Shown: positions 1-64,000 of the stretch, piece by piece
How the letters are laid out: every line of letters begins with the position of its first letter
Numbering within the stretch: position 1 is the stretch's first letter
Source of the DNA: Candidatus Micrarchaeota archaeon
GTDB taxonomy: Archaea; Micrarchaeota; Micrarchaeia; Anstonellales; JAHKLY01
NCBI GenBank assembly: GCA_020854825.1
Contig: JAHKLY010000001.1
Span: forward strand, 192,001 to 256,000
Direction: 5' to 3'
DNA: 64,000 nucleotides
Notes under the pieces: generated by a model
The model's database searches: none
What the model was told of the DNA's origin: nothing
What the model saw: the letters and a program-made list of their open reading frames with translations, nothing else
Translations under genes and position numbers: made by a program

Positions 1-132
1 TACGTAAAACTCCAAACTAGACTTTGTAGTTTTACAAATATTCAATATTTTAATGGAAAATGAGCAAAAAATAGGCAAAAATAATAGCGAAAAGTATATA
101 AATGGGAAGAAAACATATATTTCACATAAGAG

Positions 133-408
133 GTGAAAAATATGCACATAACTGTAAATTTTGAAGGATATATTGAAGATATTATAGAAAATGCAATTCA
201 AAAAGGTCTTGCAAAAACTAAAACAGAAGCTCTTAGATTAGGTGTATTAGAATTAAACGATAGATATGGATTATTAAAAAACGATACAGAATTGTCTATG
301 CTTAAAAAGAAATTAGAAACAATAGATAATCAAATAAATACAGGTAGATTAAGAGATGAAACTGAAGAAGATGCTAAAAAATATCCTGAATTATCCAAAG
401 GTAATTAA
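133..408 (+). CDS. Small ribbon-helix-helix-like protein, putative antitoxin
   Basis: N-terminal strand-helix-helix pattern (ITVNFEGYIEDIIENAIQKGLAKTKTEALRLG) resembling CopG/ParD-like regulators; followed by a toxin-like remnant. Confidence 0.55.
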   Translation: MKNMHITVNFEGYIEDIIENAIQKGLAKTKTEALRLGVLELNDRYGLLKNDTELSMLKKKLETIDNQINTGRLRDETEEDAKKYPELSKGN

Positions 409-474
409 ATGCAAAATGAAAAGTTTGTACGTATTTATTTTATAGGTGATCACAAACAATATGAAAATGGTTAA
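409..474 (+). pseudogene. Remnant of a HigB/RelE-type toxin C-terminus
   Basis: 21-codon frame MQNEKFVRIYFIGDHKQYENG starting directly after the upstream stop; resembles the HigB C-terminal motif V-x-I-x-F-I-G-x-H-x-x-Y. Confidence 0.4.
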
Positions 475-490
475 AAAACCAAATATGAGT

Positions 491-904
491 TTAAGATTTA
501 TTTTTAAGTATTTTATCTAATTTATCCCAATCTTTTCCTATAACAATAGGTTGTAAAGCAATTAATTCTTCTCTATAATTTAAGTCTTTTGGTACTTCGT
601 TTAGCAGAAAAATAGGTATTTTGTTATGAAATGCCAAAGCCATTTCCATAAAAGCACTTCCACCAATATAATTTTTTATTCCATTTTTATCAAAATTAGC
701 TACAAATATCGCATCTGATTCATCAATTTTAGAAAAATGATCTTCAATTAATCCATGCATCTTTTTTGTAAGTGCTGTTTCTTCTAAATGATGATGATCA
801 ACCATACTTGGTAAAAGTACTTCATATCCTGTTTCTTCAAGCGCTTTTTTAATTTCAGGTAATTTATCAAAAAATTTAGCGCTTGAACATAAAGTAATCT
901 TCAT
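491..904 (-). CDS. Nucleoside 2-deoxyribosyltransferase-like protein
   Basis: MKITLCSS start; KIDESDAIFVAN...YIGGSAFMEMALAF pattern of the NDT-like fold. Confidence 0.6.
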   Translation of the reverse strand: MKITLCSSAKFFDKLPEIKKALEETGYEVLLPSMVDHHHLEETALTKKMHGLIEDHFSKIDESDAIFVANFDKNGIKNYIGGSAFMEMALAFHNKIPIFLLNEVPKDLNYREELIALQPIVIGKDWDKLDKILKNKS

Positions 905-956
905 ATTATTATTTTTACACAAAACTATATATTAGTTTCTCTTAATATTTAAATTA

Positions 957-1463
957 ATGAAAATTGCAGTAACTTCAGAAAATAAACTTAAATTAAAAGC
1001 AGTTGAAAAGGTATATTCTGAAATTGGAATAAAACCCAAAATAATTGGTTTTTCTGCTGATTCTAATGTTGGTGAGCAACCAGTAAATGAAACTACTCTT
1101 TTAGGTGCGAGAAATAGAATAAAATATATAAAACCAAAAACTAAAGGTTTTGATAGAATAATTTCTATTGAAAATGGGATATTTAGAGAAGATAATGCGT
1201 GGAGAGATAAAGCAGTAATTGTTTTATATAATTTAAAAACAAAAGAAGAATATATTGAATATTCAGATCATATTGTTTTTCCAGACCAATATGTGGATAA
1301 AGCACGTGAGATAGGTTTTGATAAAATAACTGTAAGTAAAGTGATGTTTGATGAAGGGTATATATTAAATGCAAAAGACCCACATAAAACTATTTCTGGT
1401 ATTTCAAGACAAGTTTATTTAGAAGATACTTTAAAAAAAATTATAAAAAAAGAAGAAAAGTAA
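957..1463 (+). CDS. Non-canonical purine NTP phosphatase (YjjX/DUF84 family)
   Basis: MKIAVTSENKLKLKAV, SNVGEQP, GARNR and SIENGI motifs. Confidence 0.75.
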   Translation: MKIAVTSENKLKLKAVEKVYSEIGIKPKIIGFSADSNVGEQPVNETTLLGARNRIKYIKPKTKGFDRIISIENGIFREDNAWRDKAVIVLYNLKTKEEYIEYSDHIVFPDQYVDKAREIGFDKITVSKVMFDEGYILNAKDPHKTISGISRQVYLEDTLKKIIKKEEK

Positions 1464-1913
1464 TTATTCTTCTTCTGCTTTTTTAATTACTTTTACTGTG
1501 TCTGCCTTGATAGTTACTGGTATTGGTACAGCTGCTTCTGTTAATTCAACTGTTAATTCTTCCTTATTTTTATCAACACGCATTACTTTAGCTTTTTCAC
1601 CTTTAAATGGCCCACTAATTACTTCAACAATATCATATTTATTTATTGACAATATTGGTGCCTTTGCAGCTTCAATTAACCCTTCAATTTCTCTAATTTC
1701 AATATTTTTAGATAATACTCCCCTAATGTGGGGCAATCCAAATATGGCTTTTCTTATATCTGCTTCATTTTCTGCTTCTATTATAATATATCCTCTTAAA
1801 TCCTCAAATACAGCAATTACTTTTATTGGATGTTTTTCCTTTTTTATTTTTCTAAGTAACATATCTGCAACTACATGTTCTTGTCCAGTTGTAACTCTTG
1901 ATGCATATAACAT
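1464..1913 (-). CDS. spt5: Transcription elongation factor Spt5 (NusG)
   Basis: TTGQE, LRGYIIIEA and KOW motif VEVISGPFKGEKAKV; conserved ftsZ-secE-spt5 order. Confidence 0.95.
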   Translation of the reverse strand: MLYASRVTTGQEHVVADMLLRKIKKEKHPIKVIAVFEDLRGYIIIEAENEADIRKAIFGLPHIRGVLSKNIEIREIEGLIEAAKAPILSINKYDIVEVISGPFKGEKAKVMRVDKNKEELTVELTEAAVPIPVTIKADTVKVIKKAEEE

Positions 1914-1922
1914 AAAATTCAC

Positions 1923-2093
1923 CTATGGTAAAACTTGAAAGATTAACCAAATTATTAATCCAATTAATCCAACTATTAAAGTTCCGACACTTGTTACTAT
2001 TGCTATTTGTTTAAATTCACTATATCTTGGTTTATAGAAAGTATGAAATATTCTTCTTGATTGTCTTACAAAATTTACTAATCCACTTAACAT
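1923..2093 (-). CDS. secE: Preprotein translocase SecE (Sec61 gamma); not in the ORF track
   Basis: Hand translation MLSGLVNFVRQSRRIFHTFYKPRYSEFKQIAIVTSVGTLIVGLIGLIIWLIFQVLP (56 aa); KP...EF motif plus one TM helix; lies between ftsZ and spt5. Confidence 0.9.
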   Translation of the reverse strand: MLSGLVNFVRQSRRIFHTFYKPRYSEFKQIAIVTSVGTLIVGLIGLIIWLIFQVLP

Positions 2094-2103
2094 AATTTCA
2101 CCT

Positions 2104-3291
2104 TTATCCGACTAGATCTAAATCTAGTTCTTCTTCAACTGATTTTTTTTCTAAATTTTCCAAAGTGTATTTTGGCATTTTAGTTCCAGCTACAACCACA
2201 AGTACTCTTAACGTTGATTTTTTAAGATTATCTTCAATTCTTGCCCCCCATATTATATGGGATGAAGGACTTATTCTATTTGAAACTTCTTTCATTATTA
2301 TTTCTGCTTCTTTTAAAGACATGTCTTCCCCACCAACTACATTTATTAATGCCCTATCTGCTGTTGTTATATCTATATCTAATAGGGGAGAATTTAATGC
2401 AGTTTCAATTGCAATTATTGCTCTTTGGTCTGCTTTTGCTTCAATAGAAGCTTCTCCTATGCCTATGACTGCGCAGCCTGCGTCTTTTAATATTGTTTTT
2501 AAATCTGCAAAATCTAAATTAACCATGCCCGGTTTTGTAATTAATTCTGCAATTCCTTTAACTGCTCCTGCAAGTACTTCATCTGATACTTTGAATGCAG
2601 TATTTAAAGGCAAGTCTGGAGCTATGGTTAGTAATTTATCATTAGGTATTACTATTGTTGTATCTGCTTGTTTTTGTAATTTCTCTAATCCTTGTAATGC
2701 ATTATGCATTCTTGTTCTTCCTTCTGAACTAAAAGGTAAAGTTACAACAGCGATTGTTAAAGCACCTATTGCTTTTGCAGCTTGTGCTATAACTGGTAAA
2801 CTTCCAGTACCTGTTCCTCCCCCTAAACCGCAGGTTACAAATACTAAACTAGCATCACCCATTGCTGCTTTTATTTCATCCATAGATTCTTTTGCTGCAT
2901 TCTCTCCAACTTCTGGATTACTGCCAGCACCTAATCCCTGAGTTAATTTTTTTCCCATTAAAATTTTTCGTTTAGCATGAGTTTTAACTAAATGTTGAAC
3001 ATCTGTATTTGTTGCAACTAAATTTACTCCTTGGATTCCTATTTCTGTTACTCTTGTTAAGGTGTTGCAACCACCTCCTCCTGCTCCAACTACATATACT
3101 TTTGGTTTACTTTCTTCTATGAATTTTAATAAATCTGCATCATCTTCTGATCCTATTTGTACTCCTTGAGGTAACTGGCTTCTTATATTATTTTGGTTAT
3201 AATTAGAAGGCTGTTCATTAGTAGGTAAAAATTTTGAATTTATATTATGTTTTTTAAGAATTTCTTCATAAGTTTTTGGTTCTTCTGTCAT
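2104..3291 (-). CDS. ftsZ: Cell division protein FtsZ
   Basis: GAGGGGCN, GLGGGTGTG tubulin signature, NLDFAD. Confidence 0.97.
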   Translation of the reverse strand: MTEEPKTYEEILKKHNINSKFLPTNEQPSNYNQNNIRSQLPQGVQIGSEDDADLLKFIEESKPKVYVVGAGGGGCNTLTRVTEIGIQGVNLVATNTDVQHLVKTHAKRKILMGKKLTQGLGAGSNPEVGENAAKESMDEIKAAMGDASLVFVTCGLGGGTGTGSLPVIAQAAKAIGALTIAVVTLPFSSEGRTRMHNALQGLEKLQKQADTTIVIPNDKLLTIAPDLPLNTAFKVSDEVLAGAVKGIAELITKPGMVNLDFADLKTILKDAGCAVIGIGEASIEAKADQRAIIAIETALNSPLLDIDITTADRALINVVGGEDMSLKEAEIIMKEVSNRISPSSHIIWGARIEDNLKKSTLRVLVVVAGTKMPKYTLENLEKKSVEEELDLDLVG

Positions 3292-3407
3292 TTTTTTCAC
3301 TTCTCATTTTCAACCCAGTTAAAACTAGGCGCATTAATTGATTTATATATGGATAGAAAGGTTTTAAATTAGTTTGCTTAGTCTAAATTTTTTAAAATAC
3401 AAAAATA

Positions 3408-4226
3408 TTAAACAAATAAATTGTACAAAGTGTATACTCCCAATATTACTGTTATTATGCCTATTATTTTAACCAGCATTTGTTTATCCATTTTTTTAAC
3501 AGTAATTGCACAAAATGGAACACTTGCTAATGCACCAATAGTTAGATACGGAGTTAAAGTCCAATCAATAACAGTTCCTAGAATAAAAAACATTATTATC
3601 CCCACTAAACATGTAACTGATTCTGCTAATGAAGTTATCCCAATTGCACTTTTACTATCTACTCCTGTTAAAACCTGGCCACTTACCATAACTGGGCCAT
3701 ATCCTCCGCCTGACATTCCCTTATTAAATGCAGCTAAAATTCCTAACCCAGTAACTCGTTTCCAAGTAAATTTATGTTCTTTTTTCCTTCTCCACAAAAT
3801 AATTAAGCCCATAGTGAGTACTAAAATACCGATATATAATTTAAGATAGAATTTAGGCATATTTACAGAAATTAAAACTGCAATTACAGCACCAACAACG
3901 CTACATGCAGCTAGTATCATAAATATTTTTGATGCTTGTGATTTAGGCAAGTATCCTAATTTTCCTAATTTCTTTACCATCTCATGTTCAGAATCATTTT
4001 TGAAATCAAAATGAACATTTCCAAATTCATGGTGTACAAATGCAGCAGCCATACCTGTTATAAATTCAGAAACTAAAATCGCAGGAACTATTTGTAATGG
4101 TTCAAAACCCATACCAAGTAGTAATGGAGTTAATGTTGTTCCATACCCCATTCCGAATGTTGAGTCTATATATTCACAAATAAATGCAATTGTAAATATT
4201 CCAATACCAAACCATAATTCCATCAT
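3408..4226 (-). CDS. Sulfite exporter TauE/SafE family membrane protein
   Basis: DSTFGMGYGT and GMSGGGYGP repeats, multiple TM helices. Confidence 0.85.
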   Translation of the reverse strand: MMELWFGIGIFTIAFICEYIDSTFGMGYGTTLTPLLLGMGFEPLQIVPAILVSEFITGMAAAFVHHEFGNVHFDFKNDSEHEMVKKLGKLGYLPKSQASKIFMILAACSVVGAVIAVLISVNMPKFYLKLYIGILVLTMGLIILWRRKKEHKFTWKRVTGLGILAAFNKGMSGGGYGPVMVSGQVLTGVDSKSAIGITSLAESVTCLVGIIMFFILGTVIDWTLTPYLTIGALASVPFCAITVKKMDKQMLVKIIGIITVILGVYTLYNLFV

Positions 4227-4316
4227 ATTTAATCTTTCCTATTTTTATTTAAATATCAGCCAATACACTACCAATAAAATACCAACATATTTAAAACTTG
4301 TGTCAATATAGTATAT

Positions 4317-4493
4317 ATGGAAAAATATGATAAGAATTTAATAGCAATAGAAGAATCAAGCGTTACTATAAAAGGGTACAGACATCGTACAACAATACCA
4401 AGTCGAATATTTAATTTCTTAGATTTAGATGATAAAGACAAATTAAGATGGATTTTATTAAAAGATGGGACAATAATTATTAAAAAAATTTAA
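4317..4493 (+). CDS. AbrB/MazE-like swapped-hairpin DNA-binding protein (58 aa); not in the ORF track
   Basis: Hand translation MEKYDKNLIAIEESSVTIKGYRHRTTIPSRIFNFLDLDDKDKLRWILLKDGTIIIKKI; TIP...L.L...D.L.W...DG.III pattern. Confidence 0.65.
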   Translation: MEKYDKNLIAIEESSVTIKGYRHRTTIPSRIFNFLDLDDKDKLRWILLKDGTIIIKKI

Positions 4494-4503
4494 AGTAATC
4501 ATT

Positions 4504-5214
4504 TTATTTTTCTTTGAATTCTTTAATCAATTTATATATTTCTACTGGTTTTATGAATCCTAACTCTTTATTTATATTTAATGACCAAAATCCATGATCA
4601 GAATGATCTCCAAATCTACCAATTGCTTCCATTCCATGGTCTGATAATATTAGTAGAATATCTGCTTTTTCTTCTGCTATTTTTGCAATTTCTTCCATTT
4701 CCTTGTATAGTATTTTCATTTTAGTTTCTAAACCAAAACTTATATGTCCCACCACATCTATTAAACCAAAATATCCCATTACAATTTCATAATCTCCATT
4801 TAATGCTTTTAGAAATTGTTCTTTATTTTGTTTATGATGTTCAAAAAGAGGTTTGTCAAATTCATCAACATCTATTTCTTTATTAAAGAATTTTTTTAAT
4901 TGTTCTCTTTCTAATTCATGATATTTTATATCTTGTGTAAAACCTGGAACATCTATTGCTAAATATTTATTAAACATTGAGAAAAATGTTTCTTCTGTTT
5001 TAAGTTTAAAATTCCACATTTCTTTATCTCCAATTTTTAATATCTCTTCTTCTTTATTTTTCCCAGATAATATTGAGGACCACAAAACCATTGTTCTGGG
5101 TTCTGAATAGTCACTTAAATTTGTTTTTCCATATTTTAATTGTTTTAATTCTTTCATATCCCACTTTTCTACTAAATCATATTCTAATGCATCTATTGCT
5201 AAAATAACAATCAT
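4504..5214 (-). CDS. Alkaline phosphatase/sulfatase superfamily protein
   Basis: ILAIDAL, T..LWSSILSG, DVVGH, LSDHGM and GDHSDHG metal-binding motifs. Confidence 0.8.
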   Translation of the reverse strand: MIVILAIDALEYDLVEKWDMKELKQLKYGKTNLSDYSEPRTMVLWSSILSGKNKEEEILKIGDKEMWNFKLKTEETFFSMFNKYLAIDVPGFTQDIKYHELEREQLKKFFNKEIDVDEFDKPLFEHHKQNKEQFLKALNGDYEIVMGYFGLIDVVGHISFGLETKMKILYKEMEEIAKIAEEKADILLILSDHGMEAIGRFGDHSDHGFWSLNINKELGFIKPVEIYKLIKEFKEK

Positions 5215-6459
5215 TTAATCACCATAAATATTTGTCAATATTCCACCTGCACAAATATCTTCGTTTTGAATTAAAACGAATCTCCCCAATTCTGGAGTAA
5301 TATTAAAATCTTCAACTACTATGGGTTTATCTAATTTACATATGATTTTAGCAACTTCTGTGTTTTCTATTTGTGTTTCGTCATTTCCAATACTTTCTAA
5401 AGATGAAGAATTCATTTTAGTTATAATTTTTTCTAATATGCATTCTACTTCTTGTGTTGCTAATTTTAAAAAAATTCTTTCTCCTTTTTTGAAAGGTGTT
5501 TTACTCATCCAAAAAATATTGCCTTGTAATGTGTTAATAATTTTAGGTAAGTTTTCTCCTTTTTTACATATTACAGAACCTCTTTCAGTGAATATTGGTT
5601 CTGTTGTTGTTATACCTATACTTATCCCTGCTTCTACTACATCTCTTTGTCTATTAAATTCTTCAATTGATTTAACAATTGTTTCTGTATATTCAGGTAA
5701 AAGTATTATTTCATCATTTTTCTTAATTTTTCCAGATTCAATTCTACCTGCTAATATTCTTCTTTCATCAAATTTATATACGTCTTGAATTGGTAATCTT
5801 AGTGCTTTTTCTTCCATAATATCTGTGTCTTTAAAGGTATCTAATGCTTCTAAAACTGTTAACCCTTCATACCAACCAATATTTTTACTTTTATTTGCAA
5901 TATTATCTCCTTCCATTGCAGATATAGGAATAATAAAAGAAGGATAAATATTTAATCTAGATAAAAATGATACTATCTCCTTTTTAATTTCTTCAAATTT
6001 TTCTTTTTTATATTCTACTAAATCCATTTTGTTTATTACAACAATTACTTGTTTTAATCCTAAAAGTCCTAAAATATATGAATGTCTTTTAGTTTGTTCT
6101 TGAACTCCTTCTTTTGCATCTACAATAAGAATTGCTGATTCAGCTAAACTCGCACCAGTTATCATATTTTTCAAAAATTCTTTATGGCCTGGAGCATCAA
6201 TAATAACATATTCTTTTTTTTGTGTTTTAAAAAATATTTGTGTTGTATCTATAGTTATATTTTGTTCTCTCTCTTCCTGTAGATGGTCAAGAAGATAAGC
6301 AAATTCTAAGGGCTTCCCCATCATTTCACAAGTTTTTTTAAGTTCATCCATTTTTCCTTCCGGAAGCGAGTTTGTGTCATAAAGTAATCTTCCGATAAGC
6401 GTTGACTTGCCATGATCCACATGGCCGACAATTACAAAATTAAATTGTTCTTTACCCAT
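5215..6459 (-). CDS. cysN: Sulfate adenylyltransferase subunit 1 (GTPase CysN, no fused CysC)
   Basis: [27 protein letters not shown]; downstream of cysD. Confidence 0.85.
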
Positions 6460-6460
6460 C

Positions 6461-6898
6461 TCATTCACCTCTAATTTTATTCGCAATGCTTTGCAGTTCT
6501 ATTCCACTTGGCTTTAATCTTTCAAAATCAGAACTCCTGTCCAAAACCACTTTTGACTTTTCCCCGTCCCATAACCTATCCCCCTCTTTTCTTGGGATTA
6601 TGTGGACATGAAAATGGTCAATGCTTTGGGAAGCCCATTTTCCACTAGAGTTTGCTATAGTTATATCACAATCCAGTTTTTCTTTTAATTTTTTTGAAAT
6701 ATCCCTTTGTAGCAACCCCAAATCTTTAGCTTCGTCATCATTTAATTCCATAAATGTGCTCACATGCCTTTTTGAGCATATTATGGTGTGGCCTTCAGTT
6801 ATTGGATTTGCGTCCAAAAAAACCAAGAAATGTGTTGATTCAGATATTATCTCTGGTTTTATGTTTCCGCTTACTATTCTACAAAAAACACAGTCCAT
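6461..6898 (-). CDS. HIT family hydrolase
   Basis: MDCVFC start, GHT, histidine triad HFHVHIIPR. Confidence 0.92.
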
Positions 6899-6907
6899 GA
6901 TGCCCAC

Positions 6908-7705
6908 CTACATATACCCGAGCATCCTAAGCTTCTGCATCATGTAAGCCTGCTCCTTGTCCTGCGCTCTGCCTGACCGTTCGGCAGTGTTCGTTGTCTC
7001 AAGCTCATGTATTATCTTGTCAATCGTGTCCGCATCTGAATCAATTGGGTTGCAGCAGGTATGGCACCCAATTGACCTGTATCTTTTTCCATTTTTTGCA
7101 AAATATAAATCCGTCATTGGAATATTTTCTCTTTTTATATATTTCCAAATATCAATTTCTCTCCAATGTAACATTGGATGTACTCGTAAATGTATTTCTT
7201 CCTTTGCCTTAGTTTTATATTGATCCCATAGCTCAGGAGGTTGATTTTTATAATCCCATTTAAAATTAGTGTCTCTTGGTGAAAAAACTCTTTCTTTTGC
7301 CCTTATTCCATGTTCGTCTCTCCTAATTCCCAGCAAGAGTGCTTTAAATTTTTTTTCATCTATAAAATTTTTCAATGCAATTGTTTTAAGTTGAGTACAG
7401 CATTCTAGTTTACTTATGGGCCCCATTCCTTTATCCAACGCTTTTTGATTTTTAGCGATTAGCAAGTTTAAATCCCATTCTTTTGCATAATTTTCTCTAA
7501 ATTCATAAATTTCTTTGAATTTATATCCAGTATCTATATGGACTACTGGAAAAGGTACATGCCCAAAAAATGTTTTTCTACATAACCATAATAAGGTAGT
7601 AGAATCTTTACCTATTGACCACAGCATAGCTATATTTTTGTATTGCTTGTACGCTTCTCTAATAATATAAATACTTCTTGATTCTAATTCATCCAAATGC
7701 TCCAT
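6908..7705 (-). CDS. cysD: Sulfate adenylyltransferase subunit 2
   Basis: LESRSIYIIRE, WSIGKDS, HIDTGYKF, RRDE..RAKER, YRSIGC. Confidence 0.92.
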   Translation of the reverse strand: MEHLDELESRSIYIIREAYKQYKNIAMLWSIGKDSTTLLWLCRKTFFGHVPFPVVHIDTGYKFKEIYEFRENYAKEWDLNLLIAKNQKALDKGMGPISKLECCTQLKTIALKNFIDEKKFKALLLGIRRDEHGIRAKERVFSPRDTNFKWDYKNQPPELWDQYKTKAKEEIHLRVHPMLHWREIDIWKYIKRENIPMTDLYFAKNGKRYRSIGCHTCCNPIDSDADTIDKIIHELETTNTAERSGRAQDKEQAYMMQKLRMLGYM

Positions 7706-7716
7706 TTAATCACCAA

Positions 7717-7953
7717 TTAATCCATATACCCTAGTGCCTTTAATCTATTTTTTATTTTTTCTTCATCTTCTTCATTAAAAGCCTCAGGCATTTCTTCTTT
7801 CTCATCTTTATTTTTTTCAGCTATTATTTCTCTCAGAATATAAATAACGTATGAACTCACAGATGTAAAACCAGTTCCTTTAATTCTTTGCTCTACTTTT
7901 TTAAAAAGAGGAGTAGGTATTGATATTGTTGTGTGTTTTTTAGTTTCTGACAT
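7717..7953 (-). CDS. CopG/RHH family regulator
   Basis: TTISIPTPLFKKV...GFTSVSSYV RHH pattern with C-terminal RLKALGYMD. Confidence 0.8.
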   Translation of the reverse strand: MSETKKHTTISIPTPLFKKVEQRIKGTGFTSVSSYVIYILREIIAEKNKDEKEEMPEAFNEEDEEKIKNRLKALGYMD

Positions 7954-8079
7954 CTAATCATCTCCAAAATTATAAGTCGTAATTAAATATAATTACTTAT
8001 AAAAAGTATATACTTAATATTTATAATAGTTTTTATTTTTAAATATATACAAAAACCTTAAAAATGTAAAACCACTTAT

Positions 8080-8778
8080 TTGTTTGTGTATTTAGAAAAG
8101 CAAGGAGATTTAGCAATTATTAAAGATATAAATCCACTATATTTTAGATTATATAATCTACTGCCAAATGGTAAATATGTTATTGAAGAAGCAGAAAAAT
8201 TAAATTTAAGATTAGGAATTAATAATGTATTTTTTGAATATTATAAACCATTAAATAAATTTACAATAACTGGAAGAGTTATTTATAGAGGAAAAGTTAT
8301 AGAACCAGTACCTTTAGTTAAAGATTGGGCATATACATTTTTTATATTAAATAATAAAGATATAAAACTGAGAAAATATAATGAAATTATTCCAAGAAGA
8401 CGATCACAAATACATTTAGCAATAGAAGCAGGACCTAGATTGATAGTTGATGAGAATATAACTGAAGGGTTAAATAATACATTCCGTTCTTCAAAAATTT
8501 GTATTGGTTGGGATAAAAATCAAAGAATTATGGTAGCAGCAACAGAAGGAAAAGTTAGTTTAAATGAATTTGCAGAACAAATCCAAGATCAAGGTTTTAT
8601 ATATGCCTTAAATTTGGATGGTGGTGGATCAACATCTTTATATTATAATGAAAATGGTGTAAAGTTAAGAATAATTGGAAAATCTTCTTATGGATATGAT
8701 AAAATAAAATTTGAACAGAACGAATATGGTAGAAAAGTCCCGTATATGGTAGGTATTCCAAAATTTATAGATAAGTAA
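8080..8778 (+). CDS. Phosphodiester glycosidase (NAGPA) family protein
   Basis: AGPRLI and ALNLDGGGSTSL signature motifs. Confidence 0.8.
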   Translation: MFVYLEKQGDLAIIKDINPLYFRLYNLLPNGKYVIEEAEKLNLRLGINNVFFEYYKPLNKFTITGRVIYRGKVIEPVPLVKDWAYTFFILNNKDIKLRKYNEIIPRRRSQIHLAIEAGPRLIVDENITEGLNNTFRSSKICIGWDKNQRIMVAATEGKVSLNEFAEQIQDQGFIYALNLDGGGSTSLYYNENGVKLRIIGKSSYGYDKIKFEQNEYGRKVPYMVGIPKFIDK

Positions 8779-8817
8779 TTACGTTATATTTATAAATCTC
8801 ATTCTAATAACCAATTT

Positions 8818-9744
8818 ATGAATAAAAAATCATCTAAAATATGTAAAGATATTAAATCACTTAAAATACAAGGAGCACATAGAGTTGCAAGAGAAGGTTT
8901 TAAGGCTTTCATAATTGAAATGACTTCTTTTAAAAATTCAAATCAAAAAACATTTCAAAAACATGCTAAAACAACAGCATATATTATAACAAATCTTAGA
9001 GCAACTTCTCCAATGCTTGATAATTATTTAGAAGACGCATTAGATTCAATAAATTATTTAATAAAAAAGAAAAAACCAATTCATGTGATCCAAAATTATT
9101 TAAATATACGATTAGAAGAAGTATTAGATGAATTAAAAAATAACAGGAATAAATTAGTGGTTTTTGGATCTGATTTAGTTGAAAATGGGGATATAATTTT
9201 AACTCATTGTCATTCTACTTCTGTAATAAATTCATTAATTTTAGCTAAAAAACAAGGAAAAAAATTTAAAGTATATAATACTGAATCAAGGCCAAAGTAT
9301 CAAGGACATGACACTGCAAAAGAATTAGCACATATTAAAATAGATATTACTATGAGTGTAGATTCAAATATTGGAAATATAATCGAAAAAGTAAATAAAA
9401 TATTTATAGGTGCAGACGCAGTAGATAAAAATGGAAATTTAGCAAATAAAATTGGAAGTAAAACAATAGCAGAATTAGCAAAAAACAGAAAGAAAGTGAG
9501 TATTTATTCATTTACAGAATTGTATAAATATGATAAAAGAAAAAAAATAGAAATAGAGCAAAGAGATCCAAAAGAAGTTGCTGATCCAAAAGAATTCAAA
9601 GGAGTTAAAATATTAAATCCTGCTTTTGATATTATTCAACATTCATATTTAAATGGAATAGTTACAGAAATAGGATTATTAACACCAAAACAGTTTGTAC
9701 AAAAAGCACAAAATAAAATAAGATTAAAACCTTCAATTATTTAA
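8818..9744 (+). CDS. Ribose-1,5-bisphosphate isomerase (eIF-2B alpha/beta/delta family)
   Basis: IQGA, LTHCHSTSV, TESRP..QG, GADAV..NG..ANKIGS, NPAFD; adjacent to AMP phosphorylase. Confidence 0.88.
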   Translation: MNKKSSKICKDIKSLKIQGAHRVAREGFKAFIIEMTSFKNSNQKTFQKHAKTTAYIITNLRATSPMLDNYLEDALDSINYLIKKKKPIHVIQNYLNIRLEEVLDELKNNRNKLVVFGSDLVENGDIILTHCHSTSVINSLILAKKQGKKFKVYNTESRPKYQGHDTAKELAHIKIDITMSVDSNIGNIIEKVNKIFIGADAVDKNGNLANKIGSKTIAELAKNRKKVSIYSFTELYKYDKRKKIEIEQRDPKEVADPKEFKGVKILNPAFDIIQHSYLNGIVTEIGLLTPKQFVQKAQNKIRLKPSII

Positions 9745-9754
9745 GGTGATATAA

Positions 9755-11365
9755 ATGGGAAATAGATCAAAATTAAAACCTAAAAAAATATCTAAAAAAG
9801 AGGAGATGACCGATAATCATAAAAAAAATGGATATTCAAAATTATTAGGAATTAAAGGATTATCTGCTAAAGCAAAAATTTTTGATATTTTAGCAGGAGG
9901 AAAAATTGCATTTCTAAATACCCAAGAGGCAATGGAAAATGATATTTATCCTGCATACAGAGGAGTTTTGAAAAAAGGAAATAAAGAATTGGTAGTGATG
10001 TTTGATTTAACAGAAAATTTAGTTAAAAAAGGAGAAATTGGATTATTTGCAGAAGTTGAAAAAGAATTAAAAGCAAAAGAAGGGGAGCAGATAATTATTA
10101 AACATTTAGAAAGACCTGCCTCTATTGATTATATTAGAAAAAAATTAGATGGTAAATTTTTAGAAGATAAAGAAATGAATGTTATTATAAAAGATTTAAT
10201 GGATAATCGGTTAAGTCAAGTTGAACTAGCGGCATTTGTAAGTGCGATGTATATTAGAGGAGTTAATTATGAGGAGACTGTTTCATTAGCAAATAGTATT
10301 GTAAATTCAGGAGATACATTAAATTTACACAAAAAACCAATTTTAGACAAACATTGTGTTGGGGGAGTTGCGGGAAATAGAACAACAATGATTGTTGTAC
10401 CAATAATTGCAGCAGCAGGATGTTATATCCCAAAGTCTTCTTCAAGGGCGATAACAAGTGCAGCAGGAACAGCAGATACAATGGAAGTTTTAGCACCTGT
10501 GGATATTCAGATGGATGAATTGAAAAGAATAGTACTTAAAACAAAAGGGGCTATTGTTTGGGGAGGGGGAATGAATTTAGCAGCAGCTGACGACAAATTA
10601 ATTAAAATACGGCATCCTTTGAGTTTGGATCCAAAAGGAGTAGTGCTTGCAAGTGTTTTATCTAAGAAAAAAGCAGTTAATGCCACTCACGTAATAATAG
10701 ATATCCCCATTGGAAGAGGTGCAAAATTCCAAGACATGGATGTAGCAAAAGATTTGGCAAATGATTTTATAAATATAGGAAAAAAATTAGGTATGAAGAT
10801 AGAAGCAGTAATAACTGATGGTAGTGATCCGATAGGGAATGGTATTGGTCCTGCATTAGAATGTAAAGATGTATTAGAAGTATTAGAGGGAAAAGGACCT
10901 TATGATTTAAGAGAAAAATCTTGTGCATTGGCTGGAGGATTATTAGAATTAGCAGGTAAAGCACCAAAAGGAAGAGGAATGGCAATTGCTGAGGATTTAA
11001 TAAATAATGAAAAAGCATTAAAGAAGTTTAGGGAGATAATAGGAGAACAAGGAGGAAACCCAAGAATTAAAATAGATGAATTACCTATTGGTGAATATAT
11101 ATATCAAGTAAAAGCAGAAAAATCTGGAAGAATAGGGCATGTTGATAGTAAAATTTTATCAAAAATAGCAAGAGCTGCAGGTTCTCCAAAAGATATAGGT
11201 GCAGGCATAGTTTTACATCGTGAGGCAGGAGACAAAGTTAGAAAAGGAGAAGTGATATTAAGTGTTTATTCTGAAAGTGAAACAAAAATAGAATTTGCGA
11301 TTAAAGCATTAGAAGCATTGAATCCAATAGAATTAGAGCAATATCTACTTAAGAGTGTTAGATAG
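9755..11365 (+). CDS. deoA: AMP phosphorylase (start uncertain)
   Basis: DKHCVGGVAGNRTT, PKSSSRAITSAAGTAD, IGNGIGPALE; archaeal N-terminal extension. Confidence 0.93.
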   Translation: MGNRSKLKPKKISKKEEMTDNHKKNGYSKLLGIKGLSAKAKIFDILAGGKIAFLNTQEAMENDIYPAYRGVLKKGNKELVVMFDLTENLVKKGEIGLFAEVEKELKAKEGEQIIIKHLERPASIDYIRKKLDGKFLEDKEMNVIIKDLMDNRLSQVELAAFVSAMYIRGVNYEETVSLANSIVNSGDTLNLHKKPILDKHCVGGVAGNRTTMIVVPIIAAAGCYIPKSSSRAITSAAGTADTMEVLAPVDIQMDELKRIVLKTKGAIVWGGGMNLAAADDKLIKIRHPLSLDPKGVVLASVLSKKKAVNATHVIIDIPIGRGAKFQDMDVAKDLANDFINIGKKLGMKIEAVITDGSDPIGNGIGPALECKDVLEVLEGKGPYDLREKSCALAGGLLELAGKAPKGRGMAIAEDLINNEKALKKFREIIGEQGGNPRIKIDELPIGEYIYQVKAEKSGRIGHVDSKILSKIARAAGSPKDIGAGIVLHREAGDKVRKGEVILSVYSESETKIEFAIKALEALNPIELEQYLLKSVR

Positions 11366-11396
11366 TAATAAAAAGGTCGACAGTCTAATAAATATA

Positions 11397-12107
11397 ATGG
11401 AATTATTATCAAATAATAACTTAAAAATATTATTCTGTTTCATTTTATTATTTTCATCAATTTATGCAATAGATGATATATTCACTAAAGAATTTTATTC
11501 AAAAGGAACAGAGATGATATATTCCACCACAAGGATTGTAGAACAAAATCCATATTGTCTTATGGGGTTAATGGGTTACTGTAATCTTGAAGAAGTAAAG
11601 GTAGTTCAATATATTAGGAATCAAAAATTATATCTGCCCTTTCCAAAAGAAGCATTAGAAATAAAAAGGGGAATTGGTCAATATAGTTTATATAGTTATG
11701 AAGATTATGTATTAATGAACTATTTGTCTGATGCAGATTTAAAATCAAGTAAAGATATGAATTCAATTGAGGAGATTTATTTAAAAACAATAGAAGTATC
11801 TTATAAAGAACATTTAAACTGTAAAGAATCTGCTTCTTTATTTAAAATATTGTATCTAAACTCACAATTAATAAATCACAAACAGAACTATACTCTTTTA
11901 AAGATTTACACATATGATAATGTATATACTGCTCATAGATTTAATGCTCTAAAAAATGAGAATGGGTATTATATCTTAGATCCTTTGTCTTGTACTGTTG
12001 GATCATTTGAATATTGCGTATATTCACATACAAGGAGATTCTATGATGATCCAAGTTCAATCTTGTACAGGGGAAAGGTATACAGGGTAGAAGAATATAT
12101 AAGGTGA
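11397..12107 (+). CDS. Secreted transglutaminase-like cysteine protease-fold protein
   Basis: Hydrophobic leader ILFCFILLFSSIYA; candidate triad NCKESASL / TAHRFN / YILDP. Confidence 0.55.
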   Translation: MELLSNNNLKILFCFILLFSSIYAIDDIFTKEFYSKGTEMIYSTTRIVEQNPYCLMGLMGYCNLEEVKVVQYIRNQKLYLPFPKEALEIKRGIGQYSLYSYEDYVLMNYLSDADLKSSKDMNSIEEIYLKTIEVSYKEHLNCKESASLFKILYLNSQLINHKQNYTLLKIYTYDNVYTAHRFNALKNENGYYILDPLSCTVGSFEYCVYSHTRRFYDDPSSILYRGKVYRVEEYIR

Positions 12108-12114
12108 TTTATTT

Positions 12115-12402
12115 ATGACAAAAATGAAAGATTTATCCCCAGGTTCTAATGCAACTTTGGAAGGAGAAATAATTGAAAAAGAAGAAGCAAGAGAAGTTAT
12201 TACTAAATTTGGTAAAAAAACAAGAGTAGCCAGCGCTAAATTAAAATGTGAAGATGGAGAGATAAAAATGACTCTTTGGGAAGACGACGTAGACAAAGTT
12301 AAAGAAGGAGATAAAATAAAAATTGAAGATGGATGGGTAACAGAATTTAGAGGAGAATTACAAATTTCAACTGGAAAAAATGGTAAAATTTCAGTTAAAT
12401 AA
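12115..12402 (+). CDS. Single OB-fold single-stranded DNA-binding protein
   Basis: REVITKFG..RVA, IKMTLW, GWVTEFRGELQISTGKNG. Confidence 0.85.
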   Translation: MTKMKDLSPGSNATLEGEIIEKEEAREVITKFGKKTRVASAKLKCEDGEIKMTLWEDDVDKVKEGDKIKIEDGWVTEFRGELQISTGKNGKISVK

Positions 12403-12404
12403 TT

Positions 12405-15170
12405 TTAATTTGGGGTTAAATGGTTTATTATACTAAAAACATCAAAACCAACTCCAAAATCCCATTCTCCTAATTGGTTTAATCCAAGATTAATTGAAAG
12501 GGGCCCAGAACTAACCCCAAGATTCCCACTAAATGAACCTATTCTTTGTTTTATTCCTGTTTGTAGATTAATTCTAAATTTAAAAGAAGTAAAATTGTTA
12601 CCAGTATTAAAATATAAATTAGTGTTTGCCACTAATGAATTAGTTCCAGTTGTTAAATCTAAATTACCATATGTATTTAAATTATGTGAGTGCATTAAAG
12701 ATAAGTTATATTCATTACCTCCATACCAGGTTAATTTTAGTTCTGAATCATATGGCAAAGTAGTAGTTATATACGGGTCTAATCTAATTGCATACTCTTC
12801 CTCTACGTAATTAAATGTTGGACTAATTTCAATTCCAACTCCCAATTTAAGATCATCTTTGAAATTATATGATATATTTGTTTCTCCATAAACTCCTATT
12901 AATCTATTAGATATAGATTTGATATTTGAGAGTATTTTTTTATCAGCAACATTAACATCTACTCTTAATGTTTTTGAACCTTTTAGAAGTTTTTCAGTGT
13001 CTAATACATTATAAGAACCAAATAATAAATTATTCATTTCAAAATTTCCAATTCTTGGTGAAGATTCAATAAATATATATGGAGATATTCCAAAACTATG
13101 TTTAGAAATACTTAAATTTACTGCATTTATTGGATTATAATTTAAATCTAATTTATAAAAGGAAGTTCCAACATGTGCACTAAAATTTCTTCCGTAATTT
13201 AAATTTAAATTTAAAATTTCCCCAGTAACATTAATTCCTTTTGAAGAATAATCTACTGCACCTATTCCTCCTCTCCAAATACCTTTATCACCAAATAGTT
13301 CGTTCCTAGGAGCATATGTTTTAATTGAATATGCCATTGTTTGAGAAAATTCTCTTGCTATTTTATCAATTATTTCTTGTATATTTATATTTTCAAAAAA
13401 GCTTAACTTTTGTAATTTTGATATACTTTCTTTTCTTTCTAATATATCAAAAAGTAATTTAATTTCAGTTCCATCTGTTTTAATCCCATTTGGAAATAAT
13501 TTATATAATTCTCCAAAAATTGCCTTTTCTTCACCCTCTTTTAAAACTGTCATAATTTTATCAAAATGAATTTCTCCTTTAAACGTTTTATTAGATAAAG
13601 AATTAATTATTAAATATTTATTTTTTAATATATCTGTCCATTCTAGTTCTGGTCCAAAATAGATATCAATACCTCCATTTTTTGAATATATATGTGTGCC
13701 TTTTCCTTCTTCACCCATTACTCTTTCTCCTTTGCCTGATTTTTGAATTGGTTTAGAGGATTCTATAAATAAATCTAAATTATTTATTTCAATCCCAAGG
13801 TAGGATATATTTAATATTCCATTTATGGTTATTTTTCTTAAATTATCTTCTGTTTCTATGATTTCTCTACCTGCATTTTTTAAATTAATTGTAAATTCAT
13901 TACCTTCTATTGGAAAAACAAGATCTAAATCTAAATTTCTTATTTTTATATCTGGTGAATTGAATATATTTTTTATTTGAGTTAATGTATTTAATTCATT
14001 ATTTTTTAATATTTCACTAATTAATGTTAATACTTCATCATTTTCTACTACATCCACATCAAAGCTTATCTTTCCCCTTCCACCATCACTTAAAATAATA
14101 TTATTAGAAGATACTTTAATATACTCAGATATATCACTTCCTTCACCAGGAATTTCAGTAATAATTATATCTCCGAAAGATGTTTCGGATCTTAATTCTC
14201 CTTGTTCATCATAGAACCTATTCTGTTCCATATTAATATGGGCAGCAGCATTTGATATTTCAAAAGTTAAGTCTGAGTATATAATAAAAGTTCCAACCCC
14301 TTCAATTGTAAAAAATATTGTATCTCCTTCAGAAGGTTTAGGGATAAAATGATTTATTGAATTATTATCATTATTAGTTATAGTTATTTTTAAACCCGTT
14401 TCCTCTTTTTTTATTTTTATTACATCTCCTTCTTTATGTAAAATCAATTCATCATTACCTACATCAAAAATATGATTTTCTAAATTTAATCGCATTTCAA
14501 TATTTAAAATACCTATCATTTCTTCCTCATTAAATAAACTATACAGATCAAAAGTATTTAAAAAAGAATTACTTTCCTTAATTAAAGATGCCTCTTTATT
14601 TTGAGATATATATTGCCCCATAGATCTTTTTTCAACTGGTGTATGGGTTTTATAATAGTCTCTTTTTGTATATGTTGATTCAGAAATGTTTATGTCTCTC
14701 TGTACTATAGTAGGGACATATTCTTCTAATTTAGAAGATTTTTGAAAAGTAGATATTCCCTGTTTCTTGTATTCCCCAAGTTCTTTTAATCCTTCATTTC
14801 CTTTTGAATATACAACTATAAATGCGTATTCTTTATCTTTAATTGTTTCTAAACCTGCAACATAATCCAAAACACCATATTTTTTCATTGAATCATAAAC
14901 ACCCATAAATCTTGAATTAACATATGTTTTCATTCTTCTTTCCAATTCTTCTTTTAATTCAGGATGTTTTTCTAGATGTTCATTTGATAAATCTAAAAGT
15001 CCTGAATTTCCTCCACTTATCCATTCAAATCTTTCTCTATTAATTATACTTCTATTCTCAATTGACCATTTTAACATAGTATCTTCAATCTCTTTTCTAT
15101 TACCCATTATAGTATGTGCTGTGAGTTCTTCAAGTTCCTGATCTTTTAATTGTAACTGGGATATAAACAT
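12405..15170 (-). CDS. Large hypothetical protein (921 aa) with beta-barrel-like C-terminal region
   Basis: Long ORF with BRE/TATA 22 nt upstream; C-terminal ~300 aa of alternating hydrophobic/Gly/aromatic strands ending EWDFGVGFDVF. Confidence 0.8.
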   Translation of the reverse strand: MFISQLQLKDQELEELTAHTIMGNRKEIEDTMLKWSIENRSIINRERFEWISGGNSGLLDLSNEHLEKHPELKEELERRMKTYVNSRFMGVYDSMKKYGVLDYVAGLETIKDKEYAFIVVYSKGNEGLKELGEYKKQGISTFQKSSKLEEYVPTIVQRDINISESTYTKRDYYKTHTPVEKRSMGQYISQNKEASLIKESNSFLNTFDLYSLFNEEEMIGILNIEMRLNLENHIFDVGNDELILHKEGDVIKIKKEETGLKITITNNDNNSINHFIPKPSEGDTIFFTIEGVGTFIIYSDLTFEISNAAAHINMEQNRFYDEQGELRSETSFGDIIITEIPGEGSDISEYIKVSSNNIILSDGGRGKISFDVDVVENDEVLTLISEILKNNELNTLTQIKNIFNSPDIKIRNLDLDLVFPIEGNEFTINLKNAGREIIETEDNLRKITINGILNISYLGIEINNLDLFIESSKPIQKSGKGERVMGEEGKGTHIYSKNGGIDIYFGPELEWTDILKNKYLIINSLSNKTFKGEIHFDKIMTVLKEGEEKAIFGELYKLFPNGIKTDGTEIKLLFDILERKESISKLQKLSFFENINIQEIIDKIAREFSQTMAYSIKTYAPRNELFGDKGIWRGGIGAVDYSSKGINVTGEILNLNLNYGRNFSAHVGTSFYKLDLNYNPINAVNLSISKHSFGISPYIFIESSPRIGNFEMNNLLFGSYNVLDTEKLLKGSKTLRVDVNVADKKILSNIKSISNRLIGVYGETNISYNFKDDLKLGVGIEISPTFNYVEEEYAIRLDPYITTTLPYDSELKLTWYGGNEYNLSLMHSHNLNTYGNLDLTTGTNSLVANTNLYFNTGNNFTSFKFRINLQTGIKQRIGSFSGNLGVSSGPLSINLGLNQLGEWDFGVGFDVFSIINHLTPN

Positions 15171-15230
15171 AATTAAAAAAGGTAGTTTTACCTTTATAAA
15201 TGTTCTTTATATTAAGGTTTAGGTGGTTAA

Positions 15231-15707
15231 ATGACTATTTTATCAAAAAATGCAATCAAAGAATATATGAAAAAAGGTAAAATTAAATTTGAGCCAAATA
15301 TCAAAGAATCTCAAATTGATAAATCATCAGTTGATTTAACATTAGATAGTATTTTTTGGGTGTTTAAAGATAAATATATTAATTCTAAAAAACCAATATG
15401 TTTAGATAATATAAGTTATACACAAGTTTTTAAAAAAGTGAAAAAAGATTTCATAATTTTAAAAAGTCAAGAAATGTGTTTAGGTATAACAAAAGAAAAA
15501 ATACTCATTGATAAAGATATTGCAGGTAGATTAGAAGGTAGAAGTAGGTATGCACGTATGGGATTAACAGTTCATATTACAAGTTCTATCCACCATCCTG
15601 GGTCTAAAAATGCAATAGTATTAGAAATTGTGAACGTAGCACCCTTTCCTATAAAATTAAGTAAAGGTATGCATGTTTCACAAATAGTTTTTCATAAAGT
15701 AGAATGA
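15231..15707 (+). CDS. dcd: dCTP deaminase family protein (short, divergent)
   Basis: ILS, SVDLTL, LEGRSRYARMGL, VLEI, QIVF. Confidence 0.8.
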   Translation: MTILSKNAIKEYMKKGKIKFEPNIKESQIDKSSVDLTLDSIFWVFKDKYINSKKPICLDNISYTQVFKKVKKDFIILKSQEMCLGITKEKILIDKDIAGRLEGRSRYARMGLTVHITSSIHHPGSKNAIVLEIVNVAPFPIKLSKGMHVSQIVFHKVE

Positions 15708-15784
15708 CATTTTTAAGAAGTTAATCCTATTGTTTTATATGTTTTTCTTTTGAAATAAGAGTATTAAGGAATATTGGTTTTTAT

Positions 15785-16339
15785 ATGATTGAAATTAGAA
15801 TACACGGTAGAGGAGGACAGGGAGCAGTAACTGCAGCTGAATTATTAGCAATAGCAGTTGGCTTTAAAGGTAAATCTTCACAAAGTTTTCCTTATTTCGG
15901 AGTAGAAAGAAGAGGGGCTCCAGTTCAAGCATATTGTAGAATAGATGATAAACCTATAAGAGTGCATCAGAATGTTTATACTCCTGATTATATAGTTGTT
16001 TTAGATCCAACTTTAATCGATTCAATTGATGTTTGTGAAGGATTAAAAAAAGAAGGGACAGTAATAGTGAATACACATTTATCTTCTGAACAATGCAAAA
16101 AAAAATTAAAATCTAAACAAGTTGGAGAAGTTTACACAGTTGATGCAACATCAATTGCATTAGAAAAAATTGGTAAACCAATTGTAAATACTGCTATGTT
16201 AGGCGCATTTGTTAATTTAGTAGACTGGGTTGATTCTCAATGTTTAGAAAAAGCAGTCAATGAATTTTTTGATGATAAAAATATGGCAGATAAAAATATA
16301 GCTGCCTTTAAAGGTTGTTGTGAAATAGTTAAGGTGTAA
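15785..16339 (+). CDS. porG: Pyruvate/2-oxoacid:ferredoxin oxidoreductase gamma subunit
   Basis: EIRIHGRGGQGAVT, FGVERRGAPV. Confidence 0.93.
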   Translation: MIEIRIHGRGGQGAVTAAELLAIAVGFKGKSSQSFPYFGVERRGAPVQAYCRIDDKPIRVHQNVYTPDYIVVLDPTLIDSIDVCEGLKKEGTVIVNTHLSSEQCKKKLKSKQVGEVYTVDATSIALEKIGKPIVNTAMLGAFVNLVDWVDSQCLEKAVNEFFDDKNMADKNIAAFKGCCEIVKV

Positions 16340-16341
16340 AA

Positions 16342-16629
16342 ATGGCGCAAAAAAAAGACAAAACAAAAGAAATAAAGGTCCCAAAAGTTCCTCATTCAAA
16401 ATGTGATACTGCTAAAGAAAATAAAACAGGATCATGGAGAGATCAAAGACCTTCGATAGATTTATCAAAGTGTATTAAATGCGCACAATGCGCATTACAT
16501 TGCCCAGATGGCGCTATTGAAGTAGATGAAACTGGTGCGCATATAAATTATGATTATTGTAAAGGATGTTTGATTTGTGAAAGAATCTGTCCTGTTAAAT
16601 GTATAACACACAAAAAAGAGGAAAAATAA
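16342..16629 (+). CDS. porD: Pyruvate/2-oxoacid:ferredoxin oxidoreductase delta subunit
   Basis: KTGSWR, two CxxCxxCxxxCP clusters, YDYCKGC. Confidence 0.93.
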   Translation: MAQKKDKTKEIKVPKVPHSKCDTAKENKTGSWRDQRPSIDLSKCIKCAQCALHCPDGAIEVDETGAHINYDYCKGCLICERICPVKCITHKKEEK

Positions 16630-16643
16630 AGAGGTAGAATTAA

Positions 16644-16892
16644 ATGAAGATAACAGATAAAAAATTATTATATATTGGATTAATCCCAGTAGTATTTTTG
16701 CTTCTTGCCACAATATTAGTCTTAATAGCTATATTTTCTCCATTATTTGGATTACAAGAAAATGAGTTTATTTTAATATTAACTCCAATTTCATTTTTAT
16801 TAATGTTGGGAGGAACAATTACCTCTCCATTATTTATAATTGTATTAATAAGAATATATGATCATTTTAAAAATAAAAGTAAAGGTAGATAA
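16644..16892 (+). CDS. Small two-TM membrane protein inserted in the por operon
   Basis: GAGG SD-like motif upstream, two hydrophobic segments, fills the porD-porA gap. Confidence 0.65.
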   Translation: MKITDKKLLYIGLIPVVFLLLATILVLIAIFSPLFGLQENEFILILTPISFLLMLGGTITSPLFIIVLIRIYDHFKNKSKGR

Positions 16893-16893
16893 A

Positions 16894-18030
16894 ATGGTAA
16901 AAACATTAGAAGGAAGTCATGCGATTGCAGATATGATAGTTAATTGTGAAGCAGATGTATTAGCTTGCTATCCAATAACTCCATCTACACATATTGCTGA
17001 AAAATTACAAAAATATTATGCAGATGGTAAAATACCAGAGTATATAACAGTAGAACAAGAATTTTCAGCAATTTCAGCATTAGCAGGCGCAAGCGCAACA
17101 GGTGCGAGAACATTTACAACTACTTCATCACAAGGTGTAGCATTAATGCATGAAGTTTTATATGCAGTAGCGGGAATGAGATTGCCAATTGTTATGTGTG
17201 TTGCAAATAGATCATTAAATTCTCCTTTAGGAATTTGGTGTGATCATCAAGACATAATACCAGAAAGAGATTCAGGATGGATAATTTTAATGTGTGAAAG
17301 TAATCAAGAAGCAGTTGATACATTACCTCAAGCATATAAATTAGCAGAATCTTTATTATTACCAGTAATGGTTTGTATTGATGGATTTTATTTAACTCAT
17401 GCAGTTGAACAGATAGATGTTCCATCAAAAGAGATTGTTCAAAAGTTTTTACCAAAATTCAAACCAGAATTTAAATTAGATACAAATAATCCAATTACAT
17501 TAGGAATTTATTCAACTCCACAATATTTACAAGATTTTAGAGAAGATCTTGCTAATGATGTTGATAATGCAAGAGAGCCAATTAAAAAAACAGAAGAAGA
17601 ATTTAGTAAGATAATTAATAGAAATTATGGGAATGGATTAATTGAAAATTATAAATGCGATGATGCTGAAAGAATTATTATTGCAATGAGTTCATTTTGT
17701 GGAAATGTAAAAGAAGCAATTGATGAACTAAGAGATAAAGGTGAAAAAGTTGGTTTATTAAGAATTAAATCCTATAGGCCATTTCCATATAAAGATGTTC
17801 AAGAAATATTAAAAAATAAAAAACATGTTGGAGTATTTGACAGAGCAACAACATTAGGAGGACATCCTCCATTGTATACAGATGTATTAGCAGCTATTTA
17901 TGATTCAGATCAAAAAGTTCCTATTTCTTCATTTATTGGAGGATTAGGAGGAAAAGATGTAACAGTTGAAACAGCTAAAAATATATTTGAAGATTTAAAA
18001 GAAAATAAAATAAAAAGGAAATTTGTTTAA
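16894..18030 (+). CDS. porA: Pyruvate/2-oxoacid:ferredoxin oxidoreductase alpha subunit
   Basis: YPITPST, TTTSSQG, DGFYLTH, GGLGGKD. Confidence 0.93.
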   Translation: MVKTLEGSHAIADMIVNCEADVLACYPITPSTHIAEKLQKYYADGKIPEYITVEQEFSAISALAGASATGARTFTTTSSQGVALMHEVLYAVAGMRLPIVMCVANRSLNSPLGIWCDHQDIIPERDSGWIILMCESNQEAVDTLPQAYKLAESLLLPVMVCIDGFYLTHAVEQIDVPSKEIVQKFLPKFKPEFKLDTNNPITLGIYSTPQYLQDFREDLANDVDNAREPIKKTEEEFSKIINRNYGNGLIENYKCDDAERIIIAMSSFCGNVKEAIDELRDKGEKVGLLRIKSYRPFPYKDVQEILKNKKHVGVFDRATTLGGHPPLYTDVLAAIYDSDQKVPISSFIGGLGGKDVTVETAKNIFEDLKENKIKRKFV

Positions 18031-18039
18031 GGTGAAAAA

Positions 18040-18909
18040 ATGGTAGTATTTAAAAGAGAAGACGATATTTTTACATCAGGACATACTGCTTGTGCAGGAT
18101 GCGGTGCAGCTTTAGCTATTAGAACAATAATGCGTGCAATAGGTAAAGACTGTATAGTTGTTAATACAACATCATGTTCTGAAATATTCTCAGTATGTTT
18201 TCCAAGAAGTGCATGGAAAGTTCCTTATATTCATGTTACTTTTGAAAATGGAGCTTCAGTAGCTTCAGGTGTTTCAAGAGCATTAAAAGCCCAAGGAAAT
18301 GATCATACAAAAGTTGTTGTTATTGCAGGAGATGGCGGAACAGCAGATATTGGATTTGGAGCAGTATCAGGTTCATGGGAAAGAAACGAAGATATCCTAT
18401 ATATTATGTATAATAATGGTGCTTATGAGAATACGGGCATACAAAGAAGTTCACAAACACCCCAATATGCATGGTCAACTACCTCACAAATAGGAGAAGA
18501 AGTTAGAGGAAAACAAGAACCAATAAAACCTATGGTTAAAATCGCAGCAGCACACGGAATTCCCTATGCTGCATCAGCAAGCACAGGATATTTAATTGAT
18601 TTAGAAAATAAAGTTAAAAAAGCACTTAATATTAAAGGCTCAAGATTTATTGATGTTTTATCTCCTTGTGTTCCAGGTTGGAAATATGATCCTCAATTAA
18701 CAGTTGAATTAGCTAAACTAGCTGTTGAAACAGGATTATGGAAATTAAATGAAATAGAAAATGGAGATATTAATAACGAAAAAATTACAGTACAACCTTC
18801 TTTTAAACCAGTTGAAGAGTATTTAAAATTACAAGGCAGATTCAAACATTTAACTCCTGATGAAATCAAAATAATCCAAGCGCGTGTAAATAAAGATTGG
18901 GGAAGATAA
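18040..18909 (+). CDS. porB: Pyruvate/2-oxoacid:ferredoxin oxidoreductase beta subunit
   Basis: GHTACAGCG, TPP motif GDGG...YENTGIQRS, SPCVPGW. Confidence 0.93.
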   Translation: MVVFKREDDIFTSGHTACAGCGAALAIRTIMRAIGKDCIVVNTTSCSEIFSVCFPRSAWKVPYIHVTFENGASVASGVSRALKAQGNDHTKVVVIAGDGGTADIGFGAVSGSWERNEDILYIMYNNGAYENTGIQRSSQTPQYAWSTTSQIGEEVRGKQEPIKPMVKIAAAHGIPYAASASTGYLIDLENKVKKALNIKGSRFIDVLSPCVPGWKYDPQLTVELAKLAVETGLWKLNEIENGDINNEKITVQPSFKPVEEYLKLQGRFKHLTPDEIKIIQARVNKDWGR

Positions 18910-18916
18910 GTAGTTA

Positions 18917-19360
18917 TTATTTTAATTTGAATTCAGAATTTAATAGTATATCTTGGAAATTATTTCTTAGGTGGGATTTTATAGTATCAGGGACTTTAAT
19001 TGTTCCATTTTTTCTAAATTGTTCTGTCCACATATCTAAAAAATTCATTGATTGTTCAATTCTTTGATCCCATTCTTCTCTTGGAATGTCAAAAAATATA
19101 AATATAGATTTTGTAATTTTCTTTAATTCTTCTAATCGTTCTTCTGTTGAATCTAATGAAAATATTTTACAAAAGGCGTCAATATTTATTTTAGGTAAGT
19201 CTTCTTCAGTAATTAATTTACAATATTCAAACTTAGTATTTGTTTTTAATTCACCAACAATTGAAGAACTAATTTGCGTTTCGTGTTGTATAACTTTCAC
19301 TACAAATTCTTTTCTACCTATTTGTATTGCATCATAAGTTATTTTATAGTTACTACACAT
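18917..19360 (-). CDS. Hypothetical protein
   Basis: ORF fills the gap; BRE/TATA (AAACATTTATAAA) 23 nt upstream. Confidence 0.6.
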   Translation of the reverse strand: MCSNYKITYDAIQIGRKEFVVKVIQHETQISSSIVGELKTNTKFEYCKLITEEDLPKINIDAFCKIFSLDSTEERLEELKKITKSIFIFFDIPREEWDQRIEQSMNFLDMWTEQFRKNGTIKVPDTIKSHLRNNFQDILLNSEFKLK

Positions 19361-19436
19361 AAATATATTAGTACTAACAATTGTTTATAAATGTTTCTTT
19401 TAACATTTAAAATCTTTTCAAAAAGTAAAAGATAGT

Positions 19437-21191
19437 TTAAAATATTTTCATAACAGTTAGATCAGTTATTTCTTTTAAAAGTTTTTTTTCATCTTCTGTT
19501 AAATCATCCGAAAAATTCGTTTTTATTATACGTGCTGTTTCTCTATTTATGTTAGTATATAAAATATCTTCTTCATTAAAGTCTTTCCCTGCAATTGGTT
19601 TTTCCATTGAAACAGCAACTTGCATTCCTTTTAAAGCTTCTTTAACACTTTCTCCTTTGTTTTGTATTGCTTTTATTTCTCCTAATAATTCTCCTTTAGA
19701 GTTTATTATTTTAAATCCTGTTTTTATTTTTCCTCCTAAAATTTCCACACCAAAAACCGCAGGTTTACTAACTCTGAAAATATGATTTCTTAAAATTTGT
19801 ATTTTAGCTGGCCAAATTAATCCTTTCATTACTAGTTCTTTATCTCTTTGTTTTTCTTTTTCAACCCAGTCTTTATATTTATCGATTAAATCATAAACTA
19901 TATTACTTTCAAAAATAATTATTTCATCTTCTTTTGCATATTCTTTTGCATCTTCATTTATTGAAACATTAAATCCTAAAACAGCTCCTAAATATTTATC
20001 CATATTTTTCACAGCTTTTGCTCCTATTATATCAGTTTTTGTTATTTTGCCTATTCCTGCTTGTTTTATATTTATGTTTTCTCCTTTTAACATTTTTATT
20101 AAAGCTTCTGTTGAACCTAAAGTATCAGTTTTAACTATTACTCCTGCACCTTCTGATTCAAATAAAACTTTTTTTAATTGTTCTTCAATTTCTTTTGTTT
20201 GTTTTTCTTCATTTTCAAGTATCAAGAAAGGAGATCCAGGTATTGCATCTTCTAAATCTGGTGCAAATATTTTAAATCCAGATGCAGCGTGAACTTCGTC
20301 AACATAAATAAATTTGTCTTTAATATTTTGTCCTGGCAAAGTTGGTTTTAGAATTCCCCTTATTTTTGTTTTTTTAACTCCTTTTAATGTCCCAAATAAA
20401 AAATCATCTCCTTTTTTTACTGTTCCGTCGTATATTATTACATCAATAGTTGTTCCTAATCCTTTTTCTTCTTTAACTTCTAAGATTGAGCCTTTACCTT
20501 TTCCTTTAACTTCAATGTTTAAGTTTTTTTCCAAGTATTTCTGGCTTATGCCTGAAATGTATAATAATAATTCTGCTAATCCTTCTCCTGTTTTGGCGCT
20601 CATGGGAACTATTAATATTTGTTTTGTCATTTCTTGTATTCTGTCAAATCTTTCAGTATCAAATCCATACTCATACATTTTTCCGACTACTTCATAAATT
20701 TTATTATCTAATAGTTCTTTTGTATATTCTGATTGCTGTTTTAAACTGTCCATAAAACAAAAACTAGTTTTAGAAGTCCATCCTTGTAATAAATCTATCT
20801 TATTTGCTGCTATTATAAAAGGAGTTTTATTTTGTTTTAATATTTTTATACTTTCAATTGTTTGTGGCTGTATTCCTTGATTAATATCAATAACTAGGAC
20901 AGCTAAATCCGCTAAACTTCCCCCACGTTCTCTTAAAGATGTAAAAGCTTCATGTCCTGGTGTGTCTATGAATAAAATTCCAGGTAATTTAATTTCTAAG
21001 TTCATTTTTTCTAATTGATTTTTACAAATAGTTAATAAAACTTCTTTTGGGACTTCACTTGCAGATGTATGTTGTGTGATCGCGCCAGCTTCTTTTGAAG
21101 CTACTACTGTATTTCTAATTTTATCCAAAATAGAAGTTTTTCCATGATCTACATGACCCACGAATACACAGATACTTTGTCTTAATGCCAT
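19437..21191 (-). CDS. infB: Translation initiation factor IF-2 (aIF5B)
   Basis: GHVDHGKT, EAGAITQH, DTPGHEAF, NKID, DTLGSTEAL. Confidence 0.96.
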   Translation of the reverse strand: MALRQSICVFVGHVDHGKTSILDKIRNTVVASKEAGAITQHTSASEVPKEVLLTICKNQLEKMNLEIKLPGILFIDTPGHEAFTSLRERGGSLADLAVLVIDINQGIQPQTIESIKILKQNKTPFIIAANKIDLLQGWTSKTSFCFMDSLKQQSEYTKELLDNKIYEVVGKMYEYGFDTERFDRIQEMTKQILIVPMSAKTGEGLAELLLYISGISQKYLEKNLNIEVKGKGKGSILEVKEEKGLGTTIDVIIYDGTVKKGDDFLFGTLKGVKKTKIRGILKPTLPGQNIKDKFIYVDEVHAASGFKIFAPDLEDAIPGSPFLILENEEKQTKEIEEQLKKVLFESEGAGVIVKTDTLGSTEALIKMLKGENINIKQAGIGKITKTDIIGAKAVKNMDKYLGAVLGFNVSINEDAKEYAKEDEIIIFESNIVYDLIDKYKDWVEKEKQRDKELVMKGLIWPAKIQILRNHIFRVSKPAVFGVEILGGKIKTGFKIINSKGELLGEIKAIQNKGESVKEALKGMQVAVSMEKPIAGKDFNEEDILYTNINRETARIIKTNFSDDLTEDEKKLLKEITDLTVMKIF

Positions 21192-21370
21192 TTTAATTAC
21201 CTGAATTACTCATTAATAATAGTCATTAATTAATAAATTTTATATTAAAGTTTTAATATCAAAGAATATTTAAGCATTAGTCTTTGAATTTAAGTACTAT
21301 ATGAGTTTTTAATACTCTTAATGCATAATTTCTTGAATTAACGATTTTTTATTTATGTGTTTTTATCCGT

Positions 21371-22603
21371 TTAAATTATTGAATAGAAAATATGGAAAGG
21401 CATTTTTATTATATCTTCTTTTTTGATTATGTCTACTCCTTCATATATGATTATTTTATATAATTTGGTATTTATTTCTTTAAATTGTTTAAATGTTTTA
21501 TTTTTTGAACCAATTTCAATAAGATATTCGTCAAAAACAAAATCAATAGTTTCATGATAGAATATTTTTTCAAAATTAGCTACAAATATATCTTCTCTCA
21601 TAGTTCCTTTTAGTTCAGATTCTGGTATTGACATTTTTTTTGTATATAATTCACGTATTATAGGTATTGTAAAATAATATTTCCATTGTTTTCTTGCTAC
21701 TGTTTTTCCTTTTTTATAAGGATAAACACGTTTTATTATTTCAACTTTTTCTAACAAATCTAACATTTCAGAGACAACACTTTTTGATATTCCTAAATCT
21801 TTTGCTATTGTTTCGTAACTGGTTTTTGTAGATACAGAAAGGATCAAAATAAGTCGTTCAAATTTAGATAAAGTTGAAGTTTCAATATTTCTAATTTTTG
21901 CAATATCTGAAAAAATTGCTTTTTCTACAAGATCTGCTAATGTTGATTTATCATTTTCAAGAAGGTATGGAGAATTAGTTTGTATATATTCATTAATAAG
22001 TTTTAATATATCCCATTCTTTAAGTTTATTTTGGATATAAATATCATAATGCATTGAGCTTCTTAATAGGTCTTCTGTATTTAATTTGAATTTATCCAGT
22101 AATATGTTATATTTTAAATATATAAATTCTCTAAAACTTAACATAGGTATTGATATGTAGATTGCTCTTCGTGCTAATAATTTTTTTGATTCTAAAAGAT
22201 TAATTGAAGAAGAGCCACTTATATAAAATAACATTTTAGGATATTTATCATATGCTATTTTTATTTGTTCATCCCAATTAGAAATAGCATTTATTTCATC
22301 TAAAAAAATTACTGCATTTTGACCTATAATTCTTTCTGTTTCTTTTATCGCATCTAAGATATTTATTCTTAAAATAGATAGTTCTTCTCCGTGCAAATAT
22401 ATTCTATTATCTTCATTTGTTTCAAGATATTTTTGGAACATTAAAGTTGTTTTTCCACTTCCTCTCATACCATATAAAATAATCATTCTTCCCTTGAGTT
22501 CATTATATATAAACCGTTTTTTATATTCTTTGTATGATTGGCTTGTTTTTTCATATTCTAATTTAGAATTTCTAATGAATTGTGTAATATTTGGTTTTTC
22601 CAT
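21371..22603 (-). CDS. AAA_14 ATPase with wHTH/DUF4143-like C-terminus
   Basis: Walker A GMRGSGKT, Walker B IFLDEI, SGSSS, LSFREF; start taken at MEKPN, 22 nt below the TATA box. Confidence 0.85.
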   Translation of the reverse strand: MEKPNITQFIRNSKLEYEKTSQSYKEYKKRFIYNELKGRMIILYGMRGSGKTTLMFQKYLETNEDNRIYLHGEELSILRINILDAIKETERIIGQNAVIFLDEINAISNWDEQIKIAYDKYPKMLFYISGSSSINLLESKKLLARRAIYISIPMLSFREFIYLKYNILLDKFKLNTEDLLRSSMHYDIYIQNKLKEWDILKLINEYIQTNSPYLLENDKSTLADLVEKAIFSDIAKIRNIETSTLSKFERLILILSVSTKTSYETIAKDLGISKSVVSEMLDLLEKVEIIKRVYPYKKGKTVARKQWKYYFTIPIIRELYTKKMSIPESELKGTMREDIFVANFEKIFYHETIDFVFDEYLIEIGSKNKTFKQFKEINTKLYKIIIYEGVDIIKKEDIIKMPFHIFYSII

Positions 22604-22635
22604 ATAATTAGTTTGATTCATTAGGTATTTAAATG

Positions 22636-22770
22636 TTTGTTCTTTTGAACGAACAAAAGTAGTTGTTTTTGTTCTTTTGAACGAACAATTAATCAAAAAA
22701 TAGATAAAATAAACTTATTTGTTCTTTTGAACGAACAAAAGTAGTTATTTTTGTTCTTTTGAACGAACAA
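22636..22770. repeat. Four copies of the 21-bp palindromic unit TTTGTTCTTTTGAACGAACAA
   Basis: Copies start at 22636, 22668, 22718 and 22750 (spacing 32/50/32); internal dyad TTGTTC-N8-GAACAA. Confidence 0.95.
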
Positions 22771-22799
22771 ATTTTCTATTAAACCAGTTTAAGTACAGA

Positions 22800-23152
22800 C
22801 TAAGATAATTTAATTGTTTTATCTATTTTCACTAAAATTGCGCCTTTAGAAGGAAGACTTTTATTCCCGGGCATATTTTTTACAAAATCTTTCCATTTTC
22901 CTTGCTCAAAATACTGCGCTTTACCAATTAATTTAATGCCTTCTTCTCCTTTTTAAACAGCTAGACAAACATTAGTATTTTCTTTTATGTTTTTTTTGTT
23001 TGTACCATAAAATTATCAGTTATTATTAATTCATTATCTGAAATAACTCTAACTTCAGCTACTGCAATAACATTAGGATTTCCATGTTTATCTGCAGTTG
23101 CAAATGCTAATGGGTTTTTTTCAATCAATTTTTTTTGATCAGAGTTTATCAT
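22800..23152 (-). pseudogene. Pyridoxamine 5'-phosphate oxidase-like FMN-binding protein pseudogene
   Basis: MINSDQKKLIEKNPLAFATADKHGNPNVI...ITDNFM; frameshift in an A8 run near 22990 and in-frame TAA near 22953; frame resumes GIKLIGKAQYFEQGKW...KGAILV. Confidence 0.8.
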
Positions 23153-23157
23153 TTTTA

Positions 23158-24462
23158 TCACTCATAATAAACTATTCTTTTGCCAATTCCCCATTTTTTA
23201 ATTGCAGCGCCTAATTCTTTGTGTTCTTTTGCATATTCTAAAATATCTTGTTTTTTCATAAATGAATCTATTGCTTGGCGCATTGCTTTAGCGCCTGATC
23301 TAACTCCATTTGGGTGGCCTGCAACTCCTCCGCCTGCTTGTAAAAATAGGTCGGTTCCGCCCCTGTTTATTGTTTCAGGTATAACTCCTGGATATAATCC
23401 ACCTGAAGAAACAGGCATTACATATTTAATGTTATGCCAATTTTGTTCTAAAACATGTTCTTTATCATTTTCATCTATTCTTTTTTTAACTAATGCGTCT
23501 CGTATGTTCAATTCTTCTTTATATTCACTTCTCATTTTTCCCATCCCAAATGTTCCAATATGTAATGAATCAGAGCCGATTAATCTGGCTATTTTTGCAA
23601 CAGCAAGCATTGTCATCCCATTTCTTGGATTATGTGTAAACATCCCATGTCCTGCTCTATGTGCATGAACTATTAGATTAGGGTGATGATTTCTCAAAGT
23701 TTCAAATCCTGCCCATCCGCATGTTAAAATATCTATCATAGTTATTCTTCCTCCATGATCATTTATAAATTGTGCCCTTCTTAGCATTTCATTAGATTCA
23801 GCAGACACATTGCAAACATATAATTTTTTCTCTCCTGTTTCACTTTCTACTTTATCTCTCATTTCTAAAGTTCTTATTACTCTTTCTTCAAATTTATTAA
23901 ATTTCATATCTGTTAAGTTTTCATCATCTTTTACTAAATCTAATCCTCCACTCCATGCTTCATATGCATATTGTGCGTGTCCTTTAGCAGTTCTTCCAAC
24001 TTTTGGTTTTACAATTGTACCACAAAAAGGTCTTTTTTTGATTTTAGCAATTTTTCTTATACCTTCAATTCCATGTTCTGGTCCTTTAAATGATTTTATG
24101 ATATCTTTTGGAAATGAAATATCTAATAATCTTAAGTTTTTCAATTCTTTCATTCCAAAAATATTTCCTGCTATTGCACTCATTATTTGTGACATATTTC
24201 CAGTTTCAAATAATCCAGAAGGATAAGCAATTTTTATTGTTTTATCTTTTGTATTAATATAAAATATATGTGGAGTTATTTTTTTTCTTAATGCTGGTGA
24301 AATACCCCCAACATCTGTCCATGTTCCGATTGATGATTCAGCAGTTATGTGTTCTGCTGCTTCTTTCAAAGTTAATTGTTTTTTTAATTTCCCTGGCTCA
24401 ACATAAAATTTGCATATTAAATCATTTTCTTTTGGTTTGTATTTTAAATTTGTAAAGCCCAT
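23158..24462 (-). CDS. rbcL: RuBisCO form III large subunit
   Basis: AESSIGTW, GNIFGMK, TIVKPKVG, GGLDLVKDDEN, HAHRA, HIGT...GKM, SSGGL, GGGVAGHP. Confidence 0.95.
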   Translation of the reverse strand: MGFTNLKYKPKENDLICKFYVEPGKLKKQLTLKEAAEHITAESSIGTWTDVGGISPALRKKITPHIFYINTKDKTIKIAYPSGLFETGNMSQIMSAIAGNIFGMKELKNLRLLDISFPKDIIKSFKGPEHGIEGIRKIAKIKKRPFCGTIVKPKVGRTAKGHAQYAYEAWSGGLDLVKDDENLTDMKFNKFEERVIRTLEMRDKVESETGEKKLYVCNVSAESNEMLRRAQFINDHGGRITMIDILTCGWAGFETLRNHHPNLIVHAHRAGHGMFTHNPRNGMTMLAVAKIARLIGSDSLHIGTFGMGKMRSEYKEELNIRDALVKKRIDENDKEHVLEQNWHNIKYVMPVSSGGLYPGVIPETINRGGTDLFLQAGGGVAGHPNGVRSGAKAMRQAIDSFMKKQDILEYAKEHKELGAAIKKWGIGKRIVYYE

Positions 24463-24554
24463 AAATATCACCTTAGTAATATATTTTATTAAGCTTTTTA
24501 TTAGTTTGTGTTTGTTTTAAATAGAAATATAAATATATTACTTAAAATTAAATT

Positions 24555-25877
24555 GTGGAAATTACTTTTTATGGTGGAGCGCAGGAAGTTGGAAGAAGTT
24601 GTATTAATGTTCTTTCTAAAACAAAACAAATAATGCTTGACTGCGGCATAAAATTAGGGGATCCGATTGAATATCCAATAATTCCTAAAAAAGATTTTAA
24701 ACGCATTAAATATATTGTTCCTACTCATACACATCTAGACCATATAGGATATTTACCTCACATTATACAAAGGTCAAAAAGTGCTAAGATTTATGCTACA
24801 AAACCAACAAGGGATCTAATGCAGTTATTATTATCTGATTATCAAAGACTACAAGAAAAAAAAGAGTTTTCAACAAAAGATGTTGAAAAAGTTTTAGAAA
24901 AAACACAACAAGTAGAATATAAAGAAAAAATAAAATCAAAAGGAATGTTTTCCTTCATTTTATATAATTCTGGACATATTTTGGGGGGAGCAATGGTTAA
25001 AGTAGAGGATAAATGTGATTTATTATATACTGGTGATTTAAATTTAAGAGAAACAAAAATAACTGAAGGTGCTCAACTAGGAATTAAAGCAAAAAATTTA
25101 ATTTTAGAATCAACTTATGGGGGAAAAACTGATAAATTACCTTCTTTAAAAATAGCATCTCAAAATTTAATTGAATCAATTAAAGAAACTTTAATTGCAG
25201 GAGGGTATGTTTTAATTCCAACATTTGCTGTTGGGAGAGGACAAAACATAATGATGGTTATTGAAAGTTATATGAGATCTGGAGCTTTACCTAAGGTGCC
25301 TATTTACACAGATGGCATGGTGAATAGGGCAAATAGGATTTATAGGCATAATGTTATTTATGCAAAAGAAGAAATTAAAATGAGAATTTTAATGAGTGAT
25401 GAAGATCCATTCAAAAGTCCTTTTTATAAAATACCACAAACAAGAGATAGAAGTGATGTTTTATCAGAACCTTGTATTATTTTATCAACATCTGGTATGC
25501 TAACTGGTGGCCCAGTTTTAACTTATTTACAAAAATTAATTGAAGATCCTAAAAATAAATTGATTATTGTTGGTTATCAAGTAGACGGTTCATTAGGTAG
25601 AAAATTGATAGATGGGGAAAAATATGTTGAGTTAGGACATGGAGAAGATAAAAAAGAATATGAAGTTAGAATGAAAGTTGAAACTGTTCCATTTTCAGGA
25701 CATTCTGATCATGATGAATTAGTTAAATTCACTAAATCTATTAAAGGATTAAAAAAAGTATTTTTAATGCATGGTGAACCAAGAAAAATTGATGAGTTAG
25801 CGCAGGATATTCAAAAACATCTTAAACAAGTTGAAATAATAATTCCAAAAAATGAAGAATCATTTAAAATTGATTAA
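24555..25877 (+). CDS. Beta-CASP metallo-beta-lactamase ribonuclease (aCPSF-like, no KH domains)
   Basis: GGAQEVGRS, THTHLDH, GHILG, ESTYG, TSGMLTGG, FSGHSD, HGE. Confidence 0.92.
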   Translation: MEITFYGGAQEVGRSCINVLSKTKQIMLDCGIKLGDPIEYPIIPKKDFKRIKYIVPTHTHLDHIGYLPHIIQRSKSAKIYATKPTRDLMQLLLSDYQRLQEKKEFSTKDVEKVLEKTQQVEYKEKIKSKGMFSFILYNSGHILGGAMVKVEDKCDLLYTGDLNLRETKITEGAQLGIKAKNLILESTYGGKTDKLPSLKIASQNLIESIKETLIAGGYVLIPTFAVGRGQNIMMVIESYMRSGALPKVPIYTDGMVNRANRIYRHNVIYAKEEIKMRILMSDEDPFKSPFYKIPQTRDRSDVLSEPCIILSTSGMLTGGPVLTYLQKLIEDPKNKLIIVGYQVDGSLGRKLIDGEKYVELGHGEDKKEYEVRMKVETVPFSGHSDHDELVKFTKSIKGLKKVFLMHGEPRKIDELAQDIQKHLKQVEIIIPKNEESFKID

Positions 25878-27273
25878 ATAAGATATCACAAAAGATCCAT
25901 TCAGCACTTAATCCTAAACTTGAATTTCCTTCTCCTGCTGAACCTAATATTCCAAATTTTAAATGTTCATTTCCAGCAGAAATTGATCCAAAGTATCTAT
26001 TGTCTCTTGTTTGTAAAACTAAATCTACCTCAAATTTATCTTTATTTCCAATAGTTAAATCAGTTCTAATAACAGGACTTAAAACATAATATGTATATTT
26101 GGGATTTTTTTCTATTTTTCCATTTGCTCCGATTTGGATTGTTAATATTTCTGGAAATTGTAAAAATACTGTTGCCCCTCCATGGATTTCTTCCCAGTTT
26201 GTAATAGTTATGAATTTGCTATCTGCATACATAGTTCCTAATCCCAGAAAGTATTTTCCATTTCCAAAATTGGCATTTTGAAAAACTAATTTAAAACCTA
26301 ATTCTCCTCTTGATCTTGGTTTTATTTTTATTTTTTCAGTATCTTCTTTATAGTTTATTGTTTCGTCTCTATCTCTGTATTTTAAATTTTGATCTAATCC
26401 TGCAATAGCTGTAAAATATGTTTGCAAAGGAGTTATTTCAAATTGAAATTCACCTCTTAAATTTGTACATATAGTTGTTCCTATAAATTCATTTATAATA
26501 TCTTTAAATATTATATTTTCAGAAATTGGTTTGTAAATTGTTATTCCTGCATCTAAAGTTGCTTTTTCAAAAACTATTCCTTTATATTTTGGTTTTGAAC
26601 CATCTGGACATAATGCTTCTGGATTTATTGTTCCTCTTAGAAAATATGAATTTGTTGGTTGCATAATAATGTCTGATTTTTCCTCGTTTATTGTTATAAT
26701 TAAAGAAGAAACTAAAGGTTCTATCCCAAGATTATGGATTCTTTCACCAGTAACTGGATCTCTTCCAAATATTTCTAAAAATGCTTGTCTCATGTTTATT
26801 TCATTATTACTTAATTTATTTATTATTTGGTTAGCTTGATTAACATAGATATTATCTATTCTAGATAATAAAGGAATAATTCCTTTTTGTATTTCTAATA
26901 TAAAATTATTTTTGATATTTAAATTATTTGCAAAAAAAACATAATTGGCTGAATAACTTGCCATATTTTTTGAAGAATTTAGCAAATTATCTATTAAGGG
27001 CCCTACAAAACTATTCAAATCAGAACCAACCCCAACAAATTCAATACCTTCTGTTAATTCTAATATGTTTTCTTTATTTTGTCCTCTGTCATTCAATTCA
27101 ATATCTAATTTTTTAATATCTACTTGAGAACTTGAAGTATTTGAATAATACGAATTATTTATATATTGTGCATTAGTAGTTTTGGGCATTATTCCTTTTA
27201 ATAATGCAAAACCCATTCCAGTATACAACATAATGTTTCCAATAATCTTTATAGTTTTATTTTTAAGTTTCAT
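25864..27273 (-). CDS. Secreted hypothetical protein (469 aa) with beta-barrel-like C-terminus; paralogue of 29828-33733
   Basis: Signal peptide ending TNA-Q; shared FGRDP motif; amphipathic beta-strands. Confidence 0.8.
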   Translation of the reverse strand: MKLKNKTIKIIGNIMLYTGMGFALLKGIMPKTTNAQYINNSYYSNTSSSQVDIKKLDIELNDRGQNKENILELTEGIEFVGVGSDLNSFVGPLIDNLLNSSKNMASYSANYVFFANNLNIKNNFILEIQKGIIPLLSRIDNIYVNQANQIINKLSNNEINMRQAFLEIFGRDPVTGERIHNLGIEPLVSSLIITINEEKSDIIMQPTNSYFLRGTINPEALCPDGSKPKYKGIVFEKATLDAGITIYKPISENIIFKDIINEFIGTTICTNLRGEFQFEITPLQTYFTAIAGLDQNLKYRDRDETINYKEDTEKIKIKPRSRGELGFKLVFQNANFGNGKYFLGLGTMYADSKFITITNWEEIHGGATVFLQFPEILTIQIGANGKIEKNPKYTYYVLSPVIRTDLTIGNKDKFEVDLVLQTRDNRYFGSISAGNEHLKFGILGSAGEGNSSLGLSAEWIFCDILFNQF

Positions 27274-27343
27274 GTATTATTTAGTGTCTTTTTGAGTATA
27301 TAAATGTTTTGATAAAATTAAAAAAGGAAAAAACAGTTTAATT

Positions 27344-29821
27344 TTACAAATAATCTGGGCAATACCATACGAACCCACAGGTTACTGTACATTCGGCTTC
27401 TTCATACATAGGAATTCCTGTTGGATCAGTCCAATTAGCAAATATGGTGTAAGTACTTCGGTATGAATCTGCACCACAGTTCCATTTTATTCGTTTAATA
27501 TAATTAGGAGGAATTCTTGTTGATTCACTAATAGGGAAATAATTAGGAATTACACTCCCCTCCCAATTTACTCCACCTACATTTATAATTATCTCATCAC
27601 CATTATATAAAACTCCCCATTCTCCCTCTGCACTTCCTCCTTCTTCAATTTCTAAATCTGTGCAAAAGACATCTATGTCTACGGGTTCTGGAGGGACACA
27701 TTCTAATAGTATATTTACACAATTATCATCTTCTCTTGATTCCATTACATTAAATCTTGAGTCAGCACAGATAGTAAGAATATGGTCTTCTTCTTCCTCT
27801 ATTAAATATGAATATTCATGTGTTACACTTGAAAAAGGAGCAGTTAATGCAGTTGCAAAATCTATACATGTTCCCCAAGTATCTCCAAAAGGTCTTCCTG
27901 TATTCGGGGCTCTATGTGGTGCATGTAAAGGTAGATTTGGATTATTAGTATTAGGTAATGGAGGAACTGAATAATCTGTATTATCTAATTCATACCCATC
28001 TACTCTTCTTAATACAACATTTGTCCAGCTTGAATTTTCAGAACAAATTCCATTTGAATAAGTGCTAATGTTAATCGTCTGTGTTTCATTTACAATACAA
28101 GGACCCCTAAATAAAATTAATGGCCCCACATGTATTTCTTCTACGTCAGCCCTAACTCGTAAGTTAGTTTGAGACTCACAAACAATAGTTAAATTTCCAC
28201 AATTATTATTTTCGTTTATTTCCTTTACTTTATTGTAAACATCAGCACACACAGTAAAGGTAATATTCATATTAACTCCTACTGGACAAGTAAATTCATT
28301 AGTATTAATTTGACTTTGTCTGGGATTTAAATTAGGAACTTCATAATAAGCAGGCATAAAATAATGAGGTACATCTGATCTTAATATAGTGGTGGATGTA
28401 TTTTCAGTGTTTAATGAACCAATATTTGAAGTATTTATGTTAATTAAAACAAGGTCTCTTTCTCTTGCATATATAATCCCATTGCCTAAAGGACTCGTTA
28501 AACTTGCAATTAAATCAGGTCCTTGAATAATAGGAACTTCAACTTCCCATTCATTTATCGGGTCATTACAATAAGGGGAAGTAGTATCAAAATATAATAT
28601 GAAATTTATTTCGTCTCCAGGAGTATATGTTAAAGAAGCTTCTAATGTTCCTTCAACTATAAATAAAAATTCACCTGGTCCTGAACCTGGAGGAGTAATT
28701 TCTATATTATAAGGAGTATCTGGAGTAAAAATAAAGTCATGATTATTTGGTATTATGTTTGTAATATTAAATGGCATAGTAGTTCTATTTAAGAATAAAT
28801 GAATTATTACATTTTGTGTTTCTCCTGGATTTATGACAATTGGAGAGCTTCCACTTCCATCAGTCACATACACATTATTAATTTCAATTTGTGGATCTGC
28901 AACTATAAATTGATAATTTAATGTTTCACTAGGATTAAACCTGAACAAATTATCTATACAATTTGTTGATCCTTGACTAGGAAGACAATACTTTGTTATA
29001 ACTGAGTATCTACTATTTGTACATAATTGTCCATCTGCATATCTTTTAGAAAAATATAAACATTTAACTTCATCAAGATTAATATCAATAACATGTGTAC
29101 CAATTTCAGAAACTGTAAATGAATTTGAGTAATCTTCTATTGGGCCATTATAAAACAAAGCCCCATCAATATAAACTTTAAGATTTCCTTGGCAAATTAA
29201 ACTTACATTTACGCCAGAATTAGGATAATTTATTGTTTCATCTTGTTTTGGATAAAATCTTACATTTGTTAATTGATTTAAAAAATCATTAAAAGAATTA
29301 TAATAACAGCCGCTTGAAGTGGGATATACATCTGCAAAACATCCTTCACTAGTAGAATAATATCTGTTAATTCCTTCTTGATCAAAAACAATTTTTAAAT
29401 TATTTGTGGTTCCTGGGGGAGCACAACAGCTACCTGGGGCAGAAGGATTACAACCCATTCCTTGTATTCCATTTAAATCTATATGTGCAGACATTCCTAA
29501 ATACATTTGATTTGTTTGGATATTTTCATTTAGATTAACATCTATATTAACTTCACCCGCACATATAACTGCATTAATAGGTAAATCACTAGGTTCATCA
29601 CCAGAAAGAACAGTAGAACTAGTAGATATTATTTCGCTCATATATACTTGAAAAGGATTTGTTTGAATATATGTGTGAGGTCCTGATACTGGAGGAGGGC
29701 CCGGGTTTCTAATTTGATATAATTTTATTTGAGGAAAATTAAAATTTTCAGATTCAACCGCAAAAATATTGCTAATTAAAACTAATGTTAAAATTATCAC
29801 AACTGTTTTATTTACTTTCAT
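27344..29821 (-). CDS. Secreted Cys-rich surface protein with CARDB/Ig-like domains (825 aa)
   Basis: Signal peptide ending IFA; PDL...N.G...CADVYNKVKEINENNNC and CADSRFNVMESREDDNC CARDB signatures. Confidence 0.8.
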   Translation of the reverse strand: MKVNKTVVIILTLVLISNIFAVESENFNFPQIKLYQIRNPGPPPVSGPHTYIQTNPFQVYMSEIISTSSTVLSGDEPSDLPINAVICAGEVNIDVNLNENIQTNQMYLGMSAHIDLNGIQGMGCNPSAPGSCCAPPGTTNNLKIVFDQEGINRYYSTSEGCFADVYPTSSGCYYNSFNDFLNQLTNVRFYPKQDETINYPNSGVNVSLICQGNLKVYIDGALFYNGPIEDYSNSFTVSEIGTHVIDINLDEVKCLYFSKRYADGQLCTNSRYSVITKYCLPSQGSTNCIDNLFRFNPSETLNYQFIVADPQIEINNVYVTDGSGSSPIVINPGETQNVIIHLFLNRTTMPFNITNIIPNNHDFIFTPDTPYNIEITPPGSGPGEFLFIVEGTLEASLTYTPGDEINFILYFDTTSPYCNDPINEWEVEVPIIQGPDLIASLTSPLGNGIIYARERDLVLININTSNIGSLNTENTSTTILRSDVPHYFMPAYYEVPNLNPRQSQINTNEFTCPVGVNMNITFTVCADVYNKVKEINENNNCGNLTIVCESQTNLRVRADVEEIHVGPLILFRGPCIVNETQTINISTYSNGICSENSSWTNVVLRRVDGYELDNTDYSVPPLPNTNNPNLPLHAPHRAPNTGRPFGDTWGTCIDFATALTAPFSSVTHEYSYLIEEEEDHILTICADSRFNVMESREDDNCVNILLECVPPEPVDIDVFCTDLEIEEGGSAEGEWGVLYNGDEIIINVGGVNWEGSVIPNYFPISESTRIPPNYIKRIKWNCGADSYRSTYTIFANWTDPTGIPMYEEAECTVTCGFVWYCPDYL

Positions 29822-29827
29822 ATATAT

Positions 29828-32800
29828 CTACCTCAATATTTCTATTCCTATTCCCCATTGGTTTATTGGGTCTTCTTCTTTTATTATGGAATTTTTAAAT
29901 TCTCCTCTTAATCTAATTTCGAAGGATTCTCTTCCTATATTTATTTTTCTTGTTATACTTACTCCTAATGTGCCAGTTGCACCCAATCCCAGTATATGTC
30001 TTTGATTAATCTCTTCTCTATTATAAACAGCTAATGCACTTGCATCTGCCCCAATTCCCCAGTTTTTACCTATTGGAACATCAATATTTAAATTCATATT
30101 TGGAGACATAGTTAAATATCCACCACCTGCAAGTACTCCTTCAGGAGTTGTATATTCTAAATGTGTTCCTATGCCAATTTTAATATTATTATTATTTTTT
30201 ATTGGATTAATTAAAATCATTCCCCCTCCATATAATCTTTCAATATTTTTTTCATCGTAGAATTTTACTCCTCCATATATTGCAGTTTTATCTAAAAGTT
30301 TTCCAAAAATGGATTCAGATTTAGTTAAGGGTTGGACAACAGCACCTATTCCATATCTTATTTTTTTTTCTATTTCTTTTTCATTATTTAATATAGATTC
30401 TAAATCTAGATCTGATAATATTTCTTCTCTTAGTGCTTTTAATGTAAGTATAGTCTTTAAAGGAACTATATGAAATCCCATTTCTGCTATTGCTCTTGTA
30501 GTTAATGCTTTTTCTGAAAAATTAGTTATTTCTTTTATATCATCTCTAGTCACAATAATTTCTCCACTTTCTCCGAGTATTTCTGCTGCATATTCAGTAG
30601 TTTCAAAACCCGCTTTAAAACTATAAAAATTTATTCCGTTTTCAGAATATAGTGATTTTATAGTTTTTGTAGAAAACATTGCACCATATGTGTATGACGG
30701 GACCACACGAATATTAACTCTAGATCTAGCTTTTCCAACCATTGCACCAGAAATAATTTCAAATCTTCCTTCACTTACTGGATCTCCGGAGATTGGGTCT
30801 CTACCAAATAATAGTTTATATGCTTCATCAATTGTAATTCTGTTTGCAGTTAAATCAGTAAGTACTTCATCTAACATACCTTCATAATCTGTGTAAGGGT
30901 CTGATCTATCTATATCCTTAATCAAAGGTCGTAGATACTCTTCTATATTCGCAATAAAATTAGTTTTTAAATTATTGTAGGCAATTGTTCCTCCGAATTG
31001 ATCATATGTAGATAAGTTAGCAACAATTGTAATGTTTTCTAATCCTTCTTTTAAATAATTCGCAGTTTCTTGATAAGAATTTAGATCAGCTCCCGTTTCT
31101 AATTGAGGAACAGTAAAAGCAACTAAAACGTTTTGTATCTCTGAAGGCATGTTAACTTCCGGCATTTCTGTTATTTTTTCTCTTGAACCTATTATTATTT
31201 TTCCAACTAATGTAGGATTATCTGCAGGTTCCATTAATCTGATATACTCATGTTCAAATGGAAGTGCATATATTTTATATTCAGTTGATGATCCTTCTTC
31301 AGGAACTTCTCCTATATTTCTTGCATCTAATGTGTAATCAATTTTTCCATCTTCTCCTGCTTTTGTTATTTCACAAGAAACTATTTTCCCTTCAGAATTT
31401 ACTACATAAAGATAAATCCATGAATTTTTTGCTTCTTCGTCTTTAATTTTATTTTCATTTAATTTATTATTTTTATCTGTACTAAAAAATGTTCCTCCAT
31501 AAAATATTTGAGTATTAAATTGTAGATTAAATGAATTATCTGTCAAATCATCTATAATTAATGTTTGTCGCCCATCTCTTGTTTGTCTTCTTTGGAATAA
31601 TAATTGAACTGTTACTAAATTTTCTTCTTTTAAAGTTGTTAAATCTCCAGTTATAACTCCTTCACGTTTGTCTAATATAACATTTGATTTACCAACAGAT
31701 AATTGTAGTTTTGTAACTCCTTGTGTTAATTTATCAAAATCAAATTCAGGGACATAAAACCCATTTGCCCCAAGAGATTCTAAAGAGTTCTTTAATTTTT
31801 GTCCTTCTGGTTTTGTCCAAAAATCCCATTCTTTCCAAGTGCAGATTAAGGAGTAATTTAATCCTAATCTTCCGCCCGCAGCAGTATACATTAAGAAGAA
31901 CATTCTCTCATCTTTCATATTTTCAAGTGAATTCCTAATATCTCTTTTTGTTATATTTGGATTTAATTGTTTATTTATGTCTTCAGAAGATCTGACTATA
32001 TATATCCAAGCTAAATCTGTCATTTTATCTAATATTTCTCTTGATTCTTCTTTTCCTTCTAAAACAAGATTCCTCATTTTTTCCATTGTCCATCCTTTTG
32101 AATCAGCAAATTTTTCTAGTTCTCCAAGAAGTTTTTCTGCATTTATATATGCATTAATGTGGTTTTTGATAGGGTATTTTATAAAATCTCCCATTTTTCC
32201 TTCTTTTGTCATTATTTCATTAAATTCAGTGGAGCTTATTTTGTGGTCTCCATATCTATTACTAACACCATAGGTTAAACCACACAATATGAATGCCAAT
32301 TTATACTGTTCTTGTAGATAATTAGGTATTGAAGAATAAGAAACTATATTTGGATTATTATAATAAGATTGGATAGCAGTTTTTAGATTATTATCCATGA
32401 AACTCAATTTATAAATATCTTGTAATGTTAAGTTTTCTTTATTTGCTAGTACATACAATTCTTGTAATCTTGAATTTGATTCACCAAATGTATTTTTTAA
32501 TTCCAATGCAATTAAAATATTTGGAAGATTGATAAAACCTTTGGTAACTATATCTATCATTTCAGTTGTGGGGTTTCTCCAATCTACATCTGTTGTTATT
32601 CTTAAATCTTCTAAAGATTCGACGATTAATGGATGTAACGTATTCATACCTATCATCCATCGTCTAAAATTACTATCCTTTGTAAATTGGTTAAAAAATA
32701 AATCTTTATTTTCATTGTTTATTCTTAAGTCTAAAGTTAATTCTCCTTGTTCATTTTTGGTGATTTCATATTTGATCATATTTGTACCATAGTATATATC

Positions 32801-33733
32801 TGCATATCTTATTAAATCAAAAACAATTCCATTTCTAAATTGTTTAAGATAATCTTCAAAATCAAATGTTGTTTGATTTGGATTACCAATATTTACGAGA
32901 TATATCTTATCTTCAATTGAAATCTCGGTTTTATTTATTTGTTCATACGTTTTTCCTTGTATATTTTCATAAGAACTTCCAATAATTCCAGCAGTTTTTG
33001 AAGCATTAAATGATACATTAGATAATGTTCCATCTCCAAAATCATACCCACTTATAATTGCATCTAAGCTGACTTTACCCTCTAGTGCTGAATTTAAAAT
33101 ATCAATAATAGGCATATTTGTAACTAAACTTGGTTCTGTTTTACTAGGAACAATTCCAGTTAATTTTTCGTGGGTTACAAAACCCCTATCAAAAAATTGA
33201 TCATATAATTTATCAATCTGTATTATATTATCTTTTTGTTGTGCATCAAATTCTTTTTTTTTACCTTGGATAATTATAGAGGTATGGTAGGTTCTCAGAA
33301 ATTCTTCTTGTATTTTATTTGTTTTGATAGTTCTTGTTTCTTTATGGATTGCATTAAATCTACTTCCAGGATTTATTTGTGTTTGTAAAAGAGTGTATAC
33401 AATTCTCTGTGCTTCAATTTCTAATGATTCAGAAGTATTTTCTAAGGCAGTTTTAATATCTTTTTTTAATGCGTCATTATTTCTAATAAAATTTTGGTTT
33501 TCAAAAAAATTCATCAAAATATCTATTTTTGATTCAATTGTTGAATGCTGATTTCCCATACCATAATCACCTTCATAATTATTATAATTATCTCTCTTTA
33601 AAAAAGTATTTAATAGTTCCTTTTCAATTAAAGGTTGGGCAAAACTCAATGTGCTTTGAAAAAGCATAGCTCCAGCTGCTAGTTTTATAGTAAAATTTCT
33701 AAATTTTTGATTTTTAAAAAAGTGCTTTTTCAT
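29828..33733 (-). CDS. Secreted giant hypothetical protein (1301 aa) with beta-barrel-like C-terminus
   Basis: Signal peptide ending SFA-Q; FGRDP motif; strands ending QWGIGIEILR. Confidence 0.82.
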   Translation of the reverse strand: MKKHFFKNQKFRNFTIKLAAGAMLFQSTLSFAQPLIEKELLNTFLKRDNYNNYEGDYGMGNQHSTIESKIDILMNFFENQNFIRNNDALKKDIKTALENTSESLEIEAQRIVYTLLQTQINPGSRFNAIHKETRTIKTNKIQEEFLRTYHTSIIIQGKKKEFDAQQKDNIIQIDKLYDQFFDRGFVTHEKLTGIVPSKTEPSLVTNMPIIDILNSALEGKVSLDAIISGYDFGDGTLSNVSFNASKTAGIIGSSYENIQGKTYEQINKTEISIEDKIYLVNIGNPNQTTFDFEDYLKQFRNGIVFDLIRYADIYYGTNMIKYEITKNEQGELTLDLRINNENKDLFFNQFTKDSNFRRWMIGMNTLHPLIVESLEDLRITTDVDWRNPTTEMIDIVTKGFINLPNILIALELKNTFGESNSRLQELYVLANKENLTLQDIYKLSFMDNNLKTAIQSYYNNPNIVSYSSIPNYLQEQYKLAFILCGLTYGVSNRYGDHKISSTEFNEIMTKEGKMGDFIKYPIKNHINAYINAEKLLGELEKFADSKGWTMEKMRNLVLEGKEESREILDKMTDLAWIYIVRSSEDINKQLNPNITKRDIRNSLENMKDERMFFLMYTAAGGRLGLNYSLICTWKEWDFWTKPEGQKLKNSLESLGANGFYVPEFDFDKLTQGVTKLQLSVGKSNVILDKREGVITGDLTTLKEENLVTVQLLFQRRQTRDGRQTLIIDDLTDNSFNLQFNTQIFYGGTFFSTDKNNKLNENKIKDEEAKNSWIYLYVVNSEGKIVSCEITKAGEDGKIDYTLDARNIGEVPEEGSSTEYKIYALPFEHEYIRLMEPADNPTLVGKIIIGSREKITEMPEVNMPSEIQNVLVAFTVPQLETGADLNSYQETANYLKEGLENITIVANLSTYDQFGGTIAYNNLKTNFIANIEEYLRPLIKDIDRSDPYTDYEGMLDEVLTDLTANRITIDEAYKLLFGRDPISGDPVSEGRFEIISGAMVGKARSRVNIRVVPSYTYGAMFSTKTIKSLYSENGINFYSFKAGFETTEYAAEILGESGEIIVTRDDIKEITNFSEKALTTRAIAEMGFHIVPLKTILTLKALREEILSDLDLESILNNEKEIEKKIRYGIGAVVQPLTKSESIFGKLLDKTAIYGGVKFYDEKNIERLYGGGMILINPIKNNNNIKIGIGTHLEYTTPEGVLAGGGYLTMSPNMNLNIDVPIGKNWGIGADASALAVYNREEINQRHILGLGATGTLGVSITRKINIGRESFEIRLRGEFKNSIIKEEDPINQWGIGIEILR

Positions 33734-33755
33734 ACTTAATATTTGTTAAGAAGTA

Positions 33756-33768
33756 TATAAAAATGTTT
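33756..33768 (-). promoter_or_regulatory. BRE-TATA promoter of the 1301-aa gene (leaderless geometry)
   Basis: AAACATTTTTATA ending 22 nt before the ATG; same geometry at 15193, 19384, 22626, 27297 and 56417. Confidence 0.6.
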
Positions 33769-33874
33769 ATGAATTTGTAATTATATTCATTTGTAATTGG
33801 TTTAAATTTTAAACTAACCTTTATAAAGTTTATTTTAGTAGATTGTTTATAAAACTTATTAAAATAGAGGTGAT

Positions 33875-34564
33875 ATGGTGGTAGATACTTCAATCATTAT
33901 GACTGAATTAGCAACAAAATTCGGTGCAAATGCATTAAACGTGATTTATGCTATCCTTTGGGTAATAGTAGGATTATTAATAGCTAAAATTATTGGAATT
34001 GCATTAAGACATGCATTTGAAAAGTTAGGAATAGAAAGAAAAATTAAAGAAAAGCGATTACATAATGCATTATTAGGATTTACAATAACAGGAACAATAG
34101 CATTCTTATTTGAATTAGCAGTATTTATTGTATTCCTAGGTTTTGCAGCAGAAACATTGAATGTATTATTCTTTACAAATCTAGTTCTTACTTCAATAGA
34201 ATGGATTAGAATGATTGGAATGGCAATAATAATAATTTTCATAGGTATGTTTGTAGGGGAATTATTAAGCAATAAAGTTGAAAGTAGTAAAATTGCATTT
34301 TCCAATTGGTGGAGTATTGCATTAGAAGTCTTTATTGTTTATATAACAATAATAATGGCATTAGGAGTATTTGTAGATCCAAGCACAAATACAAGAGTTT
34401 TTGAAGGAGCGATTAATCTATTGATTTATTCATTTACAATAGCAATTGCAGCAGTATTTATTGCAGTAGGATTAGGAATGGGAATTGCAATAGGTCTTGG
34501 AGGCCAAGATATTGTTAAATCTGTTTTGAAAAAGAAACAGACCGATATTGAAAAACTTTTCTAA
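33875..34564 (+). CDS. MscS TM-helix repeat (CmpX-like) membrane protein
   Basis: Repeated TM-helix pattern and C-terminal AIGLGGQD. Confidence 0.75.
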   Translation: MVVDTSIIMTELATKFGANALNVIYAILWVIVGLLIAKIIGIALRHAFEKLGIERKIKEKRLHNALLGFTITGTIAFLFELAVFIVFLGFAAETLNVLFFTNLVLTSIEWIRMIGMAIIIIFIGMFVGELLSNKVESSKIAFSNWWSIALEVFIVYITIIMALGVFVDPSTNTRVFEGAINLLIYSFTIAIAAVFIAVGLGMGIAIGLGGQDIVKSVLKKKQTDIEKLF

Positions 34565-34596
34565 GTTTTCTTCTTTTTTTATTTTTATGAATCTTT

Positions 34597-34706
34597 CTTT
34601 TTGGTTGAGCTTTTGACATCTTTGATGTCAAATTTTTAAACATTTTTCAAATGTTTAAAAGCTTTTACTTTCTTTTCTAAAGAAAGAAAAAGGTTAAAAG
34701 TAAAAA
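34597..34706. repeat. Stack of perfect AT-rich hairpins between the convergent cmpX-like gene and tRNA-Ala
   Basis: TTTGACATC/GATGTCAAA (34612-34632), TTTTAAACATTT/AAATGTTTAAAA (34634-34660), CTTTCTTT/AAAGAAAG (34668-34686), each with a 3-nt loop. Confidence 0.85.
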
Positions 34707-34707
34707 A

Positions 34708-34904
34708 TGGACCTGGGGGGAATTGTTCTGCGAATCAAAATTGAAGTCAAAATTCTTCGAATTTTGAGATCCTTTTTGAACGCGTTGCGTTCAAAATCTC
34801 AACGCTTCGCGTTGAACCCCCGGCCTCCTGCATTCCCGAGTCCTTTCTTTTCCCTAAAAGAAAGGCTATGCCAAGCAGGCGCGCTACCGCTGCGCCACAG
34901 GCCC
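34708..34904 (-). tRNA. tRNA-Ala(GGC) with two introns (37/38: 34833-34868, 36 nt; 58/59: 34723-34811, 89 nt)
   Basis: Spliced 72-nt cloverleaf GGGCCTG TG GCGC AGCGGTA GCGC G CCTGC TTGGCAT GCAGG AGGCC GGGGG TTCAATT CCCCC CAGGTCC A; G3:U70 alanine identity pair. Confidence 0.92.
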
Positions 34905-34937
34905 ATATCAATATTATTCTTAGTTTATTTTAAAAGA

Positions 34938-35268
34938 TTAACTTATAATTTTAAATTCAATTACAAGCACACCAAACTTTTTTCATCTTTTCTTGAATAG
35001 TATTTATACATTGAGTTATTAGCAGATTCAATAGTTTTATGTCCTTTTTCATATTTTTTGAGATCATAATTTTCATAAGCTTCTTCAAAAGTTTTGAATT
35101 TATCCAGTTCAATAGCATCTACTTTTAGACTTTCTTTATTTTCCGGGCTTCTATAGAAAACAATAGTTATTTTATATTTAGATTCTGCCTTTTTTCATCA
35201 AAAAGCCATATTTCTATTTTTTTATCACCTTTCCTTATCTGCTCAAATGGAATAGGATTAAGATGCAT
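34938..35268 (-). pseudogene. ASCH domain protein pseudogene
   Basis: MHLNPIPFEQIRKGDKKIEIWLFDEKRQ (ASCH N-terminus), then a stop and frameshifts; later fragments KFKTFEE, YYSRKDE, FGVLVIE. Confidence 0.75.
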
Positions 35269-35310
35269 TATGTGTTGTATTTCAATTACCTAATTAGAAT
35301 AAAAAGAAAG

Positions 35311-35541
35311 TTATGAAGGAGAAATGTAAACTACAGAATCTCCTCTTAATAATATTGTTCCAAATCCTTTCTGAACTTCACCATCTTTTAAAAATTCAGC
35401 TTTTTCTAAAACAATATTCATGTGTATATCATAAGATACCATCACTCCTCTAAATTCAACATGACCTTTTAAACCAATAACCACTGTGTTGTTTAATGCT
35501 GTGTTTAAAACATCAAATGGTCTTCTTTTTTGTTCCTCCAT
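35311..35541 (-). CDS. Sm-like archaeal protein (SmAP1)
   Basis: RPFDVL, YDIHMNIVL, LRGDSVVYISP. Confidence 0.95.
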   Translation of the reverse strand: MEEQKRRPFDVLNTALNNTVVIGLKGHVEFRGVMVSYDIHMNIVLEKAEFLKDGEVQKGFGTILLRGDSVVYISPS

Positions 35542-35604
35542 TTAATCACCTCTAAAAAAACAAAAGTTTTCTTATTATTAATTTTTATGTAAAACAATTT
35601 AAAC

Positions 35605-36063
35605 TTATAGGTTATCCATTTTGATTACAGTATCAGCAGTATTTTTTAATGCGATACTAAATCCAGGCTCTCCTCCTATTACAATTGTTTCTTTTCCATG
35701 TTCTTTTGCTTTAACTAAAACAGGCCTGAAATCTGTATCTCTTGTCATTAATGCAATAACATCAATATGTGGATTAAATATTTGTTCAATGGCCTCACAT
35801 GCCATAGTTACATCTACATCTCCAGAAGTTATTACTGGTTGATATCCTTGATTAATCATTGCTTCAATTAATTTATCTGATGCATATTGGTCAAGAAATA
35901 CCTTTCCTATTTTAATTTTTCCATATTTCTTTAATTCTTTTTTTAATGCGTCTAAATCTAAATGCATATCTTTTCTTATAACATTTGGACCGTCTATAAA
36001 AAGAGCAATATTTTTATCATTTTTCTTTTTAAGTAAATGTCCGATCTTTTCTAGAACTGTCAT
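35605..36063 (-). CDS. NYN domain (LabA/TIGR00288-like) protein
   Basis: [28 protein letters not shown]. Confidence 0.9.
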
Positions 36064-36075
36064 TATTATTACCTC

Positions 36076-36777
36076 CTATATATTGAAGAAATTTTTTGCA
36101 TTTTCGTATGTTTTTTCTTCAACTTTTTCTTCTGAAACACCGAGGGCATCTGATATAATTGAAATACTTTTATAAATGTCAAATAAATTTTTGCCCAAAT
36201 AAGGTGCATCAGTTTCTATTACTAGATTATGCAAGCCAACATCTTTTATTACTTTCTTTTTTAAGTCTGATTTAATTGGAGGAATTGAAATTAACATATT
36301 ATGTTTAACTGCTTTTTTAGCAGAATCTCTATTACCAGAATAACAATGCAATAGAACAGGTAATTCAAAATTTATCAATCGATCTATGACTTCATCTTCT
36401 GCTTTTCTTGAATGTATTAGAACTGGAAGTTTTAATTCTTCTGCTAAACACAACATTTTTTCAAAAACAATTTTTTCATTTTTTATTTGTTCTTTAGTTT
36501 TACCCCAATGATAATCTAATCCGATTTCTCCTATTGCTATTGGTTTTTGATGTTTTATAAATTCAATCCATTCATCAACGATTGTTAAATCATTTAAATC
36601 TAATACTGTATGTGGGGCAATACCTAATGCACAATATACGGATTTATATATTTTACCTATTTCAACAGCCTTTTGATTAGCTTCGTGTGAATACCCACAG
36701 GTAACTGCAATTTGATTATTTATAAATTCTATTTTATTAAATTTATCTAAATGACAGTGTGTATCAAAAATAACCAT
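36076..36777 (-). CDS. tatD: TatD family hydrolase
   Basis: DTHCHL, IGEIGLDY, IHSR, LHCYSG, ETDAPY; the ORF-track extension to 37215 is antisense to aIF5A. Confidence 0.92.
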   Translation of the reverse strand: MVIFDTHCHLDKFNKIEFINNQIAVTCGYSHEANQKAVEIGKIYKSVYCALGIAPHTVLDLNDLTIVDEWIEFIKHQKPIAIGEIGLDYHWGKTKEQIKNEKIVFEKMLCLAEELKLPVLIHSRKAEDEVIDRLINFELPVLLHCYSGNRDSAKKAVKHNMLISIPPIKSDLKKKVIKDVGLHNLVIETDAPYLGKNLFDIYKSISIISDALGVSEEKVEEKTYENAKNFFNI

Positions 36778-36850
36778 GCTAAAATAAGCAATCATTAACT
36801 TTATAAAGTCTAACCTATAATAAGATTTACTTATTCTTCTAGGTGATAAT

Positions 36851-37252
36851 ATGACAGGGGAAAAATTATATGTGGACTCAAAAAGTTTAAAAGTAGGAAA
36901 ATACATGTTGATTGAAGACATCCCATGTAGGATAGTTAATATTGAAACTTCCAGACCAGGGAAACACGGGCATGCAAAAATGAGAATAACTGGAGTGGGA
37001 ATATTTGATGGACAAAAAAAACAATGGCTTGGAGCAGGAGGACATGATGTTGAAGTTCCAATTATTACAAGGAGTAATGCACAAGTTGTTTCTGTATCTG
37101 GAAATAGTGCACAATTAATGGATGTTAAAACATATGAAATATTTGAATTGCCAATTCCAGAAGAAATGATGTCAGAGGCAGAAGCAGGAGCAGAAGCTGA
37201 ATTATTAGAGGCCATGGGCAGAAAAACAATTCAAAGAATTAAGAAAGCATAG
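36851..37252 (+). CDS. eif5a: Translation factor aIF-5A
   Basis: Hypusine motif SRPGKHGHAK. Confidence 0.96.
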   Translation: MTGEKLYVDSKSLKVGKYMLIEDIPCRIVNIETSRPGKHGHAKMRITGVGIFDGQKKQWLGAGGHDVEVPIITRSNAQVVSVSGNSAQLMDVKTYEIFELPIPEEMMSEAEAGAEAELLEAMGRKTIQRIKKA

Positions 37253-37261
37253 GTGGGAGTT

Positions 37262-37567
37262 ATGGATATTAATATTAAAAATAAAAAAGAAAATAAATTG
37301 TTAAACAGAACAGAAGTAGAATTTGAAGTTAGTTATGAATCATCAACCCCGAGTAGACAACAAGTTATACAAAAGTTAGCAGCATTATTAAAAGTAAAAT
37401 CAAATTTAGTTATATTGAGTGAATTAAGAAGTGATTTTGGGAACAAAAAAGCAAAAGCAAAAGCAAATATTTATGTTGATGAAGAGACAATGCAAGACAT
37501 AGAAAGAGAGTATTTAATCAAAAGATCTCATAAGGAAGAATCTAAAAAAGAGGAAGCAAAAGAATGA
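37262..37567 (+). CDS. rps24e: 30S ribosomal protein S24e
   Basis: ENKLLNRTE, TPSR, FG...A.IY. Confidence 0.93.
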   Translation: MDINIKNKKENKLLNRTEVEFEVSYESSTPSRQQVIQKLAALLKVKSNLVILSELRSDFGNKKAKAKANIYVDEETMQDIEREYLIKRSHKEESKKEEAKE

Positions 37568-37577
37568 GGTGTGATTA

Positions 37578-37757
37578 ATGGGTAAGAAAAAGAGAAAAGT
37601 AAAGAAAACTGGAAAAAAACCAAAAAAACCAGTTAAAAAAGAGATTAAAACATACAAAAAAATAAAATCTTGTCCTAAATGTGGGCCTGGAGTTAAGTTA
37701 GCGGACCATAAAGATAGATTATCATGTGGAAAATGTGGATATTACGAGAAAAAGTAA
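37578..37757 (+). CDS. rps27ae: 30S ribosomal protein S27ae; not in the ORF track
   Basis: Hand translation ...[30 protein letters not shown] (59 aa), directly after rps24e. Confidence 0.95.
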
Positions 37758-38485
37758 ATGATATTCTCCTTATTTTATTATTTTCCTCCTTTTTATTAAT
37801 TTTATTTACTCTTCCAGAAATTAATTCATATTCCTTTAATGAATATATTATAGGTATTAGTATCATATTTTTATTATCATTATTTATTTTAAGCAAATAT
37901 GGATTTAAACTTTGGTCAATAACTATGATTTTTTTTCTAATTTTTTCTTTAATAAGAGATAATATGATTTTATTAGCGCCTTCATTGATTTTTTTATGTT
38001 TTCCATTTTATTGGGAATCACAAAAAGGGAAAAAATATACAAAAGTACTATCTGAATATGGATTATATTTTAAAAACAAATTTTCTCTTTTAATTTATGG
38101 AATTGTTGGTTTTTTTGGCATTGTTTTTTTGGTTGTTTTAATTGGATTAGTATTTTATCTTTTTGGGCTGAATGATCAACAGAATGTTAAAGAAGTAGTT
38201 AAATCTTTACCTTTAATTTCTATTCCTTTAGCTATTATTCTTGCTCCATTAGCAGAAGAGATTTTTTTTAGGGGGTTTTTATATAAAAAAATAGGAATTT
38301 GGATATCTGCAGTAATTTTTGCATTATTACATTTTTCTTATGGATCTATTGTTGAAATTGCTGTTGCTTTTGCAATTGCATTGTTTTTAACATATTTATT
38401 TATTAAAACAAAATCTTTATGGCCTTCAATAATCGCACACAGTCTTTTTAATTTATTTGCATTAGGAGTAATGTGGTTATTATGA
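37724..38485 (+). CDS. CPBP family intramembrane metalloprotease (CAAX/Abi); start uncertain
   Basis: [22 protein letters not shown]. Confidence 0.88.
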
Positions 38486-39435
38486 ATGTTTTAGGAATAG
38501 AAAGCACAGCACATACATTGGGAATTGGATTATTTGATGGTAAAAACCTATTTCATTCTAAAGATATGTATAAACCAAAAAATGAAGGAATTATACCTAG
38601 AAAAGCAGCAGACCATCATTTAGAAGTTTTTAACTTTTTAATCGAAAATGTGTTAGATGAATCTAATTTAAATTTAAATAAAATAACTGGGATTGCGTTT
38701 TCACAAGGTCCAGGCATAGGACAAACATTACAATTTGGATGTTCATTAGCAAGATATTTGGCATTAAAATATAAAAAACCTTTAATTCCTGTTAATCATT
38801 GTCAAGCACATATTGAGATAGGTAAATGGAATTGTAATCTTAAAGATCCTTTAACAATTTATGTTTCTGGTGGAAATACGCAATTAATAATAGAAAGAAA
38901 TAGTAAATACTATGTATTAGGTGAAACTTTAGATATTGGTATGGGTAATTTATTTGATACTTTTGGTAGAATAATGGGTTTGGAATTTGCTCATGGATCT
39001 GTTTTATCTGAAATGGCAGAAAAAGGAAAATATATAGATCTACCATATTCAGTTAAAGGAATGAATATTGTTTTTGGTGGGTTGTTAACTGCTTCTAAAA
39101 AAGCACTTAAGAATCATAAGAAAGAAGATATTGTATATTCAATGATGCATAATGCTTTTGCATCTTTAACAGAAGCTTCTGAAAGAGCGTTATGTTTAAC
39201 ACATAAACACGAAATTCTGCTTTGTGGAGGAGTTGCACAAAATGTTATGTTTCAAAATATGCTTAAAAAAATGGCATATCTGCATGAGGTTAAATTTGCA
39301 GTTCCTAAGAATGAATATAATGCAGATAATGGAGCTATGATCGCATTATTAGGGCATAAACTATTAAAAAATAAAAAAACAATTCCAGTTAAAAATTCAG
39401 TGCCTAGACAAAGATGGCGTGTTGATAAAGAATAG
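38482..39435 (+). CDS. kae1: tRNA N6-adenosine threonylcarbamoyltransferase Kae1
   Basis: LGIESTAH, VNHCQAH, VSGGNT, GETLD, DNGAMIA. Confidence 0.95.
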   Translation: MNVLGIESTAHTLGIGLFDGKNLFHSKDMYKPKNEGIIPRKAADHHLEVFNFLIENVLDESNLNLNKITGIAFSQGPGIGQTLQFGCSLARYLALKYKKPLIPVNHCQAHIEIGKWNCNLKDPLTIYVSGGNTQLIIERNSKYYVLGETLDIGMGNLFDTFGRIMGLEFAHGSVLSEMAEKGKYIDLPYSVKGMNIVFGGLLTASKKALKNHKKEDIVYSMMHNAFASLTEASERALCLTHKHEILLCGGVAQNVMFQNMLKKMAYLHEVKFAVPKNEYNADNGAMIALLGHKLLKNKKTIPVKNSVPRQRWRVDKE

Positions 39436-39470
39436 TAAGCAATAAATACTTTTTCTAATTAATCAAGTAT

Positions 39471-40097
39471 ATGACACAAAATATTTTAGCACAAATCGGA
39501 ATCGGAGGGATAGGTAGTTTATTAAATGAAATAGAAAAAGCTACATCTAATGAAATATTTTATTTATTTTTTTTAATCCTAGTAATTTCAATAGGTATGC
39601 TTATTATCTGGTATTTATATAGAAAATTAGCAAAAAGAGATATGTTTGAATTAAAATTACATGCTAAAAATGGTGAAAAATTATCAATAGGAAAAGAATT
39701 ATTTTCAACATTAGTTTATCTTTTTAAGTATGTATTATTATTTCCTTTGTTTGTTATGTTAATGTTTGTGCTAGTATCATTAGGATTTATATTTTTATCT
39801 TCTGGATTAGACCTTTCAACAGTTTTCTTTTTTTCAATCGCATTAATCTGTGTAGTTAGATTATTAGCATATATTAAAGAAGATACAGCACAAGAAATTG
39901 CAAAATTAATCCCTTTTGCATTAGTGTCTTCGATTTTATTAAATCCAAATCTTTCAGACGGGTATATATTTCCGGCTATGTCAGATATAGAACTAGGGTT
40001 AGCAGGCATATGGTATTATTTTATTTTTATTTTTGTGTTTGAAATAAGTTTAAGGGTTATATATAGAATTACAAGTGTATTTAAGAGAAATGATTAA
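39471..40097 (+). CDS. Hypothetical membrane protein
   Basis: Several TM helices. Confidence 0.7.
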   Translation: MTQNILAQIGIGGIGSLLNEIEKATSNEIFYLFFLILVISIGMLIIWYLYRKLAKRDMFELKLHAKNGEKLSIGKELFSTLVYLFKYVLLFPLFVMLMFVLVSLGFIFLSSGLDLSTVFFFSIALICVVRLLAYIKEDTAQEIAKLIPFALVSSILLNPNLSDGYIFPAMSDIELGLAGIWYYFIFIFVFEISLRVIYRITSVFKRND

Positions 40098-40447
40098 TTT
40101 TCTCCTCCTTTAAATGCTTTTTTTCCTAATAATACTAATAAGATTACACATATAATTCCAACAATTATTGATTGTTGAATGTCTTTAAATTGAGAATACC
40201 ACATATATCCTAAGAAGACACCAAAACCTGTAAATACAATGGTTCTTAAATTATTGGCTAACCCTCCAGAGATATTTTTTTCTTTGAAAAATAAAAATGA
40301 AGCACCGAATACAAAAAGACCTATTCCTATTGAATAATATATTGGATCTGTTGGGTAATTATAATACCAAATATATCCTGCTCCAGAACCAATTAATAAT
40401 GCAGCCAAAACCCGCCCAATTTTTACTAATTCTTTTGTAATTGCCAT
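40094..40447 (-). CDS. Hypothetical four-TM membrane protein with internal duplication
   Basis: Two similar halves (GYIWY...SIGIG / GYMWY...SIIVG). Confidence 0.65.
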   Translation of the reverse strand: MAITKELVKIGRVLAALLIGSGAGYIWYYNYPTDPIYYSIGIGLFVFGASFLFFKEKNISGGLANNLRTIVFTGFGVFLGYMWYSQFKDIQQSIIVGIICVILLVLLGKKAFKGGEN

Positions 40448-40509
40448 TTTCGTCACCAATAATTTTAATGGATATATTTAAAAAGACAAATAATATAAAA
40501 CTAATACAT

Positions 40510-40769
40510 CCCGCGGTAGCTCAAAGCTTTGAATTATTTTATTTTAAAGCGAGCAATGGTAGAGCGATCGGCTGTAACTTTTTTCTTTCTTTAAAAAGAA
40601 AGAAAAAAATTAACAAAAAAGAAAGAAACAAGTGGTCAAAGTACGATGCACAATTTTGTGTTGGAAATCGCTCTGAAACCGATAGGTTGGGATTTCGAAA
40701 CACTTTTTTCTGTTTTAAGAAAAAAGAGAACCCATACTAAAAATATGGACGAAGATATCTCCCGCGGGA
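40510..40769 (+). tRNA. tRNA-Tyr(GTA) with three introns (15/16: 40525-40556; 37/38: 40578-40677; 59/60: 40700-40755)
   Basis: Spliced 72-nt cloverleaf CCCGCGG TA GCTC AATGGTA GAGC G ATCGG CTGTAAA CCGAT AGGTT GGGAT TTCGAAT ATCTC CCGCGGG A; archaeal C1:G72 and A73. Confidence 0.9.
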
Positions 40770-40794
40770 TATTCTTTTTTATAAGGTAATCAGA

Positions 40795-41028
40795 ATGAAT
40801 AAAGTAATTATTGCAGGATATAATTTAAATGGAAAATCAAAAATATCAAAAGAGGTATTGGGCCGAGAAGTTTTTCAAGTACTATCCGGAAGATTTTGTT
40901 GTATTGGTATTGTAGAAAGTATTACTAAATCTAGGGGAGGGTTCAGAGTTCAATCACCAAAAAAAACATTATTTTTCTCAATTAATTCAATAAGTGATGG
41001 TTCAAAGGTCTATTCTGAACACAGATGA
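40795..41028 (+). CDS. Small hypothetical protein
   Basis: AGGT SD-like motif upstream; fills the gap; no recognisable motif. Confidence 0.4.
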   Translation: MNKVIIAGYNLNGKSKISKEVLGREVFQVLSGRFCCIGIVESITKSRGGFRVQSPKKTLFFSINSISDGSKVYSEHR

Positions 41029-41056
41029 TTTAAATTTAACTATATTAATAATTATT

Positions 41057-41770
41057 ATGGATTTTTTTAATTTTTGGGATGTATCTAAAATAATAGGAGC
41101 AACAATAATTATTGGGTTTTTATTAATTTTAGTTTTATCAGTTATTTCTTTATTTTTATTATCTAGATTTCATAAGAAAGGAAAAATAATTTTTCCGTAT
41201 GTTATTTTAAGCATGGTGAGTACCTTAGAAGTTCCAATTGAAAGAATACTTAATTTCTTTCAAATAAAAGAAATTGATTTAGATTTAATAATAACTAAAT
41301 TAAGAAATAAATTAAATAAAAAAGCTTTTTCTAAAGTTCCTTTAAATGAAAGAGCGATTTTTTTCCCTCAATGTTTAAGAAGTTTTGAATGCCCGGCAAG
41401 AACAGGGGAAGAAGGAATTTATTGTATAAATTGCAGAAAATGTGGCTTAGGACACATAATAAAAGAAGCAGAGCAATTAGGATATAGGGTGTTTATAGCA
41501 CCAGGAAGTTCATTAGTTAAAAGGATGGTTAAACAATATAAACCAAAAGCAGTTTTAGGTGTTGGATGTTCGATGGAAGTCAAAGAAGGAACTGCATTAA
41601 TAGAATCTTATGGTATACCTGTCCAAGCGGTTTCATTATTAAGAGGAGGATGTGTAAATACAAGAATTGATTGTTTTGAATTATTAAAAACTATTTATTT
41701 AGGTGTTGATATATCAGAAAAAGAACTTAGAAAAAAAGCAGAAGAAGCAAATAAGTTTTGGAAAGATTAA
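41057..41770 (+). CDS. DUF116 domain protein
   Basis: PQCLR..CPA, CINCRKC, PGSS, GVGC..E, LLRGGCVNT. Confidence 0.88.
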   Translation: MDFFNFWDVSKIIGATIIIGFLLILVLSVISLFLLSRFHKKGKIIFPYVILSMVSTLEVPIERILNFFQIKEIDLDLIITKLRNKLNKKAFSKVPLNERAIFFPQCLRSFECPARTGEEGIYCINCRKCGLGHIIKEAEQLGYRVFIAPGSSLVKRMVKQYKPKAVLGVGCSMEVKEGTALIESYGIPVQAVSLLRGGCVNTRIDCFELLKTIYLGVDISEKELRKKAEEANKFWKD

Positions 41771-42243
41771 ACAAAATTATTTGCAACAAATGTTCCAACT
41801 AAATGTGTTATTATGATTACTAAAACTGCAATTAATAAATGTTCTCCAATAACTTTCCAGGGATTTGATTTTCTTTTTTTTGCAATTTTATAACTTAAGA
41901 TACTTAATACTGATAATCCCCAAATTATACTTATTATAATTGCAGTAGTGAGATCAAATATTATAATTGGTATAACAAATGTCAATGCAAAAAGTAATTT
42001 ACATAAGAAAGTAGAGAGTGTAGATTCCCATACATGATTATCTTTATTTTGTTTATCAGATTCTTCAGATATGTGTATTCCTAATGCATCTGAAAATGAG
42101 TCAGCAATTGCAATTGTTAATATCCCTCCTAATACGACTAATTTAGAATGTGTTCCTGCACTAAGTCCAACCATTAATCCAAGAGTTGTAATAACTGCAG
42201 AAGTTAATCCAAAAGATAAACCTGTTTTAATAGATGATTTCAT
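41767..42243 (-). CDS. VIT1/CCC1-like membrane protein
   Basis: FGLTSAVITTLG, IADSFSDALGIHISEE. Confidence 0.75.
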   Translation of the reverse strand: MKSSIKTGLSFGLTSAVITTLGLMVGLSAGTHSKLVVLGGILTIAIADSFSDALGIHISEESDKQNKDNHVWESTLSTFLCKLLFALTFVIPIIIFDLTTAIIISIIWGLSVLSILSYKIAKKRKSNPWKVIGEHLLIAVLVIIITHLVGTFVANNFV

Positions 42244-42332
42244 TCTTTAATATCAAAAGAGCAATATAAAATACTTTGCCCGGAAATCTACTCTCTAAAA
42301 ACCCTTTTAAACTAAAAGACAGTAATAGTTAA

Positions 42333-45011
42333 ATGGCCAAATTATTAGATATGCGCATAGAACGATTAATTACTGAGCGCTTTAAGGATTTAACTGAAAT
42401 ACAAAAAAAATCTTTTGAAGCAATACTTAATGAAAATAATACTTTAATAATAGCACCAACAGGACACGGAAAAACTTTAGCAGTTATGCTCCCAGTATTC
42501 CATAATATAATAGATACTGAAAATAAAGGTATTCAGGTATTATATATAACTCCATTAAAGGCTTTAAATAGAGATTTATTGGAAAGAATTGAATGGTGGT
42601 GTAATAAATTAGGTATTTCCCATGCAGTAAGGCATGGGGATACATCAATATCTGAAAGAGCAAAACAAACAAGAAAACCTCCAAAATTATTGATTGTAAC
42701 TCCAGAAACATTTGGGGCAATATTAGCAGCACCAAGATTAGGTCAGGCGTTAAAGAATTGTAAGTATGTAATTATTGATGAAGTTCATAGTATTTGTGAT
42801 AATAAAAGAGGCGCACAATTAAGTTTAGCACTTGAAAGATTAAAACAAAAAACAAATCCCCAGATAATAGGTCTAAGCGCAACTATAGGTTCTCCAGAAA
42901 GTATAGCAAAGTATTTATCCCCAAATAAAGAATGTCAGATAGTATCATTAACTGAACCAAAAAAAACAGAAATTTTTGTAGAAAAACCAAAACCAGCTAT
43001 AAATGTACCTAAAAATTTAGATTTAGATGCAGAGGCAGTTGGTAGATTATATAGAGTAAAAGAAATAATTGAAAAAGATAAAACCTTAATTTTTGTTAAT
43101 ACGCGCCAAGTAGCAGAAGCATTATCTTCTAGACTGCATTTATTAAAAGTTAAAATAGGGATTCATCATGGTTCTTTAGCAAAACAAGTTAGATTGAGAG
43201 CTGAAAAAGATTTTAAAGCAAATCAAACAGAAGCACTTTTAGCTACGAGTTCTTTAGAATTAGGTATAGATATTGGAGATATCGAGAATGTGATACAGTA
43301 TATGTCTCCAAGACAGGTTTCTCGGCTTATTCAAAGAATAGGGAGAAGCGGACATGGAATAAATAGAATTTCTAGAGGCCATATAATAGTTTCAGATATG
43401 TATGATACACTTGAATCTTTAGCAGTGTCATTACTTTTAAAACAAGGAATCCAAGAAAAAAATAATATAGAATCTAAAGCAATAGATGTTATTGCACACC
43501 AATTAGTTGGACTTCTTTTAGAAAACGAACAAATTGAGTTAATGAAAGCACATAAGATTTTAGAAAAAGCTGCAGCATATAATATTTCTTATGGGGAATT
43601 AGAAGAAGTTGCAGAGCAATTGAGCAAACAACGAATATTATATTTAGATAAATCTGATAATACTTTGAAAAAATCTTTGAATACTAGAACTTATTATTAT
43701 ACTAGATTATCAACAATTCCAATAACTGTTCGCAGATTAGTTAAAGATATTGAATTAAATAAAGTTGTATCTACATTAGATGAAGCATTTGCTTCTTCCT
43801 TAGAAATTGGAGAAACATTTATTACAAAAGGACTTCCTTGGAGAATAGTTGAATTAACAGAAGAAGAAGTATTAGTAGAAGCAGGCGATGATTTTTCACT
43901 ATCGTTACCAGATTGGGAAGGAGAACAAATCCCAGTACCATTTATAGTTTCTCAAAAAGTAGGAGAGTTAATGGATTTATATTATAATAAAAAGATTTTA
44001 GAAATAAATAAATATATAAATTTTGTTGGAACTCTGGACTTACCAGATGAAAAATGGTATCCAAAAAAAGATGAATTGATTATAGAATGTTTTGCAGATT
44101 TAATAGTTATACATTCATTATTTGGTACAAAAACAAATGAAACAATTGGCAGATGTTTATCATATTTATTAACAATAAAACAAGGCACAAGCAATCAGTT
44201 AATAGTAGACCCTTATAGTATTATTATTAATACTTCCAAGGTTGTTAAATCACAAGAGATCAAAGATTTGATTGAAAATTTGGAAGATATAAGAGCATTA
44301 ATAGAAAATTCTTTAGCTGACTCAAAGTTATTTTTATTTAAGTTTAATCATATTGCATATAATTTTGGATTAGTAAATCAAAAACAAGGAGTTTCAAAAA
44401 GAGCAGTCAAATATTTAACTCAAACACCGATTTATAAAGAAACAATGCGGGTTTTACTTTCTGATTATTTTGATGTTCCAAATGCAATCAAAATTATTGA
44501 ATTGGTAAAAGCAAATAAAATAATAATAAAATGCAAAAATCCAAAGGAATTAAGTGAATGGAGCAGGCAAGTTTTGACAAAAGTGCATGCAGGAGAATTA
44601 ATGGCACCTATAGAGCCACACAGTGAAATAATGAAAGCGTTTGCAAAACACCTTTTAGAAAAACGCATTAAATTAATATGTTCAAATTGTAACAGACCGT
44701 TCTACATTAAAATAGATGATGCAGATGAAAAGATAAAATGTTTAAATTGTAAAGGGTCTGTTATTGGATATGCAGGATTTTTTAAAGACGGAAAATTAGT
44801 AGAAAAAAACAAAAAGTTTATAGATGAAAGTGCACCCCTTATACAAGCATATGGTAAACGTGCATTAATTGCTTTAAGTGTTTATGGGATAGGACCAGAA
44901 ACAGCAAGAAGAATATTACAAAAAATACATAAAGAAGAAGATCATTTTTTCTATGATTTATTAGAAGCGCAAAAGAATTTTATAAAGAATAAAAAATACT
45001 GGCGCATGTAG
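42333..45011 (+). CDS. lhr: Lhr-family ATP-dependent helicase
   Basis: APTGHGKT, TPLKALNRD, DEVH, LSAT, HHGSL, LELGID, QRIGRSGH, C-terminal Zn knuckle and GIGPETA. Confidence 0.93.
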   Translation: MAKLLDMRIERLITERFKDLTEIQKKSFEAILNENNTLIIAPTGHGKTLAVMLPVFHNIIDTENKGIQVLYITPLKALNRDLLERIEWWCNKLGISHAVRHGDTSISERAKQTRKPPKLLIVTPETFGAILAAPRLGQALKNCKYVIIDEVHSICDNKRGAQLSLALERLKQKTNPQIIGLSATIGSPESIAKYLSPNKECQIVSLTEPKKTEIFVEKPKPAINVPKNLDLDAEAVGRLYRVKEIIEKDKTLIFVNTRQVAEALSSRLHLLKVKIGIHHGSLAKQVRLRAEKDFKANQTEALLATSSLELGIDIGDIENVIQYMSPRQVSRLIQRIGRSGHGINRISRGHIIVSDMYDTLESLAVSLLLKQGIQEKNNIESKAIDVIAHQLVGLLLENEQIELMKAHKILEKAAAYNISYGELEEVAEQLSKQRILYLDKSDNTLKKSLNTRTYYYTRLSTIPITVRRLVKDIELNKVVSTLDEAFASSLEIGETFITKGLPWRIVELTEEEVLVEAGDDFSLSLPDWEGEQIPVPFIVSQKVGELMDLYYNKKILEINKYINFVGTLDLPDEKWYPKKDELIIECFADLIVIHSLFGTKTNETIGRCLSYLLTIKQGTSNQLIVDPYSIIINTSKVVKSQEIKDLIENLEDIRALIENSLADSKLFLFKFNHIAYNFGLVNQKQGVSKRAVKYLTQTPIYKETMRVLLSDYFDVPNAIKIIELVKANKIIIKCKNPKELSEWSRQVLTKVHAGELMAPIEPHSEIMKAFAKHLLEKRIKLICSNCNRPFYIKIDDADEKIKCLNCKGSVIGYAGFFKDGKLVEKNKKFIDESAPLIQAYGKRALIALSVYGIGPETARRILQKIHKEEDHFFYDLLEAQKNFIKNKKYWRM

Positions 45012-45250
45012 GCCTTTTTCTTTCTTTTAAAAAAAGAAAGAAAAACTCCTGGGAAAAAGAAAGAAAAAGAAAACAAGACAAAAAGAACAAAGAAAAGGCC
45101 TTAGGAAAACGGAGAATTTTCAAAAACTATTCTAGATTGAATAATTCTAAACAGAATAGTTTCTTAAAAAGTGTTCATAAAACGTGAACGTAATTTATTA
45201 TTCTGATTTTCTTTCTTTCCCAAGGGTTTCTATCAAAAGAAAGAAAGGCT
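45011..45250. mobile_element. Putative MITE-like palindromic element
   Basis: Imperfect terminal inverted repeats GGCCTTTTTCTTTCTTTT / AAAAGAAAGAAAGGCT, inner arms TGGGAAAAAGAAAGAAAA / TTTTCTTTCTTTCCCA, TA on both flanks, no ORF. Confidence 0.55.
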
Positions 45251-45843
45251 TATTCTTTAAAATTAGTTGAAACGTTTATTAATTCTGCATTTCTTGTTAA
45301 TTCTACAATATAATAAAAATCAGCAGTTTCTGAATTCCATTCAACGATCCAATTATCTTGACTATTTGTAGGTGATTTAACATTAGATTTTGCGTTGAGA
45401 TACTGGTCTAAATATTGTTTAACATTTTCTGTTCCCTCAATTGTGTGCGAAGCTATAATTGCCTCTTCATTAAATATTAAATAACAAATTGATTGTCCAA
45501 CACAAATTTCGCAATTTTTAGTAATATAATCTGGAGGCTGAGTTACAAAACCTTGTTCAGGATAGTTATAATATAAATGAATTCTTTCAGGACAAGGAGA
45601 GGTAGGATTAACAGTAACTCTTGCTTTTAAAGTATAATATTTGCCCTTTCCTTCTTCTATCGGTTGATTTTCAGCAATAGAAATAATCTCAAATTCAGCA
45701 GTATTTCCATATTTTGCTTTTAAATCTTCTAATACGGATGTTTCTGCATCTTTTTCAGTAAGTGGTGAAGTCCAATTATATAAAAATAATAAGCAAACAG
45801 AAATTATTATTAATAATGATACTATCCACCCAATTGTATTCAT
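45250..45843 (-). CDS. Hypothetical membrane-anchored protein
   Basis: N-terminal TM helix, extracellular Cys residues. Confidence 0.7.
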   Translation of the reverse strand: MNTIGWIVSLLIIISVCLLFLYNWTSPLTEKDAETSVLEDLKAKYGNTAEFEIISIAENQPIEEGKGKYYTLKARVTVNPTSPCPERIHLYYNYPEQGFVTQPPDYITKNCEICVGQSICYLIFNEEAIIASHTIEGTENVKQYLDQYLNAKSNVKSPTNSQDNWIVEWNSETADFYYIVELTRNAELINVSTNFKE

Positions 45844-45875
45844 AGTATCTCATTATGAAGAAAGAATTTAAATTC

Positions 45876-46415
45876 TTATCTATGTTTAAATTTCAAGTTT
45901 TTTTGATTGGCTCCATATTTTTTAAGAACCATACTGCTTGTTAAATTACATGTATCATCCATTTCAAATCCTAATTTTTTTACTAATTTTTCTATATCTT
46001 TAGGTTTTCCTTCAATTTCCATATATGCAGGTATTTTAGGGTGTTGGTCTAATTCAATTTTAACTTTTCCAAGAACATATGAAGTTCTTATTTTTTCACA
46101 TTCATTAATACATTTTAAACCTATTTTTTTGAATATTTTTTTTGTACTTCCAAAATCACTTACTTTGGTTTCTGTTTCTTCCCTAACTTTGAATTTACCT
46201 TTGTTCTTTCGTTTAGTTTTATGTGTTATTTCTACAGTGTTTCCATATTTTCTTAGTCGTAAAATAGATTTACTTTTTGATATTTTTTGATCTTCAAAAT
46301 CAAAGAAATTAATAGTTACTAACCCTTTATATGTTTGTTTTGCACCTAATGTTTTAAGTTTAGATTTAATTGTGTTAATATTAATGTTTAATATCTTTAT
46401 TTCTGTTTCATCCAT
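45876..46415 (-). CDS. CYTH domain protein (class IV adenylate cyclase/triphosphatase-like)
   Basis: ETEIK, LRLR, REETE, EKIRTSY, YMEIEG. Confidence 0.9.
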   Translation of the reverse strand: MDETEIKILNININTIKSKLKTLGAKQTYKGLVTINFFDFEDQKISKSKSILRLRKYGNTVEITHKTKRKNKGKFKVREETETKVSDFGSTKKIFKKIGLKCINECEKIRTSYVLGKVKIELDQHPKIPAYMEIEGKPKDIEKLVKKLGFEMDDTCNLTSSMVLKKYGANQKNLKFKHR

Positions 46416-46440
46416 AAAAAAATATATATTCAAAATATTT

Positions 46441-47607
46441 TTAAATTAGTAGTAGAATAGAAGGAATAATTATAACCCCCATTACATGAACTCTTTTTGT
46501 TCCTAAAAACAAAGGTAAAGAACCAATAGCTGTACCTGCAACTAAAGTTGCAATTCCTAAGGGGCCAGAAATCACGATTATTAATATACTTAAATATAAT
46601 ATCAATGCAATATACAAATGTTGGGTATTAATTTCAAATAATTTTCCTAATTTTTTATAAATGAACAAAAGAAAAATTGCGGACAAACTTATAGATATTA
46701 CAAATCCAAACATTAAAGGAAATAGGTTATTTAATGAAGGTTCAATTAATTGTGAGACATAAGATAAAGCACCAACTCTTGCCTTTCCAATTGTTTCTAA
46801 AGATGCAAAAGCAAAAATGATGTGGCTTACTGCGATTGAAGAAGTGAACACTAAATATTTTTTTGGGCACGCTAATAAAAGTGGAGATGCAAAAACAGCT
46901 AATTGTGCAGGTGTAGCTATACCTGGGAATAAATCTGCAATGAACCCTAAAACAATTCCTGCTAATAAGGGAACCCAGAAATTAAATTCAATTTCTTCAT
47001 CTTTTTGTTTTGGTATTTTTGGTTTTGACCATAAAGTTGCAATTAACGTACTAAATGCAAACAACCCTGTAAAAATTGGAAATAAAGGCTCTCTTATAGG
47101 TGCATTTATTGTTAAAATTCCAAGGATTCCTGCTAAAATAAAGATTGCACTTGCAAATATTATTTTTTTTATTTCTTTTTCTGATAATATCATAAATACA
47201 GAAGCAAATAGTAAAATAAAAATAAGATACGGAGAGATAATATTAAAAGAAATAGGAAACAGAATTAACACAATTGGGAATAAACATAAAGATAAAAATA
47301 TACTTATTAATGATGAAATAATTACTAATTTTATTGCACTCAATCCATTGCCCTCTAGTACTAATTTTTGTCCAGGCAATACGGATATATATGTGGAATC
47401 CTCAGGAACTCCAAAAAATATTGCAGGGACAAAAGAGATTAAAGTATGGGATCCTAATCCTGCCATAATCACAAAACTTAAAAAACTAGGATCTAAATTA
47501 GTTTCCATTAATATTGCGCTTATTGTATTTGAATGGATTCCTGGAATAAATCCTGAAAAAGCTCCTAATAAAAACCCAATAATAATTGAGAATAATTTTT
47601 CAATCAT
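46441..47607 (-). CDS. TctA/DUF112 family permease
   Basis: GFIPGIHSN, PAIFFGVP, VLPGQKLV.EG.G. Confidence 0.85.
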   Translation of the reverse strand: MIEKLFSIIIGFLLGAFSGFIPGIHSNTISAILMETNLDPSFLSFVIMAGLGSHTLISFVPAIFFGVPEDSTYISVLPGQKLVLEGNGLSAIKLVIISSLISIFLSLCLFPIVLILFPISFNIISPYLIFILLFASVFMILSEKEIKKIIFASAIFILAGILGILTINAPIREPLFPIFTGLFAFSTLIATLWSKPKIPKQKDEEIEFNFWVPLLAGIVLGFIADLFPGIATPAQLAVFASPLLLACPKKYLVFTSSIAVSHIIFAFASLETIGKARVGALSYVSQLIEPSLNNLFPLMFGFVISISLSAIFLLFIYKKLGKLFEINTQHLYIALILYLSILIIVISGPLGIATLVAGTAIGSLPLFLGTKRVHVMGVIIIPSILLLI

Positions 47608-47621
47608 GTTAATCACAGTAA

Positions 47622-48113
47622 TTATGAGAAAGTTAATTCTTCAATAATTTTAACTGGTAATCTAAATTCTATCTCTAATTTGTATTTGGTAAAACCTAAA
47701 CACCCACATCCAAACTCATCTGTTTTTGAAAAGAGTCCTCCTATTAATTGTATGCTGTTTTTTTCATCCCAAAGTTCTCTAATAAATTGGGCAACATTTA
47801 ACCACCCAGTTCTAGAAGGTTGGGGATCATATTCTATAGTTGGAATGACAATGGGATTAGAAATATAAAATCTAGATATTTCTTCAAGTGTATTTAGAAC
47901 ACTGTCTTCCTCTTCAAGAATAATCAGATAATTTTTTAATTTTCTTAATGTTTCTTGTAATCCTAATTCATAGCTACGATTTTTTTCATCATTTTTTTTA
48001 AAAAAGAAAGGATGAACTGCTACAGTTACTCCTCTTTTTTCAGAAATTAGTTTATCGTAGTCTGTTGTTGAATATATCCCCTGTTTTAATTTATATATTT
48101 GATCAATTGACAT
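47622..48113 (-). CDS. Hypothetical protein
   Basis: ORF with upstream TATA; VHPFF, GG and GC motifs; no firm family. Confidence 0.6.
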   Translation of the reverse strand: MSIDQIYKLKQGIYSTTDYDKLISEKRGVTVAVHPFFFKKNDEKNRSYELGLQETLRKLKNYLIILEEEDSVLNTLEEISRFYISNPIVIPTIEYDPQPSRTGWLNVAQFIRELWDEKNSIQLIGGLFSKTDEFGCGCLGFTKYKLEIEFRLPVKIIEELTFS

Positions 48114-48171
48114 GATATATTTATTTTTTCTTAGTTTAAAAACCTATTGTTTAATTAAATACCACGTATCT

Positions 48172-48528
48172 TTATGGATAAGTTATCTCATTTGCATAAA
48201 CAGTAATTCCTTGATAATAGGATTTTGTTACTCCTATAACCTTTACAAAATCTTTTTCAGATAAAATTTTTAAAATTTCTAAATCATTTTGACATATAAC
48301 AGTTAAACAATTACCATCACATATTCTTAATGAAACAGTTTTTTCATTAAATGTTATTTTTTCTATTGTTCCTTGAAATTCAATTAATGTATCTCTAGGA
48401 ATTTTGTTAGTAGGTGTAGAATATAAAGAAATTTGAGTTGCAATTGTAGTATTTATAAATATAAATAATAATACAATTGATAAAACAGCAATTGAAAGTG
48501 CTAATAATATAATTTTTTTATTATCCAT
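48172..48528 (-). CDS. Membrane-anchored OB-fold protein
   Basis: N-terminal TM helix then G.I...V.V.G....Y.G...A..I OB-like pattern. Confidence 0.6.
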   Translation of the reverse strand: MDNKKIILLALSIAVLSIVLLFIFINTTIATQISLYSTPTNKIPRDTLIEFQGTIEKITFNEKTVSLRICDGNCLTVICQNDLEILKILSEKDFVKVIGVTKSYYQGITVYANEITYP

Positions 48529-48532
48529 TTAA

Positions 48533-48916
48533 TCATCTTATTAGATTTTCAAAAAGCATTGTATTTTCAGCAATTTTCCAAGAGACACTATATCCTTTTG
48601 GAGTTTTATTTAGTAAATGTAAGGGTATAAATCTCCAGCCTTTTCTTGAAACTCTCCATGCTACCATCGTAGTAATTCCAGTTATTTCTTCCCATTTTTT
48701 TAATCCATTTATTTGATCTGGTTTTAAAGATAAAGAAGTAGTATCCCAAGCTTTACATTCAAGTGCATATTGTTTTCCTTTTCTAAAAACTAGAATATCT
48801 GGAGATAATGAATTCCCTCCGGATCCGGCTGCGCGTATTACTTCAAAACCTTGTTCTGAAAACCATTTAATTAATTCTCTTTCAGCTCTTGCGCCTTTTC
48901 TATATTTGCTAACCAT
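48533..48916 (-). CDS. hjc: Holliday junction resolvase Hjc
   Basis: YRKGARAEREL, RAAGSG, PD...ECK. Confidence 0.93.
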   Translation of the reverse strand: MVSKYRKGARAERELIKWFSEQGFEVIRAAGSGGNSLSPDILVFRKGKQYALECKAWDTTSLSLKPDQINGLKKWEEITGITTMVAWRVSRKGWRFIPLHLLNKTPKGYSVSWKIAENTMLFENLIR

Positions 48917-49019
48917 AATTTGATTTAAATTATGTAATTTTTAATATTATCTATTCCACAAAAAGACTTAAAGGACAAAAGAAGAGCGCTTTTAAATATT
49001 ATCATTTATAGTATTTAAC

Positions 49020-49565
49020 ATGGAAACGCAAATCAAAGTGGGAGACTGTATGACTAAGGGAATCTTAGTTTTATCAACTTCCAGTAATGCTAAAGAAGCA
49101 GCAGAAGTTATGACAAATGCTAATGTTGGTAGTGTTATAGTTATGGATAAAGGAAAGGCAGTGGGTATAGTAACTGAAAGAGATATTGTTAGAAAAGTAG
49201 TAGGAACAAATAAAGATCCTGCTAAAATAAAATTAAACAAAATAATGGGCCAACCTTTAAGAGTAATCAAAGCAGATACTTCAATTGGTGATGCTGCATT
49301 AGCAATGAGAAAATATAGAATAAAAAAACTTCCTGTTATTGATAAAAAAGCAATGGTCATAGGAATGATTACTGAAACAGATATTATTAGTGCTTATCCA
49401 GGATTAGTAGATGTATTAATTGAAGTTGCTTTACAAAATAGATTTACTGGCGGTGAAAGATTTAGTGGAGTTTGTGAACACTGCGGTGCGTATTCTGAAC
49501 ATTTAAAAAGAGTTGGTGGTTTTCTTCTTTGCAGTGAATGCAGAGAAAAGGATGAAATTGTATAA
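49020..49565 (+). CDS. CBS-pair protein with C-terminal Zn ribbon
   Basis: GIVTERD, GMITETD, GVCEHCG...LCSEC. Confidence 0.9.
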   Translation: METQIKVGDCMTKGILVLSTSSNAKEAAEVMTNANVGSVIVMDKGKAVGIVTERDIVRKVVGTNKDPAKIKLNKIMGQPLRVIKADTSIGDAALAMRKYRIKKLPVIDKKAMVIGMITETDIISAYPGLVDVLIEVALQNRFTGGERFSGVCEHCGAYSEHLKRVGGFLLCSECREKDEIV

Positions 49566-49674
49566 AGATACATTTATAAATACAAAAAACCACAAGATAG
49601 ATGTTAAAACATCAAAAAATTAATAAAATCACAACTTACTGCTCATTTATATCAAAAGCAGCAGAAAATAGTGA

Positions 49675-49944
49675 ATGTCAATGGAAATAGAAGCAAAAGT
49701 AATAACCAATGCAAAGAAAGATAATATACAAATGGAAAATGGCAAACTTAAAATACGAATAGGTGAACAGCCATTAAAAGGAAAAGCAAATAAAGCAATT
49801 GAGAAATTGATAAAACAAGAAATAGGGTTTACTGTGCAAATTATTTCCGGGACAAAAGATCGCAATAAAGTATTGCAAATAGATTGCAGTGAGCAGGAGT
49901 TAGTGAACAAAATAGGTGATATAAATGGGAAAAACATACATTGA
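49675..49944 (+). CDS. DUF167 family protein
   Basis: P.KGKAN, IISG.K.R.K. Confidence 0.85.
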   Translation: MSMEIEAKVITNAKKDNIQMENGKLKIRIGEQPLKGKANKAIEKLIKQEIGFTVQIISGTKDRNKVLQIDCSEQELVNKIGDINGKNIH

Positions 49945-51175
49945 TACTTTGAAATATGTAGTTTATGCAGATTTAGAAATACGCGGGCTTGTTGAAAAGC
50001 CGGATGTTGTTGGTGCTATTTTTGGTCAAACAGAAGGATTACTTGGTGATGAATTAGATTTAAGAGACCTTCAAAAAAATGGAAGAATTGGAAGAATTGA
50101 AGTAGAATTAAATGCAAAATCAGGTAAGACTACAGGAAACATAAAATTACCATCAAGCTTAGATATGGTTGAAACTTGTATCTTAGCTGCAGCTTTAGAA
50201 ACAGTTGATAGGGTAGGACCATGCGAAGCATTTATTAAAGTTGAAAAAGTTGAAGATACAAGAAATCTTAAAAGAAAAACAATTATTGATAGGGCAAAGA
50301 ATTTACTTAGGAATTTACTCAATACTGAGATTCCTGAAAGTAAAGTTATTTCTGATACAGTTAGAAATGAAGTTAAAACCGCAGAGATAATTGAATATGG
50401 GAAAGACAGATTAGCAGCAGGACCAAATATTGATAAATTTGATTCAATAATTCTTGTAGAAGGCAGAGCAGATGTATTAAATTTATTGAGAAGTGATATA
50501 CCAAATGTTGTTGCTGTTGGTGGCGCAAAAATAAATGACACCATTATAAAATTAGGAAGAGAAAAAGAATTAACTGTATTTTTAGATGGAGACAGAGGAG
50601 GAGACATAATATTAACTCAATTAAAAGAAGTACTTGAGATAGATTTTGTCGCAAGAGCTCCAACTGGGAAAGAAGTAGAAGAATTAACAAGAAAAGAGAT
50701 AATTAAAGCATTAAGAAATAAACTTCCAGTAGAACAAGTAGATGCACACAAACCAAACGATACTAAAATGAATTATGAAAGAACAGAAGAAGAAATTAAA
50801 AAACCTATGCGGTCCTCAACGTCTTCCCAATCAAGGTCTTCAAAGATTACAACAACTCCAGTTAAAAAATTTGAAAAACCAGATTACAGTGATAAACCCC
50901 CAAAGGAATTAGAGGATAGTTTAAAGCATCTTGAAAATACTTTGAAAGCTAAATTCTATGACAAAACATATGCTCAGATAAAAGAATTACCTGTAAGAGA
51001 TGTTATTAAAACATTAGAAAACGAAAAAGAAGTAGAAGCAGTAGTTTTTGATGGGATTGTAACACAAAGATTAGTTGATTTAGCAGAATCTCAAGGAGTT
51101 AAATATTTAATAGGGATAAAAGCAGGAAATATATTTAAAAAACCAGAGAATTTAGTAATAATTACAAAGGATTAG
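49925..51175 (+). CDS. dnaG: Archaeal DnaG (TOPRIM, exosome-associated)
   Basis: DVVGAIFGQTEGLLG, VEGRADV, DGDRGG, FDGIVTQR. Confidence 0.95.
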   Translation: MGKTYIDTLKYVVYADLEIRGLVEKPDVVGAIFGQTEGLLGDELDLRDLQKNGRIGRIEVELNAKSGKTTGNIKLPSSLDMVETCILAAALETVDRVGPCEAFIKVEKVEDTRNLKRKTIIDRAKNLLRNLLNTEIPESKVISDTVRNEVKTAEIIEYGKDRLAAGPNIDKFDSIILVEGRADVLNLLRSDIPNVVAVGGAKINDTIIKLGREKELTVFLDGDRGGDIILTQLKEVLEIDFVARAPTGKEVEELTRKEIIKALRNKLPVEQVDAHKPNDTKMNYERTEEEIKKPMRSSTSSQSRSSKITTTPVKKFEKPDYSDKPPKELEDSLKHLENTLKAKFYDKTYAQIKELPVRDVIKTLENEKEVEAVVFDGIVTQRLVDLAESQGVKYLIGIKAGNIFKKPENLVIITKD

Positions 51176-51221
51176 TTTCCTTTCCTTTTATTTTTTAAAT
51201 ATTCGTATTCTATATTATCAA

Positions 51222-52004
51222 ATGGATTTCTTAACTGCGATAATTCTAGGTATAATTCAAGGAATAACTGAATGGCTACCTATAAGTTCTTCTGCGATGG
51301 TTACTTTAGCTGGAAAATTAATTTTTAATTTTAATTATTCAGAAGCATTAGGTAATGCGATTTGGCTGCATGGGGGTACTTCATTAGCAGCCATAATTTA
51401 TTTTAGAAATGAAATAATCAATCTTTTCAAAAGCATTTATAAAAAAGATAGAAGCAAAGATTTATTGGTTTTTTTAAGTATAACAACACTTTTTAGTTTT
51501 ATAATCGCAGGGATATTAAGTTTATTTTTATTTTCAATTCATATTCCTGAAGTAATTTTTACATTATTTATTGGATTTTTTTTATTAATAATTGCGTTTT
51601 TACATAAAAATAGAAAAGAATCTAAAATAGAAGAAGCACTAACAAAAACAAAAGCAACAGTGGTGGGGGTATTGCAAGGAGTATCAGTTTTACCTGGGAT
51701 AAGTAGATCTGGAGTTACAGTTTCTGTGTTATTAATTCAAAATTTTTCTTTGAAAAGTTCATTTAAATTAAGTTTTTTAATGAGTATCCCTGCAACATTA
51801 GGTGCATCTATTTTTCTTCCATTACTAAAACAAGATTTTGTTATAACTGGGCCTTTAGTTTTAGGAGGAATTGTTGCATTTATAACTGGGTTGTTAACTA
51901 TAAGAATGTTGATGACTTTTGCTGAAAAAGTTAATTTTTATAAAGCAACATTTATTTTAGGTTTAGTTGTTGTATTATTAGGTTTATTTCAATTGTTTTT
52001 CTGA
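51222..52004 (+). CDS. uppP: Undecaprenyl-diphosphate phosphatase (BacA/UppP family)
   Basis: QGITEWLPISSS, PGISRSG.T, SFLMSIP. Confidence 0.9.
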   Translation: MDFLTAIILGIIQGITEWLPISSSAMVTLAGKLIFNFNYSEALGNAIWLHGGTSLAAIIYFRNEIINLFKSIYKKDRSKDLLVFLSITTLFSFIIAGILSLFLFSIHIPEVIFTLFIGFFLLIIAFLHKNRKESKIEEALTKTKATVVGVLQGVSVLPGISRSGVTVSVLLIQNFSLKSSFKLSFLMSIPATLGASIFLPLLKQDFVITGPLVLGGIVAFITGLLTIRMLMTFAEKVNFYKATFILGLVVVLLGLFQLFF

Positions 52005-52045
52005 GTTTCAGAAGCTTTTTAAAGGGTGACTACCTTAATTAATCT

Positions 52046-52504
52046 ATGTTGGTAATCCTTGTTGAGGGTAAAGGACCTAAAATACGTTCAAATAAATCGG
52101 ATATAGTATTCAAATTATTGCGAGCATATTTTGGAAAATCGCTTGAAAAACATAAACTCGAATTAATATTAGAAAAATATAATAAAGGAATGTTAAAATC
52201 TTCTAAAAAATATAAGGTTGATAAATTAATATTAATAGTTAATCCATTAGAATATGCAGAAGATGGTGCAACTTTTGAAATCATATTTGAAGGTAAGATG
52301 AATCTCAAAAAATTACTTGAAGAAGCATTTATTTTACAAGGATTTAGAGACAATATAAAAGATCATTATAAAATGGATAAAATTAAAAAATTAATATTTA
52401 CTACTGAAGTAAGGTTGCATATAGATTCGTTTGATGAAACGAAAATAAAAAAGAGTAGTTTAAGGGATATTAAAGAAGTCGCGATGACATATTATGATAT
52501 TTAA
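52046..52504 (+). CDS. Hypothetical protein
   Basis: ORF with TATA about 25 nt upstream; followed closely by the next gene. Confidence 0.6.
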   Translation: MLVILVEGKGPKIRSNKSDIVFKLLRAYFGKSLEKHKLELILEKYNKGMLKSSKKYKVDKLILIVNPLEYAEDGATFEIIFEGKMNLKKLLEEAFILQGFRDNIKDHYKMDKIKKLIFTTEVRLHIDSFDETKIKKSSLRDIKEVAMTYYDI

Positions 52505-52513
52505 GTGATAAAT

Positions 52514-53041
52514 ATGGCATTTAAAAATGAGATCCAATTTAAACATAAAAGTGATTCATATACATTAACTCAAGTAATTAATATGTTAAACTCATTAGGA
52601 TATACTAGTGATAAGTTATCAAGAGATGAAAAAGCAGGCATAATTTTAGGAGAAGGGATAAAAGAGATGATACAACAATTTAATAGAGATTTTGATATTA
52701 AAGATCAAAGTGGAAATTTAACTGATTTTGTTTTAAGTAAGATTATAGAAGCAGGTAAAATAATTAAAGCACAAAGTCAATTAAAAACTTTAAATTATTT
52801 TAAAGGAGAACCAAATGGGATGTTAGATGAAGAAACAGAATTAGCTATAAATAAATTTAAAGTGGATAATAACATCTCAAAAATTGACGGGAAATTAGAT
52901 AAAGAAACAATAAACTTATTAGATGAAAAAATAGATGTTTTAATGTCTTTAAAAGGGTATGTTCCAGTTAAGATAGATAATTCTGAATTTACTAATTTTT
53001 ATTATGTAGATCAAGATGGGACATTGACTGTTTCAAGATAA
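52514..53041 (+). CDS. Protein with two peptidoglycan-binding (PG_binding_1-like) domains
   Basis: AQSQLKTLNYFKGEPNGMLDEETELAINKFKVDNNISKIDGKLDKETINLL, plus a degenerate first copy (LNSLGY...IQQFNRD). Confidence 0.75.
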   Translation: MAFKNEIQFKHKSDSYTLTQVINMLNSLGYTSDKLSRDEKAGIILGEGIKEMIQQFNRDFDIKDQSGNLTDFVLSKIIEAGKIIKAQSQLKTLNYFKGEPNGMLDEETELAINKFKVDNNISKIDGKLDKETINLLDEKIDVLMSLKGYVPVKIDNSEFTNFYYVDQDGTLTVSR

Positions 53042-53042
53042 A

Positions 53043-53234
53043 TGGGCCCGCCCGGATTGTCAGCTTGCTGGTAAATTTTGTTTCTGCAATTCTTTTGAAC
53101 CGGGGACCTTCTGCATTTTGAACTTTTTTTGGTGCAGCTTTTTAGGATGACCAAAAAAGGTGCGTCAAGCAGACGTCTTAACCATTATCCACTTTCTAAT
53201 ACTTTGATATTAAAAAGTTCTGGACCACGGGCCC
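53043..53234 (-). tRNA. tRNA-Val(GAC) with three introns (15/16: 53185-53219; 37/38: 53116-53162; 59/60: 53057-53093)
   Basis: Spliced 73-nt cloverleaf GGGCCCG TG GTCC AGTGGTTA AGAC G TCTGC TTGACGT GCAGA AGGTC CCCGG TTCAAAT CCGGG CGGGCCC A; BHB or relaxed BHB at each junction. Confidence 0.92.
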
Positions 53235-53276
53235 TTTATAGAAATATTTAAGTTGCATTACCTTTTTAAGAGTTGT

Positions 53277-54671
53277 TTATAATATTTCTCTGCCTGTTTG
53301 GTTCTTTTTAAAAGCAAAATCGCTCATTTCTGTTGAATACCAATTAGAATGTTTGATGCTTAGTTGTTCTTCAATTGTTTTATTTTCTTCTATAGCTTTT
53401 TTAACATGTGTTTTATCTATTAGTTCTGCATCTTCAGAAACTGCAATATCTCCTGCCATTCTAATTATCCCATTAAGTATCCTAAATCTAAGTGAATATC
53501 CATTTTCATTATCAATTTTTTTAGCTAATTCTTTTGATTTTTCAATTATAATTTCTGCTGCGTCTAAATTCATATCTGGTATTTTTCCATCTTTTTTTAT
53601 TTCTTGAGCAATGAATTGAAATAGTTTTTTCTTATTTTCTTCGTTTTCTTCCATAACTGTATCAAAAAGAATTTCATACCCTTGGCCTCGAATTCTGTTT
53701 CTTAATGCAGGAAGAATGTTAGGTAAATCATTAATATTTGCGGATGCAATTAAAATAAAATCACAAGGCACATTTTCCACCTTTATTGATGCTCCTGAAC
53801 TTGTTGGGTTTTTACTTGTAATTGAAAATTTTTTATCCTGCATAGCAGTCAACAAATATCTTTGGATTTCTCCTAAGGATGATAATTCATCTAAATATAA
53901 TACTCCTTCATGTGCTTCATGCACCGCGCCTGGTAGAACTCTTAAATAAGAAGGAGTACCAATTTTTTTATGATTTCCATAGGGATCATGTTGTATATCT
54001 CCTAAAAGTTCAGTTTCGCTTGCTCCAATTGCTTGTACAAACGGATTTCTATCTAATGGAATAAGTGTTTTTTCTTTTAACTTTAATTCTATTTCCTTTA
54101 CTTTTTTTTCTTCTTTTTCCGTCAAGCTTAAAATTCTATTTCCTTCTCTTTTGAATATAATTCTTTCCTCCTTTCCATTTGTTATTCGTGTTGAATCAAT
54201 ACTGTCTTTTCTTGTTGTTTTTAACCCTAGGATGTCATGAGCTAGTTGGTATTTTTGAGCACCACAATATGGACAAACCCATTCTTCTGCGTTACTTAAT
54301 TTTGAACATCTTTTACATTTAAATCCAAGCGCTTCAGATACAAAATAAGGAACATAAATAGGATCAATGTAAGTTCCCACTTTTTCTTTTTTCTTATTTT
54401 TTTTGATTTCTGTTATAGTTTTAATTTTTATTAATGGTTTGTTTTCGTTTTTTTCATTATGTGTAACTACTATCTCTTCTTTTGGTTTTGGTATTAGGTT
54501 AGAAATAGATTGTGCTATCATTGATTTACCTGTTCCGGGGGGGCCAATTAGTAATAAATGTCTTTTTTGCTTTACACAAATTTTTGCATAATTTACAGCT
54601 CTTTCTTGTCCAATAACTGTATCTATTGGATTTTTAGGAATCAAAATATCTTTAGTAGTTTCACAACCCAT
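53277..54671 (-). CDS. LonB-like AAA+ ATPase with Zn finger and no protease domain
   Basis: VIGQE, GPPGTGKS, ELLGDIQHDP, PGAVHEAHEGVLYLDE, LRNRIRGQGYE; CKRC...CPYC insert; ends after the lid. Confidence 0.85.
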   Translation of the reverse strand: MGCETTKDILIPKNPIDTVIGQERAVNYAKICVKQKRHLLLIGPPGTGKSMIAQSISNLIPKPKEEIVVTHNEKNENKPLIKIKTITEIKKNKKKEKVGTYIDPIYVPYFVSEALGFKCKRCSKLSNAEEWVCPYCGAQKYQLAHDILGLKTTRKDSIDSTRITNGKEERIIFKREGNRILSLTEKEEKKVKEIELKLKEKTLIPLDRNPFVQAIGASETELLGDIQHDPYGNHKKIGTPSYLRVLPGAVHEAHEGVLYLDELSSLGEIQRYLLTAMQDKKFSITSKNPTSSGASIKVENVPCDFILIASANINDLPNILPALRNRIRGQGYEILFDTVMEENEENKKKLFQFIAQEIKKDGKIPDMNLDAAEIIIEKSKELAKKIDNENGYSLRFRILNGIIRMAGDIAVSEDAELIDKTHVKKAIEENKTIEEQLSIKHSNWYSTEMSDFAFKKNQTGREIL

Positions 54672-54694
54672 ATTAAAATTACATAAAATAAGCT

Positions 54695-55948
54695 TTAAAC
54701 ACTTTCTCCTATTAAACAACTTTGAGTATAATCAGTAATTTTTATTTTAAGAATTTTACCTATGTTTAAATTTTTAGTTTTAACTGCGATTTGTTTGTAA
54801 TTAATATCTCTGCCTGTCCATGTTTTTTGTTTTTCTGTTATTAAAATTTCACAAATTTTATTTTTTTGTTGTTTGTTTTTTTCTAAAGATATATTACTAA
54901 ATAATTCGCTGGTTTTTTTAGTTCTTTTTTTAATTATATGATTATCCAACTGTTTCATATTTTTAGCAGGAGTTCCTGGTCTAGGAGTAAATCTTGAAAT
55001 ATTTAATACTTCAAATTTAAATTCTTTAATTAAATTTAATGTTTCTTGAAAATCTTTTTCTGTTTCAGTAGGAAAACCGATAATTACATCTGTTGCAATT
55101 GTCATATTGGGAATTTTTTTTTTAAATTTTTTCCATATTTTTTTATATTCCTGAAGGGTATAATATCTATTCATACTCTTTAGTATTTTATTACTCCCAG
55201 ATTGTAAAGGAATGTGTAAAAATTTATACATTTTTTTATTTTTATAAATTTCAATAAGTTCATCTAAAAAAGTATAAACATGATTTGGATTAATCATTCC
55301 TAATCTAATATAATAATCTCCTTTAATCTTTAAAATTTCATTCAATAGTTCAATTAGATTTGTGTTAATATCAATACCATAAGCACCAGTATCTTGTGCT
55401 GTTAATTGAATTTCTTTTGCCCCGTGTTTTACTGCTTTTTCAACTTCTAATTTTATTTTTCTTATTGTATAACTTTTTAATTTTCCTCTTGCTAAATGTG
55501 TTTCACAATATGTACAATTTCCTAAACATCCTTCTGCAAGAGGAACTGATGCAATAATCCCCGAATAAATAGTTGGTAATTCAGATTTATCATATTTTTT
55601 GATATTGGTATATTTTTTTCCTTTTAATGCATTAGTGCATGCAGTATATATTTTAGAAATAGAACTTGTTGATAATATAGGGATATTTGGATATTTTTCT
55701 CTAATTAAAGGTTCTCTTAAATATAAACATCCTGTTAAAACAGCAGGTTTTTTTTCTTTGTATAAATCTTGTATTTTTTTTAAAATTCTATTTTCAGTTT
55801 GATGTTTAACAGTGCAAGAATTAAGTATTATTACGTTTGCATTTTTCTCATTAGTTTCTTTACAATTTTTAGAATTTAGGATTGCTCGCATTTTATTTGA
55901 ATCTGTTTTATTTAACGTACATCCATAAGTGATTATATGATATTTCAT
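54695..55948 (-). CDS. tRNA methylthiotransferase (MtaB/CDKAL1-like radical SAM)
   Basis: TYGC..N..DS, NSCTVK, GCLGNCTYC, QDTGAYG, RLGMINP, LQSGS, GFPTET, TRAM-like end. Confidence 0.92.
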   Translation of the reverse strand: MKYHIITYGCTLNKTDSNKMRAILNSKNCKETNEKNANVIILNSCTVKHQTENRILKKIQDLYKEKKPAVLTGCLYLREPLIREKYPNIPILSTSSISKIYTACTNALKGKKYTNIKKYDKSELPTIYSGIIASVPLAEGCLGNCTYCETHLARGKLKSYTIRKIKLEVEKAVKHGAKEIQLTAQDTGAYGIDINTNLIELLNEILKIKGDYYIRLGMINPNHVYTFLDELIEIYKNKKMYKFLHIPLQSGSNKILKSMNRYYTLQEYKKIWKKFKKKIPNMTIATDVIIGFPTETEKDFQETLNLIKEFKFEVLNISRFTPRPGTPAKNMKQLDNHIIKKRTKKTSELFSNISLEKNKQQKNKICEILITEKQKTWTGRDINYKQIAVKTKNLNIGKILKIKITDYTQSCLIGESV

Positions 55949-55971
55949 AATTAAAATAAGAAACACACAAT

Positions 55972-56394
55972 TTATATTAGTTGGTCAAATTCATGTAGGT
56001 CTGCATTTATTTTAGTAAATAATCTTTCTTTTTCTTCTTTTTCAAAATACCTATCAATTAATCTTCTAATATTAAAATAGATAAAATGTGCTAATGTGTC
56101 TCTTTTTACTTGTATATTTTCAGGCCATAAATTTGAATTTTCTGCAAAACAAGGAAAAACTTCATAAGCTAAATACTCTAATAATTGTTTTTTATATTCT
56201 AATCCTTCTGTTTTTTCTATTATTCTATCAATTTCTTCTAAATTTTCTAAACCTTTAAAACAAAAGTCTTGAATTGTCTTGAATATCTCTTGTTTTTCAG
56301 GATCTCTAGTATTTGTTTTAGAGACAGGAAATTCAATGGTTCTTTTAATTCCCTTTTCTGTTAATTTTACAGGTAATACTTTTGGTGTTGGCAT
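55972..56394 (-). CDS. Hypothetical protein divergent from the GGDEF gene
   Basis: Start at MPTPK with BRE/TATA 22 nt upstream. Confidence 0.6.
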   Translation of the reverse strand: MPTPKVLPVKLTEKGIKRTIEFPVSKTNTRDPEKQEIFKTIQDFCFKGLENLEEIDRIIEKTEGLEYKKQLLEYLAYEVFPCFAENSNLWPENIQVKRDTLAHFIYFNIRRLIDRYFEKEEKERLFTKINADLHEFDQLI

Positions 56395-56482
56395 GTTTAT
56401 TTTGTGTTTTTCTGTCTTTATAAATGTTTTTATTGAATACTCAACAGAAAGGTTTAAAAATGAAAAACACAGCAACTGATAC

Positions 56483-57544
56483 ATGCAAAAAGAAATACTT
56501 TCAACCTTACAAGCTTTAAAAAAAGCTTTAGAAACAAGTCCAGAAGATGTAGTGGTTGAATTATTAGAAATGGTTATAAAAACTACAAATGCAGACACAG
56601 CTAGATTATGGATTGAAGACCCTGAAAAAAGAGATTATGTTAAATGTGTAGCAAGTGTTCCAATTGATTATGAAAAATGGAAAAAAATTAAAGAATTACG
56701 AGTAAGAAAATCTTTAAAAATTGTGAGTGATTCTTTGAAAAATCCAGCAAAGGTTTATGAAAAATTGATCAATGGAAATTCAAAAACAAAAGATAGTTAT
56801 GCTAAAGTAACAGAACAAAAAGGAGTAAATTTAGTATGTGGTATTGAATTAGGAGGAAAACATAATACTGGATTAATAGCAATTGATTTTGGAGAAAAAC
56901 AAGTTTCTAAACAAGAGTTGGTACATGCAAAAGAAGCATTAGAAACTTCAACTACTTTAATTGGTTTATTATTTACAAATGAGAATTGGTTGACGAATTT
57001 AGAAAAATTATCCAAAATGGATGAATTAACAAGAATATATAATGTTAGAGAATATAGAACACAATTAGATAGTGAGATAAATAAAAGAAAAAAAGGAAAA
57101 GATAAAAGTCCATTATTTTTAGCTGAATTTGATATTGATGATTTTAAACAAATAAATGATAATTATGAAAGTCATGTTGTGGGAGATATAGTTTTAGAAA
57201 GATTAGGGAAAAGAATAACAAAATTTATTGATGATAATAATCTTTCTGAATTTATGCATGCATATAGGAGAGGAGGAGACGAATTTGCTATACTAATATG
57301 GGCTAAAAATAGAAATGAATGCAGAGATATTATATCAGAGTTATTTAAAAATTTAACAAGGAATATGAGTATAAAAAGAGAAAAAGAAACATTAACCATT
57401 CCTATAAGTATAAGTATGGGTTGTGGTATGTTTGAAGATAGATATACTTCTCAAGATTTTAAAAATACAATTGATGCACGAGTATATTATGCTAAAAAAA
57501 CAGGTAAAAATAAAATTATAGGTCAAAAAGAACACAATATTTAA
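56483..57544 (+). CDS. GAF-like + GGDEF diguanylate cyclase
   Basis: DELTRIYN, FDIDDFKQIND, HVVGD, RRGGDEF, SISMG, D..VY.AK.TGKN. Confidence 0.92.
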   Translation: MQKEILSTLQALKKALETSPEDVVVELLEMVIKTTNADTARLWIEDPEKRDYVKCVASVPIDYEKWKKIKELRVRKSLKIVSDSLKNPAKVYEKLINGNSKTKDSYAKVTEQKGVNLVCGIELGGKHNTGLIAIDFGEKQVSKQELVHAKEALETSTTLIGLLFTNENWLTNLEKLSKMDELTRIYNVREYRTQLDSEINKRKKGKDKSPLFLAEFDIDDFKQINDNYESHVVGDIVLERLGKRITKFIDDNNLSEFMHAYRRGGDEFAILIWAKNRNECRDIISELFKNLTRNMSIKREKETLTIPISISMGCGMFEDRYTSQDFKNTIDARVYYAKKTGKNKIIGQKEHNI

Positions 57545-58002
57545 TAAGTACGTTTTAATGCTTTCATGACTTTTGTTATTTGTTTAAAAGAGGATTCAAC
57601 TTTTTTGGTATACATTTCTTCAAGTGAAATATTTAATTCATTATTTTCAGGTAAGGACCCGGTTATAAAATAATATTTTCTTTGTTTTGAATCAATTAGA
57701 CCTTTATTTTTTAATTGTAATAAATGATATCTAACTGCTTTTGGATTTGGTTCTTCTTTTTTATTTTTTTCAAGTTCATCTAGTATGTTATGGATATCTG
57801 GATTTTTATTTTTAAAGTGGAAATGCAACAGAACTTCTAATATATCTAACATTAAAGTTCTTGTTTCATTTGGGGAGATTAATCCTAAAGATAATGCTAA
57901 CCATCTAACCATCGCTTTTCTAGTTAGTAAAACATCTTGAGAAATTTTAATATCTCTCAAAACAATTTCATCTTTTATTAATTCTGCTTCTGGAAATCCC
58001 AT
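57541..58002 (-). CDS. Winged-helix domain protein
   Basis: KAVRYHLLQLKNKGLI...YY helix-turn-helix and wing. Confidence 0.7.
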   Translation of the reverse strand: MGFPEAELIKDEIVLRDIKISQDVLLTRKAMVRWLALSLGLISPNETRTLMLDILEVLLHFHFKNKNPDIHNILDELEKNKKEEPNPKAVRYHLLQLKNKGLIDSKQRKYYFITGSLPENNELNISLEEMYTKKVESSFKQITKVMKALKRTY

Positions 58003-58061
58003 AAAAACCAAAAATCTTTTTCCCTTAAGATATTTAAACTTATTGTGAATAATTACAATTA

Positions 58062-58436
58062 ATGACTAATAAATTATTATCAATCAAAGCATCTTTTTTT
58101 CCGATTAGACTTATTGCATATACACAAAATGATGTTGAAATTGAAGTAACAATTCAAAATAATACCGAAGATATTTATTGGACAGAATGTGACGTAGAAC
58201 TTCCAGAGGCTATTTCATTATCAAAAGATAAAAAATTAATAAAAGGAAGAAGCAGAGTAGGAATAGTTGGTCCTGATGCTAGTGTAACAAAGCGCATAAA
58301 GATATATGGTAGAGAAAGTTCTTATCCAGATCTTTATACCATAAAATTAACTGCATATGGTTTTGATCAGGAAGGAAAGATTCAAACCCATTCAAATAAA
58401 AGTGTTAAATTACGATGCGAAAAATTAGATCATTAA
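58062..58436 (+). CDS. Hypothetical Ig-like protein
   Basis: All-beta pattern (V.I.N...G.V.P...K.I.IY...Y.I.L.AY). Confidence 0.6.
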   Translation: MTNKLLSIKASFFPIRLIAYTQNDVEIEVTIQNNTEDIYWTECDVELPEAISLSKDKKLIKGRSRVGIVGPDASVTKRIKIYGRESSYPDLYTIKLTAYGFDQEGKIQTHSNKSVKLRCEKLDH

Positions 58437-58450
58437 AAAGAGGTTGTTAA

Positions 58451-59008
58451 ATGGCAAAGAAAAATAAAAAAGTTTCAAACTCATTCATGATTTTAATATG
58501 TGTTTTCTTTTCAGTCTTCGTATTTTTATCATATTTATCGTTTATTGACAATGTAAAAACAGAAATAGTAGAAAGTGAACTTATTGAAGGATCTAAAGAA
58601 TATACTTGTAATTGTGAAACTTTATCCTTAGGTGCAGCAGTTAATTTTTATTATAATTCTTCTTATTCTGGTCTTGCGTTAACTAATACGTTTTTATTTT
58701 ATATTTTATTTATGGTTTTAGGATATTCCTGCTTTAGAGAAAAATTAGATTATAAAACAACTTTAAAGTATGCAGGTTTAGGAGCAATTATTGCAGTTAT
58801 ATTGATTTCTATATACATGATAAATTTTGAAAATGTTTTGGTAAATATGGAAACATATTATCCAATGAAATATTGTGTTGAACAATGTAATTGGCATTTT
58901 AATGTATTATTAGATGGATATATTGTTCCTATGATTGGCGCAATAATATTGGCATTAATCTGGTCAACATTGGGTTTTGGAATTGCTAAATATAAATCAA
59001 AAATTTAA
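58451..59008 (+). CDS. Hypothetical membrane protein
   Basis: Four TM segments with Cys pairs in the loops. Confidence 0.65.
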   Translation: MAKKNKKVSNSFMILICVFFSVFVFLSYLSFIDNVKTEIVESELIEGSKEYTCNCETLSLGAAVNFYYNSSYSGLALTNTFLFYILFMVLGYSCFREKLDYKTTLKYAGLGAIIAVILISIYMINFENVLVNMETYYPMKYCVEQCNWHFNVLLDGYIVPMIGAIILALIWSTLGFGIAKYKSKI

Positions 59009-60753
59009 AAAGAATAATAATAATCTCCTTTTTGTTTTTGTTCTCTGTCTAAAGCGCTGTCTTGTTTATTTATTCTTGGTCTTAAAGTATCTTTGTCTCT
59101 GCGCATAGTTATATTCATGCTTTTTAAGAATTGATTCATACCTTGTTTTTTCTTTAAAGGTGCGCTTGCATTTCCTTGTGTACTGCTTTCACCGTCAAAA
59201 ATCATTAATCTATCTGAAATTAGATCAATCAAAACAATATCATGGTCAACAACAAAAGCGCTTTTTGTTTCTGAATTTCCAATAACACTTCTTATTAAAT
59301 GAACAAAATGTAATCTTTGCTCAATATCTAAAAATGCAGAAGGTTCGTCAAATAAATAGATATCTGCTTCTTGTGATAAAGTTAACGTAATTGCAACTCT
59401 TTGCAACTCTCCTCCGCTTAATTGAGATAAAAATCTATCCATTAATTTTTCAATTCCTAATCTTCTTTGAGCTTCTTTGAAAATAAAATTATCTAATTTT
59501 TTAGATTCAAATAATTCTCTTACTTGCATATCTTCTTCTACTCTTACATATTGAGGTTTATATGCAATTTTCAAATCCATATCATATTCAGTATTTTCTG
59601 GTTTTTCTACTCCTGCTAGCATTTTAATAAATAAAGTTTTTCCAATAGCATTCCTACCTAAAATTCCGACTGTTTCTCCTAAATATATTTGTCCTTTTTC
59701 ACTTTTAAAATTAAAATTTTCAAAAGATTTTTCAAATTCAGGATATTCAATTCCTACTACTGATTTTTTAGTATCTGAAGCAGATCGTTTTTCAAATGTA
59801 ATTTCATAATTTCTAAATCTAACATTTTCATCTTTTAAATATCCTTGTAAATATTCATTTACTCCTAATCTTGCAGCTTTTATATTAGATATGATACCAT
59901 ATGCATTTTCTGTTCCGTAAAATACATTTACGTGGTCACACATATAATCTAATAATGCCATATCATGCTCAATTACAACTACTTTTTTTGTTTTGCTTAA
60001 TTCTTTTATTTTTGTAGATATTGACATTCTTTGTTCTATATCAAGATAAGAAGCAGGTTCATCAAAATAATATATATCTGCTTTTTTCATATATGCAGCA
60101 GCAATTGCTATTCTTTGCAACTCTCCTCCGCTTAATTTACTTACTTCCCTATTAATTATTTTATCTAATTGAAATTCTTTAATTGCTTCTTTTAAATTTT
60201 CTCCATCTACTTTACTTAAAAGTTCTTTTACAGTTCCTTTGAAAACATCAGATATTTTATCAACATGTTGTGGTTTATGAGATACTTCTATTTCTCCTAT
60301 TTTTAAAGATTTGAAATATGCTTGTTGAATAATAGACATTTTTTCTATTGCTAGATCTAATGTATACTCTTTTTCATATTCTCCAAAATTCGGGATTATT
60401 TGTTTTGATAAAATCTTTAATGCAGTTGATTTTCCTATCCCATTTTTTCCAATTAATCCTAATACTCCTTCTCTAGGTAAGGGTAATTTATATAATCTAA
60501 ATGAGTTAGCACCATATTGATAGATTGGTTCTCCTATTTCTTCTGCTAAATTAATGATTTCTATTGCACCTTCTGGGCATTTATTCGCGCATATTCCACA
60601 GCCAGTACATAGTTCTTCTGATATTTCTGGATATTCGTCTTCTCCTATTGTAACTGTTTCTTCACCCATTCTAACTCCTGGGCAGAATTTCTGGCATATG
60701 TACCCGCACACTTTTTTGGTACATTTAGTTTTATCAATAATTGCAAGTCTCAT
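59005..60753 (-). CDS. Ribosome recycling ATPase ABCE1 (RLI)
   Basis: N-terminal Fe-S Cys clusters; two NBDs with GKNGIGKS / GRNAIGKT and LSGGELQR. Confidence 0.96.
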   Translation of the reverse strand: MRLAIIDKTKCTKKVCGYICQKFCPGVRMGEETVTIGEDEYPEISEELCTGCGICANKCPEGAIEIINLAEEIGEPIYQYGANSFRLYKLPLPREGVLGLIGKNGIGKSTALKILSKQIIPNFGEYEKEYTLDLAIEKMSIIQQAYFKSLKIGEIEVSHKPQHVDKISDVFKGTVKELLSKVDGENLKEAIKEFQLDKIINREVSKLSGGELQRIAIAAAYMKKADIYYFDEPASYLDIEQRMSISTKIKELSKTKKVVVIEHDMALLDYMCDHVNVFYGTENAYGIISNIKAARLGVNEYLQGYLKDENVRFRNYEITFEKRSASDTKKSVVGIEYPEFEKSFENFNFKSEKGQIYLGETVGILGRNAIGKTLFIKMLAGVEKPENTEYDMDLKIAYKPQYVRVEEDMQVRELFESKKLDNFIFKEAQRRLGIEKLMDRFLSQLSGGELQRVAITLTLSQEADIYLFDEPSAFLDIEQRLHFVHLIRSVIGNSETKSAFVVDHDIVLIDLISDRLMIFDGESSTQGNASAPLKKKQGMNQFLKSMNITMRRDKDTLRPRINKQDSALDREQKQKGDYYYSF

Positions 60754-60783
60754 ACAATTCTTTTCTAGCTATGTTTTTTTAAA

Positions 60784-61407
60784 TTAAACCCTACTAGAGG
60801 GACAGAGGTTATTTAATTTACATTCTTTACATTTTGGTCTTCTTGCAATACAAATTTTTCTTCCATGTAAAATAAGTGCAATTGAAATAAAACTCCAATC
60901 TTTTTTATCAAATACGTTTATTAAATCTTTTTCAATTTTTTCAGGATTTTTATTTTTAGTAAAACCTAGTAGATTAGATAAACGAGTTACGTGTGTATCT
61001 ACAACTATACCTTGAGTTTTATTAAAAAAAGATTGTAAAACAACATTTGCTGTTTTTCTTCCAACTCCTGGTAATTTAGTTAAATTTATCATATTGTTTG
61101 GTATTTTTCCATTAAATTCTTTAACCACTGTTTGAGCCATTGATTTTAGTCGTTTAGCTTTTGTTTTATAATATCCAGAGGAATAAATTAATTTTTCTAA
61201 TTCATCTAATTTTGTATTTGCTAATTTTTTAACATTTGGATATTTTTTAAAAAGCGCAGGAGTTATTTTATTAATTTGAACATCGGTAGCTTGCGCAGAT
61301 AACATAGTTGCGACTAATAATTGATAAGCGTTTTTATGCTTAAGCGCTGTTTTTGCTTCTGGATATTCTTTTTTTAAGATTTTTATTATTTTTTCATGTT
61401 TTTTCAT
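60784..61407 (-). CDS. nth: Endonuclease III
   Basis: LSAQATD, LPGVGRKTAN, VDTHV, C-terminal 4Fe-4S motif. Confidence 0.95.
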   Translation of the reverse strand: MKKHEKIIKILKKEYPEAKTALKHKNAYQLLVATMLSAQATDVQINKITPALFKKYPNVKKLANTKLDELEKLIYSSGYYKTKAKRLKSMAQTVVKEFNGKIPNNMINLTKLPGVGRKTANVVLQSFFNKTQGIVVDTHVTRLSNLLGFTKNKNPEKIEKDLINVFDKKDWSFISIALILHGRKICIARRPKCKECKLNNLCPSSRV

Positions 61408-62467
61408 ATTGTTCTTCTCCAAAATGTTTAAAACATGTATTATACCAATGACTTTCTTTATCAATATTTTTACAAATTGTTAGATTATTTTTATTTCTTG
61501 CTAAAGTGTATATACATGCATTTCTTGCTGATCCATAATCACAAATAGATACATTATTCATTATTTTTGCAAGAGAATTATAACAACTATCTTTACTATA
61601 ATCTGTTATTTTATTACAAATACTTACATTTTGTTGTTTTTCTGCAACTCTTGAATAACATACGTTTTTATAAAACTCAATTTCTTCACAAATACTATCG
61701 TTTCCTGAATTTACCGCCAAATTTAAATAACATTTTTCAATATCTAATCTATTAGTTGTTAAATTTAAATTTTGACAATAAACAATATGTTCTGGTAAAT
61801 ATATCGAATTACTTATACAATATTCATATTCTTCGCCTTTCAAATAATTACAAAAACTAATATTTTTATTATTTAAAGCAAGAGTAGCATAACAATCTTT
61901 TTTTCTATAGTTACTTAAATTATGGCAATATACAATATGTTCCTTTTTGAAAACATTTTGTATTATGCAGTATTCTTCATTTTCTAAAAGATGGCAATAT
62001 TTTGGATTTTTAACTGTTTTATAATCAAAAGTTATATGACAAGGCATTTCTTGTGTTTTATATTTTTCTTCTAAATCATTATTTTTACATTCTGATCCAT
62101 TTGTGTGAACACATCTTACAATCGTACCTAATTCAAAAGAATTATTATTATAATGTATAATTAATGAATAATTTGAACTGCTAACCGTTCCCCAACAAAC
62201 TTGTATTCCTCCGGGGATAAAATCGTAATATGGTGAATAAGAGATATTTTCTAAAGTTGTTTCCTGGATTTTAATTTGCGTGTTGTTTTTAAAATAATTA
62301 TCTAATGTTTTTTGCGCGCTTAAATTATATGTTTCATTACTAATCTCTTTTATCGGAAAATTTTTAGATAACCTGTATTTATCATCTGCTGTTCTATCAT
62401 AGAATATACACCCAAATAAAAATAGTAAAACAAATCCACAATATATTATTTTTTTATAGTTTTTCAT
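61394..62467 (-). CDS. Lipoprotein-like protein with tandem Cys-rich helical repeats
   Basis: Lipobox-like LFLFGC; repeats such as CY..LA....N.S.C..I. Confidence 0.75.
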   Translation of the reverse strand: MKNYKKIIYCGFVLLFLFGCIFYDRTADDKYRLSKNFPIKEISNETYNLSAQKTLDNYFKNNTQIKIQETTLENISYSPYYDFIPGGIQVCWGTVSSSNYSLIIHYNNNSFELGTIVRCVHTNGSECKNNDLEEKYKTQEMPCHITFDYKTVKNPKYCHLLENEEYCIIQNVFKKEHIVYCHNLSNYRKKDCYATLALNNKNISFCNYLKGEEYEYCISNSIYLPEHIVYCQNLNLTTNRLDIEKCYLNLAVNSGNDSICEEIEFYKNVCYSRVAEKQQNVSICNKITDYSKDSCYNSLAKIMNNVSICDYGSARNACIYTLARNKNNLTICKNIDKESHWYNTCFKHFGEEQYEKT

Positions 62468-62475
62468 AATCTCAC

Positions 62476-62841
62476 TTATTCCTCAATAATTTTATAATCA
62501 GTAGAATCCATGCCTAATTTTTCAGCTTCTTCTACTTGTTTTAAACCTGTTTTTTTATTGTATTTAAGAAAAACGTCCTCTCCTGAGTTTTCTATAATCA
62601 ATTTATGCGCAGCATGGCCTATTGATACTATGTCTGAACTTAATAATATGCCAATATTTTGTGCTATTATATCTCCAGGATTGTCTTCACAATCACATTT
62701 TTTAGTAATATTTTTAACATATGAAATACAATAGGATTTTTTAAAATTAGAATATGCAGCATTTGCACCTTCTGCTAATAATGTATCAAAATAATATACT
62801 TCAGACATTAAATTACCTATTGGTTTGAATTCCATCGTCAA
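62476..62841 (-). pseudogene. C-terminal fragment of a DUF362-like Fe-S protein
   Basis: NITKKCDC...NIGILLSSDIVSI..AA...AEKLG; the N-terminal part is absent. Confidence 0.55.
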
Positions 62842-62881
62842 ACTTTACTATTATTTTGACGATACACAAAGTAAACTTTAA

Positions 62882-64000
62882 TTATAAATTAATTGCCCAT
62901 TTATAAAATGGAATAACATTAATTCCATTTATCTTTTTTTCTTCATTCCATGTTATTATATATTTATTTTTTGCCTTTATTTTATTTAATGCATTAACCT
63001 CTCTTTCAGTAGCTCCATTAAGTTCATAACAAACCTGAACTGCAGTGTTTTTATAATAAAAATCAATTTCATAACCATTTTTTTGATAATATGGAGTTAT
63101 TCCATTAAATAATAAATGAAGAAAAACTGCGTTTTCTAATCTTTTATCCACATCCTTCATAAATAAAAATCCCTTCGCTTCTATTAGACCATTATCTATA
63201 CAATACACTTTTTTCGGATTCACACTTTGTTGTTTTAATGAAAAAGCAAACATTTTAACAAATAAAAACAAATATGTTTCTTGAAAATATGAAGAAAATC
63301 TTTCGATTGTATCGTGGGATACTTTCATAAATTTTGAGATTCTATTAAATACATGAAGGTTTGCAGTATTACTTAAATAATATATGGCAAGTTCATTTAA
63401 TTTATCAAATTCTTTTATTTTGTACCTTGAAATTATATCTCTATTTATTAAATCTAAAAAATAAGTTTCAAGAATTATTTTTTTTTCATTAGATAATACA
63501 ATTTTTGGAAATCCTCCCCATTTTAAATATTCTTTTGTTTCATTTAAAATTTCATTTTTCTTAAAGATTAATTCATTTTTTTCTCCTGTTAAAATTCCCT
63601 TAAAATTAAGAAATTCCTTTAAGTCTAAAGGATAAACAGTCATATTAATATGTCTCCCTGTGAGCAGTGTTCCATATTCTTTACTTATAAAATTAGAAAC
63701 TGAAGCAGTGATTATAATTGTTTCATAATCTCCTTTTTCATGAATAGAACGCACAAATTTTTCCCAACCCGAAATTTTTTGTACTTCATCTAAAAAAAGA
63801 TAAGTTTTATTTTTTGGATTTATATTTATTTTATATGTTTCATATATTTTGTGTAAAAATTCAAGATTTAAATTTAAAAATCTTGATTCTTCAAAATTTA
63901 TATACAAAATTTTTTTTGTCTCTTTTTTTGATAAAGAATTAATGAACTGTTTTATTAATGTGCTTTTACCTGATCTTCTTGGCCCCGTAATTGTTACTAT
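62882..64000 (-). CDS. AAA_14/DUF4143 ATPase, 5' end outside the window
   Basis: Frame open to the window edge: ITGPRRSGKST, LFLDEVQ, LTGRH, GGFP, KVYCIDNG, ENAV, EIDF. Confidence 0.9.
   Translation of the reverse strand: MVTITGPRRSGKSTLIKQFINSLSKKETKKILYINFEESRFLNLNLEFLHKIYETYKININPKNKTYLFLDEVQKISGWEKFVRSIHEKGDYETIIITASVSNFISKEYGTLLTGRHINMTVYPLDLKEFLNFKGILTGEKNELIFKKNEILNETKEYLKWGGFPKIVLSNEKKIILETYFLDLINRDIISRYKIKEFDKLNELAIYYLSNTANLHVFNRISKFMKVSHDTIERFSSYFQETYLFLFVKMFAFSLKQQSVNPKKVYCIDNGLIEAKGFLFMKDVDKRLENAVFLHLLFNGITPYYQKNGYEIDFYYKNTAVQVCYELNGATEREVNALNKIKAKNKYIITWNEEKKINGINVIPFYKWAINL

Follow-up and report, generated by a model that had tools for sequence, protein, structure and literature searches.

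Three adjacent minus-strand genes of a DPANN-type archaeon (genome of 828 kb, 97.6 % complete) are best explained as a hypervariable surface locus, in which the large protein P0001 and its CARDB partner P0002 are the core pair and the tail of P0001 is an outer-membrane-protein-like (OMP-like) sheet, most likely a barrel, acting as anchor or pore; for this reading we estimate a probability of about 0.4. The window, that is the whole stretch of DNA analysed, comprised 64,000 nucleotides. New here are the pair as conserved core, the C-x-D-[YF]-[LIV] end of the partner, the status of P0003 as lineage-specific duplicate and the hypervariability of the locus.

ORF calling and translation exactly reproduced the lengths, coordinates and shared orientation that a first-pass annotation had given for the three ORFs (Table 1). 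By the ORF coordinates, P0002 starts 6 nt past the stop codon of P0001. All three genes are under purifying selection in comparison with the L003 orthologues (dN/dS 0.33-0.36) and have therefore to be seen as real genes. Two boxes were called TATA-like by their resemblance to the archaeal TATA consensus. The P0001 transcript probably has a short leader or is leaderless, and the intergenic stretch holding its box is 96 % identical to L003; P0003 has a putative promoter of its own. Oligo-T termination occurs in archaea, and the T-rich run behind P0002 is a candidate terminator that would close the P0001-P0002 transcript.

Table 1. Positions of genes, domains, motifs and candidate signals in the window.
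Feature	Position	Strand	Remarks
Candidate TATA-like box TTTTTATATA	33754..33763	-	ends 21 nt before P0001 ATG; read from sequence
P0001, 1301 aa	29828..33733	-	signal-like N-terminus, ~840-aa N-terminal region of no known family, C-terminal module
P0001 residues 1-32, possible Sec signal peptide	33638..33733	-	basic N-region, moderately hydrophobic core, S-F-A before Q
P0001 'passenger-like' N-terminal region, ~residues 33-870	31124..33637	-	fastest-evolving part
P0001 module, helical part, ~residues 880-990	30764..31096	-	alpha-type hydrophobic periodicity; aligns to P0003 82-185
F-G-R-D-P motif, P0001 976-980	30794..30808	-	at helix-to-strand junction
P0001 module, beta-rich part (candidate barrel), ~residues 991-1301	29831..30763	-	alternating-hydrophobic windows; beta periodicity
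P0002, 825 aa	27344..29821	-	secreted multi-CARDB protein, Cys-rich (27 Cys)
Best CARDB domain of P0002, residues 453-541	28199..28465	-	PF07705, E 4.2e-11, 43.4 bits against cut-off 22.7
C-P-D-Y-L, C-terminus of P0002	27347..27361	-	alignment A6
T-rich run, candidate archaeal terminator	27314..27333	-	after P0002 stop; read from sequence
Candidate TATA-like box TTTATATA	27297..27304	-	ends 24 nt before P0003 ATG; read from sequence
P0003, 469 aa	25864..27273	-	signal-like N-terminus, stand-alone module copy
P0003 module, residues 82-469	25867..27030	-	helical 82-185, beta-rich 186-469
F-G-R-D-P of P0003, residues 169-173	26755..26769	-	module motif

Genes of the P0001 type and CARDB genes are adjacent in eight genomes of the order (G000, G001, G002, G241, G033, G348, G117 and G010), with a gap of 6 nt between P0001 and P0002 and of 5 nt in G010. 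This gene pair is the conserved core of the locus; the earlier picture of two barrels flanking a CARDB protein misses it, the 469-aa gene being a recent add-on. The CARDB assignment of the 825-aa protein held: PF07705 exceeded its cut-off on two stretches of P0002. The relatives share this likeness to CARDB surface proteins, except that of G010, which stays below the cut-off (20.3 against 22.7 bits). Full-length relatives are present in G001 (42 % identity) and G002 (BLASTP 4e-14), both adjoining a P0001-type gene. Different from CARDB proteins at large, members of the P0002 family have ~13-42 Cys, are obligate neighbours of a protein with few Cys and a beta-rich tail, and share an invariant C-x-D-Y-[LIV] end, which with Y/F allowed at the fourth place is found in seven of the eight pair-carrying genomes. 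Residues C821, D823, Y824 and L825 of P0002 are invariant in the four-row alignment A6, and the partners in G241, G033, G348 and G010 have the same type of ending. Hypervariability of the locus shows in all three genes, with amino acid identities of 67-77 % and dN values of 0.13-0.25, against 97 % and 0.012 for the flanking beta-CASP gene.

P0001 had no match in Pfam (E up to 1), NCBIfam, PHROGs or PADLOC; its only other matches were the orthologues P0007 and P0008, and those of P0003 were the orthologues P0005 (77 %) and P0006 (63 %). The N-terminal region of P0001 shares 59-63 % identity with the orthologues, the module 75-78 %, with dN values of 0.306 and 0.134. The slower and more even evolution of the module is as expected for a buried anchor. 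Against a barrel, the orthologues show none of the hypervariable loops that are usual where OMP loops are exposed. A module of ~390-430 aa is common to the C-termini of P0001 and P0003. Residues 880-1175 of P0001 aligned with residues 82-371 of P0003 (BLASTP E 8e-13, 25 % identity, 313 columns; phmmer 2.8e-12 with a background of ~700 sequences), which confirms the C-terminal paralogy proposed for the 1301- and 469-aa proteins. Among the residue pairs listed in its support, those around FGRDP, GFHIVPLKT/FQFEITPLQT and LYGGG/IHGGA were present in the BLASTP alignment and later ones were recovered by MAFFT, only the last pair, SLGLSAEWIF/QWGIGIEILR, was not reproduced, since MAFFT placed SLGLSAEW with EIRLRGEF and IFCDIL with IGIEIL. 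The motif F-G-R-D-P is unchanged across P0001, P0007, P0008, P0003, P0005 and P0006, and G005 keeps D-P. Periodicity analysis gave alpha-type moments for residues 80-185 of P0003 and 880-990 of P0001 and beta-type moments for the last 280-300 aa; together with the strand windows, this fits the earlier description of a helical domain followed by many amphipathic strands, and a large N-terminal extension of the long copy in front of one of two paralogous beta-rich modules is supported. The module was found in five genomes or contigs only, and had no match in Pfam, NCBIfam, PHROGs, PADLOC, PDB sequences or PDB profiles. The syntenic loci of G001 and G002 lack P0003, which is a lineage-specific duplicate of the P0001 tail module.

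Several observations point to an OMP-like character of the module. Strict 9-residue alternating-hydrophobic windows, counted per protein as strand score, numbered 11 in P0001, every one within the last 300 aa, and 9 in P0003, which ranked these proteins first and second of the 277 ORFs in their genome that have 250 aa or more and no helical-TM-like segment beyond residue 45; with the helical-TM ORFs left in, the score was unremarkable (P0003 in the top 26 of 397 ORFs). In the calibration, E. coli OMPs had 6-11 windows and 39 of 40 non-OMPs at most 6, while Tsf reached 9. Eight of the ten neighbour rows of the ESM Atlas model of P0003 were bacterial outer membrane barrels and two were unnamed; the model is of low confidence (pLDDT 0.46, pTM 0.35), and beta meanders of such confidence may resemble barrels. 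TM scores were 0.57-0.63 when normalised on four small barrel hits and 0.28-0.40 for the other named rows. PorP_SprF reached 0.45 by query and 0.57 by row over 284 aligned residues, further neighbours being Autotransporter (0.43/0.61), Porin_7 (0.36/0.61), TonB-dependent receptors and Porin_10; the neighbours cover P0003 from ~37-216 up to 448-469. The top ESM feature neighbour of P0003 (score 0.91, 142 of 256 features in common) belonged to a cluster named 'Outer membrane protein', others to BcsS and Phage_OMP, and those of the P0001 module included Tsx at 0.88 with 0.89 as maximum; scores of at least 0.9 occur for shuffled proteins 4-10 times per 100. Comparison with six E. coli OMPs by hhalign remained at noise level (BamA probability 3.6 %).

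The tails resemble the families OMP_b-brl (PF13505) and PorP/SprF (PF11751) in being Gly-rich and alternating-hydrophobic, often with an aromatic or hydrophobic last strand. PF13505 had no match on P0001 or P0003 and gave hints for two of the 15 upstream-type proteins scanned, on the tails of the positional equivalents in G117 (1.3e-3, 19.4 bits) and G241 (1.6e-2, 15.8 bits), both below the cut-off of 28.7 bits. Its sole match in the own genome, at 12 bits, was on a phosphoribosyltransferase-like ORF. A strict C-terminal beta-signal pattern showed no enrichment across the proteome (9 occurrences against 6.1 expected). The earlier proposal of an archaeal barrel family is partly supported: the neighbours of the Atlas model and of the ESM features point to an OMP-like character, and the closed barrel with a hydrophobic belt, which was not seen at this model confidence, stays a candidate fold.

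A mechanism in line with these observations would start from P0001 as a large protein that is poor in Cys, rich in helices at its front and built of long antiparallel strands in its Gly-rich tail, and from P0002, encoded by the second gene of the tight pair, as its secreted, disulfide-rich multi-CARDB partner. Behind the helical domain, the tail would form an up-and-down sheet of ~14-16 strands, most likely closed to a barrel, and may insert as anchor or pore of the complex into a membrane, either of the own envelope or of the host. The two proteins may bind each other, and the variable front of P0001 together with the CARDB protein would contact the partner cell.

Rather unlikely, though the most serious competitor, is a soluble complex of the surface or S-layer type, in which the module would be a non-membrane fold (stacked sandwiches, a beta-solenoid or lectin-like) and serve as stalk or lattice carrying the CARDB protein. 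Sandwiches too have alternating hydrophobic strands, the genome has no outer membrane machinery, the model of P0003 is of low confidence, and the locus shares its hypervariability with other surface proteins; its sequon density is 0.92-1.45 per 100 aa against a proteome median of 0.55. One report describes surface proteins of cultivated DPANN archaea as rich in Ig- and lectin-like folds, and known archaeal or DPANN surface proteins as Ig-, lectin- or pectin-lyase-like, fast-evolving and homologue-less (10.1101/2023.10.27.564410). SlaA/SlaB of Sulfolobales and the Ig-/lectin-like surface proteins of Nanobdella aerobiophila resemble the present locus in the adjacency of a large and a smaller surface-protein gene, in very fast divergence with homologues in close relatives only and in probably acting where symbiont and host meet. 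However, every named neighbour of the Atlas model is a barrel and none a sandwich, and the model, at its low confidence, predicts no Ig-like module of the kind seen in DPANN surface proteins. The strand windows are long (at least 9 residues) and dense, numbering 5-11 in module proteins; the CARDB partners, as true sandwich proteins, have 2-5. Proteins of the P0001/P0003 type are Cys-poor (0-7 against 13-42 Cys in the partners) and Gly-rich (9-15 % in the last 300 aa against 6-9 %). A C-terminal TM anchor helix as in SlaB is absent, and no hydrophobic 19-residue window above 1.5, thus no helical TM segment, was found anywhere in P0001 or P0003. To our knowledge, SlaA/SlaB have neither a Cys-rich CARDB partner nor a C-x-D-Y-[LIV] end.

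Improbable is the view of the first-pass annotation that the organism is diderm, with P0001 and P0003 as true OMPs of its own outer membrane and P0001 displaying a passenger in autotransporter style. The architecture of P0001, in the order signal-like N-terminus, large variable front, helix and beta-rich end, mirrors type Va autotransporters (PF03797, e.g., E. coli Ag43), and the Autotransporter beta-domain cluster was among the neighbours of the low-confidence P0003 model. Tails of OMP appearance also occur in other orphans of this genome (P0009, a 1516-aa and a 302-aa protein). Bacterial assembly factors are absent: PF01103 (Omp85), for which a search of the genome had been suggested, had no match at E up to 1 (control positive in 8 of 14 genomes), and PF04453 (LptD) was without a match as well. 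The autotransporter label failed likewise: a six-frame scan of the complete sequence (E up to 1; control positive in 4 of 14 genomes) had no match for PF03797, and P0001 and P0003 carried no Pfam family at that limit. The absence of PF01103 and of any Pfam family also sets the locus apart from two-partner secretion (TpsB/Omp85 with POTRA). With a tail of ~300-310 aa behind ~100 aa of helical domain, the module is longer than the 250-aa, 12-strand unit of PF03797, and neither a stand-alone duplicate such as P0003 nor an obligate, conserved CARDB partner is an autotransporter feature. We know of no outer membrane in this archaeal lineage. ARMAN, Altiarchaeum and Ignicoccus are among the archaea described as diderm in two reports (PMC4243693, PMC8871954); nothing connects the present lineage with ARMAN or with a double membrane.

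Concerning export, the earlier claim of three secreted proteins was upheld for P0002, the N-terminus of which is clearly hydrophobic (KD19 2.15). In P0001 and P0003 the signal-like character of the N-terminus is weaker (KD19 below 1.5): as judged by eye, a basic N-region precedes a hydrophobic core, and the residues at -3/-1 before Q are small, features kept in the orthologues, for P0001 in P0007 and P0008. The equivalents of P0001 in G002, G241, G117 and G010 lack an N-terminal signal peptide, which fits poorly to a Sec-exported barrel and also speaks against autotransporters. Improbable as well is the wider notion that the large protein is not Sec-exported and acts inside or leaves by another route such as vesicles or lysis, e.g., as a pore-former delivered to a host cell; what looks like a signal in P0001 and P0003 would then be a lineage-specific addition or no signal. 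In its favour, the G002 relative starts directly after a TATA-like box without a hydrophobic N-terminus, the equivalents in G241, G117 and G010 and P0009 likewise have none, and P0001 is ~126 residues longer at the N-terminus than the G002 relative. Against it, the signal-like features persist in the orthologues, and the tight coupling to the clearly secreted, disulfide-rich P0002 argues for the same compartment for both proteins.

The three surface genes P0001, P0002 and P0003 are all located on the minus strand, at exactly the coordinates of the first-pass annotation. P0001 and P0003 share a C-terminal module consisting of a helical part, the motif F-G-R-D-P and a beta-rich tail, and P0003 is little more than this module. 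Residues 880-1175 of P0001 align with residues 82-371 of P0003 at 25% identity (BLASTP, E 8e-13), the relation was also detected by phmmer (2.8e-12 in a background of ~700 sequences), and the MAFFT alignment extends to both C-termini. Most of the motif pairs proposed earlier are present in the BLASTP and MAFFT alignments; the last pair differs, with SLGLSAEW pairing with EIRLRGEF and IFCDIL with IGIEIL in MAFFT. An internal repeat of the module in the front of P0001 was not reported. A short motif resembling the helix before F-G-R-D-P (P0001 ~955-975) recurs near residue 210 (209-237; BLASTP local, E 0.049), and in the large G002 protein this helix (residues 767-789) gave a SHOCT-like match below the cut-off (PF22746, E 0.011). 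P0002, a protein with 27 cysteines, was correctly described as a CARDB surface protein (PF07705, 4.2e-11). Secretion, proposed for all three, is well founded for P0002 with its clear signal peptide; the N-termini of P0001 and P0003 are weaker, signal-like. Six nucleotides separate the P0001 stop from the P0002 start, a T-rich run lies 3' of the P0002 stop, and TATA-like boxes precede the ATG of P0003 by 24 nt and that of P0001 by 21 nt. If the boxes are taken as archaeal promoters and the run as a terminator, following the archaeal consensus, P0001 and P0002 would form one transcript and P0003 its own.

Features of the window and of related loci, with comparison to the syntenic locus L003 of a close relative
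Feature	Position	Strand	Annotation	Amino acid identity to L003	dN	dS
P0001, 1301 aa	29828-33733	-	ORF	67%	0.245	0.733
P0002, 825 aa	27344-29821	-	ORF	70%	0.223	0.648
P0003, 469 aa	25864-27273	-	ORF	77%	0.134	0.376
Flanking beta-CASP nuclease				97%	0.012	0.189
P0009, 921-aa orphan	12405-15170	-	no Pfam, NCBIfam or PADLOC family
RuBisCO large-chain homologue	23158-24471	-	PF00016, 1.5e-81
aIF5B, 584 aa	19437-21191
aIF5B of G001, 1130 aa	L018:680-4072	-
Large protein of G002	L014:2985-6215	-
1516-aa orphan, own genome, contig C4	L051:2260-6810	+	no Pfam family
302-aa orphan, own genome, contig C5	L052:3048-3956	-	no Pfam family

The conserved unit comprises two genes rather than three. In L003, the whole trio is syntenic. 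In G001, of the same genus, and G002, of another family, a full-length P0002 relative (42% identity in G001; BLASTP 4e-14 in G002) follows directly downstream of a large cysteine-poor protein with a beta-rich tail, and a P0003-like gene is absent from both loci. The P0002 profile matched 24 of the 176 genomes of the order, mostly via the generic CARDB part. Seven loci with matches outside CARDB were inspected, and G010 was added via the tail of the G033 protein; the pair layout was present in four of the seven (G241, G033, G348, G117), not in G242, G058 and G372. The adjacent pair thus occurs in eight genomes from five of the 12 families searched in the order, and in all of these except G117 the C-terminus of the downstream protein is C-x-D-[YF]-[LIV]. 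At least four groups of upstream proteins, mutually unrelated at the phmmer level, can be distinguished. Across the groups, the upstream proteins contain 0-7 cysteines versus 13-42 in their CARDB partners, and their last 300 residues hold 9-15% glycine and 5-11 long alternating-hydrophobic windows, versus 6-9% and 2-5 in the partners. The loci of G242, G058 and G372 (L063, L071, L072) are arrays of secreted, often cysteine-rich proteins, each of which closes with a hydrophobic helix and then a conserved P-[LI]-L-G-G-[DE]-like tail; in this order, the tail may serve as a C-terminal sorting signal that has escaped recognition.

Judged by homology searches, P0001 and P0003 constitute a tiny orphan family. 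Pfam, NCBIfam, PHROGs and PADLOC contain no family matching either protein. Sequence and profile searches of the PDB with P0001, P0002, the module, profile A9 and three positional equivalents yielded nothing significant; the best match was a de novo transmembrane beta-barrel (E 1.4). A word-indexed search retrieved no more than a pair of orthologues for each protein (P0005 and P0006 for P0003, P0007 and P0008 for P0001), and an exhaustive search of 1.84 billion representatives returned for P0003 only the protein itself. The module profile found only the two known copies in its own genome, G000, which was the sole positive among 61 relatives, and matched two of 401 genomes across the phylum (G000, G005), five of 176 across the order at E values up to 0.1, and five of 401 across the class, three of these five having built the profile and two being marginal. 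The G002 match in the order search (0.003) was backed by BLASTP (3e-10) and a reciprocal match. Two scans of genome contigs gave no confirmed locus. With hhalign, the G001 tail had no relation to the module, and A9 and A5 were related with a probability of only 2.3%.

The membership of P0001 and P0003 in a membrane barrel class was the central proposal of the first-pass annotation, whose observation was confirmed and extended and whose interpretation is partly supported. In the reading we consider most likely, with a probability of about 0.4, an OMP-like beta module would act as the anchor or the pore of a CARDB adhesin complex that sits on the cell surface and evolves fast. Eight of the ten neighbour rows of the ESM Atlas model of P0003 are known outer-membrane barrels, aligned over 203-284 residues; the TM score normalised on four small barrel matches was 0.57-0.63, and 0.28-0.40 for the other named rows. 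The pLDDT of this model was 0.46. Feature neighbours were 'Outer membrane protein', BcsS and Phage_OMP for P0003 and Tsx for the P0001 module, at scores that, according to the tool, chance can reach. By the number of alternating-hydrophobic stretches of nine residues, P0001 and P0003 rank first and second of the 277 own ORFs without helical transmembrane segments, and both score as E. coli OMPs do; the count is crude, as Tsf scores 9 and P0003, before the filter for helical segments, ranks no better than among the first 26 of 397 ORFs. Sub-threshold OMP_b-brl matches were present on the tails of two of 15 upstream-type proteins, both of them positional equivalents and neither of them P0001 or P0003. 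Comparison of the beta part with 46 E. coli proteins (hhalign) gave noise, with no profile-level link to the OMPs of E. coli, and a strict C-terminal beta-signal pattern, which is not enriched in the proteome (nine found, 6.1 expected), misses the candidates. Mainly because the equivalents of P0001 in G002, G241, G117 and G010 are without signal peptide, the membrane-barrel reading is held below one half. The main rival, a soluble surface or S-layer-type fold, is somewhat less likely. The dN of P0001, 0.306 in the front and 0.134 in the module, is what a conserved, buried base with a variable head exposed on it would show, and a soluble stalk equally. Substitutions within the module are evenly spread and free of indel-rich loops, and the orthologue alignments contain no alternating variable loops indicating sidedness. 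Membership in the autotransporter or the Omp85-dependent OMP families is not supported. Omp85, the Autotransporter domain and LptD had no match in the 97.6%-complete genome, so the BamA-like assembly factors sought there, and with them the bacterial-type assembly route, are not present. Searches for OmpH/Skp in the genome gave sub-threshold coiled-coil noise only, with the control positive in 14 of 14 genomes. The PF13505 match of the own genome falls on a PRTase-like ORF and is a false positive.

Other OMP-looking proteins were observed. P0009 is third of the 277 in the window count, right behind P0001 and P0003; it is without signal peptide, its last ~280 residues have a strongly OMP-like appearance, and hhalign revealed no relation to the module. 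The 1516-aa orphan has an OMP-looking tail ending in an alternating aromatic strand with terminal F, and a signal-like N-terminus. The 302-aa orphan, whose matches among 176 genomes came from two, both of its own genus, has an OMP-looking tail that ends in Y-Y-W-F-W.

The three-gene locus is hypervariable. The promoter region of P0001 is 96% identical to that of L003. The locus flanks (24555-25877, 33734-33874) are 96-97% identical versus 67-77% for the genes inside, and dS is higher inside than in the flank (0.38-0.73 versus 0.19), a pattern suggestive of alleles that were exchanged, or that diverged long ago, at one fixed site of the chromosome.

Diderm bacteria and organelles are considered the typical bearers of membrane beta-barrels. 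An unlikely, wider version of the anchor or pore reading is that the DPANN archaea of this order possess transmembrane beta-barrels made of one chain, which would have no sequence relation to bacterial OMPs, be assembled without Omp85 and be paired with a CARDB adhesin that docks on them by its C-x-D-Y-[LIV] end; they would insert into an archaeal outer envelope or directly into a host membrane as anchor or channel of symbiont-host contact. On this version, they would be the first family of membrane beta-barrels in archaea and a candidate 'hole-making' device for DPANN episymbionts. A barrel would change the view of what archaeal envelopes allow and give a handle on this contact; otherwise, the conserved pair of a cysteine-poor protein with beta-rich tail and a CARDB protein with the C-x-D-Y-[LIV] end still represents a surface module of these archaea that is new and evolves fast. 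The locus is a small, concrete test case, as the 469-aa P0003 could be expressed, refolded and assayed. Among the papers searched, none was found to describe a beta-barrel family in archaea or DPANN, nor DPANN CARDB surface proteins; the nearest precedent is a 2025 remark that Altiarchaeales may have a distant relative of PopA (PMC12228718). Reviews describe double membranes for Ignicoccus, ARMAN, Altiarchaeum and Methanomassiliicoccus (PMC4243693; PMC8871954). For Nanobdella, Ig-like, lectin-like and pectin-lyase-like surface proteins are described in a preprint, according to which the making of the symbiont-host hole, and how DPANN attach to and open their hosts, are not known (10.1101/2023.10.27.564410).

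The genome comprises 828,311 bases in seven contigs with a G+C content of ~27%, and the housekeeping neighbours of the locus are archaeal (aIF5B, ribosomal protein S24e, Kae1, RuBisCO, beta-CASP nuclease, PFOR subunits). From genome size and gene content we infer a DPANN-type symbiont; nothing connects this lineage to ARMAN. Six sequencing runs hold the stretch, all of DNA and labelled 'sludge metagenome', with no RNA run among them. The RuBisCO homologue adjoins the three-gene locus here and in synteny in L003 and G001, and is probably of the form III nucleotide-salvage type, which is common in small archaeal genomes. The aIF5B of G001 is longer than that of the window and carries an insert that, judged by eye from its motifs, resembles an intein with a homing-endonuclease part.

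Follow-up and report, generated by a model that had tools for sequence, protein, structure and literature searches.

Organization of the locus

[quoted passage not shown] It is bordered by a divergent gene upstream and a convergent gene downstream. The features of the locus are as follows.

55972..56394, minus strand: divergent orphan gene, 140 amino acids, product beginning MPTPKV (open reading frame call)
56395-56482: spacer of 88 bp between the GGDEF gene and the divergent orphan
56419..56424, minus strand: TATA-like hexamer TTTATA, at -30 from the start codon of the divergent orphan
56453..56458, plus strand: TATA-like hexamer TTTAAA, at -30 from the ATG of the GGDEF gene
56483..57544, plus strand: gene for the GAF-like/GGDEF protein, 353 amino acids, ATG start (open reading frame call, Pfam and TIGR00254)
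56483..56986, plus strand: N-terminal sensor domain, residues 1-168, a GAF fold by model and an orphan by sequence
56996..57523, plus strand: catalytic domain of GGDEF type (residues 172-347), preceded by a helical linker (HMMER alignments, Foldseek)
57541..58002, minus strand: convergent gene, 153 amino acids, putative winged-helix protein, listed as a neighbour only (HTH_12 below cut-off)

The start codon of the GGDEF gene is at the same place in three orthologues by alignment, and its stop codon is overlapped by 4 nt by the 3′ end of the convergent gene. The protein has no hydrophobic segment (the highest 19-residue Kyte-Doolittle mean is 0.88) and is predicted to be soluble.

The divergent gene lies where a reading of the sequence alone had placed a gene without known family, 88 bp away. 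Its 140-amino-acid product matches no Pfam, NCBIfam or PADLOC family and has no usable match in the ESM Atlas. A set of 5.8 billion proteins yielded the protein itself, one relative with 87% identity, carried on a contig of 285,757 nt, and one with 50% identity, and no others. The 50% relative and a GGDEF orthologue with 71% identity (P0002) are each recorded on an 11,462-nt contig with sources lgn/ena, from which it is inferred that the orphan co-occurs with the cyclase gene in the P0002 genome. The convergent gene product resembles HTH_12 with an E value of 0.0023 and 18.3 bits, which is below the cut-off of 21.4.

Genomic context

The GGDEF gene is native to the Micrarchaeia contig and is neither part of a chimera nor a recent import, because its neighbours are archaeal, its composition and codons are host-like, its TATA element is of the host type, and it has orthologues. 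The neighbouring genes encode an e-MtaB-type MiaB-like-B protein, a LonB-type AAA protein and RLI/ABCE1, and archaeal genes flank the GGDEF gene on both sides at a distance of 1.5 kb or less. Elsewhere the window carries genes for aEF1A, aIF5B, Spt5, Hjc, LSM, S24e, and form III RuBisCO together with AMP phosphorylase. Among named proteins, the best match to the adjacent RLI belongs to a 'Candidatus Micrarchaeia archaeon' (86% identity).

The GC content of the gene is 26.0%, compared with a mean of 28.1 (sd 3.5) for genes of the window, GC3 is 10.2% against a mean of 14.7, and the codon-usage score has z = +0.89. The genome-like AT content described earlier from the sequence is borne out, and codon use is host-like as well. 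The motif TTTAWA is found at positions -31 to -25 in 23 of the 70 open reading frames of the window, where about 2.3 are expected from background frequency. This position is enriched across the window, and the hexamer is therefore a TATA-like element of the host's own type; the TATA part of the promoter proposed in the sequence-only reading stands accordingly. The location of TTTAAA at -30 suggests, from sequence, that the transcript is leaderless or nearly so.

These data bear on whether bacterial DNA was joined to an archaeal contig, or was transferred very recently, a danger that the same reading had raised as contig chimerism. Named relatives beyond the four-member clade of orthologues described below are almost all bacterial, and earlier surveys (PMC5847659) suspected contamination where bacterial-type regulators were found on archaeal contigs. 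An artefact is nevertheless hardly credible here, given archaeal genes close by on both sides and host-type GC, GC3, codon use and promoter element. The protein cluster of the gene is recorded on five contigs, the longest of 274,482 nt, and one orthologue and the 86% RLI relative are each recorded on a 41,874-nt contig with sources ncbi/jgi/lgn. In addition, identity falls to 26-39% for the closest proteins beyond the clade, whose stem measures 1.48 changes per site. Insertion by a mobile element was considered and rejected; flanking repeats are AT-rich chance matches, and the window has no tRNA.

The GGDEF domain

The C-terminal domain is identified by Pfam GGDEF (PF00990; E = 2.1e-24, 86.5 bits against a cut-off of 23.8; profile positions 2-161 of 161 aligned to residues 178-344) and by TIGR00254 (E = 2.3e-26, 92.5 bits against a cut-off of 37.4). 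Among the equivalog-level NCBIfam models, none scored up to its cut-off with the protein. HMMER alignments to 3ign, 5llw, DosC (4zve) and PleD (1w25) place every catalytic motif, as had been read from the letters: DELT at 180-183, DIDDFKQIND at 217-226, GD at 234-235, RRGGDEF at 262-268 and AKKTGKN at 337-343. The domain agrees residue by residue with PleD, DosC and 3ign. The class I residues, i.e. DELT 180-183, the metal-binding D217, R262 and G264-G-D-E-F268, are present and invariant in four orthologues. The RxxD inhibitory site (I-site) is missing, also as first noted, and S255-E-F-M258 occupies its position, five residues ahead of the GGDEF motif, in the alignment to PleD.

We take D217, N225, D235 and R262 to be the equivalents of PleD D327, N335, D344 and R366, residues 264-268 (GGDEF) those of 368-372 (GGEEF), and K338 and K342 those of K442 and R446. 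The phosphate-binding K338 is kept, while K342 stands for the arginine of PleD; a lysine at this position is found in 106 of 121 GGDEF proteins compared, a set chosen by similarity to the query. Both guanine-reading residues, N225 and D235, are present. The segment between them (NDNYESHVVGD) has one extra residue and a change from glycine to serine. Among the 121 proteins this combination is found in the four clade members only; the usual six-residue spacing was recovered with a search pattern in 115 of the remaining 117 and by eye in P0069, and P0101 is ambiguous. In the AlphaFold2 model the insertion sits in a loop that joins two helices.

Could the enzyme be active and make another or a mixed product, such as 3′3′-cGAMP, c-di-AMP or a linear pppGpG-type nucleotide, in the manner of Hypr enzymes? 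An insertion beside the base-recognition residues could shift base selection, and the AMP-salvage route in the window makes adenine nucleotides metabolically prominent, which is suggestive only. However, N225 is kept, and the specificity position of xxGD is aspartate (D235), not the serine of the Hypr (cGAMP-type) proteins. The serine variant marks GGDEF proteins that make cGAMP (PMC13725321, sections 2.4 and 2.12). A product other than c-di-GMP is thus unlikely. A relationship to the Cas10/type III CRISPR palm was also rejected: PF22335 scored 18.3 bits where 27 is required, and PADLOC gave no match for the protein or its four nearest neighbours.

The full AlphaFold2 model has pLDDT values of mostly 74-92 over the GGDEF part and is poor (below 50) over the last 21 residues. 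Foldseek comparison with 4zvg/4zvh, 3ign, 6tts and 4iob gives target-normalised TM scores of 0.68-0.73, and a further match of the full model is 5llw, a phytochrome-linked cyclase (E = 1e-10). A two-copy homodimer prediction scored 0.22 where the mark is 0.42, which counts neither for nor against a dimer. Profiles, motifs and fold agree, and the gene therefore looks like that of an intact diguanylate cyclase, as had been proposed.

The N-terminal domain

The sensor region, earlier called GAF-like, is a GAF domain at the level of fold but not of sequence profile. Neither GAF, GAF_2, GAF_3 nor any other Pfam family matched at E<=10 in the N-terminal region of the four orthologues (residues 1-168 of the query). 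Among 1.84 billion representatives, phmmer found three matches only to residues 1-170; with so few relatives, therefore, no ligand can be deduced by homology. The AlphaFold2 model of the domain alone has a pLDDT of 86.5 and a pTM of 0.84. Its top Foldseek matches are GAF domains (3ci6_B, 5w10, 2y79, 3trc and 4g3v; TM 0.55-0.62, 8-16% identity), of which 3ci6_B is the best (TM 0.61/0.61, E = 4.4e-6). Comparison of the model with solved structures thus confirms a GAF fold, at fold level only. An ESM Atlas feature search with the sensor domain returned GAF clusters with a score of 0.93, which is a lead only. Low-complexity N-terminal patterns were also compared with species genomes; among the matches listed are unrelated GGDEF loci of Treponema (L001) and Planococcus (L002).

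Orthologues and phylogeny

Three full-length orthologues have 64-71% identity to the protein. The four sequences differ at 28-36% of GGDEF-domain positions, and all 12 key residues chosen are invariant, compared with 92 of the 176 domain columns (chance probability 2.9e-4). RxxD is missing in all five family members and present in 102 of the 121 proteins compared. The fifth and more distant member, P0122, no longer has the K..GKN motif near its C-terminus.

In a tree of 121 GGDEF domains the four orthologues form a clade with 99% support. P0122 falls outside it on a long branch. The clade has a long stem and no supported sister in this tree. The backbone is without resolution, and for these reasons no donor lineage can be named.

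An alternative reading is that the GGDEF domain is catalytically silent or weakly active despite its canonical motifs, and acts as a GTP sensor or protein-protein scaffold in the manner of class III proteins, with the GAF fold as the real functional part. The one-residue insertion and glycine-to-serine change in the N225-D235 loop, both specific to the clade, would fit this alternative, as would the degenerate C-terminal phosphate-binding motif of P0122. The window holds no c-di-GMP signalling partner (see below), and phenotypes independent of catalysis are reported for several archaeal GGDEF proteins (PMC13725321, section 2.13). On the other side, retention of the 12 key residues despite 28-36% divergence is unexpected if catalysis is dispensable, and the insertion is confined in the model to an interhelical loop. 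A silent domain is the less probable interpretation, albeit one with an appreciable chance of being correct, and an active cyclase is preferred.

Signalling partners

The sequence-only reading had envisaged a domesticated c-di-GMP system and suggested a search for its other components. No EAL, HD-GYP, PilZ or MshEN-type domain was found among the 70 open reading frames of the 64-kb window at thresholds of E<=0.01 and 1e-5, or of E<=0.1 for 27 unassigned frames. No Rfam family, those of c-di-GMP riboswitches included, reached its gathering score in the window. The proposed system thus finds no degrading enzyme, receptor or riboswitch here to back it; as the search covered 64 kb of the genome, little weight attaches to this lack of partners. 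A role in a defence system was rejected, as neither the GGDEF protein nor its four nearest neighbours have a PADLOC match. Of two papers that mention both Micrarchaeota and c-di-GMP, neither names the nucleotide in title or abstract.

The absence of a receptor and a phosphodiesterase from the window might also be expected if c-di-GMP were delivered at the contact site and acted on a host or partner cell, instead of inside the archaeon; manipulation of a bacterial partner had been suggested in the sequence-only reading. DPANN archaea live attached to hosts. However, the locus has no linked gene for export or delivery, nothing indicates a bacterial partner, and we know of no c-di-GMP receptors in archaeal hosts. 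According to one report (PMC8975820), biofilm growth mattered in cultivating a Micrarchaeon, which would favour action on a partner, but the co-cultured Micrarchaeon has an archaeal host of the Thermoplasmatales. Delivery to a partner cell is accordingly a very improbable role for the cyclase.

Comparison with known systems

The statement that c-di-GMP signalling is not established in archaea, made in the earlier reading, is outdated. Archaeal GGDEF proteins, mainly of DPANN and class II clades, were reported by Sidorov et al. (Mol Microbiol, Sept 2026; PMC13725321); some carry GAF domains, and a few are active in bacterial hosts. Proteins from archaeal metagenome-assembled genomes (MAGs) gave cyclase-dependent phenotypes in bacteria (sections 2.12-2.14). 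None of the first seven MAG proteins cloned was consistent across all three assays, and only three of the seven scored in the riboswitch assay, although the motifs of the set are mostly canonical (section 2.13). Intact motifs are therefore poor predictors of activity. By two accounts, c-di-GMP is so far undetected in any archaeon (PMC10249747; PMC13725321), and the second poses as an open question whether the GGDEF genes of archaea are functional parts or remnants of transfer.

The gene described here resembles those of Sidorov et al. in that the archaeal context was checked through flanking genes, in the mostly canonical GG(D/E)EF and signature residues, in having GAF among the N-terminal domains, and in the absence of the Hypr serine from all. 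The strings RRGGDEF and LQALKKALE are absent from the supplementary sequence file of that study, which covers 20 proteins; the orthologue P0004 might conceivably be among these. Micrarchaeota are represented in the file by a single protein, MBI5036943.1 (RIFHPSGDEF), which is different and degenerate. A GGDEF protein of the same phylum, a response regulator, is also noted in 'Candidatus Micrarchaeum acidiphilum' (PMC5847659). Its GGDEF domain is described as inactivated and is fused to REC, whereas in the present protein a canonical domain is joined to a GAF fold.

A close characterized counterpart in architecture is Dcsbis (PA2771, 4zmu) of Pseudomonas aeruginosa (PMC4937426), a diguanylate cyclase that shares the GAF-GGDEF order, solubility and a canonical active site. 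It is similar in length (338-341 amino acids versus 353), and the full model matches 4zmu with E = 1.5e-9 over 336 columns at 16-17% identity. Both proteins escape classical product inhibition, although for the archaeal one this is a prediction. The means differ: in Dcsbis a loop of the GAF domain blocks the RxxD I-site, whereas SEFM replaces these residues here. Dcsbis is bacterial, and the archaeal GAF fold lacks a Pfam match.

The class I references PleD and WspR share the catalytic and substrate-binding positions, and the fold matches 2wb4, 2v0n, 1w25 and 3bre. They differ in having REC input and an RxxD I-site, as opposed to a GAF fold without I-site, and identity is 21-24%. The largest group of matches consists of bacterial GGDEF proteins of similar length, about 345 amino acids, the named ones from Thermoanaerobaculia; some have Pfam GAF_2 and GGDEF (P0018). 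Identity to these is 28-33% over about 55-69% of the query (26% over 95% for P0073). Unlike the archaeal protein they have RxxD (RPTD) and the usual ND-to-GD spacing, and they are not a supported sister in the tree.

Proposed function

Taken together, the data make it probable, with some reserve, that this native Micrarchaeia gene encodes a soluble sensor enzyme in which a helical linker connects a GAF fold to a GGDEF domain of class I type, and which would act as a cytosolic, ligand-gated diguanylate cyclase without product feedback. The data establish the identity of the domain, its intact motifs, the fold, the native archaeal setting and the conservation among orthologues; what we infer on catalysis, product, dimer, gating and downstream target is as follows. 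The protein would work as a homodimer, by analogy with solved bacterial GAF-GGDEF proteins and other GGDEF cyclases. Each GGDEF domain would bind one GTP-Mg2+, with the metal held by D217 and E267, guanine read by N225 and D235, and the phosphates held by K338 and K342. A small ligand in the GAF-fold domain may shift the packing of the linker helices and bring the half-sites face to face, and two GTP would then be converted to c-di-GMP and two pyrophosphates. As the RxxD I-site is absent, no shut-off by the enzyme's own product is expected. Output would be set by the state of the sensor, by expression and by whatever degrades c-di-GMP.

Significance

The GAF-GGDEF gene adds one example to the archaeal GGDEF genes first printed in 2026, and the discovery is incremental because archaeal GGDEF cyclases have been in print since that year. 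The locus is a clean test case, with a long archaeal contig, host-type promoter and codons, orthologues and a canonical active site. With this active site and no product-inhibition site, heterologous detection of the product should be easy.

More speculatively, and tentatively at best, c-di-GMP may be an endogenous messenger in this lineage of Micrarchaeia, made by a feedback-free, GAF-gated cyclase, sensed by receptors of an undescribed kind, and controlling host attachment or biofilm life. The first receptor candidates in such a scheme are the co-occurring 140-amino-acid orphan and the convergent winged-helix protein. A signalling enzyme retained in a genome-reduced symbiont is likely to matter for host contact. 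If an endogenous messenger is indeed made, no earlier c-di-GMP circuit would have had components specific to archaea, and this one would operate in a genome-reduced symbiont.

The GGDEF domain and its active site

Three genes make up the locus:

55972–56394 (−), divergent orphan gene, 140 aa, separated from the next by an 88-bp spacer
56483–57544 (+), cyclase gene with an ATG start, 353 residues
57541–58002 (−), convergent neighbour, 153 aa

The 353-aa protein matches the entire Pfam GGDEF profile at residues 178–344 (E 2.1e-24; 86.5 bits, with a cut-off of 23.8 bits) and TIGR00254 (E 2.3e-26). A phmmer search of the PDB with this protein matched GGDEF cyclases, i.e. 3ign (5e-14), the phytochrome-linked cyclase 5llw (1e-12), DosC (1.6e-12) and PleD (2.6e-11). 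No NCBIfam equivalog model for a named cyclase matched at cut-off, and it is thus a GGDEF protein without a named subfamily. The PleD residue numbers used below follow the literature and are one higher than the HMMER index.

Residues of the 353-aa protein and their PleD equivalents
D217: D327
N225: N335
D235: D344
R262: R366
G264-G-D-E-F268: GGEEF 368–372
K338: K442
K342: R446 (Lys in place of Arg)
S255-E-F-M258: RxxD 359–362 (I-site absent)

Every catalytic motif named in a sequence-only reading of this DNA is found in the protein, and the lack of an I-site, also proposed there, is borne out by SEFM at the RxxD position. All 12 key residues are invariant in four orthologues (the protein and its three full-length relatives), compared with only 92 of 176 domain columns. 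The chance probability of this is 2.9e-4, which argues for selection on catalysis in the clade. By the rule given in sections 2.4 and 2.12 of PMC13725321, an Asp in xxGD favours GTP specificity over cGAMP synthesis.

RxxD is missing in all five family members, the fifth being the distant protein P0122, and is present in 102 of the 121 GGDEF proteins compared. With the I-site absent, product feedback should be absent from this cyclase. Between the guanine-binding Asn and Asp, the four orthologues are longer by one residue and carry Ser in place of Gly (NDNYESHVVGD). Among the other 117 proteins the spacing is the usual one in 115 by pattern and in one more (P0069) by eye; that of P0101 could not be assigned. 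An AlphaFold2 model places the insertion in a loop between two helices. P0122 (407 aa) has the same sensor and GGDEF layout with an N-terminal extension of ∼45 residues. It keeps RRGGDEF and has lost the C-terminal K..GKN motif, and may represent a degenerating paralogue or lineage.

The sensor domain and a proposed mechanism

In none of the four orthologues do residues 1–170 match a Pfam family, even at E ≤ 10. When 1.84 billion representative proteins were scanned in full with HMMER, three matched: the representative of the clade to which the protein belongs, a fragment of 170 aa, and a protein of 407 aa in which the two domains are laid out alike. In sequence terms this is an orphan domain. 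The AlphaFold2 model of the whole protein (pLDDT 74.9) matches the GAF-GGDEF cyclase Dcsbis (4zmu; E 1.5e-9 over 336 columns). The model of residues 1–168 alone (pLDDT 86.5, pTM 0.84) has GAF domains as its top structure matches, with 3ci6_B at TM 0.61/0.61 and E 4.4e-6, followed by 5w10, 2y79, 3trc and 4g3v; identity is 8–16% in all the GAF examples. The T4 holin periplasmic domain appears in the same list with similar scores. An ESM Atlas feature search also points toward GAF (0.93), as a lead only. These model matches suggest that, for the fold, the 'GAF-like' description first given to the sensor is correct. No hydrophobic segment occurs in the protein, which is probably cytosolic.

If it works like Dcsbis and other sensor-linked cyclases (PMC4937426), the protein would act as a homodimer. 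Binding of ligand to the GAF-fold domain would shift the linker helices (143–204 in the model), and two GTP-loaded GGDEF half-sites would then meet to form c-di-GMP. The catalysis, the dimer, the ligand and the targets are each inferred.

Archaeal context of the gene

The 70 open reading frames of the window include, as archaeal markers, aEF1A, aIF5B, Spt5, Hjc, LSM protein, S24e and FtsZ, together with form III RuBisCO, AMP phosphorylase and ribose-1,5-bisphosphate isomerase. The locus is directly flanked by genes for an archaeal/eukaryotic-type MiaB-like-B methylthiotransferase, a LonB-type AAA protein and, 1.5 kb away, RLI/ABCE1. The best named relative of RLI is a 'Candidatus Micrarchaeia archaeon' protein (86% identity), followed by Micrarchaeota proteins at ∼60%; in the NCBI taxonomy the class Micrarchaeia belongs to the kingdom Nanobdellati (DPANN archaea).

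The cyclase gene has a GC content of 26.0% (gene mean 28.1, sd 3.5), a GC3 of 10.2% (mean 14.7) and a synonymous-codon score above the mean (z +0.89). In a survey of the 60 nt upstream of each of the 70 open reading frames, TTTAWA lies 25–31 nt before the ATG in 23, with ∼2.3 expected (positional test), which suggests leaderless transcripts. The cyclase gene has TTTAAA at −30, and the divergent gene TTTATA at −30 on the opposite strand of the same spacer. Many of the other open reading frames have a GGTGA-type ribosome-binding site 5–10 nt upstream, so that there are two classes of gene start. No mobile-element repeats were found flanking the locus, and the protein's cluster is on record in 5 contigs, the longest of 274,482 nt. 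By these measures the gene is host-like. Contig chimerism, named in the earlier reading as grounds for refutation, or recent transfer of the gene is very unlikely.

Partners and neighbouring genes

The 70 open reading frames gave no match to an EAL, HD-GYP, PilZ or MshEN-type domain. No Rfam family reached its gathering score in the window, and thus no c-di-GMP riboswitch was found there. Nor was a defence-system signature found around the gene. The proposals of a c-di-GMP system and of a manipulated bacterial partner are unsupported in these 64 kb; as the search covered only this part of the genome, little weight attaches to the absence of partners. The divergent gene encodes an orphan protein of 140 aa whose family has only three members, and the convergent 153-aa protein gives only a sub-threshold winged-helix signal. 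A CYTH-domain protein is encoded at 45876–46415 (E 1.4e-15). Since the CYTH family takes in triphosphatases and class IV adenylate cyclases, this is possibly another nucleotide-signal enzyme.

Among the remaining genes, those for ribose-1,5-bisphosphate isomerase (IF-2B family), AMP phosphorylase (with three thymidine-phosphorylase-type domains) and the form III-type RuBisCO large subunit (8818–11365 and 23158–24462) together specify, as judged from sequence, the archaeal AMP-salvage route, often present in DPANN genomes. A 175-aa archaeal protein, whose peptidoglycan-binding domain is of bacterial type (PG_binding_1, E 3e-12), is encoded next to undecaprenyl-diphosphatase, BacA (52514–53041 and 51222–52004); the pair could bear on the kind of cell to which the organism attaches. 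The LonB-related AAA+ protein (53277–54719, 464–480 aa) matches the LonB model only to ∼401 of 608 and thus appears to lack the protease domain. Four large open reading frames (12405–15170, 25864–27273, 27344–29821 and 29828–33733; 921, 469, 825 and 1301 aa) match no Pfam family except for one CARDB domain in the 825-aa protein, and may encode symbiont surface proteins. There are two AAA_14/DUF4143-type ATPase genes (62882–63643 and 21371–22621). The former matches the PADLOC candidate model PDC-S01 only at 148–407 of 412 (E 2.8e-58), and so seems to lack the N-terminal ATPase part.

Distribution and origin

A search of 5.8 billion clustered proteins gave three full-length relatives. Their identities are 71, 65 and 64%, and the 64% protein is named 'Candidatus Micrarchaeia archaeon'. 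Identity then falls to ≤39%, mostly limited to the GGDEF half, and the named proteins at this level are all bacterial. The RLI relative (86%) and the orthologue at 64% identity are each on a contig of 41,874 nt from the same sources; likewise, a contig of 11,462 nt from shared sources is recorded both for the 71% orthologue and for a protein 50% identical to the divergent orphan. This is read as a conserved neighbourhood, from equal contig size and source rather than from observed gene order. P0244, which is 87% identical to the orphan, is on a 285,757-nt contig, with no cyclase cluster for that contig among the matches listed; the cyclase may be absent from this close relative, or its gene may have been overlooked. 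A tree of 121 GGDEF domains groups the four orthologues as a clade (SH-aLRT 99) whose stem measures 1.48 changes per site; no sister group is supported.

Relation to published archaeal GGDEF proteins

A 2018 census gave Methanocella arvoryzae as the sole archaeal GGDEF case known, and also lists, with a caveat on contamination, a REC-inactivated-GGDEF protein of 'Ca. Micrarchaeum acidiphilum' (PMC5847659). A 2023 review describes c-di-GMP as undetected in archaea (PMC10249747). Sidorov et al. (Sept 2026, PMC13725321) report archaeal GGDEF proteins from isolates and another 20 from MAGs, the latter chiefly from DPANN and class II clades, with N-terminal domains that include GAF. Their assays in Salmonella and E. 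coli were mixed, with some clear cyclase-dependent phenotypes. Characteristic strings of the 353-aa protein do not occur in the supplementary sequence file of that paper, where the only Micrarchaeota protein is a different and degenerate one; an orthologue may still be among the 20 MAG proteins given in its figures. That a Micrarchaeia genome has a native GAF-fold/GGDEF cyclase gene of canonical appearance is well supported, and the gene is a further example of a kind now in print. The missing I-site and the one-residue loop insertion are two clade-specific traits worth testing.
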